Assembly: GCF_006345805.1 (NCBI RefSeq)
Contig: NC_043007.1
Span: forward strand, 64,294,001-64,358,000
Source of the DNA: Octopus sinensis
Taxonomy: Eukaryota
DNA length: 64,000 bases
Direction: 5' to 3'
How positions within the stretch are numbered: the stretch's first letter is position 1; each line of letters begins with the position of its first letter. Shown here in pieces: positions 1-64,000 of the stretch. Made by a program: the position numbers and the translations under genes. Under the pieces are notes generated by a model. It did not search any database, was not told the DNA's origin, and saw nothing but the letters and a program-made list of their open reading frames with translations.

Positions 1-2049
1 AAATCACTCCAAATTTTTTTGTTATGAAAGATATGTTGGTAATGAGTTTGTGCATGTGTACTAAGGAACCATGTTGTACATGTCTTTGTTGTTAATCATC
101 TGAGGGTTGCTGTTTATTTGCTTATGTATTTCTGAATACCCACTTTTATTTCAGCTACTGCAATTTGTTTCATGTTTTCTGTGTTTTTGTTTTTAATACA
201 TTGGTTAAAGTTTCTATGTGACTCAGATTATTTCTTATATTCTTAGCTAATGTTTTAGCTTTGAACTATCAAAATAATTTTATATAATTATTTTACTTGC
301 AAAAGCTTTATTATTTAAATGCATTCTTCATATCTTTTAGTTGTCAGTTAGCTACAAAACAATTGTTTACCATTCATACAAATAGGAAATTATTTGAAAG
401 AAATATGTAGAAGATTCAATTTGCGCTTTAACATTTGTTTTTTTAGACTTTTTTATAATACATCTTCCTGATTGTATTTGACCCTAATTTCAATAATTTC
501 AATTTGCTGATTTATTGGATTCTATTTCAATTTATTCCTCATATTTAAAAAATTTTTTTCAGTGTGTCTGTTGATTTTGTTTCATTGGGGCTAGGGTGTC
601 AAAATAGATGCACCACTTTAATATTACCTTATTCTTCACTCCTTACAAAGTCTGTTTAGCATTCCATTGAAATTATCTTAGATGTTAGTGACAAAACCCT
701 TTCTTTTTATATCAAGTTTTAAAATCAACATTAGCTGATTTGTTTAAAGATTAATGTAGTATAAAATGTGAGCTATTTATGGAATGGTCTTGTTAGAATT
801 TTAGACCTCTTCAATGAAAAAAGGGGAAAAAATTAAAAACACTATTCTTTCATGTCAACATAAGTCTTATTTTAACAGTGTAAATGTTATAAACTCTATA
901 ATTGTAAAACATTAAATAAATTTCTAACATTTTTTTATATTACAAATATTTTTCCTAAGAACAAAATTCTTTTCTGTTAGTTTGCTAAATCACCTAAGAT
1001 TATTTTAATAATTAAAGCATGGCATCTTTCTGTCTTAACACCAATGTCTTAAGCTTACCTGTTGTTTATCAGTTATAAGGCTTTAAGTAATTTTACTTGC
1101 AGCTATTTGATTTCAGGTTTCTTTAAATTGGTAACTTTGGGGTAAGTTACCAAATTGAGAAAGCCATTGATAGCAATTAATCACATGTGAATATTGAATC
1201 ACAGTGATTTTTTTTTTCAATTCTACACATTTATCCCCTTAAATTATTAGAATTGCAGTTTTATTGTGGTTCTTCCCTCCTTATACATCTTTTTAAATAG
1301 TAATAATCAATTGATTTCATGTATTAAAAAAAAAAGGAAAATTGAAACATTTTTAAAACTATAGATTTGTCTATTCTAACAAATTTAATGTTTTTAGAAT
1401 GTAATATGTAAAGCATTTGAGAAGTAAATAAACTGCTGCTTTAAATTTCTTCATATTCTGGATTCTAGAGGTAGTCCAAACCAATACTTGTAAAAATGTT
1501 TCTATTTTGGGAACTTTCATCTAACTATATTTAATGTATAACAGTTTAGTTAATGTTCAATATGCTAATTATGCAATCTTGCTTTATGATAACCTTTAGA
1601 GATTGGTTTTTGAAATTTATTGGAATTTTTCTTCAAATCTGTAGAAAGAAGTAATTCTTGTATTGTAGCTTCTTACATAGATTTTTGGTTGTTTAGTTGA
1701 ATCCTAGTGTTGACCTTAAAGAGTTTCACAGGCAGATTTTAGTTCTCTCTATCTCTACTTCTGTTCACCTCCACCATATATATATGTATATATATCTCAT
1801 TTGTGTGTGTATTTTTGTGTGAAAAAAAAGACCCAAAGTGGGAGCAAAGAAAATTTCTTTGAAGTAAAACAAAACAATCACTGCATAGTTGGAGTGATTA
1901 TACCTGCACTAAGTTTGTGATGGCTGCATAGATGGTGAAGGAAATGTATGCAACCTGAACATTTCCTTATAGTATTAATCTTGCTTTACTTGGTGAAAGG
2001 AACAGTGCTGTCAGAAAGTGCTGAACTCGCTGCAGTCTCCAGTCCACAG

Positions 2050-2840
2050 ATGATGAAGACTGCATATTAAGTGTTTATGTGTTACTTACTGGGTATAGAG
2101 GAAGGAACAATGCCTATACCCTCACAGGCCCCTCTGTGCAAACTCAGGTTAATTCCATTAATGTTCTGCTTAAATTGTTGGAAATCAACACCTGCACATG
2201 ATCAAGGAAATTTGGCTGACTTGAAGTATGGTAATCTCAGGACACAGGTTTAAAATGTGGCTCTATGTGCAATCATTGTAATGAAGCCAGTGGTTTTTGC
2301 ACCTGATAGGTGTAGACAGTTATGATTTAGCAAGAGTCTAGGTTTTCAAGTGAGAAAGCAATCAGGTGTGTGGAATGTTTGCATGTCAGTCTGAAATGCA
2401 ATTACACAATAAAACAAATTGATATGGAGAATTGTAAAAACTTCAATTTCTGCACTAACATCACCGGTATCGGATGACTTGCTAGAGTTACAAGGAGTTT
2501 TGAACAGTGAAGCCATCAAGAACAATGACTTAGTGAACTGTATGTTCTTAATATAGGAGGAAATGTAGTCAAAGGGTTCTGACAGCGGAAGAGGAAGCAG
2601 ATGTATCTGGTAGAATGAGGGGAAGAAACTTTGAGCAAGATAGAAGTTGCCATTGCTGAAATTCAAGTGAGAAACAGATGAGTGACCTAGTGAATGGAGT
2701 CTATATATGCATAGATAGTGTAGCGTGGACTGCAGAGATGGATTGTAGAGGAGGGTTAAGAAATTTTTGTCTAAAAGAGAAATAGGGTTTCTAAACCCTA
2801 TTTGTCTAAAAGAGAAATTTGCATGCAAGAGTGATGTATG
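2050..2840 (-). mobile_element. Decayed LINE remnant (APE endonuclease region)
   Basis: The minus strand shows LCIYR and VIVLDGFTVQN, resembling APE IYR and IVLGDFNxH motifs. It explains ORF 2346..2828. Confidence 0.45.
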
Positions 2841-3606
2841 AAATCTCTATTGGAGCAAAGTCCAATGATAGATGTGGAAGGAAAAATGAACTGAGGGTTA
2901 GAGTTTAATACATATTCTTGACATCATAGGGAAGTGCAAAGGATGATGATAGATGAATATTTTTACATGTATATGTATTTGCACATCTGTACAGACCAGA
3001 GCATGATATTTTTGAGGAAGTCTTTCTAGCAGATACTCATGAATGCAAGTTTGCCCTCTCCATACCACCAATGTTTATTCAAGGGAAAGGTCAAAGACTA
3101 TTGGCAACACAGATTGGTTTCAGTGTCATTGTAGGCAGTGCTATCAAGAACACAATGAGCCAGAATGTCACAAGCCTGTCTATCCAGTATGTGTTTATAA
3201 ATATAAAAGTGCAACATGACCAAAAGGTTGATTTTGCTTGGCAATCACGAGGTCCTAGTTTCAATTCTTTTGCATGGCATCTTGAGCAAGTGCCATTTTC
3301 TATAACCACAGGCTGACCCATATCCGGTGAAATTGAGTAGATGTCAACTGTGTAAAAACCTATTGAATGGATTGTACCTATAATTCAAAGTCCTAGCCTT
3401 ATCACTTTGTCATGCTTGTTTCACCTGAGAATTACACTAAAAGTACGTCTGTGAATAACTTAGCCACTCACACATGAATTTGGTAATTCTAGTAAAATGA
3501 CTTCTCATGATCTGAAATTCTGCAAGCCATATATGTTTGTACATTATCCTATCGATATATGCATTGATATTTGGTGTATGTGTGCATGTGCACATGCGTG
3601 CACATA

Positions 3607-4600
3607 CAGTGGCCTACAATAACTATATAATGAATATAATAAAATGCAGTATTTAATAATGTATTGAATAATTGTTCGAAATAAATGAAAATTTATCTTG
3701 ATATTTTTGTAGACTCTTCTTTAGCTAATATGACTAGTTTCACAAAATTAGACATGGATTTGATTAATTCATGTTTATTCGCTCTTTCGTCTGCTCACAA
3801 CCTTCTGACAAAATGTGTTCTGTTGATGAAGATCAAAGCTTTGAGCTGCCATTTAAAAGATTTGATCATGCCAAGTTCCTGTCCAAGCTTGTGATGATTT
3901 GTTTCTATAGCATGAAACATCATCATCTTGAAAAAGATTTTTGTTTTGTTTATCAATTTCAACATTAGAAGAGATGGATAGTAGATTCTTTTCAAGTATC
4001 TGACAATGTATTTGGTCTTTCAAATGATTTCCAACAAAAATGAGATATAATCTACATATCATGCAAACACCCCGCCCCCAATTACTTGCACATTTTTGTG
4101 TTTGGTGGTCCTTGCAAACAATCTAGCTTCCATACCTCAGTTTTGTTATGCCACACATTACCTGCTTTGAATTGGAAAATTGGAATTTGCTCTTGTCAGA
4201 AGATCCTGTTGATGTCCAAATCTTCTCATCTTTGTTGCAAAGCTTTTCAGCCTAGTTGAACCTTTTTGTCATATTAGCTCTTCAGTGCTGTTCTTACACC
4301 ATATGGAGACATGTCTGTATAGTCTGCGATACTTATAGAAAATTGCCAGTCAGTATTTATTAATTTCCTCCTTTTCTTCTTAGAAAGTTTCTGTGATGTC
4401 CCAGATCTCTTCACTTGGCAATGCCATTTTTTAGTCCCCCTCTTGACTGTGCTATTAAAAGTTTGAGGATTGATACAAAGGCTATTTCTCAAATTGGCTG
4501 TTGTGCACATCAATACCAGCTAGTGATTTGCCCACATGTGCATACATGAATATCTTTTTTCATTATGGTTTCATTGTTGGATTTTATCAAATTAAAGTTA
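3607..4600 (-). mobile_element. Degenerate Tc1-family transposon remnant
   Basis: TA|cagtggcctacaa TIR-like end at 3607. Minus-strand fragments show LFQDDDVSCYR (FQDDNAxCH), a degenerate WPxQSPDL region and the N-terminal RSGTSQKLSKKKRRKLI. The second TIR was not found. Confidence 0.7.
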
Positions 4601-6397
4601 CAGTTCATCAAAAAATACTAATGCATTTTTTATCTTCTAAGAAGAGAGAGAGCATCTAATTAGGAAAAATGAAAAATCAGCTTGTGGATAAAAGCTTTTT
4701 CAGACAAACATGGGTCAAGAGGTGAAAGGAGTATTGATGTGTGTTTACAAATCACTTAGTTTGTGACCAGTAACAGGCTATAAGACGGGAGTCAAACATA
4801 AAGATTAATTTATGATATACATAAAATAATCCCATCATCAATATAATGCATAAAATATACATAAAATAATCCCACCATCATCAATATAATGCTATTTTCC
4901 ATGCAAGCATTGGTCAGGGGAAATTAATGTAAATTTTCTACAGCCATATGCCCTTCCAGTGGCATGTTACTCAAGAAACTGGGCTAAGAAGCACACTGCA
5001 TTTACTCATAAGACAGCACATGTGAACTGTTGAACAAAAGTACATATGGCATTAGTTTGGTTTACAATACTCTAATTTGGGTCAGTAAAGGAGAAAGGAT
5101 GAGAGGGAAATGAAAATGAGAAGTGAGGAAAAAGTAGAAAAGAGAGAATAAAAGATAAAAGAAAAGAAGATAAGCAAAAAGGGAAGGAGAAAGAGGAAAA
5201 ATGATGGGTATGTGCATGGACATGTTCAAACACACATACACACACGTGTATACAGAGATACATATTCACATACAAAGGATGGCAGAGATAAGCACACAAA
5301 CGCATGCACGCGTTCGCATCCTTATTATATTCAGCCACCCTAGCACACCAACCTTATATTGCCTGTTCAGAGGACATTGTAGATGACAAGATAGATATTG
5401 TACAAGTGTTTATTCCTGTTTATTATAAGTTAAAATCCTGTTTTGTCTTTTTTACAAGTGGATTTTCAAAATCCTTCTTTCGGAAGAATTCTCATAATCA
5501 AAGTTTTCTGCAAGATTCTTCAGTATCTTTTTATAAAATCTGTTGTAAGGTGTGGTGTGAATTTAAGTCCCTATTCCAAAAGTTTTATTTAATGCTTTAT
5601 GCAATTTCTTTGTGATAAATTTATTACTTTTGGATCAGTCAGTTTAGTATTTCCTTGAATTTTTATATCATTTGTATTTTCTTTCAATTTTGTTTAGAAC
5701 TCTTACTCTTGGAAAAGGTTTATTTTGTTCTTTGAGTTATTTGTATTGTATCTTTTTATTTTTTCTTTGGAAGGTGGATTTCCAGTTGTTGATATGTCTA
5801 GTATTATTCTTATACCATCTTCCTTATGTTGACTTGTTTTTAATAGATTTATGTTTTGTGTTTTATGGTAGTTGGATTTCTTTTGGTTTGAATTATTGAA
5901 TTTCTGTCCATTTTTCATCTTTTTATTATTTTTGCATATAAGGATTTATGAGTTGTCACTCTATTTCTTGAACTAACTTGTAAATTATTATGGAGGAAGT
6001 TATGGTTTCTTCTATTCTTGATAAGTTCTGTATTCTTCAGATTTTTGATTTCTAGTATTTTATTTGATTTTGTTCCTTATCTCTCTCTCTCTCTTTTTTT
6101 TTTTTCAGAGTTCTAAGAACTTTTCACTTGTTTTTTTTTCATTCATTCAGTGATTTCTTTCTGCATTATGGCATTATATTTTGTAAATTTTGTATCTTTG
6201 ATTTTAAGTACTTTAGTCACAGGAGAGTGATTTCTGCTTTGAATTTTTGAAGTGTGAGGTTTATTCTAATTTATTTTCCTCATTTAGTTCTGATTGTATA
6301 TCTGTGACATAGAATTGACATGAAAAAATGACTTGTTCTCAGTTTTCCCATTTTATGCATGTATCTGTTAAATTTTCATTTGTTTCAGTAATTAGAT

Positions 6398-6690
6398 TGT
6401 AGCCATGCTGGAGTATTGCCTTGAAGAACTTTTAGTCAAATGGATTGACTCCAGTACTTATTTATTTTTAAGCCTGGTACTTATTCTACAGTCTTTTTTT
6501 GTCAAACCACTGTGTTAAGGGGATGTAGACACACCAACACTTATTAACAAACGATGACGGGGGACAAATTCTCTCTCCCTCTGTCCCTCTCTCACGTACA
6601 CACAACAGGCTTGTTTTAGTTCACTCAAGGTTTTAGTGAGACTGAAACCAGAACCATGTTATTGAGAAATAAGTTTCTTACCACACACCC
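6398..6690. mobile_element. SINE-like interspersed repeat
   Basis: gccatgctggag..ccagtacttat..aagcctggtacttattcta..cacaccaacac; the reverse-complement copy is at about 10740-11025. Confidence 0.7.
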
Positions 6691-6803
6691 ATGTCTATAT
6701 GTGTGTGTATATATATGTGTATATACACATATATATATATACACACACATATAGACATGGGTGTGTGGTAAGAAACTTATTTCTCAATAACATGGTTCTG
6801 GTT
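6646..6803. repeat. Near-perfect fold-back inverted duplication
   Basis: aaccagaaccatgttattgagaaataagtttcttaccacacacccatgtctatatgtgtgtg and its exact reverse complement flank a TA/TG centre. Confidence 0.93.
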
Positions 6804-6832
6804 ATATATATATACACACACGCACACACATA

Positions 6833-7055
6833 CTGGGTTGGCCAAAAGTCACCCGACAGTAAGTCAAAATTCCATAAATACTGTCTGTAATTTGGTATTG
6901 ACTTGAATGTAAAAATGTGTCGCTCAACAAGGACTTCAGTTTGAACTGTCTTCATGATGTTTTGTATTTAGATGCTTTTATTAAATCCATTCAGTTGTTA
7001 GGCATAAATAAATCTTGGAAATAAATGGTTTTGATTTACTGTCAGGTGACTTTTG
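6833..7055. mobile_element. Tc1/mariner-type MITE
   Basis: TA|ctgggttggccaaaagtcacccgacagtaa at the left and ttactgtcaggtgacttttg at the right, where the TIR is truncated by a (TG)n tract. Confidence 0.6.
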
Positions 7056-7879
7056 TGTGTGTGTGTATATATATATAATTAATCGGTGAAGCTAACTTCT
7101 ACTGATGAATAATAGTTAAAAAAATACACTCATGTTTTGAGTTTTGATTTTCTGTTTGTGTGTATACATACATACATAGTATTAATAAAATACAGAAAAT
7201 ATATATGGTATCTTATTTCTTTATAAAACATATATGTCAAGATTACATAATTTCTTGTTAAAACATAATATAATCTCTTCAAGTTACTTCTTCAGTATTA
7301 AGCAAAGAATATAAAGAATGGTGTTAAAAGTTCAATATATATTACTGTTATATAAATTATCAAGAACATCAGTGGCACCATATAGTAGGAGATAGACAAA
7401 CAAATCACAGAAGTTCAAAGTCATGCCTTTTCATTTTTAAGAAGGTAAACATGCACATTCTTACACACATGCACCATTCCCAAAGTATACAATGGAAAGC
7501 AGAGAAAGAGAAAGGGGACAACCACAGAATCTTGTAAGGCAAACCAGCTCAATCATCAAATACTCTAACAACAACATCCCAAGATGCCAGTCTAGTGACC
7601 ATGACAGTGACCTTGTTAACAATAATAATAATAATGATAATGCTATTAGAAGGAATGGCAACTATATTTGCAACCTTCTTGTCATACATAAGTCAGGATC
7701 TGAGAAGCTTGTAGTCAGCTAGTTGTCATGTTTATGGTTTCTGCTTCAAGGAATCTGCTTTTTGACAGACAGAGAACATTGATACAAATTTCTATAGAAT
7801 ATCCTCCTCCCTACCACTCAAACAGTAACGTCCTGTATGCTGTTCCTCATACACTCATCTACACACACACACACACATG

Positions 7880-8900
7880 TGCACACGTTAGTTTAGGTTT
7901 CTGTGCTTGCTTTCCTGTAGTATGTAAGTTTGTAGATATTCACAAAATAGTAGTGTATTATGCAAATATATTATATAGGTCCATTCAGTCTTGTACATCC
8001 ATAGGCCTGTGCAGTTGGCAGTTGTGTGGGATGGAAAGTTCATTCTGCAGAAAATTTCATGCAATATGGTAAAGTGTTTCAGGCATTGTGCATACTTGAT
8101 TGGAAAGTGTTCAGGCCAGTGGCTGCAACTTGTATCCAATATCACGTGCTTCATTCTTCATACTACAAAAAATTTATTACTCTATGATGTTGCTAATCTC
8201 ATACTGCTATAATCTGGTACTCCATGAAAATGTCAAACCAATCACATTCAGGGTGTATATACATGCCAACACTTAAAGTTCTTTGGTGAATAGCCTTCAA
8301 TGATTTTTCCAGATAATGTTTTGAACCCATTGGATGAAATGAAGTGTCTTTACAGTATATGAATTTATAGAATTATTTTTTACTCTTTGATACAGTTGAA
8401 ACATTCATGCTAGAAGCTTCAAGTTTCATCTAAACTTTCTGCAACATTTAATTGGTTTGAAGAGAAAAATATACAGATAACGGTCTTCAAATAGCCCTCA
8501 TGCCCTTCATATGTGTATGTTCGCATATATACATTACATGTAATAGAAGCAATATTAAATTAAAATAGCCATCTATGTATCTTAATGTAAATACATTGTT
8601 GAAAGGCAATGCACTGCAGCAATAATCCAGATATAACACCTCTTATGGACATTAAAAGCATAATATATCTAAAGTAGATGAATATTATACCAGCAGTGGC
8701 TAGCAAGAAAACTGGATGCATTTCAGTGTTGTTGGGCCTTTTCAATGGTGTCCATTCACAGCTAACCATGTGTTTAATCAAGATCAGTTGCCTCTGATGT
8801 ATAAGAAAATGGTGAAAAGTACTCACTGGTATTGCAAATGATCACCCAGCTGAATATAAATTCACTATATGCAATATAAGCAGTGTCTCTGGACGAATAC
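7880..8900 (-). mobile_element. Highly decayed Gypsy-like LTR retrotransposon pol remnant (RNase H/integrase)
   Basis: Minus-strand peptides VILDTSCSHWPE (integrase-like VDxxSxWPE) and DAS..LATAGII (RNase H TDAS region), heavily frameshifted. Confidence 0.5.
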
Positions 8901-9250
8901 CACACTGTTTAAATTATGATACATAAATAGGTATTTAATACTACTTCTATTGCATGTAACAGATTTTTTTTATTCATCTAGGCAGGTATTCACAATACTA
9001 GTGACTGTTTTTCTACATATTGGAGGTTGGCAATTCTTGTCTAAGTATATGGCTGGTGTTATCACTGGCAGCTGTTGGAAACATTTTCATTTCCTTCTGA
9101 TATATACTGTTTTTAAATGTAGCACATCCATTAAAGATGCTATCTCTGAGTGAATACCATAGTTTATTGCCTTTCAGCTAAGTGTTTGCATTATGTATGA
9201 TATATAGATGGCAGTGTGTGTGTGTGTGTGCATCTCTCTCTCTCTTTCTC

Positions 9251-9282
<32 letters not shown>

Positions 9283-9479
9283 TTTGAGTAGAATGATGCA
9301 TACAGTGAAAGAAAAGTAGGTACATACACACATTGTTAAATTAAAAGCAAGAGAAAAGAGGGACACAGAGGAAGTGGTATAGACAGTAGATACATAGATT
9401 GAAAGAAAAGTTGATATATAGATATATAGACACATTTTTAAATCAAAGACAAATAACTACAGCAAATATTGGATGTCCC

Positions 9480-10225
9480 TTTCACTTTTCATTACCATAT
9501 GAGGATAAAATTAACTTGCAAGTGGCTGAGTACTCCACAGACATGCATACCATTAATGTAGTTCTCAGGGAGATTCAACCTCACACAGAATATGACACGG
9601 CTGACCCCTTTTGATTACAGCTACAACTAATTTTGGCCAGCTGAGTGGACTGGAGCAAGATAAACCTTCAAGTGGTTGGAAGAAAATGAAAAATGTTCCT
9701 ATATAGGAGCAGGGTCACTATGGGTGTTAATCTGGTCCTAACAGTGGCGTTTATGGGTCTCACAGATCTGGTGGCCAAGCCCCCAGATAAACACTGGTGT
9801 GCAGGCTATTATCAAATTGAGTGCGAGTTGAAGGCAAAGTCACTACACAATGGAATACCAATTATTTCATCTTAGCTTTCATCGCTTATACTAAACACTT
9901 GACATTTTTACCTTACGATATGGAACATTTCCTTTTCTTTCACTCTCTTTTAAAACCTGGCACTCCATCGCTTACGATGATGAAGTTCCTGTTTATCTGA
10001 TCAAAGGAACAGTCTGCATGTAAAATTAATGCGCAAGTGGTTGAGTACTCCACAGACATGCATACCATAAGGGAAATTCAGCCTCACACTGAAGGTGTCA
10101 TAGTTGGCCCCTTTGAATTACAGCTACAATTTTTGCTAACTGAGTGGACTATACCAATGTGAAGTAAAGTACCTTGCTCAAGAACACAGTGCACTGCCAA
10201 GAATCGTACTCGTGACTTCACCATC
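9480..10225. mobile_element. Two copies of a SINE/LINE-tail repeat family
   Basis: aattaa..gcaagtgg(c/t)tgagtactccacagacatgcatacca..ctgagtggact at about 9508-9660 and 10023-10220. A reverse copy lies at about 3220-3480 and another at about 41170-41310. Confidence 0.7.
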
Positions 10226-10739
10226 TTAAACTTAAAGAAAAGAAGTGAAGCAATAGAGACAGAGAAAAGAAAGCGTTAGTCATTTTAAATGACAATTAGA
10301 CTGAAATACGATTGATCTTTTCTAGCTTCTTTATTTTTAACAATGAAGGAGAGGGGAAGACATTTAGTAATGAATAGAGGGAAAGTCTTTCAGGTGTTTA
10401 TGTTTGCATTCCGAGAGTTCTAGAACAATTGTCTGTTAGTTCTCTCTTCTTCCCTCACCCCCCACCCCCGGTACTTGTTTGCCTTCTTTCATAGTTCTTC
10501 ATGTCTTTTAGTTGAGGGGAGAGACCATGTTTTTTCTTCTTTTTTTTTTTCCCAGGCACATTCAACGTTTTCTCTAACCCCCGCCTTACAAAAACTAATG
10601 CAAATTTTGAATGGAGTATTGCTGTGAAAAGAGCCCAGAAAAATTGGTAATACCCCCTACAAAATGGTTGGGGGAGAAAAGTTGCCAACAGGTGGCTACA
10701 CAAAATTTAACTCTATACTTTAAAGAGTCTTCTACTGTA

Positions 10740-11025
10740 GCCTCAGGCTAACCAAAGCCTCGTGAGTGGATTTCAATGATGGAAACTGAAAGAAGCCCAT
10801 CATTTATAATGTATATAAGGTTGTGTCTGTGTTTGTCCCCCCTCCCACCACCACCATTGCTTGACAACCAATGTTGGTGTGTTTACGTCCCTGTAACTTA
10901 GCTGTTCAGCAGAAAAGACTGATAGAATAAGCACCAGGCTTTCAGGGGATAATTCCAAGGGGCGATTTCTGCCACTAAAGGGTGATGCTCCAGCATGGCC
11001 AGTCAAATGACTGAAACAAGTAAAA
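10740..11025. mobile_element. SINE-like interspersed repeat, opposite orientation to 6398-6690
   Basis: gatagaataagcaccaggctt..gctccagcatggcc..aaatgactgaaacaagtaaaagaat. Confidence 0.7.
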
Positions 11026-11953
11026 GAATGAAACAATACCAGAAAAACATTCCATACCACTAAAGCAAGATGGTTCTTTGAATATGTATGATGTATTTTA
11101 AGGCTAAATAGTAATTCTGTTTAGGTTTGTTTAACTTGAGACATTTTGGTTGGATTATATAGTTAATTAGTTTTATACTTCTTTCTATATTCTGTAAGTG
11201 TCACAATATAGAAACCTTTCTCATGGCACCAGCACACAATTTACAGATGCTTACATTTTGTATGTTTTCTGTGAAGTTTTCACAGGTCATCTAGTTAATT
11301 ATAATTATAAAAGCAACAATAGTGAAAGTATTGACCATGATAAACTTCTGATCTGGGGCTGAATTTTATTACAGATATATTTCTTACTTGCTGATGTATC
11401 AACCTGTTATAGATATTTTGTTAGCATTTAAAAATTTTCTTCAATTTTCTGTTCTATATATTTCTTTTGATACTTACAACAATTTACTTAGATGCATTAT
11501 CATAACTGCTTTTGCTAGATGTTAAGATATACTGAGATTGTGGAAAGCAATTCTTAAAAAAAAAAAAAACCAAGTGTTTGTGTAGATATTTAATTAGTAA
11601 AACAAATTAAGCTAGCTTTATTTTTGAGTTAATATATAATGATGGTTACAAATTATTTTAAAATCTAGAATATTTATCTTTGCTACTGAATTACAATCTA
11701 AATTAGCAATGGAGCTGAGGTGAACCAGACATGGCTGGGGGTGCATGTTTAATAAAATTTGATGAACTTGTTAGATTTTTAAACATGTTCCATGTTTTTC
11801 TTTTCTTTTTTTTTTTTTTTTTCATTTTTCTTTTTAAACAATTAAAAGGTTTGTAATTGTGTATAGAATGTATCTAGTTCAACATAAAGGGAAATACTAA
11901 GAGTAGTTTCTGAAATACATAATGTTAAATTTATTTTCTACAATTATTTCTGA

Positions 11954-12000
<47 letters not shown>
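11954..12000. repeat. (TTA)n microsatellite
   Basis: Directly visible. Confidence 0.95.
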
Positions 12001-12004
<4 letters not shown>

Positions 12005-12170
12005 TTCTGTTCGAATAGGATCAATATGTATGTGTATAAATGCATATGGAATATGTATGTGTATGTATGTATTTAGACACATGCACTTTTATATACATAA
12101 GCACAATATATTTTTATATACATTGTTCTATCATTAACGTAATGTTATTTTCTCTTTTTTTCCCCTCTAG

Positions 12171-12191
12171 CTAAATCTTTAAGGAATGAGG
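12171..12191 (+). CDS. Candidate 21-nt microexon of MARK/PAR-1
   Basis: Branch-like cattaac, very strong tract ttttctctttttttcccctctag| and a weak donor GG|gtatta. Open in phase 1-1: (A)KSLRNE. Confidence 0.35.
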
Positions 12192-13616
12192 GTATTATTA
12201 CAATTCTTTATTGTTCCTTTCAATTGAAGGCACGGACTTGATGCATGAAGCTATTAGATGTACTGAAGTAAAGTCAGAGGTTCTTTACATCAATTAGAAC
12301 CATTCCTTTTGTGCACCAAATAATAAATAAAAAAAAAGTTCTAACACATTGAGTAACTCAAAGGTCCATAAATTCACTGAAATAATGTACGTTTTGATGT
12401 AATGGAACAGGAAAGATATTAGTGAATTAGATAATAAGTTGAAATATAAATTATTGTATAATGGAAATCATTTTTACATAATTATTAAATACTAATTGGG
12501 AAATTAACATTTTTTGGTCCTCACTTTTCCTCTAGTTTTATATATAACGACAGCTATTCAAAACATTCATAACTAGAACATTCACCCAATCTGAATTCAC
12601 AAAATTTCTGTTTTGTTAATAGGTGGTTTATTCTTTTTCTTGGTGTGAGAACTCTTGGGTATCAAGATATAGATTGGTATAGAGCCCTATAAATAGCCAG
12701 GTTAAAGTGAGTGTGAGGAAATTATTGTTGCTGTGTGTATATTGAAAATCGTATATATAAACTTACTGGATATTATAAAGTGTTTGAGATTAGTAGTTGA
12801 TATGAAGCCTTTCATAATTATTACATTAAAATTACTCCATAAAGAAGTTAATATGTATGGAGATATCTTAACCAATGGCTCTGATCCTCTCTTTTTCTTT
12901 CTCTCTCAAATGCAGAATCCTTCAACTTAACTGTATTTGCTTGTTTTGTTCTATGTTAGATTAGTTCTAAAGGTTATATTTTCAATTGTGTTGATTGGTG
13001 TATTTTGTCTTCTGGCCATAGATGCATTTGTAACTTTTTTTTTTTGAAAGATAATCTTATTATCATAAGCAATTTTTGTTCATTAACTGTTTGAAAATTT
13101 GTTGTCAGAATGCATGGTTGTCTTCTTATATTGTTTTTATTTGACAGTCTTGATTAGTTCCACAACAAATATTTTTAAATGGACAGATAATACTTTGTTT
13201 TTAAATCAAGGGAAAATAGTCTGGTTATTTAGCTCAAATGTGCAGTAGACCTATATTTTTGTTAATGTATTGCTATTTCTCTAGACACAAATAAATATCA
13301 AACATATGTATACTGCATCTCACTACGAATTTAAACGATTGGTCTAAGTGGAACAAATAATTAAGAGTGAATATACTTGATATATTTTTTCAAATCTGAT
13401 TCACACATACACTCATTTGTGTATCACATAGTTTCATAGGCAATGCTTTTTTTTTAATGGTAACCAATTTTCCTTTTGTTCCCAGTCCCTTCCCTGCCCT
13501 TCCTTCTCAGATCTAACAACTTATAAGGAGGGAACTTCCATGGATAAACTGCTAATGAATTAATTTATCTTTCAGATCAATAATTTTCTTTTGAAAACCT
13601 GTTTTTCTTTCTTTAG

Positions 13617-13667
13617 TGTCCTCAACAGAGACAGGTTCCAACATAAATGGCCTACATCGCTATCAAG
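13617..13667 (+). CDS. Candidate 51-nt cassette exon of MARK/PAR-1
   Basis: Strong pyrimidine tract gtttttctttctttag| and donor AAG|gtgaga. 51 nt, open in phase 1-1, the phase required by the UBA exon: (V)SSTETGSNINGLHRYQ plus a final G that completes GAT. Confidence 0.6.
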
Positions 13668-16600
13668 GTGAGAAGCTAAGGTTTTCATGCTCTTCTTGAG
13701 CACCTCGGAATATTGTGCCAATTTCCAATTCTAGGGTCTTAGATCTTGTTCTCATTATCAGGATCTGCTTATCTTGATTCAGTGCTATTGGTAGGAGGTA
13801 GAGTGAGAGAGAGAAAGAGAGAGAGTGAGAGAGAAGAACCTGTGTTTTAACCTAGGTTTTAACTATCTTTCCCTATGTTTTTGTCTATCTTTTTGCCTCC
13901 TCATAATTGCTGGTATTAGCAATGTAGTTCATGCTGTAAATTCTATTTCCATGGTAATATGTATGTTTCTTATTTTCATAAAATAATGTGGGCCATTTAA
14001 ACATTTATAGAACATTAATTTATTCTGGAATTTTGAGAGTTTATTATTTTCTCTAGAAGTTTTAAAAACAAATGCAAATATAAATTGATATATTTGAAAA
14101 TGCATTCTCTTTAATCAAACCTTGTGTTAAGGCTGGCTATATTTGTTTTAGAAATAAATTATTTCTCAATGAGATTTTATCCCTGAATATGTTAAATGTC
14201 TGGTATTTTTGTTTATAAGTTAACTATATTTCGTTTTGTATTTTACTGAAAATAACTATAAAATAAGTATAATTTACTTTGCAAATACTTGTAATTTTCC
14301 TGTTCATTTAATTTGTCTTATACGGATTTCAGCAATGTTATTTTTCTGTTGAGTGTCTGTGCAAAAAAAATCATGTAAAAATAATTGTTCTTAGATAAAA
14401 AATTATAAACTTAAGTAATATCAGTATCACTTCAATTGTATTTTACATTTGTAAAGTGAATGCTTTTTGTAAAACAACTTCAATTTTTCTATAAAATATG
14501 AGTAGTTATGTATTTATTTATTAAAAAAAAAAAATTCCATACCTATCTTTTTCTGAATATATTGCTACTAAAGATTAGTGGTGTACTAAAGAAAAAAAAA
14601 GCTTTTAAATGGTTTTAAAAAATGTAGAGAAGTGGAAGGGAATCTTGAAATATTTGTAACTAGTTTAGTGGTATGCTTAGGCACATGGAGACACGACTTT
14701 TTCTGAACAAGTAGTTTTTGTTGCTATAGTTTGAGAAATAAATACAGTGAAAGAAAGAAAAATGTTCTTAAGATTTATTGTTACTAAATTAGAGATTTAA
14801 AAATCTTGATGTTAAGATTTGCTTTTAGTTGTGTGTGTGTCCCCTAACACTGATCACAGCATTTTTGAAGTGATGTTAGATTTGTCATATATGGATTCAA
14901 TTTCATCATGCCAAATTTTGTTCTTTCATTAAAGAACTGTAATTTGACAAATGTATTTGGTTGCCCTCTAATGCCATGAGTACAACTTCCATTTGCTACC
15001 CACAAAAAAAGGGGAGCACCATAACCCTGTATTTTTCTTGGAGTTGGATGCTTTTAGATTTGTGGAAGAAAGGGAATGCCTAACCTAAATGCCTGCAGGA
15101 GAGTGTAATCCACTAAAAGTACCTAAGTGCCAGATGGTAGTATTAAATCAACCACTGGATTAAATCTATCCAAGAATTCAGAACATGGAGAGCCAAAACA
15201 ATTACTGAAAGATATCTTGTCTAACATGTTGACAATTCCACTAAGTATTTCCTACCAATTTGTCGCCTAATAGATCTTCTCACAAGATCTCTCAGGAATA
15301 CAAAAGTACTTTGAGAGTGTGAGAGTATAGATGCTAAGTTCTCCTCAAACTGAAGAGTAGTTTTGTGCAGTTTATTTTGATATTTCCCTAGTTCATTCTG
15401 GTTCCTGAGAACTGTTGATTGTTGGAAATAAACTACCTCCATTATGTATATATCTGCATTTTAATTCAGAATATACACAAATAATATGAATTGATAAATA
15501 TAGAGGCATCCAGTTGTAAAAAAATTTTTTAGGCAAAGTGTAATAGACAGAAAGGAATGTGTTTCTTGTTTTATTAGATAGGATTAGCAGCTAGATTTCT
15601 TTCAAATTACAGCTTAGCCATCCTTCAGGGAAAAAAGAAGAAAAAAAACTGCGATGACTTATGTAGTCCTAGATCACTACTTCTGAAAAAGAACCTACTG
15701 TTGACCAATAGATCTATCCTATGTCTCCCTTGCAGCTAAATAAAAACAACAGGGCAAGCAGTTTGCTACTGTTACAAATGTAGCATGGATAGGATGGGAG
15801 TGCAAGCATACACAATCAGAATGATGATGATATTTTTTTTTTTTACCACTGCAGCCAAAGCCACATCCTGTCATTTTTTTTTTTTTGCTATTATTTGTGA
15901 TGTACACATCAAATGGCGAATTTTTGTTTGTTAGACATTGTTAGCTTCCTAATTCAACATCAAATTGTTAAAGCATAATCTACATAAATGTATCTATAAT
16001 AAGCTAAACACTAAGTATGATAGATCAACATGTGTTTATTTCATTTCTAGGTAAATAATAACAAAATCTCGGCAGCGTAAAGGTTAGCATACATGTCAAA
16101 ATTGTAAGAGATACAAGCATTTGGTTCTGTCCATTCTTAAATTACAAATTTAGATTAATTTACTCTAGATGTATATATATTTTTAATGATCTAGTTAGAG
16201 AAGAAAGGCCAATACACTTAATATTGTCTGTTTCGTGTAGTTTTACTGAAACTTATTTTGAATATCTTTTTTTTTTTTTTATATTTAATATAAGTTAGGT
16301 CTATGATATTTTCATTTGCTCTGCCACTTTGTTTTGAAAATTGCAGAACAGAGGTAAGGAATTACTAGTTATGAGTATAGAGAGAGACAAAAAGAAGAAA
16401 TAAACAGTAAAATAAATACAAAATTACTAAAATACAATTTAACCTCTTTGTGTGTATGTGTGTAAATACTTATCTCAGTATTCTAATTTCAATTGATATT
16501 GGGTTGATTTTGACGCTCATTCCATTAAGATTTATAAAATGAATACCAATAATAACTTGGTATCTATTCAGTTAAGTCTTTGTTTTCAGGAATGTGATAG

Positions 16601-17639
16601 TGCAAGTAATAATAAAACTCCAATAAATAGTAGACATGCAACTAAGTTAAAGACCATTATTAACTTTATAATTGATCAATAATTAAAGTTGATGCATGTA
16701 TTCACAAGATTAAATTAATGCAACAGAAGACCTCCATCTCTTGAATCAAATTTGTATCTACTGCAGTCATCTTTTGTATCTGGACAAGTCACTGGATTTT
16801 GTGGCTTAGTCTCTGCACTTCCTGGAAATGTTATAGATTGTATATAGAATTGTTAGCCTTCTTTTGTACTTACAGAATGTTAGTACCTAATTTCATGAAA
16901 AAATTCAGAAAGCAACTTTACGAAAGACTATGACTTGTAATCATTTGAGTTTCAGAGGTTCCCTTCATAAATGGTTTTGCTAAATGATCAGTAGGAATCA
17001 GTACACTTGCAGTTACTATTGTGAGTTAAAATTAATTAGGCATTCAGCTAGAGGCAAAAATAGACTAGTACCCATTTCAGGCCATATTTAGTATATGTGA
17101 GGGATGACTATATGCATACTAAATAATATTTGGGTATAAATTAATGCAATGCCTAGTAGTTTAGCTTAATGATCCTCTCGAGGTAATTTTATTCTTTATT
17201 TATTATTTCAGTTCTTGTTTTATAATTTCACAAATTATTTATCATGTATTAAAGATGGGTTCTTTAAAGTATGTATTTCTTCTCTGTTGTGTTATATTTT
17301 TAAAAAACTAGTATGTCTTTGCAGTGTCCGATAAATATAGTAATGGTCCTTAGTGGTTGTAACGATTTTCAAAATAGTTCTTTGTCATGAGGTTCATTAA
17401 ATTTCACAGCCTAAACTTATTGATGTTAGCAGTGAGAAGTGAAGTAGCTTCAATTTTCAGTTTTCAGTTTTATTCTTATTTTGCCTTGTTTAAAATAATA
17501 GTAGTAATTAAATTCATATAGAAGAGGAAAACTATATGGAAGACTGTTACTGCAAGTTAATCTAAAATTACTATTAGTTTCAAGGAAAGTAAAAAGGTTA
17601 ATAATAATAAAAAAAGTTTTGTAAAATGCATAATTTTAA

Positions 17640-17975
17640 TGACCACTTTTTCATGCTTACATGGCTGTGTGCCCTTACTGTTGCCAATCTTCACCTGTTT
17701 CCAAGTGAAGTAATATTTTCCCTTGGCTGGGCATGTTCTAACAAAAGATTGAAAATGACGAACACTGCTTATATGATGCCTATTTACAATTATCACAGTC
17801 AAGACAAGGAACTGCACCCCCCATCCCCCACATGATTGGATGATTGGCTTCAGTTTCTGTTTTCCAGATCCACTCATAAGACTTTGGTTGGCCTAGGGCT
17901 TAGTAGAAGATTCTTCCCAAGGTGCTACACAGTAGAACCAAACTCAAAACTATGTGATTGGAAATTGAATTGCTT
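17640..17975. mobile_element. SINE-like interspersed repeat
   Basis: Shared with about 25350-25720 and, reversed, about 57645-57965 (cctcacttgtttccaag, atttcc..catgtt, aactatcaca, gtcaagaca). Confidence 0.65.
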
Positions 17976-18120
17976 CTGAGTAATTCTGTTAGGCTGAAAT
18001 TAGTTCACTACTGTGTTTCTTATATTTTTTATATGTAAATTATTTAAAAATTTACCAATAGTAGTAGAAAAAAAAAAAAAAACTTTTTAAACATTTAATC
18101 TACTTTGTCAGGAAAGTGTT

Positions 18121-18972
18121 CGGGGTACTAAAAAGTAATGTTGCATTTTATGTAATGAGTTCAAATCAATATAAAACATATTGTAAATATATTTAGTCAT
18201 TCAAAATACAATCACCAATGTTAGCAATAACATTTTCCCCGCCTTGGAACTAGTTTTGATTTCTCAGGCTGTTCTTTAGAAAAGAAAAATGTTTGGAGTG
18301 CCATTTGAACATCATCCCTACTTCTGAATGTTTTTCTACTGATAAAGTGTTCAAGTGACCTAAATAAGTGAAAATCTGATGGTGTTAAATCTGTTGAGGT
18401 AGAGCTTACCAGCCTAACAAATTTTTTACTTGGATTATCTTATTGAATGCACTCTTATTCATGAGCTCATGAGGTACTCATTTCTCTTCGCTATACACTT
18501 TCTTAATCTGCCTGAGATGACCTTGTACAGTGAACCAAAGTTTATTTAGCTTTTAGGATGAATCCCCAATATTTAGATACACATCCTTTTCAGTTGCTGT
18601 TTTCACTGTGCCATTGAGAACAGTTGGCATTCTTGATTGATACCCATCCGAAAGATCAAAATTGACATTTTTGAATTTGTTAAACAACCCTTGGCATTTT
18701 GAACCCTCTCTATCAGAATACACAGTACATATGTTTTCCCTTGCAGATGTTGCATTGTTACCCTTACAAAATTTGTAAAACCTGCAATACTAAATATGCA
18801 GCTCACTAAAGTCCATGTGATCTATATGATAGAGTGTATGTACACACAGTGCATATCCACATTAACTCTATGCTGATTGGTTGATTGCAGAGGCACTATT
18901 TTGGCCTGTAAACTATTTGTAGTATGATGTTAGAATCTTCGCTTGAAAATGCTGCATTACTTTTCAGTACCA
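18121..18972 (-). mobile_element. Internally deleted mariner element
   Basis: About 28-bp TIRs ggtactaaaaagtaatgttgcatttt / aaaatgctgcattacttttcagtacc. The minus strand near 18350-18400 reads STDLTPSDFHLFRSLEH (mariner YSPDLAPSDxHLF) and near 18650-18700 FNKFKNVNFDLSD (mariner HTH region). Confidence 0.82.
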
Positions 18973-21900
18973 CTAATAGTTTTAAAGGATTAAAAGTAAT
19001 AGTGTTATAAAAGATATTTTTTCTCTATGTTTAGTATACAAATTTAGTATATTTTGCATACACTATTCTTTCAAACTGATATGGAAATTCTATTATATAA
19101 TTTTGTGAGTGCATGAATAACAAATTTGGATTGAGTGGGTCACACAGCTTAATGAGTGATGCTGTAAATCAATAAACTGCCAAATTTCCTACAAATGAAA
19201 AGTGTGAATGTTCTATTACCTTCAGTTGCAAATATATTTACATGTTGTTAACTCAAACTTTCTCATTTTCATTTCAAAATCAATAATGAATTCTGTAAAC
19301 ATAAAATTATTGAAATTATTTTGGTGAGAGAATAATACTTCAAATTTTTCTTATGGTTTTGATTATATCTTTGAAGTACTTAGTTTTGACTAGTTATTTA
19401 CAGTTGTCCAACATGCTAACCAGGTTATATATTTAACCCCTATTACTATGAGTGCTAAAAACAACACCTAATAGAGTTATGAAGATTAAGGTAGACTTTG
19501 ATGTCTGTAACAAATAATGGTAGAAATAGTTTACATTCACAGATATGATTTGGCAACAGTTCAGCTTTCAGTGACATGAATACTGCAAGCGCAGCTAAAT
19601 GTTCAGTGCAACAATTAAATGAAGTTAGCATCTTAAGAAAAATAAAAGTTCTGTTGCATATAAAGTTAAATTAATTAGTCTTTCATTGACATTCAACTTC
19701 TGTGGTTGTTTTATATAAGATTGATTGATATTGAATTCAACACTTGGCAACAATTTTAGTTTGCTTTTTTGCTAAGTAACACTTTCACTTAATATTGTCA
19801 GCATTTACTTTTTTCTATTATCACTTATGTTAGAAAGGAGAGCACTTGTAATGAACTAGAAACTTCTAAAATTAAAAAAAAAAATCTATTTGTACACATC
19901 CCTAACCCTTATTTGACTAACTCATTATCAAAGAATCTTTAAAAAAATTTGTTAAGTTTTCACTATTTCCTTATAGTTTGTTTGCATATTTGTAAGAAAT
20001 TACTTAGAATATGTCCTTCTAATGTTTGATTTAGTGGTATTAATTAGTTTCTTATGCATTTTTTTTGTCTTCAGTTGGAAAATCCTTTTTTACACTTAGT
20101 TTTGCTACTTGGCTTAAATGATTAAAGATTTATCTGATTATCTCTTTTATTCTTCTTAGCTCCAATTTTTGTATGATCAATATTTTGTACTTTTTCAAGT
20201 TATGTTAACATTCAACTTTACTTAAAACCCAACTCCCATTTTTAACCTGCCATTCATTTGCTTGTTTTACTGCAAGCAATGAGGAGTTCCTTAATTGCTA
20301 TGCCAGTTAATTTCAATTCATTTTATGTTTACTAAATTATGTCTTTGAAATCTTAAACAACCATGTCTTGGTTTTGTTAAGAGTCACTGAAATTAATATG
20401 ATTTAGCTTTCATTTATTTTCAGTCAGTGCAAAAGAATGTTAACTTTCTCTATTTTTAATCAGTAGTTTATCATTAGTTTCTCTAATTTGGATAATATTA
20501 ACTTTGAGATAGATCTCTTTTCTCCTGCTTACTATTATAATGTCCTTCACATGCCATGTAATATCTTCTACACACCAAAAAAACATTTGTCAGTTGGAGA
20601 AGATTACATTAGCAGCATCTATCATTTTTTATTGAACATATTTGGCTTTTGTGAACATAATTGCTATCATAAATCTTGAGTAAGAATTACATCTTCTCTG
20701 GGCAGTTGACAGACTTTTTAATTCTACAGTGAGAGCTTTATATGTCTGGAGGAAACATTGAGAAAATTTTGTGAATGTTTACTTTGACACTGGATTCATT
20801 TATTTCTTGATACTCAATTTATTTTCTTTTTATGAGTCTGTCTGTTTTTGTTAATCTTTTCATTTAATATTACTGTTTATTGGAAGCTCTAGAAATCTTA
20901 ACCATCTTCTCTGAAATATTATTTTTAGTCAGACATTACCTATGTAATGATTATTGTGGATGTCTCATTTCATTTTAGTTTTCAGTATGTTAGTTTTCAT
21001 TTTATCTATTCTTTCAACCTACTTCTGAAACACATTAATGAAGGATCAAGTAAGGGGGCTAATAGTTTCTTGTGACTACAAACGGAGGTGGGGTGGGGAT
21101 GATGCTGTCATGAGGTAGGCCCTGAAATGGCACACGTTCTCTCCTGATGACCCCCATAAACTTGCTAGCATCCAGTATGCAAAGCTTTCAACTCATTGCA
21201 CTTGCATCTGCAAGTTGTTTGCAAAAAAATCTAAATATAATGATTATTGTATTAATTCATCTTGCCCCTGACTTCTCACCAACAACCAGTCTTTTTATCA
21301 CATACATGCTTTTCACTTGCAGATACAGGTATATAGTTCGACATAGAATTCACTCCCTTAGAACAGCTGTTCATACTTGTTCCATCACAGTCTACTTGAT
21401 TACTATCATTTTAAATGTATAGCACTGTAACATACATACATTTATTATTTGCTTACATTTCCATTTTAATTTTTTTCTACATGCTCTTTTATTGCATTTT
21501 ACTTGTTTAGTATTTTTCATTTTTACTTAATGAAGTAACCGAAAAACTTCATTCTTTATGAAATATTAAATGTTACACCCTGCCTCCACCATCTCTGTGT
21601 CTTAGTGTGAATGAATGAAATCTTGTTTTGCTCAACTTACAAGAATAATGTGTGGAAAGTTTTGCACATTTGACAATTCTGGAATAGAATCAATTGGTTT
21701 ACATACATTAGTGGGGTGGGGCAGAGGATTTCAGATTTGCTGATATTTTATTATCATTAACTTCAGTTTAATAATTAATGATTTTCTGTGCAAATGTAAA
21801 TTTGCTGTCTAAATACAAGAAGCTTCACATTAGCTATGTAAAAACTTTGTTTATTTTAGATGATATTTCCACACACACAGAGCAAATAACATATAGTACA

Positions 21901-23638
21901 GAAAACAGTTTTTGTTCTGTGTTACAGAAAATATCTATTTTACTTGTATCTCTATGAAAATTCACTTATGCATATTTATATATCCATGAGAGAAAAAAAA
22001 CTGTGCATTTGTGCAACCTTTTCTTTTCTATTTTTTCTTTTGTTTTGTTGGTATTTTTTATTTGTGTATGTCATACCATTTGGTGGAAAGTGTTTTCTCA
22101 CTTATTCTACATACACTTTTACTAAGCACAAGTTTATATCATGACTGTAATATATATATATATATATATATATTTATCTCATTAACTGAATGGCCTTTGT
22201 CAAACCCATATCAAAACATTGAGAACTTTTTTTTAAATATGTAGTCATTTTAATAGCATAGTCACATACAATTGTGAAATTTGACAAGTGAATGGCATGT
22301 TCTTTTGGCACTACACATGCTTTCTCTCATCACCACACTATCTCTGTACATGTGTGTGTGTGATGGCACATGTCATGTTAATAAAATTGTATGCGCATAT
22401 TTTCATTGTGAAATTGGATGAAATAGCTTACTGCTCTTACTTTTCCCCCTCTCCTTCAGTTTATGAATCTTGTCATGATGTTTTTTTGTTTCCTTTAGTC
22501 TGATTTTGCATCTTTTATCAACCTAACTGCACTCGTTGATTTATTTCAGATCTACCTTCGATTCTTTCCATGTTGTTTTCCATAATCAATTTTAAATATT
22601 TGAATGATGTCTTTTAAGTATTGAGCACTTCTTATTCTTTTTGACCATTATTCATTTCAAAAATTGGTATCTAGAACCTAACTAAATATTTTATGCAGCA
22701 CTCTGTCATTGCTGCTATTGACAGCCCTCACTTTTGAATAATATTTGGGGTGGGGGGTAGAAACTAAACTCTTAAACTGATTTTGTAATTGAATACTCAC
22801 TTCAGATGCTGATGTTGAGCTTTTTATTATCATGAGAATGTTGTGCTAATTTTAGCTTATTATTTCAATATTTTAAAGTTTTCACTTCATTTTGTCCTAT
22901 CAATTCTTAATTAATAAAAGAAAAATATGACTCAAGTTTCCCTTCTCACATACAGTGAAAACTCCATTTATTATGTGTGTGCATGGGTGTGTGTGTGTGT
23001 GATGGACACTATAGTGTGACGAGAAGTGCTTAGCAAATTGATTGCAAGCTATCATTTTAAATCTGGAGCATATATATCTATAAAACCTCAAATACAACTG
23101 AGGATTTGATTAATTTTATAAACTAAACTTGAAGATGTTATGTAAAAGTTGAACAGAAAAAAACTCTTGTATTATTGCATTGTACTGTTTGGCTTACTTC
23201 TGGATTAAACTTAGACCATTTTCTAACTGTTTAATTGTAGGAATTCTTTATGTGTATGCTAATAAGGTTTACAAGCTTTTTTTTTAAATTCCAACTAACA
23301 TTTTAGGCTTTACTTATAAAATCAATAACAAAATATTTTTGTGTTTAAAGTAGTAAGAATATATTTTATAAGCTTTTATCTTTTGCTTTGATTTATATAA
23401 TTTAAAATTTAACTTAAATTTGTTTTTACAAATTATCAAATATTTATATAGCTATGAAATTCTTACAGCCTCCCCACTCTTCTTTTCTTCTCCATAGTAG
23501 ATTGAAATTAAGAGTAAGGATGGTTAATAATTCTGAATAAGTAAATTCTTATTATGAAATATTTGATTCATTTTTAACTTTAAAATATTTCAGTGATTTG
23601 ACAATGAAAAAATGTAATATTATTTTAATTATTTTCAG

Positions 23639-23751
23639 ATATTATGGCTAGTATGGGTTATACCTTGAAAGATGTTGAAAACTCCTTGAGTCAGCAGAAA
23701 TATGATGATATCATGGCAACATATTTGCTTTTGGGACGAAGAACGTCTGAT
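23639..23751 (+). CDS. par-1: MARK/PAR-1 kinase exon, UBA domain
   Basis: Bounded by ttttcag| and |gtaagt, 113 nt, phase 1 to 0. Translates (D)IMASMGYTLKDVENSLSQQKYDDIMATYLLLGRRTSD, matching the MARK UBA pattern DIMxxMGY...YDxxxATYLLLGR. Confidence 0.96.
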
Positions 23752-24066
23752 GTAAGTTGATCACTGTTAAACATCGTTACTGCCTGCATTCTGATCCAGT
23801 TATTTCCATTTCAGTATTAGTTTCATGAGATTGCAGTATACCAGCTGTTCATGCTTTTTGGTCTTGTGCTATCTCAATTGTCAATACTAAGTCTTCTATG
23901 ATCAAATCTGCCTACTTGAGCATCAGTCTTCATCCTTCTTTTGTTTTTCTACTTTCATATTAATAGGGTGATTTTTAATTTATCATGTAGATGGAAGTAG
24001 TAGATTTTATTTTATGTAGCTTATTGTTTTAATAACTGAAATTTTATTTTTACTTATTTATTTTAG

Positions 24067-24235
24067 TTGGAAGGCAGTGACCGATCTGGTAGCAACCAAT
24101 CTCTTCGGCACTTGCCGATGACTACGAACCGACCAACAACTGAAACTAATGCTAATACAAATCAGTCACCCAATCGTGTTACAAGGAGTCTTTCTGCCAC
24201 TAATCAGAAACCTCCTCGGCGTTACAGCCATGGAG
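24067..24235 (+). CDS. par-1: MARK/PAR-1 kinase exon, start of spacer
   Basis: Bounded by ttttag| and |gtgagt, 169 nt, phase 0 to 1. LEGSDRSGSNQSLRHLPMTTNRPTTETNANTNQSPNRVTRSLSATNQKPPRRYSHG resembles the MARK segment QSP..VQRS.S....RRYS. Confidence 0.94.
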
Positions 24236-24661
24236 GTGAGTAGATTGTTTGAAATTTTTTTTTAATCACAGTTTTATTTTTTTTTAACATACCACAAAAA
24301 TTGCTGATTACATCAACTTTTTATATTTTCATTCATTTTCCTGGCAGCAGGAGTGAGAAAGGAGTGTCTAACTTAATGCAAGGGTCTTGATTCATAAAGC
24401 ACCATTTTCTTGTTTAAAATGGCAAAAGATACACACATAAATAATGCAGGCTTCCACAGCCTCTGTCTGCTAAATTCCACTTATAAAATCTTGGTCAATC
24501 CAAGACTATAGTATGATATCTGTTGAAAGCTGTACAGTAGAATCAAATCTGTAATTGTGTGGTTGTGAAACAAGCTCCTTAATCATATAGCCATTCCTGT
24601 ACCCATTATCAAATGTTTCCCATGTGATTCATATCACCTGTTTCATTCATTCATTCATTCA

Positions 24662-24698
<37 letters not shown>

Positions 24699-26960
24699 CT
24701 TGCATTTTTAGACCGCTTATTGGAAGTTTTTATTGATGTTAATACTACTATAATTCTGTCATACTTCTATAATTAGTTTTTCATCAAGTAATTCTAATTA
24801 TTTTATTTATTGTTTATTTTTCTTAACATGTGGTAAATTTCTAAATCGTCAAAGTAAATTTGCAGAGATGTTATTTGTGCATTAGAGACAATGTTTTGCA
24901 AATTTTGCTCTGTCTCTATACTCTGAATCCAGATCCCACCAGAGTCAACTTTGCCTTTATCCATTTGGGAGTTAATAAGCATAGCACCACACCAGTGATG
25001 ATGCAGCCTCCTCTTCCTCTAGCTTTCACATCTGGGGAGATCAAAAGGGTATCTATGTGTGTTCGCAACCACATGGCCCCTTTAAACAGCAAAAGTATTA
25101 TTGTTCATACAGCTAAGTCATACTCAGTTGCAAGTGATGGTCATCGCTTATTCCCTGCTTAATTTTCATTATTTCTTCTGAGTTATTTTATACATTATAG
25201 GAACAAGTTAAGAAGTCATGAGAAAATAATGATACTTCTAAACTAAGATGAAAAAATTTCAAAATCAAGTCAGATGTAGTTCATTATATGTATATACTAA
25301 CAACAGGTTTTATGAATTGGTTTGAGGTTTGACAAACTAAAAATTATCATCATTATCTTAACATACATATTTCCTTTCTCATATGGTTCATTGAGGTAGA
25401 TTTTCTAGTTAGATGCCCTTCCTGTTATATTTTCCCATGGCCAGACATGTTTCCATGGAAGTTTAGAAATGAAGAACACTGCTTGTTTAAGGTTGAAGCT
25501 CATTTATAACTATCACATGTTGTCAAGACAGAGGTACACACCCCTGCATGCATGCAGAGCACACACATATACACAAAACAGGCTTCTTTCAGTTCTCATC
25601 TACCAGATTTGTTTACAAGGTTTTGGGCAGCTTAGGTTATAGTAAAAGATGTTACCCAAAATTCCACATAGTAGGACTGAACAAAATGCCATGTGGTTGG
25701 GAAACTTCTTGACTGCATAGCTACGGAATGTGCCCAGAGTGAAAGGCAAAGTTGACCTTGGTGGGAACTCTGGATGAAGAAATGTCATAAAGCATTTTTC
25801 TGACACTAGCAAGTTTGCCAGCTCGCCACCTTAAAAAAAATCTCAATAAAATCATGTAAGCACATTTAATTTTCAAAAAGATTTAAGGAGGGTTATTAAT
25901 ATAAAGTGAAGTTATTGTTGTTGAAATATCTTAGTCTTCTTGAATATTTTTTCTTTAAAGCCCTTTTAGCTTGAATGATGACCCCATACCCTCATCCCAC
26001 CCATCTTCAATGTTTTCACAGTTGAATGTGCTTCTTGTCAAAATGTTGGGAAGAAAACCGGTTTTATTTTTCAAGCAACTGAAGATAAGAGTTACATGCT
26101 TCAATAAGGAGCATAGTGCAATTATTTGAAGTGGTTGAAATTATGAGAATGTAGTTCTGCATGTCTAACAGACATTTGTAATCTTTTTATTGTCATTACC
26201 ATTACTAGTATTAATTTTAAAATTTCAAGTATAGCCCTGTCACACAATTGGTAGATACCTGATGAAAGTCATCATTAAGGTCATTGTGGAGTTAATGAAC
26301 CATGAATTTATATCAAGATAAGATGCTAAGAGTGAAGGAACCACAGGAGAACTGCTTCATCATTGCATTGTTCATTAGCTCCAAAAAATAAAGAACTAAA
26401 TTTCCTTTACCATAAGTTCCATAAGAATCTAGAAAAATTTTGGGATTAGGAATGACTATTGTTTCTCGTGTCTCCCTAATAAGAAACTGTTTCTTGTCAA
26501 TGCTGTTTAATCCATTAGCTACCATACACTGCCTTTAATTCAATTACATTTGAAAATGAAAAATTTAATAAAATGATTTTGACATTATTATTAAGCTAGT
26601 GTTAGGACATAAATTAATATGAAAATTTGATGGAAATGTTGATTCGGATCACTTTAAATATTGAGTTTGTATTATAAAACTAGGGGCTGGTAATATCGAA
26701 AAAGTTAAATATAATCATTGCATTTGTCCATCCTTGCTCCCCTCCCTTTATTAACACTATTAATTTTCTCATTCTGTTTTATACATATATATCATCATCA
26801 TCATCATCATTTAACGTCTGCTTTCCATGCTAGCATGGGTTGGACGGTTCAACTGGGGTCTGGGGAGCCCGAAGGCTGCACCAGGCCAGTCAGATCTGGC
26901 AGTGTTTCTACAGCTGGATGCCCTTCCTAACGCCAACCACTCCAAGAGTGTAGTGGGTGA

Positions 26961-27395
26961 TTTTATGTGCCACCGACACAGGTGCCAGACGAGGCTGGCG
27001 AACGGCCACGCTCGGATGGTGTTTTTATGTGCCACCGACACAGGTGCCAGACGAAGCTGGCGAACGGCCACGCTCGGATGGTGTTTTTATGTGCCACCAA
27101 CACAGGTGCCAGACAAGGCTAGCAGACGACCACGCTCGGATGGTGTTTTTATGTGCCACCGACACAGGTACCAGACGAGGCTGGCGGATGGTGTTTTTAT
27201 GTGCCACCGACACAGGTGCCAGACAAAGCTAGCAGACGACCACGCTCGGATGGTGTTTTTTTATGTGCCACCGACACAGGTGCCAGACAAGGCTAGCAGA
27301 CGACCACGCTCGGATGGTGTTTTTTATGTGCCACCGACACAGGAGCCAGATTAGGCTGGCGATGGGCCACGATTGGATGGTGATTGTTACGTGCC

Positions 27396-27397
<2 letters not shown>
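26961..27397 (+). repeat. GC-rich minisatellite, about 62-bp unit, about 7 copies, inside a SINE-like repeat
   Basis: Unit ttttatgtgccaccgacacaggtgccagacgaggctggcgaacggccacgctcggatggtgt starts at about 26961, 27023, 27085, 27147, 27196, 27259 and 27322; one unit is internally deleted. Confidence 0.95.
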
Positions 27398-28173
<776 letters not shown>

Positions 28174-28385
28174 TAAAATGGTAGGGGGTGGGGATTTTGC
28201 AATTCTCAAAAGTTATTTCCTATTAAAAAAAAGTTATTACAAGAAAGATTTCATCTTGCCTTTCTATTGAAAATGTTTTGTGAACTGTTGCCTTTTTATC
28301 AAAAGTTTTCATTTAAAAAATGTGTAATGAAAAATACATTTCTCTGAATGATAGACATTATTTTCTTTCCTCCCAATTATTGCAG

Positions 28386-28561
28386 GGCCTGCTGGACCTG
28401 GTAGTGCTACATCATCTTCACAGTCGCAGTCTTCGAGTTCTCATGCAACAAGAAGGCAAAACACAATAGATACTAATACTAATACTACTACAAAAGAAAG
28501 TACATTGAGTTCTCGAATGAAGACCCCTTCTGGTGGTAACATGCCTCTGGAGTCTCCCAAG
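28386..28561 (+). CDS. par-1: MARK/PAR-1 kinase spacer exon
   Basis: Pyrimidine tract plus tgcag| and AAG|gtttgt, 176 nt, phase 1 to 0. (G)PAGPGSATSSSQSQSSSSHATRRQNTIDTNTNTTTKESTLSSRMKTPSGGNMPLESPK contains the RQNTID motif known from invertebrate Par-1. Confidence 0.9.
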
Positions 28562-29289
28562 GTTTGTTTTTTCTCTCTATGTTGAACTTAATTCATATTT
28601 TGAATTTATGTTTACACTTTGTTATTGATCTGATTCTTTAAAAACAAACTAGTAAGGAAGGTTAAAGACTGAAATATATTTATTTTCCCTTTCATCCTTT
28701 CTCTTTCTGTCTACTTCTTTGTTGTTTCAATATTGTAATCTTCAGTATCCTGTTTGAGCACTTTTGGCATTAGTTTCTCTACTGCTGGGGTTTTTTTTTT
28801 CTTGGTTTTTTTTGTTATTGTCACTAGTACATGAAGTGGTGTTCAGAAGATTGTATGTGTGTGTATGCATGTATTAGTGTGTAACTATATGACTTTAAAG
28901 CAGCAATTCCATATATTGGGAGTAAATGCATATATAGATATAAATATATGTGTACTCTTTGTTTGACTGTCACTATCCCCTGGAATACTGTTGTGTGTGG
29001 CATAGTCTTTTTTTTTTTTTTTTTTTTGTGTTTGGTTGATATATGCCATCTGATTTAATGCTACCACCTGAGCCACAGGTGCTTTTTGCAAATTTCATTC
29101 TGTTGCAAGCATGTAGATGAGGCTCCTAGTAATGTACTGATATCAATTACCTTTCCTAGATACCAAAAATGTTTGGGCATGATACCATGAGTTCACTCAT
29201 GACCGGTCAAGAATGTGTTAAGTGGGTTCTTGTCCTCTGGAAATTTAGTAAAACCAGTGTTGTTACCTATATCTCCTGTCTCTCTCTCT

Positions 29290-30010
29290 CTTTTTTCTTT
29301 TTTGTCTCTTGCAATGGTGGATTCTTGTCACAATACACTATCACAGCATATGCTGATGGGATATCCAAATGATACACTGTAGTGTGCCCCAGGCTTCAGT
29401 TTTGTATCACATGCTCTCTCTTATACATCAACCACCTACCTGCTGTTGCCTTAACACCACTCACACTTATGCAGACTACCCTTCATTCCTCCTTAACCTC
29501 ATATTCCCAAAAGTATCCACATGCAACCTAGACACCTCACACGAAACCTGCTCTGATTATATGAACAGAGATATCAAAAAAACCCTTCCAAGGGATGTCA
29601 TACCAATCATGCCTCCTTCAGTCACTGCACATAAGAACCCCCCTCTCACACACACACACACATGTAGCATGCAACTAGATGCCTTAATGCTAAGCTTCAC
29701 TGGTGATGTCTCTTGGTGCGCGCACACACCCTTAAAACTAAAATATTTTGCCTCGAAGACTAGCCTTTCTCTTCAGAATTAGAATCTCCTTCAACCGCAA
29801 CCCCAGGAGCAACAACAATTACTGCTAATGCTTTGCAATGCTCAGATGAAACCCAAACAGGAGTACTTGATCTGGAATGGTGATGTTGACATGCACTCCT
29901 CCCACATGCATACACACACCTACCTACCTACCTGCCTGCTTTTGACCACATCCAGGGAAAAGCCTATCTTGGCCGATGTTAACAATCTAATGCTGTCTCC
30001 TCTCTGCCTT
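29290..30010 (+). mobile_element. Decayed Jockey/CR1-group LINE RT fragment
   Basis: SVPQASVL (GVPQGSVL), HTYADY (YADD) and AQMKPKQEYLIWNG (AQxRPxLEYxxxIW). Confidence 0.7.
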
Positions 30011-30044
30011 TTCTACTGATTCTAAATTACTTATGTGCTTTGGA

Positions 30045-30300
30045 TTTGGAGTTCTTATACCACCAGGTGTGGATACAGTACTCCATTGTGGGTCTCACCT
30101 GAGCTTTGTAGAAGATAAATAGTTGTTGGGAAGGTGAAGTGTTTTCTGGCTCTAAATTGGAAGGCCAGTCTTTGTGATGCAGTTAAGGCTGTATTTGCTA
30201 ATGGAGTTCCTCTTCACTACCTCATGTTGGACTGGGGGTACCTACTTTGTAAAACCCATTTGCATTTCATATCCATGCCACTATAGTCACCTGTCTGGGA
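30045..30300 (-). mobile_element. Second LINE RT C-terminal fragment, opposite orientation
   Basis: The minus strand reads FRARKHF..., then YKAQVRPTMEYCIH. Confidence 0.7.
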
Positions 30301-31858
30301 TAGATAATGCCAGCTTTCATACTTACCTGCAGATGAATTTCAGAGTTATCTTCAGAAGTAATTTCATCTAAGTACAATGAGTAGCAAAATCACGAGTACA
30401 AAAATGGAAAAAGGTTAGCTCCTGACAAGCTGAGAACCAATCTGTGGTTTAACTTTCTAGTTGCAGCCATCTATTGTATTTTTCATGCAAATTCATTGTT
30501 TTTCTTGTTCTCACTCATATTTTAGTCAAGAGAATCCATTACTCTGATCGTTTTAGTTTACTAATGTTACATTTTTGTATGCTACAAGTTTTACTATGCA
30601 CTTTCATATTAATTTAAATATGCTTGCTGTAAATCAGTTGTTCATCATTATTGGCTATTATTTAAGGTTTTTTCTTTTTTATTAAATGACTATTTTTGAA
30701 ACTTTTACATGTTTTTGTTGCCTTCCATAACATTTTTGAGATAATTTCTTTTTTTGGTGTACAAAATATCATTTGTTAAAAATGTTCAGTATTTTTGCCC
30801 ATTTAGAATAGCTTTCTTGTGAATAGATTTGTTTGATTTGAAATAACATAAAAATTATATCTTAAAAATAAAATTTTTAAGATATATGTTTTTGAGGCCA
30901 GAAATAATCTTATTTGGACTTGCAACTTTAACCTTCCTTATTACATATTAATAGCATTTTACAATATTTTCATTTAGGTAAGACATCACTTAGACACTCA
31001 CAACTGCAGGAAAAAGAAAAAAAATAGAATAATTATAATTTATTACCAACTCAAACCAGTCAATAGGCTTGCAGCTTGGTACCTGGAGAGGCAAGTCCAT
31101 GCTGGTGGACAGTTGTGTGGCACTAGACCATCACACCAGTTAAACTGCTCTAGATATAGCTCAATTTCAATCACTAACTGGGCTGTAACTAAGATGAGGC
31201 AATGAGCAGGTCTTCAGTCTTACTCAGAAATGAGCTGAGGGGAAACTGTCCCTGAGAAGTTGGGTATATCTGACAAACACATTGTCTCCATTATTGGTCA
31301 CTGCCTGACTATAGTGCCTTGTCCCAGTTAACACCTGATTGGATTGTGGTAACTAGTACTAGCACCCTCTGCATGGCAGGCTAAGTATGCTGTGGCTGCT
31401 AATGCACAGGCATACTCAAGTTGTCCCAGCTGCAGAAATGTATAGATAGTGAGTGTATGTAGTCGCCATTCATGAGAATCATCTTTCTGTGATTCATCTC
31501 TTTCATGGAGCTACAATCGTGGGTCAGACAAAGACCAAGATTTTGAATGTTGTCAGGTGCTCACTGCATTTTATCAGCCAAACAATAACAGTGAAAGTTC
31601 CATGCTTGCATTCTATAGAAGACTAGTAACAAACCCAAACATTTGTATACTACCAGGCATTACTGAGTTGTATTGAGCAGGATTTTTTTTTAAATATTTC
31701 ATTTGATTTTTTCTTTTCTCATTCAGTTTTTGAGTAAATCCCTACACTCTATATAACATATCTTTGTGATCTCCCCTTTATCTGATGCCCGTATGGCCAA
31801 TAAAGAAAAGTCATTATCATTTATAATAATAATAATAATAATGAATTTTAAATTGCAG

Positions 31859-32037
31859 ATTAGTGCAAGTCCTGTTAGAATGTCGGTACCAAAAAAACCA
31901 AGTGGACCTTCTACAACACCAAAGAACAATGTTGTAAGTGGTTCTTCTCTAACACGAAGAAGTACTTTTGGACCTGGAGATAATAAGACAAGTATAGAAA
32001 AAAATAACAGAACAACTAATGGTCAAGACTACCGGAG
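31859..32037 (+). CDS. par-1: MARK/PAR-1 kinase spacer exon
   Basis: Bounded by ttgcag| and AG|gtaaga, 179 nt, phase 0 to 2. ISASPVRMSVPKKPSGPSTTPKNNVVSGSSLTRRSTFGPGDNKTSIEKNNRTTNGQDYR; LTRRSTF...NG corresponds to MARK MTRRNTY...NG. It is the tail of ORF 31766..32041. Confidence 0.9.
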
Positions 32038-32719
32038 GTAAGACATTTGAATTCTTTTGATATTGCTTTTGTTGGTTTTGTTATGGGTAAGTAGAAGAAA
32101 AGTATAATTTTCATCTTATTAGAATTTATGTAAACTAAACTTTTAATTTGTCTTCTGTTTTAGCTCAGTGGTGTTTGATTTATGCAAAAGCTTATAAATT
32201 TCCTTGTATATAATAAACTTGCTAGTATGTTTACTAATATTTTCAGATTTTCTAAATTACCTTAATTATTATTATTATTGTATTGAAATACAAACATATG
32301 TATGTGGGGTTTTTTAAAACAGGAAGTCTATACCTTAGAACCAGAAGTGATCTCAGGTGGGATGGTATCAAAAGGTTAAATTAACTACTGAAATAGTTCT
32401 AAGATAGTAACTATACTATCAGTGATTGATAGTATTTGAAACAATTATTTGGTTAAAAATTAAGTAAAACTGTAATTTTTAATTATTACAAAGCTTAATT
32501 AATTAGCAGTGTTAACTTCCAGATTGAACTCATCAAGTTGTGAATTTGTGGTGCTCCAGAAAATTTAACCTTAAGCTCCATTAAGAGTTTGATTTACCAG
32601 TTTACCCAACTGTCCTTGTTATTTAATATGGTGCAAATCACACTAAAACTTCCATTAGTTTAAATTAATTCATTTCAGAAATGCAAATAGATAGATAGAT
32701 AGGTAATAATATTAATAAA

Positions 32720-33430
32720 TTACTTGCTTCAACATAATAAACGGGAAAATTAGTGAATTGAGAAACTTAGAAAATTCAGGAGCCTATTAACAGCATTCAG
32801 AAGTTACCACCCCAAAGCAGACACAAACAGAATATATCTACCCAACTCGGAAGGAGGTTGCAGCTTGACACAGGCAGAGAACTACTATAGCAGTTGGACG
32901 AGAAAAATACTTAGAAACAAAAAGTGGATGACTACTTCCTGTAATAAAGCAACACAGAAAAAAAGAAAATGGTTTTCTCTATACACAAGGAGGTGTCTCT
33001 GGCTGCCCAGTCCTAGCCAAATCTGAATATATACACAGGCATAACTAAGTAAGTAGTTATATCCACTGGGGAATATGCCAACACCACAAAAAAAAAAAAA
33101 ACTGACAAAGAACTCAAAGCTAATCAAGGATTGAAAAAACATACCTGCTTACTGATAGACATTGCTGTCTCTTCTAACCAAAATATTGTCCAAAAAGAAG
33201 TGGAGAAATTGTCATAGCACAAAGACCTCAAAACTGAAGTTTTCAAAATTTGGAGCATGGCGGTGAAAAAATACCAGTCATAAATGGAACCTTAGGGTGT
33301 GATAAAAAACATATGAATGAAAACACTACAGTTGGATATCCAACAGAACAACACGACTCTCATTACACACACAACACAATACAAACCTTAATATAACAGA
33401 AGACTGCAGCTAAACAAAAAAACAACCAAC
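32720..33430 (+). mobile_element. Decayed R4/Dong-like non-LTR element fragment
   Basis: IYLPNSEGGCSL (LYxxRxxGGRGL), KDLKTEVFKIW..IPVINGTLG and IQKTA, typical of the RLE-bearing C-terminus. Confidence 0.62.
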
Positions 33431-33586
33431 CAATGCTGCACATACCTCAACAATGCAGAAGTATAGCAAGTGATACAGTAGAAATTTGCCTGAAACTATA
33501 AAATGTTGAATAATAATAACAATAAACATATGCCCTGATGCGGTACCAGACTGTGGCTCTCATGGCTTTTGATGTTAACTGATTGG

Positions 33587-33654
<68 letters not shown>

Positions 33655-33655
<1 letters not shown>

Positions 33656-34125
33656 GTCTTGGTGTAAAAGATGGTCTACGGCAAATATTCTGCTCAATAC
33701 CACAGATTTGCTTGTCACTTGCTTGACTCTAACCAGTTGAGCATGTCCCTTAGTGGCTGACAATATGTGCAGCTCTGATTATGAGCAGTGGAGGAGCATC
33801 AGTCATATGTTGGGAGGGATTCTTTGGGGTTTTAATAATTCAGCACTGGAAAAATGGGTGTTTCATTTATCATCCTTAAACAACCCTTATTCAGAGACCT
33901 TTTGAGCAGAATGGGATTCTCAACTTGAAGAAAATTCTAACTGGGTCCCACCTGCTAGGCTGTGCACTATTTATCTTGATAAATGAGATCACCATGTCAT
34001 GCACATATTGTTGCAGTCCATGTTCCTGGTGTGCCCTTATCAGATGGGTAGTTATTTTCAGTACATTGGGCTTCATATATTTGTAACCTGGTGTCATTTT
34101 GATGACATGCATTGTTCTTTCACTC
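33655..34125. mobile_element. Interspersed repeat, non-coding end of a retroelement (family unassigned)
   Basis: GC-richer block bounded by (TA)n and (AAT/AAC)n tails between the two R4-like fragments. Confidence 0.5.
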
Positions 34126-34159
34126 AATAACAACAACAATAATAATAATGATGATAATG

Positions 34160-34620
34160 ATACCAGAAGAGTTAAAAAGCTATTTAGGTCTAAGCTAAGT
34201 GAAGGGAACCTGATTAGAGGCATCAATGCATGGGCTGAAGGTGTGATATGTTACTATGCAGGAATTGTGAAATGGATCGAAAAGCTAGGAAAGTAATGGC
34301 TATACATGGATACCTTTATACTAGAAGTAACATATCAGAGCTTTACTTAGGAAGGAAGGTGCAAGAGGACTGGTTGGAATAGCGGATACTGTTGTGAAGG
34401 TGATTAAGTCCTTGCATTCCTATCTCAGAAATAGTGATGGAAAAAATGTTGCTGGGTGCACTTAATGACAATGATAAGTACAATATGAGGACTAATAGAG
34501 AAAAGATCATTAACTGAAAAGAGAAAGTCTTGCACAAGAGTTTTTCCAACAAACAGCAAAGGAAGCTGATGAAGAATCCTGGGTATGATTAAGATATTGT
34601 ATTTTTTTAAAGGAATAGGC
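34160..34620 (+). mobile_element. Decayed R4/Dong-like RT C-terminal fragment
   Basis: RRVKKLFRSKLSEGNLIRGINAWAEGVICYYAGIVKW followed by LYLGRK..ARGL. Confidence 0.75.
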
Positions 34621-37220
34621 AGAAAAATCAAACAGCATTTCAACTCGGTGTGAGTGTATGTGTGTGCGTGTACAAGGGAAGTATGGGAATGTATGTGAAC
34701 ATTGACAAGTGTATTAATTTGATTTACCATCCATCAACTAGTAATAATGATAATGTACTGATATCTTATGGCCTAGTAAATTGCATTACACTGTTTCTAC
34801 TTGGTGTATTTGGATACTATGAAGTCTTTCCAAATTTATTATACAATCTAGCATTGTATCATTTTCACTGCATGGCACTAACACAAATCACTAAAATTTG
34901 GTTCCAGAAATTTTTTAAATATTGAATATTTTAATGTCAGTAGCACATAATTGCATTCTAATGGCTTGATTATTTGGAACAATTGTCTAAAATGTAATTA
35001 AAACTTTTTTTTTTTAATTATTACAATGCATAATTAATGGAAAATAGAGAATGCTATGAGGGTAGAATTTTATTCAATTTTCCTAACATAGTATGCATTT
35101 TTCAGAAAATTATTTTGAAATCATTTAAAAATGATAACAATTTTGTTGCATTTGCCATTCAAGATTAGCTGCTTCTGCTATTCAAGCTAATTGTTTGTTC
35201 CAGAAATAATTCTCATGTACAAAATTTGAACTGATTATTTTTTTTTTTTCAGTGAAATGGATATATATTTTAATTTCTATCATTATTTTACAGTAATACA
35301 AAGCACATTATTTAGTAACATTTTCTCTAATACATTATTATATAACTAGTATGCTGAGTTTCCAGCATATTGTCTATTCATGTTATGAAATTTAATACAT
35401 CTGGTTGATGAAAGAGGAAAATCTAAATGTGCATCAAGTCTATAAATTTGCTTTAGCTTAGGATGATGAAGCTGCTTCTACTTTGGTTGGAAACTTATTT
35501 CAAGAATCTGTAACTCTAAACACAAGAAAATGGTATACAAACTTTTGAATATAGTTTTCAGTTGGAATTTTGTTTTTAAATATTTTCCATTTATACACTG
35601 ACTAATAGTCATAATTAGGAAAATATTTACTTTCATTTAAAATGAAAATTTTCAATTTGATATGCATGTAAACTTTGTAGACCAAACTTTTTCTTCTACT
35701 CCCTAATTATACATCAACTAACTAAACTATTATCCAACAAGTTACTAACTCATACTCATCTAGTGTTATGTGGTGGCTATTTAAACTTTCATGAAGATGG
35801 GGACTTTATGAAAATGTTAAAAAGAAAACTCATGTGCAATGCTTACTTTAACCAAAAAAGTAAAACCTTAAATTGCTTTCCTTTTTAATATTCTGAATTT
35901 TTATCACTCACATCAGAGGTTGATGGAGGAAATTTGTCCTGTCAAATGAATTTAATAGATTTGTTCAGATGTCCTAATTATTGATTTCTATTTGGAAAAA
36001 ATACTTTTTAAAGGACTGGTTTTTATTTTGTTTTTTGTTTACCTGAAATGCTGTTGAATTCTATTGAGTAAATTGGTAATTATTTTTGTTTGTCATATTC
36101 CAGTTTTGACTCACAGCAAATTCTTGTAACAAATCACTTTTACTTATTTTCACTTCTGGTAATTACATTAATTTCGGCCCTGCACAAACCATTTAAAGTC
36201 TGCTGGATATCTTTACATCGAGTCAATATTTACAAAAACACAAACTCTAAGCTTTCTCTAAATAACATATTTTATTAACATTAATTTTTACTCACATAAA
36301 CTACTTGTAAAAATCAAGTGATTTACATATTTTCTAGATTACTTCTACTTTGTTTATACAAAATTAGATATACTCATAAGTTTATTTATTAGATTCTCTT
36401 ATGTTCTGTACTGAACACTGAAAAAAACATGGTTTTCAAGTAGTTTAGTTTTTAATTTCTACCCAGCAAATTGAACTAATATTAATGGTATATAAACTTC
36501 TTTAATAGCTCTGAGGCAATCAGAAAGAATATGTTACTTGATCCAAAAATAGGTGACATTTCTTTCCATTGAAGATTATTTGGTCTTTCTTTGACTGCTT
36601 CCAGTTCATCTTGGAATTGTTTTGCCTCTTATATTTCCCACAAGCCTATAAAAAGTTTAACTTTTTGTAAATAAAAAAGGAACCAGATGAGTTCTTTTAG
36701 TCAAGATAATTGTCTTCTACAAATGATGTTAGATGAAATATTGTTTGTTTGATTTTCCGTTGGGCCAAAATCACTCTGTTCATATAATTCTACACAAGCT
36801 CAGCATATCAAAAGTTCAAATGCTTCTCTTAGAGTTTCTTCTGATTCCATTAAGGAACACAACACATGTATTTCAAAAATAGGAATATTAGAATAATCAA
36901 ACTGGAGAAACATCAAAAAATAGTTTTACTGCTAATTACTTAACACGTTATCATTATATCAACACTTTTCTATCACATTGTTATTATTATACTGTCTGAT
37001 GGCTCTGGTTTTGCTGCAAAGATTCTGTGGTTTTAAACTTTTTGTTTATGCAAGAAATTCTACAAATACAGAAGATCAAATATATTATGCTACTCATCAA
37101 TGCAACAGCTATTCAGATTTACCATATGGATTGATTGGCCTTCATCAGTGTCTCTGCCTCATTTCCTATTAGTAACTCTGCCTGTTGTAATGAACCTGAG
37201 AATCTGCTTTTCTCTTCCAG

Positions 37221-37370
37221 CCATATACCAAATTCTACTTCCAATCCATCTTCAGAGCCCCCATCAGCAAGGCCTAAGGGCCATGTAAAGTCAGCCAGCA
37301 CATGTCAACCATCACGAGTCCCAGATTTGCCACCTATTAGTTCAGACACATCTGATACCTATAGGCCAAC
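37221..37370 (+). CDS. par-1: MARK/PAR-1 spacer exon, symmetric and probably a cassette
   Basis: Bounded by tctcttccag| and |gtaagt, 150 nt, phase 2 to 2. (S)HIPNSTSNPSSEPPSARPKGHVKSASTCQPSRVPDLPPISSDTSDTYRPT resembles MARK1/2 ARP..HQKSMS....LPP......RP. Confidence 0.88.
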
Positions 37371-37636
37371 GTAAGTACAGATTGGTGCTACAACTGCTAG
37401 AAAAATTAGTTCCTTGCCATGGCCGATTTGAATTTTGATGGTTCTTTGGATTTTTGAAATATGTTGCCTTTGTATTTCCACCACCTCCTACATCGGATGA
37501 ATATTCCCTCCTCCCTAAATATTCTGTCAATTGTCTGCTTTTTATCTAACACTCTGCACCATCTTGCATGATTCTTTGTTGAGGACATTTCCAATCCTTT
37601 ACATCATTTTCATTATTTCTCTCTCTTTATAATTAC

Positions 37637-37669
<33 letters not shown>

Positions 37670-39792
37670 CTACCACATTTTTCATCAAATTGAAAATTTT
37701 GTGATGCAGTTAACTTAACAATTCCCATCCCCGTTTATCATTTAAACAGAAAAAAATAAAGGGAAATAAGTCTTAAATAAGCATTTTTGTCCTCAAAAGT
37801 TGATATCCATTTTTGCTCTTTCTTACAGGACTGTGTAAATAATTATAGAACTACTCTAGATTTAATTTATATGGACCTATGTTGTGTCTATTGAGGTGTA
37901 AAATTTTGCTTCTAGTGATGTAAAATTCTGTTCAGTTACTGTGAACTCAACTGAAGTATGTTTTTTGTATTATTATAGTTCAATTGATAATTATTTTTCT
38001 TAGACAATTTCCAAGTTCTCATATAAGTTTCTATTCATATACTTTAAATTATGTTCTTTAAATAAAGCAGTATTAAACAGGTTCCTCTTACTTTTGAAAT
38101 TGTAAGATAGTGATCTGATTATGATTCAAGGAATAAGTGTTGATATGGAAATAATATTAACAGCAACAACAGTAATAATTATTATTGCTTTTTATCTAAT
38201 TTTTACTGTTAAATAAAATTAATTCAACTAAAAATAATTTTCTAATGATTAGTTTATTTCCTTATTACTGAACAGATTATGTTTCCAAGTATCTTGCATA
38301 TATTTGTTGGTGTGTGTCTGTATGAGCTTTGGAATTGCACAAAATTTTGACTGAGTTTTTATTATTTATTTTTTCTAAAATTTATTTACAGATTTTTAAA
38401 ATGTTGATGCTGATTTGTTATCTCATGATTGTGTATTTAAGTTTTTCAGTCCCTTTTTTTGTTACTAATACTTTGAATTTTATGCCCCAAATCCCCATTT
38501 TTTTATGCATTTTCTTGGATTATTATTTTGTAGATTAGAAACATTTTTTCAATATTGTTAATCATCACTAAAGCTTTAAAAAAAGTTTGATGTATTGGGT
38601 ACCCACCTACTTCATAAATTACAGTAAATCCACACTGTCAAGTTAGAAATTCGTTCTTTAGAGCAAAAAAATATATATACCAAAATATCTTTGGAAGAAT
38701 TCAGTCCCACTTCCACCTCTTATATAATTCTAAATTGATCAGAGTGCAATATTAGTCTTTTTGACTCCTATTGCTTTTTTCCTTACAAAAATTTCAGATT
38801 TTGTGTCGTAGGAAATTACAATTATCAGTATGATAAAGATGAAGTATCAGAAAGCTTAGTCTTCATGTTATGTACAATCTCTCACACAGTAATAGATTCA
38901 AATTTTAATGTTAACTTTCATTTTTATTCTGTAAAGTTGATAAAAATAAGTATCAAGTAATAAATTTGATTTCTTAAAAAAAAAAAAAAAAACTCTATTG
39001 TTGACATGTTCTAAACTACAGCAGAGAGATTTTTTGGTGTTTTATATAAGTTTACTTTATTTCCCATTGCAGCTACTTAATTATACTGATGTCTTTAGGA
39101 AAATCAATGTTTGAATTTCACAAATCACTCACTATACCAAGTTTTATCCCTCTCTAAAATATTAGCAGCAACAACTTTATTACTGTTTTACAACTCCCAC
39201 TGCTACAAACTGCATGGGTTACATCATACCTTTTCAATAGAGATTATTACTTAAGAAATTTTAAAAATTGTATCTGATTCAGGTCATAAATTTTAACCTG
39301 ATCTTGCCTGTGCTGCATGTAAAAGTATGCAATATATAGCTTAATCATTTAAATCATCACATCTTGAATACATTTACTGTAGTCCACTCTGTTACAAGCA
39401 TATGGGCTAGGTATCTGGTTTGGGGATAACTTCTTCACACCAGCCACAAGTCGCCTTGAAAGGGGCTGCAGGTACTACCTTTCCTATTTTGACTAAAGCA
39501 TTAGGGGAAGGCATTATTTTTGGAGTTTTGTTTGTTTTTTAAATCTATATTTAAGTAGCCTTGAAAGGAACTGCAGGTACTACCTTTCCCTACTTTGGCC
39601 AAGGCATTGGGTTTTTTTTTGGGGGGGGGGGGTAAATCTACCTTTTTAAAAAATACCAATATGAAAACATTGCAAATCATCTTTATCTATTATTATTATT
39701 ATTATTATTATTTGTTTGTTAGTGTGAATTACTGAGTCTATAAATAAAAAAAATAATATTTGTTTTATCTCACAATCTTATTTCATTTTCAG

Positions 39793-40020
39793 ACCGGCTC
39801 AAGGGAAAACTTCAATTCCCTTATCACCTGCTGCAAACAAGCCTTTATTCCGAGGCACAGCAGGCCGAAATACATTCCACGGAGGCCACATTAGGGACCG
39901 ACGGCAGTTCAACCAATATAACGGCCCTGGTGTTCCTGGGCATACTCAGGATACCACAACAGCCGGACAAGTAGCTCGAGTGTCTTTCCTGAACAAACTA
40001 ACTTCAAAATTTAGTCGAAG
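39793..40020 (+). CDS. par-1: MARK/PAR-1 exon with aPKC site and membrane-targeting helix motif
   Basis: Bounded by ttttcag| and AG|gtaagt, 228 nt, phase 2 to 2. PAQGKTSIPLSPAANKPLFRGTAGRNTFHGGHIRDRRQFNQYNGPGVPGHTQDTTTAGQVARVSFLNKLTSKFSR matches MARK RG..SRSTFH...R.RR...YNGP...FSKLTSK. Confidence 0.96.
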
Positions 40021-43000
40021 GTAAGTGGCTAAGGGAGTTACTGCCTATTTACTGACACTACATCTGTGAAGGGAGAAATATTGCTGTATCTGACTCATGG
40101 CCTTCAACCAGCTCCCAGAGTGAAGCTTTTTTTTTACATTCCCCATCTCCCATTTCTTAGATTGGTTACTCACTGTGTTGTGACTGATTATTATTTTATA
40201 TTTGTCACTATGTGACTAACTTTTAGTCTCTTCCCATAGACGGATTTTTAGAGTCTAATACTATGTTGATCTTTTAGTCAGCACTGTTCAACAAAGGCTT
40301 TGTAACAAGAACAATAAAGTATTTTTAAAAAAATATATATTATTCTATCGTAGTTTATCTTTTTCTTTGAGTAGATTTAGACATAAAATTCTAAAGAAAA
40401 ACCTTTTTTGTTTTTCTTTTTCTTTTTTTGTCTTCTTCTGAACGGTAAACATCAGCCTATATTATGGCAACTTGAATTGGTTTGTAAAGTATTTCTGCAA
40501 ATGAAGTTCTTTACATATCAAATAATGTTTTAAATTATTTTATTGCTGGCCTGGGATTATTAATTTATTTACTCTTCAAATTTGTAAAAACCTTACACTT
40601 CACATTTAATTTTAGACACGTGTTTCTGAAAGGGTTGTTTTCTCCACTTCTTGATTTATTAGTTTAGAGTTTGGGATTTATGGAAATAAATGAGCTGTCT
40701 GATGATAAATGAATTGGATTCTTGGATGAGGCACTTTACTCTATCAGTCCCAGACTGTTTAGATACCTTCAAGAAGAGTTGAAATGAGATAAAACAAAAT
40801 CTTTCTCTCTCTTCCATCCTCTTTTTCTTATGCAGCATACACACAAATTAATGATATACAATGGTTATATTGTAAGATATTTTGTTGTGGTTTCATTCAT
40901 CCCCATAGACATTGCATTATGTGAACAAATAGCTTCAAATTTTTGTCTGAGAAGCTAAAAGATGTACCCTATCTTATTTGCAGTAAGAAATGAACCAAAA
41001 TGTTTGTTGAATCCAAGATTTAAAATATTGTTTGTTTCATGGCACTTTGGGAATGTGTAGCAAGGTACACGCATCCATCCATCCATACATACAGAAAGAC
41101 ACAAACACACCTCTCTCTCATTTATTTCTACATGTATAGTTGTCAGTCTTTCAATGATTAGGATTCACTTGTTTGATTAACCTTCTTCAGAATTACTTTG
41201 TCAATGACTGAGCATTCTTCTACAGATTCATTTGTCTTGAATGTAATTCTCAGGTGGAATCAGTGTGATACAGTGTGTGTGACAAAACTGTACCTTTTGA
41301 ATCACATGTGCAATCTATCTGATGTACACAGTTTCAGTCACCCAATTTTACTTACAAGATATGAGTTATCTCAGTAAATGACACACAATGGGATAGAGCC
41401 CAAGACCTCATGAGTGCAAAGAAACCTTAACAGCTCTGCCATAATATACTTTACGTATTTTATGTATACATATAACAATTTACACACACACACGTTGTAT
41501 GGAAACATCTTTTTCTCCTTCTCATATGCATATGTATTTGCATCTTATTGTTTGTTTGCTTCTATGTCTGTATTTTGTTGTGTGTTTTGTGTTTGTTTCA
41601 TTTCTGTAAGGCTTATTGAAGGCTTATTTTACCCTTTTCTCTGGTTCAAATGAAAATTCAGTTATTGTGATTTGTGTATTTGTAATGTGATTTCCTGTTC
41701 TTAGGACTACAGTATTCTACAAGTTTTAAGAGTCCTTGTATTCTAATATATTTATATATTGTTATATTTGATCTAATCTTACAAATATAAACTTGGGGAT
41801 TTTTTTTTTTTTGATAAATATTTATCAGCAATGGTGATGCACAATAACTGAGGCAATGGTGTTACAATGCTCTGTCTTAGGTTCAAACATTATGTTTGTT
41901 TTCCTAGTAAAGGCACATAGCTTTGCTTGTTTCAGCTTGCCTTATTGACAAACTGGTTCTATTTCTATTTCATTACTGCATATTTCACTCTAAAATCAAA
42001 TGATTGAACTAAAATTTCCCTCAGTCTTACATGAATGAGACAACTGAAAATTGTCTTTGAAAGGTAAAAGATAAGCATTTTTTTGTGTTAGAAATGAAAT
42101 CTATCCTTCATCAGCGATCTGTGTTTATTTTTACTGTGAAAATAATCTGTACATATGCATGTGTATGTGGGTGTAGACTTGTTTCAAACTTGCAATATAA
42201 AATTTAGATCACCTCCATTAGAGGATAGCTTATCTCCCCTTACAATTTTTTTTCTCTTTTTTTTATTTGCTTCGACGTTCAATACTCTCCCCACTTTAAA
42301 AAAAAAGTTATGTGCAGACTAAATTCTCTGTACATGGGAAGAACTTGTAAATGAATAGTTTTAGCATAATTTACATATTGCTTAATTTATTTATAACCAC
42401 CCACACATGCAGTCACACCAACCTTAACAGCATTTTCAGTTTTAGATGACAAAATTAAAACTCCAAAATTTATTATTCAATTGTAGTCTCTGTATATGTC
42501 TTATTTTAGAATAAGAAGTAATAATAATGAAATAATTTTTTTAAAATATTACAATACTTTGCAAAATATTATGAAATGAATTTATTTCAATGATGCAATT
42601 ACATTAAAATCTTTTGATGAGAGTGTAATAAATTTACTGTTAAAAACGTTTTTGTATAGTACTTAATCCACATAATTTACACACACACACACACCACTGT
42701 TTTGGATTTATGTACCAAATATTACTTGAGAGATGAGATGAGTTTAGTAAATTTAGATAGATATGCTTTTGGAGCTTGAGGTTTTACTGTTAAATGCAGT
42801 TGACTACTTTATTAGTGGAATATGAGTGTAATATGTTGACACCTAAGTTGACTGAAGTTATGTATATATGCAGTGATGGCAGTAACTGGACAAGATGTTC
42901 AGACCCTGATTATCCTTATCCTCAATGCCACAGTGGGTGCAACTTTAGAGCTTGGAAAATTTTGGGTGATGTGAATAGACTTTAATGGGTAATTTATAAG

Positions 43001-44755
43001 ATGAACTGAAATATATGCATATCACACATTTTGTATGTTGCCTAATTCAAACTTTTTCTATATAACTTATAATCTCACTGCACAACATATTATATAATCT
43101 TATAGTTATTTGCTGTTGGCAATCCATATTTCTAAATTTTAATTGTATGATGGTTGATTCAGCCTACCCGTTTTGATTTGAATGCTACAAGGAAGTAAGT
43201 CATTCTACACTGTCTGGCAGATTGTATAATAAATTATAGCTGCCTGCCTACATAGAGCTGCCAGAGATGCAGCATGAACTTGGTTTCTTTTTAACAGCCC
43301 TATTTGAGCAAAGTTAACTAGGGCTTCCTAAGCCAACTAACATCTTAGCTCTGCGCGTGCGCACGCACACACTAACATACACACACACACACCTCCCTGC
43401 CTCTCAGGCATTCACTCCAAAATAGTAAATGGCTACAAGTATTTCTTACTACCACAGGTTGTCTACTATACAAGAATACTTCTAATCAGAAAGATATTGC
43501 TTAAATATTTTAGGTGTATGTATTTTGACTTACAGTTATTTAGATGTATAAGTAATGCCATTGTTACCTTATTGTCTAGATTTCTGTACTTGCATACATT
43601 GGATGTGTCTGGAATACAGCACTTCTTCATGCATCTGAAACCTTATATTGCCCCAAATCTGTTACAGTTGATTCTATTCTAAGTCTTATTTGATGTGACA
43701 CCATCAACAACTCTTACCTCTTTTCCACCTGGTTTCACTCGACTACAGAAGGCATGAAAGGAAGTGCTAAGGTCAAATGTTTAAAAACCGAAGGGAAGAA
43801 GCAAAGAAGTAACACATGATAGCTTTAAGGATTGTAATAAGATACTCTATCTAATTTTTGTCAGCATACAAAAATACTGTAAAATGTTGTGCATAGTGTG
43901 TGCAGGCTGCATTTGCACATGTTTATATGAGTAAATAGATACACACATTCACTATGCAGAGAATAATGGAAGTAAATAGGTTTTTGCATAGCTACAACTG
44001 AAATCTGTACTATATCATCCTCATCTATCATCTGTGTTCCATGCTGATATTGGTTATATATATGTGTGAAATTTTATTTTCTTTCATACTGTTTACATTA
44101 GTTTTTCTGAGTTACAAATAACTTAGCCATTTTAGCTGTTTACCTATTGTTGGAGCAATTGTTTTTATATAGCTGATTGCCCTTCTTTTTTAGTATTACT
44201 TTGAAAGATTAGAGCCTGTTATAAGTTGGGTAGAATGGAGCTATATACTTATGCATTTCTTGGAAGCATAACAATGAGTGTAACACAATTCTAGGTCTTT
44301 ACTGTGTACACATACTTGCACAAGATTACTTATTGTTATACCTTTTTCTGTCTCATTATTGACATTGTTGATTCAGTGGAAACTTTCTGGAGTATGAGAT
44401 CCAGGTGTGTATGAAAACTGCTTTATTATACACTGGCCAAAATAAGTTTAAAACCAGTGATGACAATTTCATTCCTTCATTAATATATTTTTAACAAAAC
44501 TGTATAAAATTATTTTACTTTCTACAGTATATGCAGAATTTTTTTTCTCTTTGGAATGATATAGGAATTAGATATCTTTTTACAATTCAAATAATTTTAA
44601 TGTGCAATTAATTCAAATGATTAGAAATTCTCAGCAAAATAAGTTTAAGACTGTACCAAGATTATGCAAATTAATAAATTAAAAGGGTGGTCATATGGCT
44701 GGTCGTACTGCACTATTTTGTTTAATAATTGAGCATTGTTACACATTAATTCAGT

Positions 44756-45755
44756 ATGGGAAAGTGTCATAGTATCAGTCCAGTTATTAGATCAGAGATT
44801 GTGTTACTTGATCAGCAAAATGTGTCCTTCATGAACATTAGCAAGCGATTAGAATGCAGCAAAATGGCTTGTGTTCAAGCATGGAAGCTTTATCAAAGCA
44901 CTAGTCAATACAAAAATTGGCAAAGAATGGGTGCTCTGAAAAAGACAACAGTACAGATGAATCGGGAATTCATAGGCTCTCTGAAGGTAACCAAATGCTA
45001 ACAGCAGTGGACATTTGCAAGCAATTATCTGATGCAACTGACATCAGCTTTACACCACAAACTGTCAGAAACTGCCAAAAAGAACTTGGACTGTTTGGCT
45101 GGATTGCTTGAAAGAAGTTGAAAATTTCTGAGATGAACCAGCAGAAGCAGATCAAGTTTGCTAAAAGTCATATTGAGTGGATGACTGAAGACTGGGCAAA
45201 AGTTCTTTGGAGCAACAAATCCCGCATCTGCAATTTTGGATCTGATGGAAAGACTTATGTTCGACACTGTCCAACTGAAGAATTCCATCCTAAGTATGTC
45301 AAGAAAACTGCGCAAACGGGGTGGGGGTTGAAGGTAATGGTGCTGGTCCAGTTGTTAAGGTTGATGGCAGACTGAACAGTGTAGGCTATCTGCAATTAGT
45401 AAATGAAAATGTGCAGCTATATTTAAATAAGCAGATGCCACCGGAATCTATTTTCAAGCAGGACAAATGCCCTGTTCATAAGGCTAGAAAAGTTTTGCAA
45501 TATTTTGAGTGCAATAATATGGTGGTTATTGAGTGGCCTCAGCAGAGCCTAAATTTGAATCCAATAAAAAACTTATAGAGTTATGTTTCTAAAAAGAGTT
45601 CATGCTAAGAAACCAACACATTTGTTCCAATTATATAATTTTATTGAAGAAATATGGCAGAACTTTCCAAGTGATTTTTGTGCTTATTTGTCGAACTCCA
45701 TGTCCTCCCATTGTATGGTCATAATTGAAAATAATGGCTATGGAACTAGATACTA
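44756..45755 (+). pseudogene. Tc1 transposase pseudogene (DD34E type)
   Basis: Split over ORFs 44756, 44917, 45118 and 45321. Motifs WAKVLWSNKSR (from WSDES), IFKQDKCPVHKA (QDNAPxH) and WPQQSLNLNPIKNL* (WPxQSPDLNPIENLW) show frameshifts, stops and mutated catalytic D/E residues. Confidence 0.92.
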
Positions 45756-45889
45756 ATAATAAATTTTTTGTTTGTTGATCATTTGTACCAGAAATTTCCA
45801 ATTTAAACAAAATAATCCAAAATAATATTAGTACACTTGAAAATTACTATTTTTAAATCTCACAACGAGAGATATTCAGCAACAGTACT

Positions 45890-46174
45890 TTGGAGTAAAG
45901 ATTATTTGCCAACATAACATGGCAGTCCTGGTTTAGGATGAACGTTGCTGTAATTTAGCCCCAGGAGACATCGTCTCCAGCTGGCTGTATGACACAATCT
46001 GTGTCCTTATATTTTCAAACAAGTGGGGTGCATGATTCCCCTTGTTCAGAAATGTAAGGACACAGGTCATGTCGTATAGCCAGCTGGAGACAATGTCTGC
46101 TGTGGCTAAATTACAGCAACATTCGTCCTAAACCAGGACTGCCATGTTATGTTGGCAAATAATCTGAACTCCAA
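45890..46174. mobile_element. Fold-back (palindromic) MITE-like element nested in the Tc1
   Basis: ttggagtaaagattatttgccaacataacatggcagtcctggtttagga... is reverse-complemented by ...tcctaaaccaggactgccatgttatgttggcaaataatctgaactccaa. Arms are about 135 bp with a small loop near 46030. Confidence 0.85.
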
Positions 46175-48753
46175 TATTAGTACAGTCTTAAAAACTTATT
46201 TTGCTGACAGTTTTTAATCATATGAATTAATTGCGCATTAAAATTATTCAAGTTGTAGAAAGATATATAACACCTATATCATTCGCAAGAGAAAAAATTC
46301 TACATAAACTGTGAAAAGAAATTTTATACAGTTTCGTTAAAAATATATTAGGAATAGAACTGTCATCATTTGTCTTAAACTTATTGTGGCCAGTGTAGTT
46401 TTAAGAGGTCTATGTACAGTTTTCTGGGCATTTTGCACATAGAATAGGCATGAAACAAGGTTTATAGATTGTTTCAATTATCATTATTGCAACAAGACTT
46501 GTGGAAGCTTTTTACATGTATAATGATTAAATCTATATCAATTGCGAATTTGGTGGTTATATTTTACCCTCTCTAGGATTACGACTAATTTCCCAGAACA
46601 TTTTGTTACAAACATCATGTATGATGGCATCCAGTGCTGTTCCTTATTGAGTAGCAAAACAATTTAAATTTGCTAAGAACACCAGCAAAATTTAGAAGTT
46701 TCTTTACCCCAATTTAATTTGAGGATAAGTAAATTTAGAATTTGTGTTGGTGATGTACAATTAAAAAGCAATCCCAAATCACTTTCATCACTAAACTTAA
46801 AAACCTTGTGTGGTAGAGTTAACCTGTCACCTGGTATAACACTAGCACTGACACTTTGGGGACCTTAAGTGGTGGCCAATCTGTTTTAAGCATTTGGACC
46901 AGGTCTCTGGTTTGAGGATACCTTTCTCCTACTAATCTAGGGGACTCTGTGAAGGATCATATGGACTGCCTTTTCTCTTGATAAGGAAAGATTAGAGAAT
47001 AACTAAATTCACTTACTGCAGTGGAATTGTGCTACATGCAAGAGAAGCTGAGATCTACCTAGCTGGAAAACTATAGATTTTATGAGGTGACTTCATGCTG
47101 CTTTGTATCTGTTTACTAAGTTAACAGACTCCAATGTGAATGCTAGCTATATATCTTTGTGACTAGATTCTTGGGGAACTGTTTAAAAGACATTTTAATT
47201 AATATTTGCAAACTTCTGTTATTAGGAAAGGCAATCATGGAATAACTTGTTTCCTTTCATTTTCTGTATAAGTCCTTGGTTTGTGCCTTGATTAAGAATT
47301 GTTAGCGTGGCTGATTCTGGTATAGCAGTAAATTCTAGTGCATTATCTAGTTTTGTTCCCTAATGGTAATCACTTTTTGGTAAAGACAAAAATATCAACT
47401 TTCAATTACCTATCATTCATATTTAAGAAGATCAAATATTTGTCTTTCTGTTAAATATTCTTATATTTAAGTTTAGAGATAAGTTCTTTTCACATCATTA
47501 ATTGGAAATTCTATTAGCTTATGACTAAGGAAGGTATCTTTTCATCTATCTTTGGCTTTTTGTTATTTATATGAAAACACTTGGCTCCAAAATGCATAAA
47601 TAGATGTCTGACTAAATGTATTTAGCTTTAATTCCTATCCACACAATGAAAGTAATTGAAATAGTTTTTGGTTGGTAAAGATTATTGTATTTTGTTGTCG
47701 GTGTAAACTTGCATGTGTTTTAGTTAATTTAGTTGTTCATTAATTTTTGTGTATGTTAAGTCATCTTGGACCATACAAATTTTCTTTCACACAATCACCA
47801 ATGTTTTATTTTCCTCTACAATCCTCTTCTTTTGATTGATTATGGAAACATTTAAAACTTCAGCAGTAACTGGTGCCACACATTTCTTTTGTTTCAAGTG
47901 TGAATTTACAGTGTGGCTTTATTTCTGAATAATTAAAATGTTAGATAGGCCCCTCTTTTCCTCCTTATGTAAAATATAACAAAACTCCCTTTTCTTTAAG
48001 TTTCACATTTATAACCTCATCTTTTATTTTTTGTGTAGCATATACTTAGAAATGTTACATCTTCACCTGTTGTTGATATACAACTTTTTGTTTCTTTGTC
48101 CTACAACAAGTAGTTGTTATTTAATACTTTAACTCCTTAAAACTGCTTCCCACACCATATCTTGTTTTCACTAGTTTCGGTCATTTGACAGTGTCTGTGC
48201 TGTGGTACTGCCATACTAGTTGATGGAAAATTGTCTCATTCATTTCTATTATTTTTCTTTTCATTCTTTTTATTTTGACTTTGATTTTGTTGTCATTTCT
48301 TTTCAGAAACATATAATGTAATTTTTATTTTTTTAATTTTTAGTTCTAATGCATGCCACAGGAGAATGTATATGGTCTCAATAATTTCATGCAAAGTGCC
48401 TAGGGAAACATTACTTATATATTCGATTTCCGAACATATCTGTAATTAAATTCTCTAAATTCATCTACCACTATTTCCCCTCTTTTTCATGAGCTGCTAA
48501 ATTCTCACATTGGATTTTACCTATGGAATTTAGTTGAAATTTATACTGGCTTGTCAGTTTATCCATTAAAACAGTATTACAGCTAGTATCTCACTTAAGT
48601 GTGCTGTGAAACTATCATTTATACTAAGTCGGACAGCTTGTATTTTTAGTTATTAGTATTAGCTAACCATAGAATAGGACAGGTCTACTAAATCTTGTTA
48701 GCCTTCTCCATCACAGCAACATTATTAACTCCCATGTTCTACTTCCTGAACAG

Positions 48754-48786
48754 GAGTAAATTGAGTCTCCGCCAATTGGAACTGAA
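48754..48786 (+). CDS. Candidate 33-nt microexon upstream of KA1
   Basis: attaac..ttctacttcctgaacag| acceptor and AA|gtaata donor. Phase 2-2, open: (R)SKLSLRQLEL. Confidence 0.5.
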
Positions 48787-51272
48787 GTAATATGATGACG
48801 TCGTCTCTCGTAAGATGGTTGCTGTCTCTTTGTAAGTGTTAATGAGTGTATTTTCCAACCCCTTTCTCAACCATCACACCTTCTCATCATCTTCACCACC
48901 ACTGTTATTACAGCGTTTTGTTACCTCTCAAATAGTGTTTGTGTATATATGTATAGCTGTGTATGTGTGTTGGTACATACATGCACTTTATACACATGCA
49001 CTCATGTGCCACACATACACTTTAATAATACAAGCTTCTTTGTTTCTTTTTAAGTTGTGTGTGTGTTCAAATTGTTTGAATTTTTCCAATTTTCTAATCA
49101 TAAAACTCTGCTTCATTCTTTACCATTTAGTTTCATTAAATACTTCTCAACACCACTTAGGAAGATATGGGTTGGAATTTCTATTGTTTTCTTGAGAATT
49201 ATTATTTCAGATTCCAAGAAACATGTGCACGATGTCTGTTTTCCTTATATTTATGGGTAATCAATTTTTTCATTTGTTTCCTTATAGTTATTAGTATATC
49301 CTTTATTAAAAATTTTTCAGTTATGTTGAGTTGCCTTCTCTTGAATCTTATCTATATTCTGGCAATTCCTTGTTTGTCTTATCAATTAATTTGTGATGAC
49401 TTAGCAATTGTGTCTTTTTCCTCAGTTTCAGTAGTTTATTGGATATATATTTGAAAGTCTTGTTTTGTTTTGGGTTTTTATTTACACTTTTACTTTTGGA
49501 TTTAAACTTAATATTATTCTCCTGCCTACCTTCTTTTAGCAGCAGTTAACTATATCCAATAGTTGTTGGAAAAACAAAACAAAAACAAAGAGAGTGAGAG
49601 AGAGAGAAGAAAAACATTCTTAGATCATGTTCAGTATTCTTCATATATTTCAATAATAATTTAAAGCAGTGAGGAGTCTTAGATGAGAAACGGTCTATTC
49701 GACCAACATCAATTTTATATCTATCAGAAATATTATTGTGCTAACATAACGAAAATTTTAATTGGTGGTAGATATGAGTGTCATTTGGCCCCTCCAACCA
49801 AGCCCTAGTCAAGCAGTCTTACAATCAATATTCTTTGAATTGCAACTATCCCATCTTTTTCAATCCTTTTCAGACTATATGATTCAGTGCCTTCCTTTCT
49901 TTAGCATAGCAAGGATATGATCTAAAAGAGATTTGGCTTCTGTTTTTAGCGAGCCAGATGCCTGCATAGAGACTGCTCTGTTGGCTCATGGGAAGATGTT
50001 GGGGATGAGTGGTTGGCTGTGCCTAGCATCTTTTCTTTTTGTAGGGCTTTTCTTTGCTTTTATTATCTTATCTAGCTACTATTTTGCTCTTATGTTGTTT
50101 TCTCTGCATATCCTGAAGTGAAGTTTTTACAAATTTGATACAAAACTAAATGCACATAAAATCCAAATTCATTCATAAACTTTGCATCAGAAGGAGAAGA
50201 ATTCATGATGTATTCTTCTGTTTCTTGATTCTGTCCAATTGTTACAGATGTCAAATGTTAGGGTTATTTTTCTCCCTTTTATCTGAGTATTTTTTTATTT
50301 ATTTCTTTTTAACATTTAAAATTTTTTGTATGTGTTGGAATAATTTTACATTTAAACTAAATAAACAAATTAAGTTTTATTTTATAGATTTGTAAACTGT
50401 TTCTTTTTTATATTTTTTATTTTATTTTTATTTATTTTTTTCTTTTGTAGCTATTGTTTTTCTTAATATTAACATAATTTGTGTATTTTGCTTATGTTCA
50501 TGTTTGAAAACATATTTATTAGTCTGAGTTGCCATGAATTTGTGCTGTCTTGTGAGATGACTGCCCACTCAACATCTTACACAACAGATTATAAGGGTTA
50601 GGGAATAAATCATAATTGGTATTTGCTAATTTGTAATATTTATATGCACAGACACATTAATTCTTTTTTCCCATAAAACACTCAAATCAGAATTTGAAAA
50701 CTATTCTTACGTTCAGTTTAGTTCTTTCCATTCTGATAACCATCCTTGATAACCCCTGAGAAATTATTTAAATAGCTTTTTGTAAATAAAATGTAGCAAA
50801 TATACTTTGGTGAATAACTTGTAAACTAAACTTGTGTTTTCATAATTTGATGTAAACTTTTATTTCAATAAAGATTAATAATAATAATAAACTAATTAAT
50901 AATAATAATAATAAATAAATAAATATATAGCATAATAATCAGTTCTGTAATCTATATACAAAATATATATTTCCGTCTAGATCATTGCTGAAAGAAGGGA
51001 AGGCATCAATAACTCAAATACAAACTAGTTATAAGCTGCTTTATTGTTGTCTTTTCATTGCATCACAGTGAAAACTAGTAAACTCACTTGTTGACTAATC
51101 CAGTCCCTGTAGTTTAGTGTTAAGTAATGCTTTTGCTTTACCAATATGGCAACACCCCACCCGGAGATTTGTATGATTTTTTTTCTCCCATAAGAATCTT
51201 TTAGGCTAATTTTCTTTTAAAATATCTCGTTTTTACTCTTTATAAGGTGACAGCTTTTTTAATTTCTTCCAG

Positions 51273-51308
51273 TGGTGACCCCAGAAGGGCATACACAGAT
51301 ACCCCCGG
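51273..51308 (+). CDS. Candidate 36-nt microexon upstream of KA1
   Basis: ttttttaatttcttccag| acceptor and GG|gtgagg donor. Phase 2-2, open, GC-rich island in an AT-rich intron: (S)GDPRRAYTDTP(G). Confidence 0.62.
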
Positions 51309-53173
51309 GTGAGGAAACCTTTTTGAATAGCACACTAGTCCACTAGGGCAAGACATTTCATATTGCTTGTCCATCTTTTTACCCTCTAAATTTTCTTTCT
51401 TTCTCATAAATCTTTTTAAAAATATAATTTCCGAATGCAATTATTTATTTTGATAATTATTCTAAATTTATTGTACAATGTTTTAGAATATTTTATTTCT
51501 TCTTGTAATATGTCTTTACTCTCGGATGTTCTGCTCTACCTAGGTTCTTTTCCTCATGCAATCTCTGATCTTTGCGCTCTATCTTTCTATTTTTCTTTTC
51601 TCTTTCCTCTCCCACTAATTAACTTTCAATAACTGAGTCTGTCTTTACCTCCACTAACTCTCTGCAATTGTAGATTTTTCAAAGCTAAATCTGCTTGTAA
51701 CTTACATGTTTCTCTAACAGTATCCTCATGCTTTTTTTGCTTGAAACAAACTTTCTCAGAGATTTTTTTTTTTAAACGTTTTCTTTATATTTTTCTTGCT
51801 CTCACCATATAATTGATCCACTAACTTAGAAAGCATTCAGTTCCCAACAAAAGGGAGCAAATAGATATTCCTAATTGAAATATTAAAAAATTACTGTTGT
51901 TTCAAGTCTGAATTTAGATAGCATCAAGCAAAACTAACATTGAATGCTGCAAAATGGATTACAATACTGGCAAGCTGAAACTGCTTCTAGTTTAGGTTTT
52001 AATCAGACTACTTCGGGAATATCATGTTGAAACTTCTCATCTACTTTACTTTCTAGCTTAAACATTTCTAATTTTGTCTATGTAACCAGAAATTGTTATT
52101 AGCTGATGCCAGAAAGAGACAAAGAGACTGTAATCAGTTTTTTAATTTCTAATTAGAATTAATTTGCTTGACTTGTGTCATTAAAAATCTTAAAATTTCT
52201 TCAGAAATTATAAGAAATTATGGGTTGATAAAATAATACCAGTAATAGAATAAATCAATTACATCCTCTGCTAAAGTTTGAGGCCTTGTGAAAATATTGG
52301 AATAACTTTCATTATTATATCTTCCAATTTCAACTTCTTATCATTTGATATATCAATTATTAGTACTATTGTGTTACAGTTCCAAACTCATTGAAGTGAA
52401 GCTATGAAAGAAGATTGAGAATAGGGAGAATAAGAAGAAAAGTAATTGCTTGCTGAGAACCTGCCGTAAATTTCTACCTGCATCTTAGATGTCAATCCCC
52501 CACCCCATTTTCATTTTTTGTCTTCAAAATTGTAAAGTTTAGATGAGGTTGGAGGAAATAGTGAGGTTCATATAAGTCTTATTTACAGCATGGAAGTTAC
52601 TTTTATAAAACATCCCATAACTGAGGTTTGATTTGTGAGCACTGTAAAAGTATGTATAAGAGTAAGAAAAGATATAATGGTTTGGTGTATGTATGTTAGA
52701 TTCTAACATTGGATCCAAACACTTCAGTACACTATTTATTGATCACAGACTTATAAATAAAAGGAAACCATTTACAATTTGGTTATGCAAATTGTTACAT
52801 ATATAGTTACTTCATTCAACATAGGTAAAATCTATATTGCTCTGGATTGGTAAATAAGGACTCACAGAAAAAACCTTTCACAAAATAGAAAAGAATAAGC
52901 CAGCATGGGCAACGGATGTTAAATGATGATGATGATCTGTGGTTAAGAAGTTTTCTCTACATGCACACAACACCTTGAGCAAGTGTTTTTTTACCATAGT
53001 TTCAGTTTGTGAGTGGAATTTGGTAGATGGAAACATATAAAGTGTATGTGTGTCTAGATATCTTGAAAGATAGGAAGGACAGATGAAAGAAAACTCTCAA
53101 CACATTTTGTTGAGTTTATATTTATTTGTATTAAAAACTTGACTCAAAATTAACATTACTTGAATTTTCACAG

Positions 53174-53262
53174 GGGTGAGAAAAACACCCCTGATCCATC
53201 AGCTGCTCGGTTTTGAGCAGCTAGGCTTTTTCAGTTTCTAAATGAGGCTGGTTGTCATATTG
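53174..53262 (+). other. Candidate stop-containing alternative exon
   Basis: attaac..tgaattttcacag| acceptor and strong donor TG|gtaagt. In phase 2 it reads GEKNTPDPSAARF* with TGA at 53214-53216. Confidence 0.4.
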
Positions 53263-54153
53263 GTAAGTGAGGCTTGTTCACTGAGAATGTTAAGAAAATT
53301 AAACAACCAGTACTTTCTCTATAAAGTCCTTTGCAATATATTCTGCACCAAGTTTCAGATACCTCCTTGTCACTCTGGCTGTTAGCAATACAGCGAAATA
53401 GATTATTCCATTGGAAATCTATAAGCAACAATACTGTTCTTCAATAATTGTGTGTAAAATAAAATGAGAATGCAACTGGACATATGGAATTCCAAATGCT
53501 TATAAAGAGTATTTGCCATAACATGATATCTCTTTAATCTGCCATCTATACTCTAATTTATTGAAAGTCTTAATGTAATTTCTTAACATAATTATGCAGA
53601 TATTCATCTCACAAAATTATTTTTAAGTCAGTGTTTCTCTTTTCCCATAACATTGAATTACTTTCTTTTGTGTGTGTGTGTGTATACTTTATTAAAAAGC
53701 TGCAAAAGTATCACAAAAACTGTTACTCAAAGTTTCATGTTCCTGTTCATCGGACAGTTTTGTTTAGAATGGAACAAAAATAAGGTTATAAAAATACATA
53801 TATATACTATTAGTTTGATAGATACACATTTGAAAATGCTTTGTTTCATTGGTCCTTTCAACTAATGGTCTTTTCAGTAACCGTTTGCATGAAATAACAA
53901 ATTGCAGTATAAAATCATATTATAAAAATCGAAGAAAATCTTAAATCAAAAATAGCTTATAAAGAAGGACATAGCCTGAATACCCAGGGTAAATAATTAG
54001 CTGTAAAATATTAATCAATTAAAAGATATATCCGTTTAAAAAACTTTTCACACTAGATTACATATCAAACCTTCTGTAATATACATATATACACTAAACA
54101 TACAGACACAGGTACATGGCTACATACATATATAGACATATATAGGCAAGACA

Positions 54154-54613
54154 TAAATATATATACAAATGCATATATATGTATGCATGCACATGCACAA
54201 AATCTCCTGGCATATGCTTAATACAAGTTAGTTGTTACAGGCGAAAGAAAGAAGGAAAAAAGTCAGAAAATAGTGTGCGGGGAGGAAAAAAACAGTAGAA
54301 AAGAGAAAAAAGAAAATTAGAGAACAAGAAAAAGATATATATAGATAGAGAGTGTTACATGATGATGTTAGAAAAGCATCCAAAAACGATTAGATACTTC
54401 ATTTAGTTTGCACAATGAGCACATAAAAACGTACACATAAAATTACATTTATATCTGCTTAAATACAAACATACAAATACACATATAGATACGCATACAA
54501 ATATACAAAAAATGTGTATGCAAATACATGCTCACATATATAAAAGTATATACACATATACATACACATTTATATATGTATATATAAATATATACATATA
54601 TGTATTTATGTAC

Positions 54614-54660
<47 letters not shown>

Positions 54661-55146
54661 TATATACGCACACACATGTACATACACATATTTATATGTT
54701 TATGTGTATGTATTGTAGGTATGTGTGTGCATATATATATATATGTGTATATATTTATATACATATATGTGTACATACTTTTATATATGTGTGGAGATGT
54801 ATTTGTATGTATGTTTGTATTTAAATAGATATACGTCATTTTATGTGTGCATTTTTATGTGCTCAATGTGCAAACTAAACAAAGTATCTAATCGCCTTTG
54901 GATACTTTTTTAATGTCATCAAGTAATACTTTCTACCCCTATATATCTTCCCCTCCTCTCTCTCTAATTTTCTGTTTCTTTTTTATTTCTTTTTCCTCTT
55001 TTCTACTGTTTTCTTCCTCCCCACTCAACATTTTCTGATTTTTTTCCTTCTCTTTCTTTCGCATGTAACAACTAACTTGTATAAGCATATGCCAGGAGAT
55101 TTTGTGCATGTGCATGCATACATATATATGCATTTGTATATATTTA
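54154..55146. repeat. About 1-kb diverged inverted duplication centred on a TA/CA microsatellite
   Basis: For example cacaaaatctcctggcatatgctta..caagttagttgttaca (54196-54239) against tgtaacaactaacttg..taagcatatgccaggagattttgtg (55064-55105). Complementarity continues inward to about 54600/54720. Confidence 0.9.
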
Positions 55147-55169
55147 CTTGATGCATGTTATATGTCCAG

Positions 55170-56165
55170 GAATGCCAAGTATGGATTCAGGACATCTGTA
55201 TACTGCAAGCCGACCTTTACTGGACAACACCTCAACTTCAATTCACACCATTCATACAGTGTAAAGAGAGGAATTGCTTAGTGCCTAAAACATCGTGCAA
55301 AGAATATAAGTAGCAATCGTGATACACACCACGAAGAAATGATCAGGCTCAATAACGATCTGTTAAACAACAACTACCTCCAATTATGAAGAGAGAGGAT
55401 GAGGCCAAAAAACTGTTTACAGTCTGTCTACTCTATGTGAAAGTCTCTCTGAAAAGATACAAAAGATATGTGGCCCATATGACATCAGGACAGTGTTCAA
55501 GAGTACTACAACACTTAGCAAATATCTCCTTCAAGTAAAACCACCAATAGAAGAGAATATGATGAAAGACTGCGTGTACTCCATCCCATGCAGCTGTGGT
55601 AGGTTATACAAAGGCGAAACATGCTGTCCCCTCAAAAAAGAAGGGTAGACATGAGGAGATATTGATAAATCAGGTATAGTTGATCAATATATGGGGAAAT
55701 GGTGACCACCTCCCCCTTGTGGGATGAAGTTAAAATAATAGACAAAGAACACCACTGGAAAATACAGAAACTAAAAGAAGCAGCACATATGCTAGACTAC
55801 AACAACCTCCTAAGCAGACTGAGTGCAGATATGAGCAGCATATGGGAACAGGTATTAAGGAAGGATAGAAAAATATTAGATTTATAAGCCCTAAAATTCA
55901 CTCCATAATCGCCCACGGGCATTTGGTGTAGTGGTTAAGAGTGTGGGCTACTAACCAAGATTCTGAGTTCGATTCCAAGCAGTGACTTGAACAATTATAA
56001 TAATAACATCGGAAAAAAAAAACCTTAGTAATGAGAATTTCCTCAAGACACTTGAAGAAGGTTGGAGGGTATATCAGCCGAAATGTGTTTATCTTGATGT
56101 GAAGATATGTCTTTATATGTTTATGAGGACAAATATCTATTGAATGTAAATAATGTACATAATAG
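55170..56165 (+). mobile_element. 5'-truncated Penelope-like element (RT thumb, GIY-YIG and 3' repeat)
   Basis: SVYCKPTFTGQHLNFNSHHSYSVKRGI (PLE VYRKPT..YL...SHH), CVYSIPCSCGRLYKGET (GIY-YIG) and IIDKEHHWKIQKLKEA, with multiple stops and frameshifts. Confidence 0.85.
55917..55990 (+). repeat. tRNA-derived head with Pol III A and B boxes (not a functional tRNA)
   Basis: A box tggtgtagtgg (55924-55934) and B box gagttcgattcc (55965-55976), with no complete acceptor stem. Confidence 0.7.
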
Positions 56166-56479
56166 AACAGTAGGATTCTTATGAGATAAAAGATAACAGT
56201 CTCAAATTGCCTAATAATAGCAAGAAGTCTCACACCAAAAACAGTCTTTTAGATATTGAAAATACACTCATACTTCCCATGAAAAAGAAAGGGAAGAGAA
56301 ACCCAAGGTAGTTGAAAATATAAAAGGAACCGTAAATTTGCAGTAGAATCTGTCATGTTGATAGAACCATTGTTTATTACAACAGTCACTGACTGCAGAC
56401 TCCAGGAGGTTAAACATTTCCAAAGTGTTTTTCACCTATCCACTGGACAATATGCAAATAAGGAATCATGATGAGTTTT

Positions 56480-57310
56480 TCAACACTGCAGCTCCACACA
56501 GAGAAGAAACAAGTATCCATTTCATTGGTGAGAGGAACTCAGCATCAGGTCTTGATTGTTTTCCGGTTATTGTTTTAAAAACAAGAAAGCTCTTGTAAAA
56601 CTGTTGCCGATTCTTTTACCAGAGTTTCCTTACAAATGGCAACTTTCCCAAAATGTTAGAAAGGAGGAAGTAGAGCAGATGCTAACAAATACAAACCTAT
56701 CTCTCTGACTCCACATGTCTGCAAAGCCATGGAAAACCTTGTCAGAAAGAAGCTGATCACATCTTAGAAGGAAATGACCCACTCATTGACATATATAGCA
56801 TGGCTTTCATGCAGGAAAGATCTGCCTCACATAGCTATTACAACTTTATGAGTACTGAAGCAACAAGTCAACCAGCCAATTGTAGATGTGATATATCTCA
56901 ACTTTGTCGAGGGTTTCAACAAAGTCAGTCATGGGATGATCTGTCACAAATTGCATGACCTTGGTATCATTAGTAAACTAAGGGAATGGTTGTGTGACTT
57001 TTTTTTTTAAGTCACAACCAATGGTCTTCACTCTAATTAATACTAATTGAGTTACCTAGGAAACTGTATTAGTTCATGGTGATTCCCTCAGACACGCTTC
57101 AATCAGATATTCAAACACTCTCACCAGGTATGCTGATGATAAAAAAAAAGTATCACAAGCAATCAAGGACCCCGAAGATACTATGGAAAAATTTGAACAC
57201 GGTATTCAAGTGGGTTTAAGAAGTCAATATGCAACTCAGTGCTGTTTTCAAGTATTCCAATATCGACTCACAAACGTGGCAATCAAAATACACTGGGCCA
57301 AGGAGTCATT
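56480..57310 (+). mobile_element. Decayed CR1-group LINE RT fragment
   Basis: YKPISLTPHVCKAME, HGFHAGK, VDVIYLNF...FNKVSHG (YLDFxKAFDKVxH) and RYADD. Confidence 0.85.
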
Positions 57311-60300
57311 ATGACTGAAAACAATAGTAGAATAGAATATATGTGTGTGTGTGTGTTTGTATATGTAAGTATAGGTATATATACACACACATAGTTTATT
57401 GTTTCCTTAAAAGTATTCCATCCAATAAGGGATAAATATCATTTAATGTACACAATATAAAGATATAAGCTATTAATAGTTGACTTGCATATAGAGTGCT
57501 CAGCCTGAAGAGTGCTTGGAGACACAAGGCATGTTATAAAATCCTGTCTAGGCAAGTGTCTCCAAAGCAAGAAATTATTAGCAACTTGTATCTTTATACT
57601 GTATACATTAAATGATATATGTATGAATTTGTGTTCTGTCCTACTGCATGACACCTTAGCCAAGTGTCTTGTGTTATAGCTCCAGGGCGATAGAAGCCTT
57701 GAGAGTGAATTTTATAGATGAAAATTGAAAGAAACCCATTGTATGAGTTTGCATATGTTCATGTTGCCTTGTCTTGATATTATGTGATAGTTGTAAAATT
57801 ATAAGAAGTGTTGTTTTTTTTCCAATATCCTGCATAAACATGTCTGGTTATGTGGAAATATTACCTTGCTTGGAAACAAGTGAGGGTTGGTGATAGGGAG
57901 GGCATCTAGCTGTAGAAAAATCTGCCTCAATAATACTTTGTCCAACTCATGCAAGCCTGGAAAAGCAGTGATCTCACACACACACACACACACACATGTA
58001 TGTATATGTTCGTATTTATCATTTTATTGTTATTTATCAATTGTTAATATACATCAAGTATTTCACTGAATTTCAGATGCTTTGTAGATTATTTTATTGC
58101 CATTTGAATGGGGCTCTTCTCTTGGGGTTTTTTTTTTTTTATTTTCCTTCTCTTTTGCACATTACATCATGCATTTAATAAAATTCATGTAGTTTTAGGA
58201 GAGGTTGACTCTGATATTTTTGACTGCATTTCCCTTTCCCAGAAAAAAACCTAGCTTTCATAGAAACATCACCTCTCGAGTCATACAAACTTGTTAAATT
58301 TTATGGATTTATTAATTGGTTTTTCTTAACACAAAACCATCATTACTTTCTTTGAATTGTATTTTCCTCCTATTCTGATATGTTTAATAACATGTTTTCT
58401 CATACACTGTTAAAATGATAGCTTATTGATTTTATTGTATCAGTAACTGTTGTAAGTTTATGACTTGAATTGTCAACTACCAACTTAAGATTTTTTTTTT
58501 TTTCATTCATTGTTTGTTATCACTTAAGCATTAGTTGTGAACTGAGAAATATCACACTTGATATGCATCACACAAACTACCTCTGTTATATTTTTGAGGT
58601 TTGAAGAATCCATATAAGTATCTAATTAATTAATTACAATAAAAATTGGATGTAAACATAAGGTACTGAATTACTGATAATAAAAGCAGGAGATAAAATG
58701 TTGCTACATACACATTTATACTCCAAAGCATACTATTGTACTTGTACTGTTGACCTGAATATAGATATAGGTCCCAATTCATAATCAATGTTAATTGTAT
58801 GATATGAGAGTATTCGTTCTGGTCTAGTTATTCGTATGTATATATCTAAAACTGTCAAAATACAATGTCTCTTGCTTGTATGAAATAATGGATATCTTGT
58901 GACAAAATGAAGAATACAAGATCAAAATACACATATAAATTGTATTGGATGACTACATGTATATATGTATCCATATTCACAGGTGTGTGTTTGTGTACAC
59001 GCGCACACACATACACACACACAAATTTCATAATATTTTAACTATGCAAATATTAATGTAACTAAATTGTTTGTAAACCACTGTTTCTCATTTCCTGTAT
59101 CGTATGTGTGTACACACATGCATGTGTTTTCGTTTATAGCCAAATTTTAAAACAGTCCATTATTAAATTGAAGGATCTCAATACTTTTCCATAGAGTAAC
59201 ATATATTTTACAAAGAAATGTCTCTTTGAAGATTCAGCTGTGTTATCATCATTGGACTGCTAATTATTTTGGTTTTGCAAGTCTTAGATATAATTATTTG
59301 TGGTTCATTTTGTGGAAAGAGAAATAAAGCTGTATGTGTGGTATTCTGGAGTATTTTCATTGCATGTATAGAAATACCATTATGTATGTTTTAATTGGGT
59401 GGGAGAAAATTTTGTAGGAATACAAATTAGTAGTAGAATAAATTTGGTGAGAGGAAGCTGAAAGAAAAGAAAAATGAAAATATCTATAGGTGAGAGTAGG
59501 AAAGAATGATGGTAAAAACATTTTTCTGATCAGATATTTAAAGTTGAAATTATTTGGGTGGCTTAATGAATTATTGTTTGTTATTGTTATACTTCATTTG
59601 AGCATGTATGTAAAATATAGGTACTGTGAGATTTGTATAGGAGTACAGATCACGGACAGTTCATACTCAGTTTGTTAAAATTAGCTTTGTTGAATATCTT
59701 CAGATGATTTTTGACACTAAATATGTCAGAAATTAATGGTTGATTATTAATATGGGTGTATATATAGAGGTGAAGGTGATATGTTAGATTTGTATTGGGG
59801 CATAGGTCAAATTTAGGTTAGACACAGCACAGATTCAGTGATTTATGACTGAGTAAGAATTTTGATTTTTCAATATTGGCTTTGTGATGAACTCCAAGTA
59901 ATTATATAATGAGATTTGCAAACAAGCATAATTTACACTCTGATTATGGCTGAAACTTCCAAGTAACTATCAGTATTTTCCTTGTAGCAGTAAAATAATG
60001 CATATGTGTGTGTGCACGCGTACACACACTGTAGTCTTTGTAATATATAGTTGTGAAAATAATACTTATGTTCTACTAGTACATATAATAATATTTCTGA
60101 ATAACAGCTATTACATTTTTCCATGAGTCTCTGTAAACAAAGGACATGTTTATAAGTGTGGAACACGGCCTCCAAATTTCAGTTGATTCACTAGCTCGTT
60201 ACTTTGCCTTGCTTTGGGTACTCATCATCAACCAACCCACTTCTAATATCAAAACTTATTTGTTTCTCTATTGTTACTATTTTGATCACATAACCCTCCA

Positions 60301-62564
60301 TTCTTTTAGATATTCAAACATGTGTATTATCTGAAATTTTTTATTTCTATTCCATATCTAAATCTCAAAACTTTAAATTTCAGATTCTTCTCCCTAGATA
60401 TAAGTAGAGAAATATAGTGGAAAATTCATACCTCTATGTGCTTGTTTAACAGCTGTTGTGAAAGTAAATTCCATGATTTCAAAACAGCATTAACAATTAA
60501 AAGCAAAACCTGATAATTTCCCCAAAAGTTTCCAACCCTGTTGTTTGTGTTACATGTATAAATAGTAGTTTCAGAAAAAAAAAATTCTCTTTTATTATTG
60601 AAAATCTAGTTGCTTAGCTCTGGGTCATCTATGATCAAGCAGAGCAGCCTTGATCACTTAACTTTTTTTAGGAGATGTGGCTATTATTTCTTACTAATCC
60701 GGGAACCATCTAGTTTTATTATCAAACATCTTAAAATAAAGGAGGATTTTTTAAATCTTAAGTCATCATCATATTCTCTGTTGATGGTTAAGGATGATTG
60801 TTAGTATCTTAAATCACAAGTCATTTCAAAAGTGAACACTCCCCTCCACTGGTTTTTCTCCTGAGCTGTTGGGGTCCAACTATAGGTATCAATGTTCAAT
60901 TTTCCTTCTTACATTTGGAATCTGATCATGTTGCTGATACTGTAGGCAATTGTGAGCAGAGTATGTCTCAGTAACTGAGCTTTTCTCCACCCTTTGCACA
61001 TACTCAAACCAGCTGATATTTTACTGTGCCAACATCTCTTCTATGCTGGTGTGCTTGATTTTCAATAAGAAAATGGTGCTGACCTTATCTTTTCAATTGC
61101 TATGAATGATCTACTTTGAGTGCTTCATGAATGCATGCATTATTTTTTTTATATACTTGTTTGCATGCTTGTGATGCATATAATAGTGTGGATAATTACT
61201 TTGCATTTTACTTGGGATATTACAAGCTGCTAGTTCCAGTCATTCCCTCATCCTTTTAAATGCAAAACTGGTCTTAGTGAAGCTGCAATCTACTTTATCA
61301 CTGAAACTACTTTCACTACTGATTGTACTACCTTAGATAAGTAGATTGATTTACCTCTTCTGCCCATCAATAATAATGGGCTTGAATTGTACCATTCGAC
61401 TAAAGTGAGGATTTGGTTGATAAAATAACTTCAGTTTTCCAAATATTAATATTCAAGCCAAACTTTGTAACTACTGCCAAAAGCAAATACTAATATGTCT
61501 GTTTGCAGAGTTAGTTTTGAGGTATAACGCTGGTCTTGTCTGTATGTGTACAATTTCTGTTGAGTTGAAGGATGCCTGCTTGAGCATCTCTGATAAACAA
61601 AGTGAGAATAATGTTGGTTCTAGCATTCAGCCCTGCTTGACTTCAAATGGAATTCATCTGTGTTGCCCAAGCCCTTTTGCTAGTGTTGAGATTGTATCAT
61701 ATAAGCGAACTTTTTCAGATATCCCAACACTCTATGTACTTATCATAGGCCAACCAGTTAAATACAATATTAAATGCATTTGTGAAATCTATGACAACCA
61801 CACAAAGTCTCTTGTTCTGTCCATGATATCTACTGCATCATGATTTTCTCAAAAAATCTTGCTTGAGTAATTATCTTACAAAATGTCTGTATTTGAATAA
61901 GTTCAAATGACTGTAGAACACTTAGGGGAATGTTTGTTAGAACAGTATTAAGCATCTATTATTTCAAAAAGTTCCATAAACTACTGTTTAGATTATCGAA
62001 ACATTGTAAAAATTGATTGAGCATGCTTAACTGCTATGCAGTACTGATGCTAGCATTAAAGCATTTCAATATAGAAAAGTTAGAACTATTGATGGCAATG
62101 TTAATCTCAGTTGGTTTTAAATCACATAAAGCCAGCATAATATTTATCCATCAATACGTTATATTAGACCAAAGAATCTTTGATGAAAATTCGACGAACA
62201 TTTTTTGTTATTTGTGCCAGTATGTACACACATTTATTAATTGCTAGACTTTTTATTTTGTAACACTCAAATTTTTACTTTTACTGTTGCTCAAATAATT
62301 TTACAAATGTGAATAGATTTATCTGTAATTCTCTTTCATATTTTGCTTGCTTTGGATTCATTTTGCTTTTCTTTCTGTTAACTCAACCAATTTAACTGGA
62401 TGTGGTTTTCTGACTGAATATCCTTGAAATATTTGATTTTCTTACAAAAATGCACACTATAACAAGTTTACAAAGACCATTGATCATTCAGCTTTTGTTT
62501 ATTAATTTTATCTAATCTTACATATTTTATTTCAAATTTCCTTTACACCCAAATCCTTATATAA

Positions 62565-62784
62565 CCCTTTTGTTACCATATTTCTGATGAAATACATTCC
62601 CTTTGTTTCAATTAATTTTGAAAATTAGAAGAATTTATTAAAATAACTTCACTGCTAGAAAGCTAGTGTTTGGAATTAAGTCAACATGAAATTTAGATGG
62701 ATGATTTGAAATTAGATCTCTTTAAAACAGAAAATTTCTATCATAGAACCAGGAGCAGTCACTGGCAGGTTGGTATCAAAAGGG
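62565..62784. mobile_element. piggyBac-like (TTAA) MITE
   Basis: ataa|cccttttgttacc ... ggtatcaaaaggg|ttaa. Diverged relatives occur at about 26505-26708 and 32330-32378. Confidence 0.7.
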
Positions 62785-63610
62785 TTAAATATACATTTGT
62801 TTTCCTTTATACATTCGAAACTGTACCAGCTATAGAAGCTGAAATACAATTTAAATTCGTTCACTAAAAACACCTAATGACATACTGCTAATGTTAGATA
62901 TCTCAGTTTTAAGAGGCTTCCAATTGGAATGTTCATTTGAAAATAATGAATTAAGTTTGTCATTTTAGATAATCATTATTAGACAAAGTTTTTTAGATGT
63001 AAAATTTCTTTCTACTTTGTTTCCTTTTCCTTTCTAAATGGATGCTTAACCAATGATAATTAAAACCTTTGGCTTTCAGCTAATTCTATTTTCCTCTCTG
63101 TTATAATTGCTTGTGAAAAAATCCAGTTGTACTTCTGTTTTTGACCAAATTTGTCTGATACATTCTTGGGACTGTTTTTTCTTTTATTTTGGCTCTGATT
63201 TAAATTTTACTCATAACTTTAGACTAAGTATATGAAGAAATTTTTCTAAAATGTTATAAATCTCACATCAATGCATTGCTCCTCCTCAAATCAATAATCA
63301 GGAGGATGCAAAGCTATGCCTATTAAATGACTGAACTGAATTGCACCAAGCATTTGTATGCAATTATTTTTTCTTATTATTTTTAGTTTAACACGCTTAA
63401 CAGTTTTGTCCAATTTAATTGTTATTGGAACTTACCAAACTAGATTTCCTCTCAAGTTAATTACATTTATCAATGTCTAACAATATATTTCATTTGTTTG
63501 CTTCCTCATTGTTATTATTTATGTTGAATGTGGTGAAATCAGAGAACACAGAATGTTTTGTTCATTTCCTATGTGTGCATGTTTGTATAATGTGCTTTTA
63601 TATATGTATG

Positions 63611-63649
<39 letters not shown>

Positions 63650-64000
63650 ACAACCACAACCACATACACACATAAAAACTCAAACTCAAACACCTTCGTA
63701 TATCTACACATACACCAACATTTTGTTCATATTTGTTCAGTTCATTAAATGTTACATGCAAAATATTTACTTCTGTTCAATGTGGCCTTTTTTAATCTTA
63801 ATATCCCCTATTTACAGTTACTTGGTCCTCTTTCCCAAACCTCCATATAAAGCCTTTATCCTTTCATAGCAATTTAGTTTTTTAACCAGAAATATTTTAC
63901 ATAAATGTTTTAGTTAATCCTATTTCAAGTTCCTTTTGGTTTCTTTTTCTTTCTAGTTTTTTAAAAAGAATTTATTCTGCTTTCTATGAAATTATTACAT

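What the first reader, a model, noticed from the sequence alone, without database searches (positions are those of the whole stretch)
13617..13667. Hidden 51-nt in-frame exon that would insert 17 aa at the start of the MARK UBA domain
Seen: a strong 3' splice site, an AAG|gtgaga donor, a length of 3n and an open frame in phase 1, the phase needed by the UBA exon (G|AT). It ends in G, so the Asp codon is regenerated: V-SSTETGSNINGLHRYQ-D-IMASMG. Known: in MARKs this junction (..RI|DIM..) falls at the first UBA helix, and the UBA packs on the kinase N-lobe and affects LKB1-dependent activation. I know of no cassette at this position in vertebrate MARKs. Inference: a lineage-specific splicing switch that uncouples or remodels the UBA-kinase contact.
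Basis: partly seen in the sequence, partly recalled or inferred. Interest (0 to 1): 0.75.

Follow-up and report, generated by a model that had tools for sequence, protein, structure and literature searches.

The report
Optional exon splits octopus kinase's UBA
The octopus cell-polarity kinase MARK/PAR-1 has a real, optional 51-base exon, kept in cuttlefish and already in database gene models, that adds 17 amino acids at the start of a small regulatory domain and likely loosens that domain to tune how the kinase is switched on.

Summary
The exon is real. Window 13617-13667 has strong splice sites, the right phase and an open frame. RNA reads join it to the UBA exon (about half of junction reads in run X22, plus a contig in X8); two other runs mostly skip it. 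It is not hidden: 7 of 8 retrieved O. sinensis isoform models contain it. Its 17 residues are 16/17 identical in cuttlefish and were found only in coleoid cephalopod proteins. It is one of three switches at this junction: a 21-nt microexon (12171-12191) and a mutually exclusive pair of linker exons upstream of the window give eight forms, all seen in gene models. The intron lies at the start of UBA helix 1, also in vertebrate-type MARK3 fragments. Wasps/bees and aphids add 4-5 residues at the same intron through alternative splice sites, so the exon is lineage-specific but variation at this site is not. The likely effect is a loosened, still docked UBA that tunes LKB1-dependent activation; this is untested and the structure models were too poor to decide. 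No paper on it was found. New variant of a known kind; interest 0.42.

The parts
13617..13667 (+). 51-nt cassette exon, phase 1/1, adds VSSTETGSNINGLHRYQ between linker (..RI) and UBA (DIM..)
   Evidence: sequence; joined to UBA exon in X22, X8; in 18 stored proteins, all cephalopod-named or cuttlefish-like
13597..13616 (+). polypyrimidine tract and 3' splice site of the 51-nt exon; nearest upstream AG at -43; no TGC in -30..-3
13668..13673 (+). 5' splice site GTGAGA
12171..12191 (+). 21-nt cassette microexon, phase 1/1, adds AKSLRNE; TGCATG 51 nt downstream; seen only in Octopus models
   Evidence: not seen in reads (one search lists no loose end for a direct join to the UBA exon)
23639..23751 (+). 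UBA exon (rest of helix 1, helices 2 and 3)
   Evidence: (E 2e-9 to MARK3)
24067..24237 (+). first spacer exon (codon-level bounds)
   Evidence: (loose ends behind the UBA exon)
28388..28561 (+). spacer exon (codon-level bounds)
31859..32035 (+). spacer exon (codon-level bounds)
37219..37371 (+). alternative spacer exon (absent from P0030)
39794..40021 (+). spacer exon ending in the basic ..LTSKFSRR stretch
51271..51309 (+). short alternative exon before the KA1 exon (which lies just beyond the window end)

Best explanation
This is an optional, conserved 51-nt exon of the octopus MARK/PAR-1 gene that puts 17 residues between the first turn of UBA helix 1 and the rest of the domain, which likely loosens the UBA without undocking it and so would tune LKB1-dependent activation. 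Shown: the exon, its inclusion and skipping, its conservation, and its place (human MARK2 T329|E330). Inferred: inclusion moves the near-invariant D/E-x-x-R-I turn 17 residues away; the insert's end (LHRYQ) takes its place with Gln where 56 of 57 insert-free junctions have Ile; helix 3, which docks on the N-lobe, is unchanged; the Ser/Thr-rich first half forms a loop that lengthens the linker. With the 21-nt microexon (+7, +24) and the A/B linker exons this gives a graded set of linker-UBA variants from one gene.
For: Splicing in and out: (X22, X8 in; X23, X24 mostly out), estimated inclusion about 0.4-0.7 in X22 and 0-0.35 in X23/X24. Conservation: 16/17 identical to cuttlefish against 232/263 for the spacer; 14/17 in another unnamed contig; 17/17 in Argonauta. 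Position: Pfam UBA match shrinks from profile 2-37 to 8-37 with the insert; PDB alignment places the gap at RI|DIM and RRT|ELM; helix 1 is given as residues 329-335 and helix 3 as the N-lobe contact in PMC5019223 (passages). The displaced positions are near-invariant: R 57/57, I 56/57, D/E 57/57 of distinct insert-free junction strings. This region matters: replacing MARK2 308-330 with GGSGGS abolished activity, and the kinase without UBA was not phosphorylated at T208 (PMC6890249 passages). Inserts of 4-6 residues at the same intron are common in insect models, with both forms in Nasonia, Cotesia, Sipha and Cacopsylla, which fits tuning more than switching off.
Against: No activity, stability or binding data exist for any insert form. 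That the insects tolerate inserts here could equally mean the site is neutral for activity. In SAD-A, substitutions on the linker and the helix 1-2 loop had little effect while helix 3 mattered (PMC4686854 passage). The difference between samples rests on a consensus and an agreement figure, not on counts per isoform; the X22 pattern was reproduced in only 5 simulations, and X23/X24 cannot be told from zero inclusion. Tissues are unknown. The joint between the upstream exon and the 51-nt exon was not read in raw reads; it rests on gene models and full-ORF contigs.
Confidence: 0.5

Rival explanations
1. The insert is a conserved interaction or phosphorylation loop (Ser/Thr-rich first half) beside the common-docking site; kinase activation is unchanged but partners or location differ.
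For: 16/17 conservation includes the polar first half that no helix-replacement model needs; it sits next to the CD site and linker, where cofactors and 14-3-3 are proposed to bind (PMC2604893 passages); helix 3 is untouched.
Against: The insert separates the near-invariant R and I from the rest of helix 1, so a UBA left fully unchanged is unlikely; no partner is known.
Confidence: 0.27
2. Inclusion unfolds or releases the UBA and gives a kinase that LKB1 cannot activate: an off or dominant-negative form.
For: Loss of UBA or of the 308-330 linker kills MARK2 activity in cells; the core Ile position becomes Gln.
Against: About half of junction reads in one sample carry it; insert forms dominate the retrieved bee and aphid models, though model lists favour long isoforms; all helix 2-3 residues remain.
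Confidence: 0.15
3. A tolerated, functionless exon: splicing noise at a permissive intron.
For: Many unrelated inserts occur at this intron across protostomes.
Against: Frame, length and 16/17 residues are kept between octopods and cuttlefish, better than the spacer; inclusion reaches about half.
Confidence: 0.06

Closest known systems
Vertebrate MARK1-4 kinase-UBA module (PDB 2HAK, 5KZ7, 2QNJ, 5ES1)
   Same: Kinase, CD site, linker, UBA, KA1; same RI|D junction; MARK3-type genomic fragments show intron-like sequence right before DIMVGMG, so the intron position appears shared.
   Different: None of the 20 MARK construct sequences has an insert (two alignments viewed, match lengths consistent for the rest); the octopus gene offers 0, 7, 17 or 24 extra residues and two linker versions.
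Insect par-1/MARK2-like isoforms with +4/+5/+6 residues at the same junction (Nasonia, Bombus, Cotesia GESAK; aphid VCRVT; psyllid GLLS; Folsomia DAIKCI)
   Same: Same intron, in-frame optional insert, core Ile position mostly lost; both forms in one species.
   Different: Unrelated sequences; genomic read-through fragments show an alternative donor in Hymenoptera (P0590) and an alternative acceptor in aphids (P0524, P0525, P0531, P0550), against separate cassette exons in cephalopods. Seen only as database models; no paper found.
Neural microexons (SRRM4/eMIC class; definition recalled)
   Same: Short, frame-preserving, conserved, in a structured domain of a neuronal signalling protein.
   Different: 51 nt is at the upper limit of the broad definition; no TGC just upstream; tissue unknown.
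UBA/AID-dependent regulation in MELK, SAD/BRSK, AMPK
   Same: UBA-type domain on the back of the kinase controls activity (PMC3724675, PMC4686854 passages).
   Different: There the control is by fixed contacts or ligands; here the domain's first helix is altered by splicing.

Membership tests
MARK/PAR-1 kinases | N-terminal kinase domain with KLDT activation loop | tested here: met
   motif per PMC6890249 Discussion
MARK/PAR-1 kinases | UBA domain after the kinase | tested here: met
   E 2e-9 to MARK3; Pfam UBA match is below its curated cut-off in both forms (18.5 and 13.0 bits against 22.4)
MARK/PAR-1 kinases | C-terminal KA1 domain | tested here: met
Cassette exon | canonical splice sites, frame-preserving, both included and skipped in mRNA | tested here: met
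Cassette exon under selection | orthologous exon kept in frame in distant relatives | tested here: met
   16/17 in Sepia, 17/17 in Argonauta; Nautilus not sampled
Neural SRRM4/eMIC microexons | UGC motif in the upstream pyrimidine tract | tested here: not met
   no TGC at -30..-3 for the 51-nt or 21-nt exon; exon A has one at -10
Neural SRRM4/eMIC microexons | neural-specific inclusion | not testable with these tools
   sample labels are coded
Splicing switch of kinase activity | isoforms differ in activation or activity | not testable with these tools
   needs bench assay
Splicing switch of kinase activity | insert changes the kinase-UBA structure | tested here: inconclusive
   AlphaFold2 models at mean pLDDT 39.7 and 37.9
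Mutually exclusive exons (upstream pair A/B) | adjacent, homologous, same length and phase, one per transcript | tested here: met
   both 100 nt, 64% identical, 472 nt apart; one copy per cephalopod protein; 5 bivalve models hold both joined by read-through
Exon born by duplication of linker exon A | significant similarity to exon A | tested here: not met
   DNA p 0.03 by shuffle but 24 of 650 intron windows score as high; protein p 0.29

The most novel reading that the evidence does not exclude
The intron that cuts UBA helix 1 is an ancient control point of PAR-1/MARK: cephalopods (two cassette exons), wasps and bees (alternative donor) and aphids (alternative acceptor) independently evolved optional inserts that displace the invariant D-x-x-R-I turn, making UBA docking and LKB1 activation a splicing-set dial, with eight linker-UBA forms from the single octopus gene used by tissue.
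Probability: 0.3. Interest if true: 0.7.

Novelty: new variant of a known kind. Interest (0 to 1): 0.42.

Why it matters
What the MARK UBA domain does (aid to LKB1 activation, brake, or folding support) is still argued, and the evidence comes from deletions and point mutants. Here are natural, conserved variants that split its first helix by 7, 17 or 24 residues, with independent 4-6 residue versions in insects, including species open to genetics. They make a clean test set. They also show how a lineage with apparently one MARK gene could get by splicing the variety that vertebrates get from four genes. The exon itself is already in databases, so the gain is the interpretation and the cross-phylum pattern, not the discovery of the sequence.

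Tried and rejected
AlphaFold2 of full-length P0016 (with insert) and P0001 (without): mean pLDDT 39.7 and 37.9, even the kinase domain poor; the best models put a helix at 335-344 (LHRYQDIMAS) against 318-327 (DPKRIDIMAS), which is a hint only and not used as evidence; no fold search was run on them. Origin by duplication of exon A: not supported. SRRM4-type UGC and RBFOX motifs: none near the 51-nt exon; TGCATG occurs 23 times in the 33-kb intron. The scallop +1 residue goes only with exon A in Pecten and is not counted as a cassette; the +1 in P0059/61/65 lies in the CD region; five bivalve models with +41 to +51 hold both linker copies and are taken as model errors. A Fisher test on assumed counts (p 0.007-0.03) is not relied on, since the counts were inferred. 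No reads were laid on the 51-nt exon itself or on exons A/B, so the upstream joint and per-isoform counts remain open. No relatives' genomes were held, so the orthologous intron could not be aligned. Earlier findings of the scan: none. Murphy 2007 and Jaleel 2006 were not held; only their titles were seen in reference lists.

Full report
Observation. The 51 bases at 13617-13667 follow a pyrimidine tract ending in TTTAG and are followed by GTGAGA; in phase 1 they read VSSTETGSNINGLHRYQ and end in G, so the Asp of DIM is restored. The UBA exon is 23639-23751. The preceding exon lies upstream of the window, so the exon sits in a 33,169-nt intron. Under a simple splice-site filter 3 candidates pass in that intron and this one has the best donor.

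The gene. Kinase exons lie upstream, spacer exons inside and the KA1 exon just beyond the window. The product is a MARK/PAR-1 kinase. Eight isoform models named Octopus sinensis map exon by exon, letter for letter, on this region. A search of the genome with the KA1 exon and with linker exon B found this gene and two divergent copies on contig C9540; those have tiny introns and look like parasite DNA (see noticed in passing), so this is probably the only octopus MARK gene, within the limits of a best-candidates search.

The exon is spliced in and out. Four runs were laid on the UBA exon. No read covered the intron flanks. Before the exon, X22 has 62 loose ends whose consensus follows the 51-nt exon in the 24 columns nearest the joint and exon B in the 6 farthest (agreement 0.63); X23 (42 reads, 0.76) and X24 (53 reads, 0.77) follow exon B in all 30 columns; in X8 an 83-nt contig (depth 99.9) joins the 51-nt exon to the UBA exon, beside another branch of depth 107.5. 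Mixture estimates give about 0.4-0.7 inclusion in X22 and 0-0.35 in X23 and X24. These are indirect: the tool gives one consensus per place, the X22 pattern was reproduced in only 5 simulations, and exon A could explain all the disagreement in X23/X24. The raw-read runs differ from the window at one synonymous site in all reads, so they come from another individual or sister species. Tissues are not given.

It is already annotated and it is conserved. Among retrieved named models, 7 of 8 of O. sinensis, 3 of 10 of O. vulgaris, 1 of 1 of O. bimaculoides, 1 of 1 of Argonauta hians and 3 of 4 of Sepia pharaonis contain it; so do 3 of 4 unnamed cuttlefish-like proteins from contigs of 2.5-4.2 kb, which must be spliced (15 of 18 members of the main cluster were listed). 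The insert is 16/17 identical to Sepia, 14/17 to one unnamed contig and 17/17 to Argonauta, against 232/263 for the spacer and 240/245 for the kinase. The octopod-decapodiform split is roughly 270 million years old (recalled). Of 466 proteins stored by then, 18 carry the insert, all cephalopod-named or cuttlefish-like; none of the snail, bivalve or arthropod proteins does. Nautilus was not sampled.

Two more switches at the same junction. A 21-nt phase-1 microexon at 12171-12191 adds AKSLRNE; it was seen only in Octopus models and not in the reads. The upstream linker exon exists as two 100-nt copies, A and B, 472 nt apart and 64% identical (G000:C11:64283798-64283897 and 64284370-64284469). 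Using both would shift the frame. They differ in the CD site (EDDE against EDKE) and across the linker, and both types occur in scallops, mussels, oysters, abalone and snails. All eight combinations (A or B; +0, +7, +17, +24) occur among the Octopus models, though models can combine junctions that no single molecule holds.

The site. The gap aligns at RI|DIM of MARK1 and RRT|ELM of MARK2; with Gly336 and Tyr351 from PMC5019223 and Glu353 from PMC3724675 (passages) this is T329|E330 of human MARK2. PMC5019223 gives helix 1 as 329-335 and helix 3 as the N-lobe contact; the Pfam UBA profile matches from position 2 without the insert and from 8 with it. So the intron falls at the start or first turn of helix 1. 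In 57 distinct insert-free junction strings the residues just upstream are D/E 57, R 57 and I 56. The 17-residue insert puts L, Y and Q there. PMC6890249 (passages and Discussion) reports that MARK2 without UBA is not phosphorylated in the activation loop and that replacing residues 308-330 with GGSGGS abolishes activity. Exons A/B encode that whole linker and the cassettes extend its end.

Not unique as a switch point. Of 466 proteins 445 could be parsed: 289 have no insert; 72 hymenopteran-type have +4 (GESAK/GESTK), 8 psyllid +4, 36 aphid-type +5, 2 Folsomia +6, 1 Littorina +28. Both forms occur in Nasonia (5 and 1), Cotesia typhae (4 and 3), Sipha (4 and 2) and Cacopsylla (7 and 1). These samples are biased towards inserts because the query had one. 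The best 150 of 404 representatives matching the UBA exon are mostly genomic read-throughs: one runs from the upstream exon into GESA, showing an alternative donor; four have VCRVT directly before the aphid UBA exon, showing an alternative acceptor. 24 are vertebrate MARK3-like by sequence (unnamed; label from likeness): 23 have intron-like sequence or a fragment end before the first Asp, indicating the same intron, and the one spliced fragment has no insert. So different lineages reach the same result by different splicing routes; independent origin is inferred. Absence in vertebrates was not properly tested.

How it likely works. Inclusion separates the D-P-K-R-I turn from the rest of helix 1. 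The insert's last residues probably extend the helix in its place, lacking the conserved Ile and Arg, while the Ser/Thr-rich first half loops out; helices 2 and 3 are unchanged, so the domain can still dock but is probably less stable. That would change how readily LKB1 activates the kinase (0.5). Rivals: a docking or phosphorylation loop with unchanged activity (0.27), a full off form (0.15), noise (0.06).

Literature. Ten full-text searches (terms on MARK/par-1 with UBA and splicing, microexon with octopus or par-1, cephalopod with MARK, par-1 with mutually exclusive exons) found no paper on an exon or insert at this junction; the library lacks most subscription journals. PMC3303723 lists Drosophila par-1 among genes with mutually exclusive exons without saying which (one passage). 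A 2026 preprint (10.64898/2026.09.05.749416; passages) analysed tissue-specific exons in O. bimaculoides without naming this gene in its text; its supplements were not seen and may list the exon. PMC2604893, PMC4686854 and PMC2222250 were seen as passages.

Verdict. Observation confirmed; interpretation partly supported. A real, conserved, alternatively used cassette exon at a structurally sensitive point of a well-studied kinase, already in automated annotation, apparently unstudied, and part of a wider pattern of optional inserts at this intron. New variant of a known kind; interest 0.42.

Noticed in passing
G000:C11:64283798-64283897 (L003 end) and 64284370-64284469 (L002:370-469): Mutually exclusive pair of 100-nt exons for the kinase end, CD site and linker (EDDE against EDKE); both types occur across bivalves and gastropods, so the pair looks as old as these mollusc classes. 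Exon A has a TGC at -10 and a 122-nt AG-free stretch upstream, a possible neural-exon signature. Exon B dominates in X23 and X24.
   Followed up: partly
window 12171-12191: 21-nt microexon (AKSLRNE) with a TGCATG 51 nt downstream; in 10 Octopus models, not in the Sepia or Argonauta proteins retrieved.
   Followed up: partly
L022:1590-3705 and L023 (G000:C9540): Two about 98% identical copies of a divergent MARK gene with introns of about 24-27 nt and 42% GC, likely DNA of a dicyemid kidney parasite in the assembly (mean dicyemid intron 26 nt, PMC2222250). It has the same phase-1 intron at the UBA start, 24 nt long and open, so retention would add 8 residues at the same site.
   Followed up: partly
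window 37219-37371, 48755-48787, 51271-51309; L016:298-316: Further alternative parts: a 51-residue spacer exon, an alternative last exon that drops KA1 (P0022; P0020 also ends early), a 13-residue exon, and alternative acceptors at the KA1 exon.
   Followed up: partly
P0526, P0541, P0576, P0580, P0584: Five fly-like genomic fragments share (S/A)ENV directly before the UBA exon, a possible conserved alternative acceptor at the same intron in Diptera.
   Followed up: no
P0137 (Littorina saxatilis isoform X23): A 28-residue insert at the same junction in one snail model, unrelated in sequence.
   Followed up: no
window 44750-45756 and 55069-55887: Broken transposon-like reading frames inside introns (Tc1/mariner-like and GIY-YIG/LINE-like by recalled motifs).
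   Followed up: no
window 26800-28220: A tandem repeat of about 60-70 nt units followed by a very long (TA)n tract.
   Followed up: no

What the first reader, a model, noticed from the sequence alone, without database searches (positions are those of the whole stretch)
48754..48837. Exon with competing donors straddling a stop codon: a possible KA1 on/off switch
Seen: after the acceptor at 48753 the phase-2 frame reads RSKLSLRQLEL-K-TAA. The first donor (AA|gtaata) overlaps the stop, giving a 33-nt in-frame microexon. Two stronger donors lie just downstream (gtaaga at 48810, gtaagt at 48832). The last makes a 78-nt (3n) exon whose only interruption is that single TAA, with the frame open afterwards (YDDVVSRKMVAVS). 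The stretch is locally CpG-rich. Inference: donor choice toggles between full-length kinase and a KA1-less or NMD isoform. More speculatively, readthrough or double A-to-I editing (UAA to UGG) could open the long form, as coleoids edit heavily.
Basis: partly seen in the sequence, partly recalled or inferred. Interest (0 to 1): 0.7.

Follow-up and report, generated by a model that had tools for sequence, protein, structure and literature searches.

The report
Stop-codon exon in octopus MARK kinase
A rarely used 78-base exon in the octopus MARK/Par-1 kinase gene is spliced in and carries a stop codon, which likely either sends the mRNA to decay or yields a kinase without its membrane-binding brake (KA1); the proposed in-frame 33-base version and rescue by RNA editing were not seen.

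Summary
It lies in the last introns of the octopus MARK/Par-1 gene. In three raw RNA runs of a related octopus its acceptor took 11 of 248 junction reads counted. Read depth stops at 48831 and 5 reads join 48831 to the next 36-nt exon Y, so the 78-nt stop-containing form is the one seen. One contig shows a run-through form ending 11 nt after ATTAAA, likely a terminal exon. No use of the 33-nt or 56-nt donor reached the listing threshold. No A>G was listed at the TAA, and no pairing partner for ADAR was found. The open post-stop frame is chance-level (0.15-0.19). RefSeq already lists the KA1-less product (XP_036363508.1). New points: the stop lies 77 nt before the last junction with Y and 41 nt without it, on either side of the 50-nt NMD rule, and a 7xYCAY Nova-type cluster sits 40 nt past the used donor. 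Verdict: a minor poison/terminal exon, like human MARK4S in outcome; regulation and NMD untested.

The parts
39792..40020 (+). Upstream coding exon U of MARK/Par-1, ends ...SKFSR with a phase-2 donor
   Evidence: tblastn 100% to MARK proteins; junctions from 40020 in RNA
48714..48753 (+). 3' splice site of exon X (pyrimidine tract and AG at 48752-53)
   Evidence: U to X junction 40020>48754, GT..AG, 5/5/1 reads; 7 reads in X22 and one contig in X8
48754..48831 (+). Exon X, 78-nt cassette form with an in-frame stop; adds RSKLSLRQLELK and ends the protein
   Evidence: Raw-read depth confined to this span; 5 reads join 48831 to exon Y; P0031 ends with this peptide
48788..48790 (+). TAA stop, 41 nt before the end of the 78-nt exon
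   Evidence: Sequence; no A>G row in X21, X22 or X8
48787..48792 (+). Candidate donor 1 (33-nt, in frame); use not seen
   Evidence: Weakest consensus match, 5 of 11; most reads pass through it
48810..48815 (+). Candidate donor 2 (56-nt); use not seen
   Evidence: 6 of 11 match; depth across bin 48798-48831 is whole reads in X21
48832..48837 (+). Donor 3 (gtaagt), the donor in use
   Evidence: Loose ends behind 48831 read as exon Y, 5 reads in X22
48871..48902 (+). Cluster of 7 YCAY motifs, 40 nt after donor 3; predicted Nova/Pasilla-type inclusion enhancer
   Evidence: Only 1 of 9 exons examined has 6 or more in a 45-nt flank window; background about 0.01 per 200-nt flank; binding not tested
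48832..49151 (+). Run-through extension of exon X, likely a terminal-exon 3' UTR; ATTAAA at 49135-49140
   Evidence: X8 contig of 428 nt: 28 nt of U, then 48752-49151 with 0 differences; no poly(A) tail shown
51273..51308 (+). Exon Y, 36-nt in-frame cassette (SGDPRRAYTDTPG); its inclusion moves the stop in X from 41 to 77 nt before the last junction
   Evidence: U to Y 237 reads; Y to last exon 75 reads in X21; present or absent among annotated isoforms; distances

Best explanation
Exon X is a minor alternative exon of octopus MARK/Par-1 that is spliced in as a 78-nt cassette carrying a stop codon, and it likely acts as a regulated off-switch for the full-length kinase: most X-containing mRNA would be degraded by NMD and a smaller part would give a kinase without KA1. 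Shown: acceptor use, the 78-nt donor, X joined to Y, the genomic stop, and loss of KA1 in the encoded protein. Inferred: (1) X+Y mRNA has its stop 77 nt before the last junction and is an NMD candidate; (2) X joined straight to the last exon (41 nt) and the run-through terminal form fall outside the 50-nt rule and could be translated; (3) the product would lack membrane targeting and autoinhibition, as KA1-deleted PAR-1/MARK does; (4) the downstream YCAY cluster could let a Nova/Pasilla-type protein raise inclusion. Full-length kinase comes from skipping X.
For:: U>X 11 reads, U>Y 237 reads (4.4%, 95% CI 2.2-7.8%; an upper bound because U joined to the last exon lay outside the stretch); depth only on 48752-48831; 5 X>Y reads in X22; 14 extra letters past 48831 in X21 fit two reads going to the last exon, whose first 7 letters match the genome at 6 (inference); spliced run-through contig in X8. 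XP_036363508.1 ends in this exon, has the kinase domain and no KA1, while P0041 has KA1. Signs of constraint: seen in two organism labels; no difference listed over the 78 nt in organism B reads; CpG retention; DNA of three other organism labels holds 0.74-0.76 of the 31-mers of 48600-49000; single copy in G000. YCAY cluster lies where Nova and Pasilla enhance inclusion (PMC3165201, passages). 50-nt rule: PMC9019110, passage, stated for mammalian cells. KA1 role: PMC6890249 and PMC12727705, passages.
Against: Inclusion is low (1.7-6.0% per run), and the three raw runs are one study of unknown tissue with about 6% of each run read. Identity over 78 nt is not significant (P=0.36 at exon U's rate), and no neutral background was measured for the 31-mer shares. 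No X-containing protein was found outside this octopus: 0 of 8 cuttlefish or cuttlefish-like sequences and 0 of 27 full-length bivalve proteins listed (searches added none). NMD, protein and regulation are untested; one search found no paper on junction-dependent NMD in molluscs beyond one unrelated hit. The YCAY cluster was one of 6 motifs scanned, so it is post hoc. The X8 contig could be a splicing intermediate. X joined to the last exon is inferred from depth, not read.
Confidence: 0.6

Rival explanations
1. Unregulated splicing noise: X is a lineage-limited cryptic exon, included at a few percent and cleared by NMD with no function.
For: Inclusion 4.4% or less; no homologous peptide outside octopus among the proteins listed; conservation not shown to exceed neutral.
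Against: Used in two organism labels; CpG retention in the top 0.3% of intron windows; YCAY cluster next to the used donor; a few percent at steady state is sizeable for an NMD candidate.
Confidence: 0.22
2. One reading: donor choice within X toggles between an in-frame 33-nt microexon (full-length kinase plus 11 aa) and stop-containing forms, in tissues not sampled here.
For: The 33-nt form is in frame with all downstream routes. Bivalves carry in-frame inserts at this position, one also of 11 aa.
Against: No loose end listed at 48786, while 48752 and 48831 were listed for X22; at least 5 of about 8 reads (X21) and about 6 of 7-8 (X22) pass the donor; 0 of 21 octopod proteins listed carry the in-frame form (3 of 18 members of the main cluster were not shown); weakest donor; the overlap with the stop follows from the letters G-TAA. 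The bivalve 11-aa insert does not resemble X by eye.
Confidence: 0.13
3. Double A-to-I editing (UAA to UGG) or readthrough opens the 78-nt exon and gives full-length kinase with a 26-aa insert.
For: The 78-nt exon is 3n, is the used form, and is open after the stop; three CpGs persist after the stop; stop-loss editing is handled in coleoid pipelines, but as UAG to UGG (PMC8382921, passages).
Against: Two edits on one molecule are needed, since one edit leaves a stop. No A>G row at 48789-90 at depth about 7 per run (a row needs 3 reads); 5 and 7 reads are at least 99% alike; the X8 contig has 0 differences. Local fold z = -0.51; best duplex within 40021-64250 is -25.4 kcal/mol, weaker than all 20 shuffles. 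The open frame is chance-level. One organism A contig has G>C at 48803, an amino-acid change in that frame. UAA is the least leaky stop (recalled).
Confidence: 0.05

Closest known systems
RefSeq XP_036363508.1, 'MARK1 isoform X10' [Octopus sinensis] (P0031)
   Same: Ends KLTSKFSRRSKLSLRQLELK, which is exon U plus exon X to the TAA; kinase present, KA1 absent.
   Different: The protein record does not say which donor or 3' end is used, nor anything on NMD or regulation.
Human MARK4S / MARK4L splice pair
   Same: [quoted passage not shown]
   Different: The octopus exon carries its own stop and leaves one or two junctions downstream, so NMD is predicted. MARK4S is described as an expressed isoform. 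Homology of the exons was not tested.
Poison exons / AS-NMD, such as Trim46 exon 8
   Same: Inclusion puts a stop at least 50 nt before a junction (PMC9019110, passages).
   Different: Here a second cassette (Y) decides whether the distance passes 50 nt, and a terminal form also exists. NMD is not shown.
Short alternative exons before the KA1 exon in bivalve MARKs
   Same: Same intron position and phase; inserts of 11, 16 and 18 aa, and the shared KLFRR alternative acceptor.
   Different: All 27 full-length bivalve proteins listed keep KA1; none shows a stop-carrying exon.

Membership tests
Poison exon (AS-NMD) | Exon is included in mature mRNA | tested here: met
   U>X 11 reads, X>Y 5 reads
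Poison exon (AS-NMD) | In-frame stop at least 50 nt before a downstream junction | tested here: met
   77 nt for X78+Y; only 41 nt for X78 joined to the last exon
Poison exon (AS-NMD) | Isoform rises when NMD is blocked | not testable with these tools
   Needs UPF1 knockdown or translation block
Poison exon (AS-NMD) | Exon and flanks conserved above neutral | tested here: inconclusive
   31-mer shares 0.74-0.76, no difference listed in 78 nt (P=0.36), CpG retention; no neutral background measured
Composite cassette/terminal exon | Spliced at its acceptor and extended past all donors | tested here: met
   X8 contig, U plus 48752-49151; one contig only
Composite cassette/terminal exon | Cleavage and poly(A) after a signal | tested here: inconclusive
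   Contig ends 11 nt after ATTAAA 49135-40; no tail shown
In-frame microexon (33 nt) | Donor at 48787 is used | tested here: not met
   Not seen in about 15 reads or in 21 octopod proteins; minor use not excluded
Stop-loss A-to-I editing site | A>G in RNA at the stop | tested here: not met
   No row at 48789-90; low depth, so editing below roughly a quarter to two fifths of reads is not excluded
Stop-loss A-to-I editing site | Double-stranded RNA around the site | tested here: not met
   Fold z -0.51; best duplex weaker than 20 of 20 shuffles
KA1-less MARK/Par-1 isoform | Kinase domain kept, KA1 lost | tested here: met
   Pfam: P0031 has PF00069 and no PF02149; P0041 has both
KA1-less MARK/Par-1 isoform | Protein is made | not testable with these tools
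   Needs proteomics or ribosome profiling
Nova/Pasilla-enhanced exon | YCAY cluster just downstream of the donor | tested here: met
   7 YCAY at 48871-48902; other 8 exons at most 3; post hoc
Nova/Pasilla-enhanced exon | Binding and dependence on Nova | not testable with these tools
   Needs CLIP or knockdown; an octopus Nova gene was not looked for

The most novel reading that the evidence does not exclude
A two-exon logic gate: a Nova-type factor switches on stop-exon X, and the separate 36-nt exon Y decides the outcome by moving the stop across the 50-nt NMD boundary. X plus Y destroys the mRNA; X without Y makes a de-repressed, membrane-free MARK kinase in particular octopus cell types.
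Probability: 0.15. Interest if true: 0.68.

Novelty: new member of a known kind. Interest (0 to 1): 0.36.

Why it matters
KA1 both anchors MARK/PAR-1 at membranes and inhibits its kinase (PMC6890249, PMC12727705, passages), so an exon that removes it or cuts the mRNA would tune a core polarity kinase. If regulated, it would parallel vertebrate MARK4S by independent means. The 41-nt against 77-nt pair in one gene is also a ready internal test of whether junction-dependent NMD works in a mollusc. The general design is known and the truncated protein is already annotated, which limits the surprise.

Tried and rejected
No RNA holder was on record (no evidence either way); the lays supplied the evidence. 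X14 gave only an unspliced contig of depth 2 ending at 48767, and X1 only unspliced contigs here: uninformative on donors. Depth at 48934-49001 is cross-mapping on a TG/TA repeat, as are the Rfam hits, all far below gathering scores. My first reading, that raw-read depth in 48851-49644 showed a terminal exon in organism B, was withdrawn after one search showed zero depth outside the repeat up to 49575. Protein searches for X in other species found nothing new; only cluster representatives are searched. A second look at the main cluster again hid 3 of 18 members. Supplements of PMC9699675 were searched by gene name with no hit, but only 24,410 characters were read and the PDF was not searched, so its long-read annotation may still hold this exon. 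Paper searches listed no study of this exon, judged from titles and abstract starts; the one listing with all of octopus, MARK, cassette exon and NMD was unrelated on reading passages. Earlier findings of the scan: none returned. A transposon origin was not supported (one copy in G000; that search skips common words). No fold or complex job was run, as none bears on the question.

Full report
Gene and anatomy. The window holds the middle and late exons of a MARK/Par-1 kinase on the + strand; exon U (39792-40020) is 100% identical to octopus MARK proteins. After U come the candidate exon X (from 48754), a 36-nt exon Y (51273-51308) and, just past the window, the KA1 exon with two acceptors 15 nt apart (L002:300 and L002:315). 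All junctions are phase 2. In-silico splicing shows that skipping X, or a 33-nt X, keeps the frame to KA1, while the 56-nt and 78-nt forms stop at TAA 48788-90.

Observation. The CpG content is unusual (4 in 78 nt; 0.3% of intron windows reach that). Two features are not unusual. Thirteen open codons occur in 44% of intron windows and 57% of local shuffles, so 'open and 3n' has a chance of 0.15-0.19. A donor-like GTAA overlapping a stop follows from any in-frame G before TAA; U's own donor has the same property.

Annotation. Of 21 octopod MARK proteins listed, one (P0031, XP_036363508.1) uses X and ends at its stop; none carries the in-frame 33-nt form. Three of 18 members of the main cluster were never shown. 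Pfam finds the kinase but no KA1 in P0031, and KA1 in P0041. None of 8 cuttlefish or cuttlefish-like sequences contains X, though three contain Y. All 27 full-length bivalve proteins listed keep KA1 and vary by in-frame inserts at this position (15 of the 48 members of the largest bivalve cluster were listed).

RNA evidence. Three raw RNA runs of organism B (one study, tissue unknown, about 6% of each read; a related octopus with three fixed differences in U) gave U>X junctions in 5, 5 and 1 reads against 101, 79 and 57 for U>Y: 11 of 248, 4.4% (CI 2.2-7.8%), an upper bound since U joined to the last exon was outside the stretch. A finer lay of two of these runs shows depth only on 48752-48831, apart from a TG/TA repeat. 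In X22, 7 reads enter from U and 5 leave at 48831 into Y. In X21 the depth in 48798-48831 equals 5 whole reads, so none leaves at the 56-nt donor, and 14 letters past 48831 fit two reads going to the last exon, whose first 7 letters match the genome at 6 (inference). No loose end was listed at 48786 or 48809; rows need 3 reads and 5 rows were hidden. By depth, at most 2 of about 8 reads in X21 and 1-2 in X22 could leave at the 33-nt donor. A contig of run X8 (organism A) carries 28 nt of U, then 48752-49151 unbroken with 0 differences, ending 11 nt after ATTAAA: likely a terminal-exon form, though a splicing intermediate is possible.

Editing and readthrough. One edit of UAA leaves a stop, so two are needed on one molecule; the coleoid pipeline in PMC8382921 (passages) treats only UAG to UGG. 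One search lists no A>G at 48789-90 at depth about 7 per run; 5 and 7 reads are at least 99% alike and up to 4 are 95-99% alike, two of which the junction mismatch above would explain. Majority editing is thus unlikely; low editing is not excluded (bounds 22-43%). The region folds no better than shuffles (z -0.51), and the best pairing partner in 40021-64250 is weaker than all 20 shuffled queries. One organism A contig has G>C at 48803, which changes a residue of the post-stop frame.

Mechanism. Shown: X is included mainly as a 78-nt exon and closes the frame before KA1. Inferred: with Y the stop lies 77 nt before the last junction, without Y 41 nt. The rule of at least 50 nt (PMC9019110, passage, mammalian cells) makes X+Y an NMD candidate and lets X alone and the terminal form escape. 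Whether that rule holds in molluscs is unknown; one search found only an unrelated paper (listing). A translated product would lack KA1, which mediates membrane binding and autoinhibition; its deletion raises basal PAR-1 activity and shortens worm lifespan (PMC6890249, PMC12727705, passages). Seven YCAY motifs lie at 48871-48902, 40 nt after the used donor. The other 8 exons examined have at most 3 per 45 nt, and such clusters start in a given 200-nt flank about 1% of the time. Nova and Pasilla enhance inclusion from this position (PMC3165201, PMC4633719, passages). This motif was one of six scanned and is only a lead.

Function or noise. For function: use in two organism labels, CpG retention, the YCAY cluster, single copy, and DNA of three other organism labels holding 0.74-0.76 of the 31-mers of 48600-49000 (about 1% divergence if changes are independent). 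Against: low inclusion, no neutral background for those shares, non-significant identity over 78 nt (P=0.36), and no counterpart outside octopus in the proteins seen. I put regulated poison/terminal exon at 0.6, noise at 0.22, the 33-nt switch at 0.13 and editing or readthrough at 0.05.

Comparison and novelty. It works like a poison exon and, in outcome, like human MARK4S, where one extra late exon changes the C-terminus and the short form is neuronal (PMC10390814, PMC10835012, passages); exon homology was not tested. The truncated protein is already in RefSeq. Ten paper searches listed no study of this exon; subscription journals are not covered, and the long-read annotation of PMC9699675 was only partly searchable. 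That paper finds octopus splicing rates like those of other invertebrates and editing rarely altering splice sites (passages). Verdict: new member of a known kind, interest 0.36; the Y-gated choice between decay and a de-repressed kinase is the reading worth testing.

Noticed in passing
window 40021-40320: A second KA1-less exit: U's donor reads AG|GTAA, giving R then stop if unspliced. P0029 (XP_036363509.1) and the unnamed P0045 end SKFSRR; reads run into 40021-40144; AATAAA at 40313.
   Followed up: partly
L002:300 and L002:315 (just past the window): Two acceptors 15 nt apart on the KA1 exon add or omit KLFRR; the same choice appears in scallop and freshwater mussel proteins, and Solemya has the longer form.
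   Followed up: partly
upstream of the window (P0001 against P0027): Two alternative versions of about 30 aa after the kinase domain, apparently mutually exclusive exons, occur in octopus, cuttlefish-like sequences and scallops; neither is encoded in the window.
   Followed up: partly
window about 12170-12191 and 13616-13666: Further small optional exons (AKSLRNE, about 21 nt; VSSTETGSNINGLHRYQ, 51 nt) vary among annotated isoforms.
   Followed up: no
window 37219-37370: Optional exon of about 50 aa: present in P0002, absent in P0001; 95 reads in X21 join the exon at 32035 directly to U.
   Followed up: no
window 44750-45575 (+): Decayed Tc1-like transposon: DDE_3 and HTH_SB matches below curated cut-offs.
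   Followed up: partly
window 18224-18789 (-): Mariner-like remnant: HTH_48 (Mos1) match above cut-off at 18556-18789.
   Followed up: partly
window 26815-27351 and 27560-28200: A GC-richer repeated unit followed by a very long (TA)n-type run, seen as repetitive ORFs.
   Followed up: no
window 24620-24666: Another YCAY-rich stretch (TTCA repeats, 8 motifs) about 380 nt after the exon ending near 24236; probably a microsatellite.
   Followed up: no
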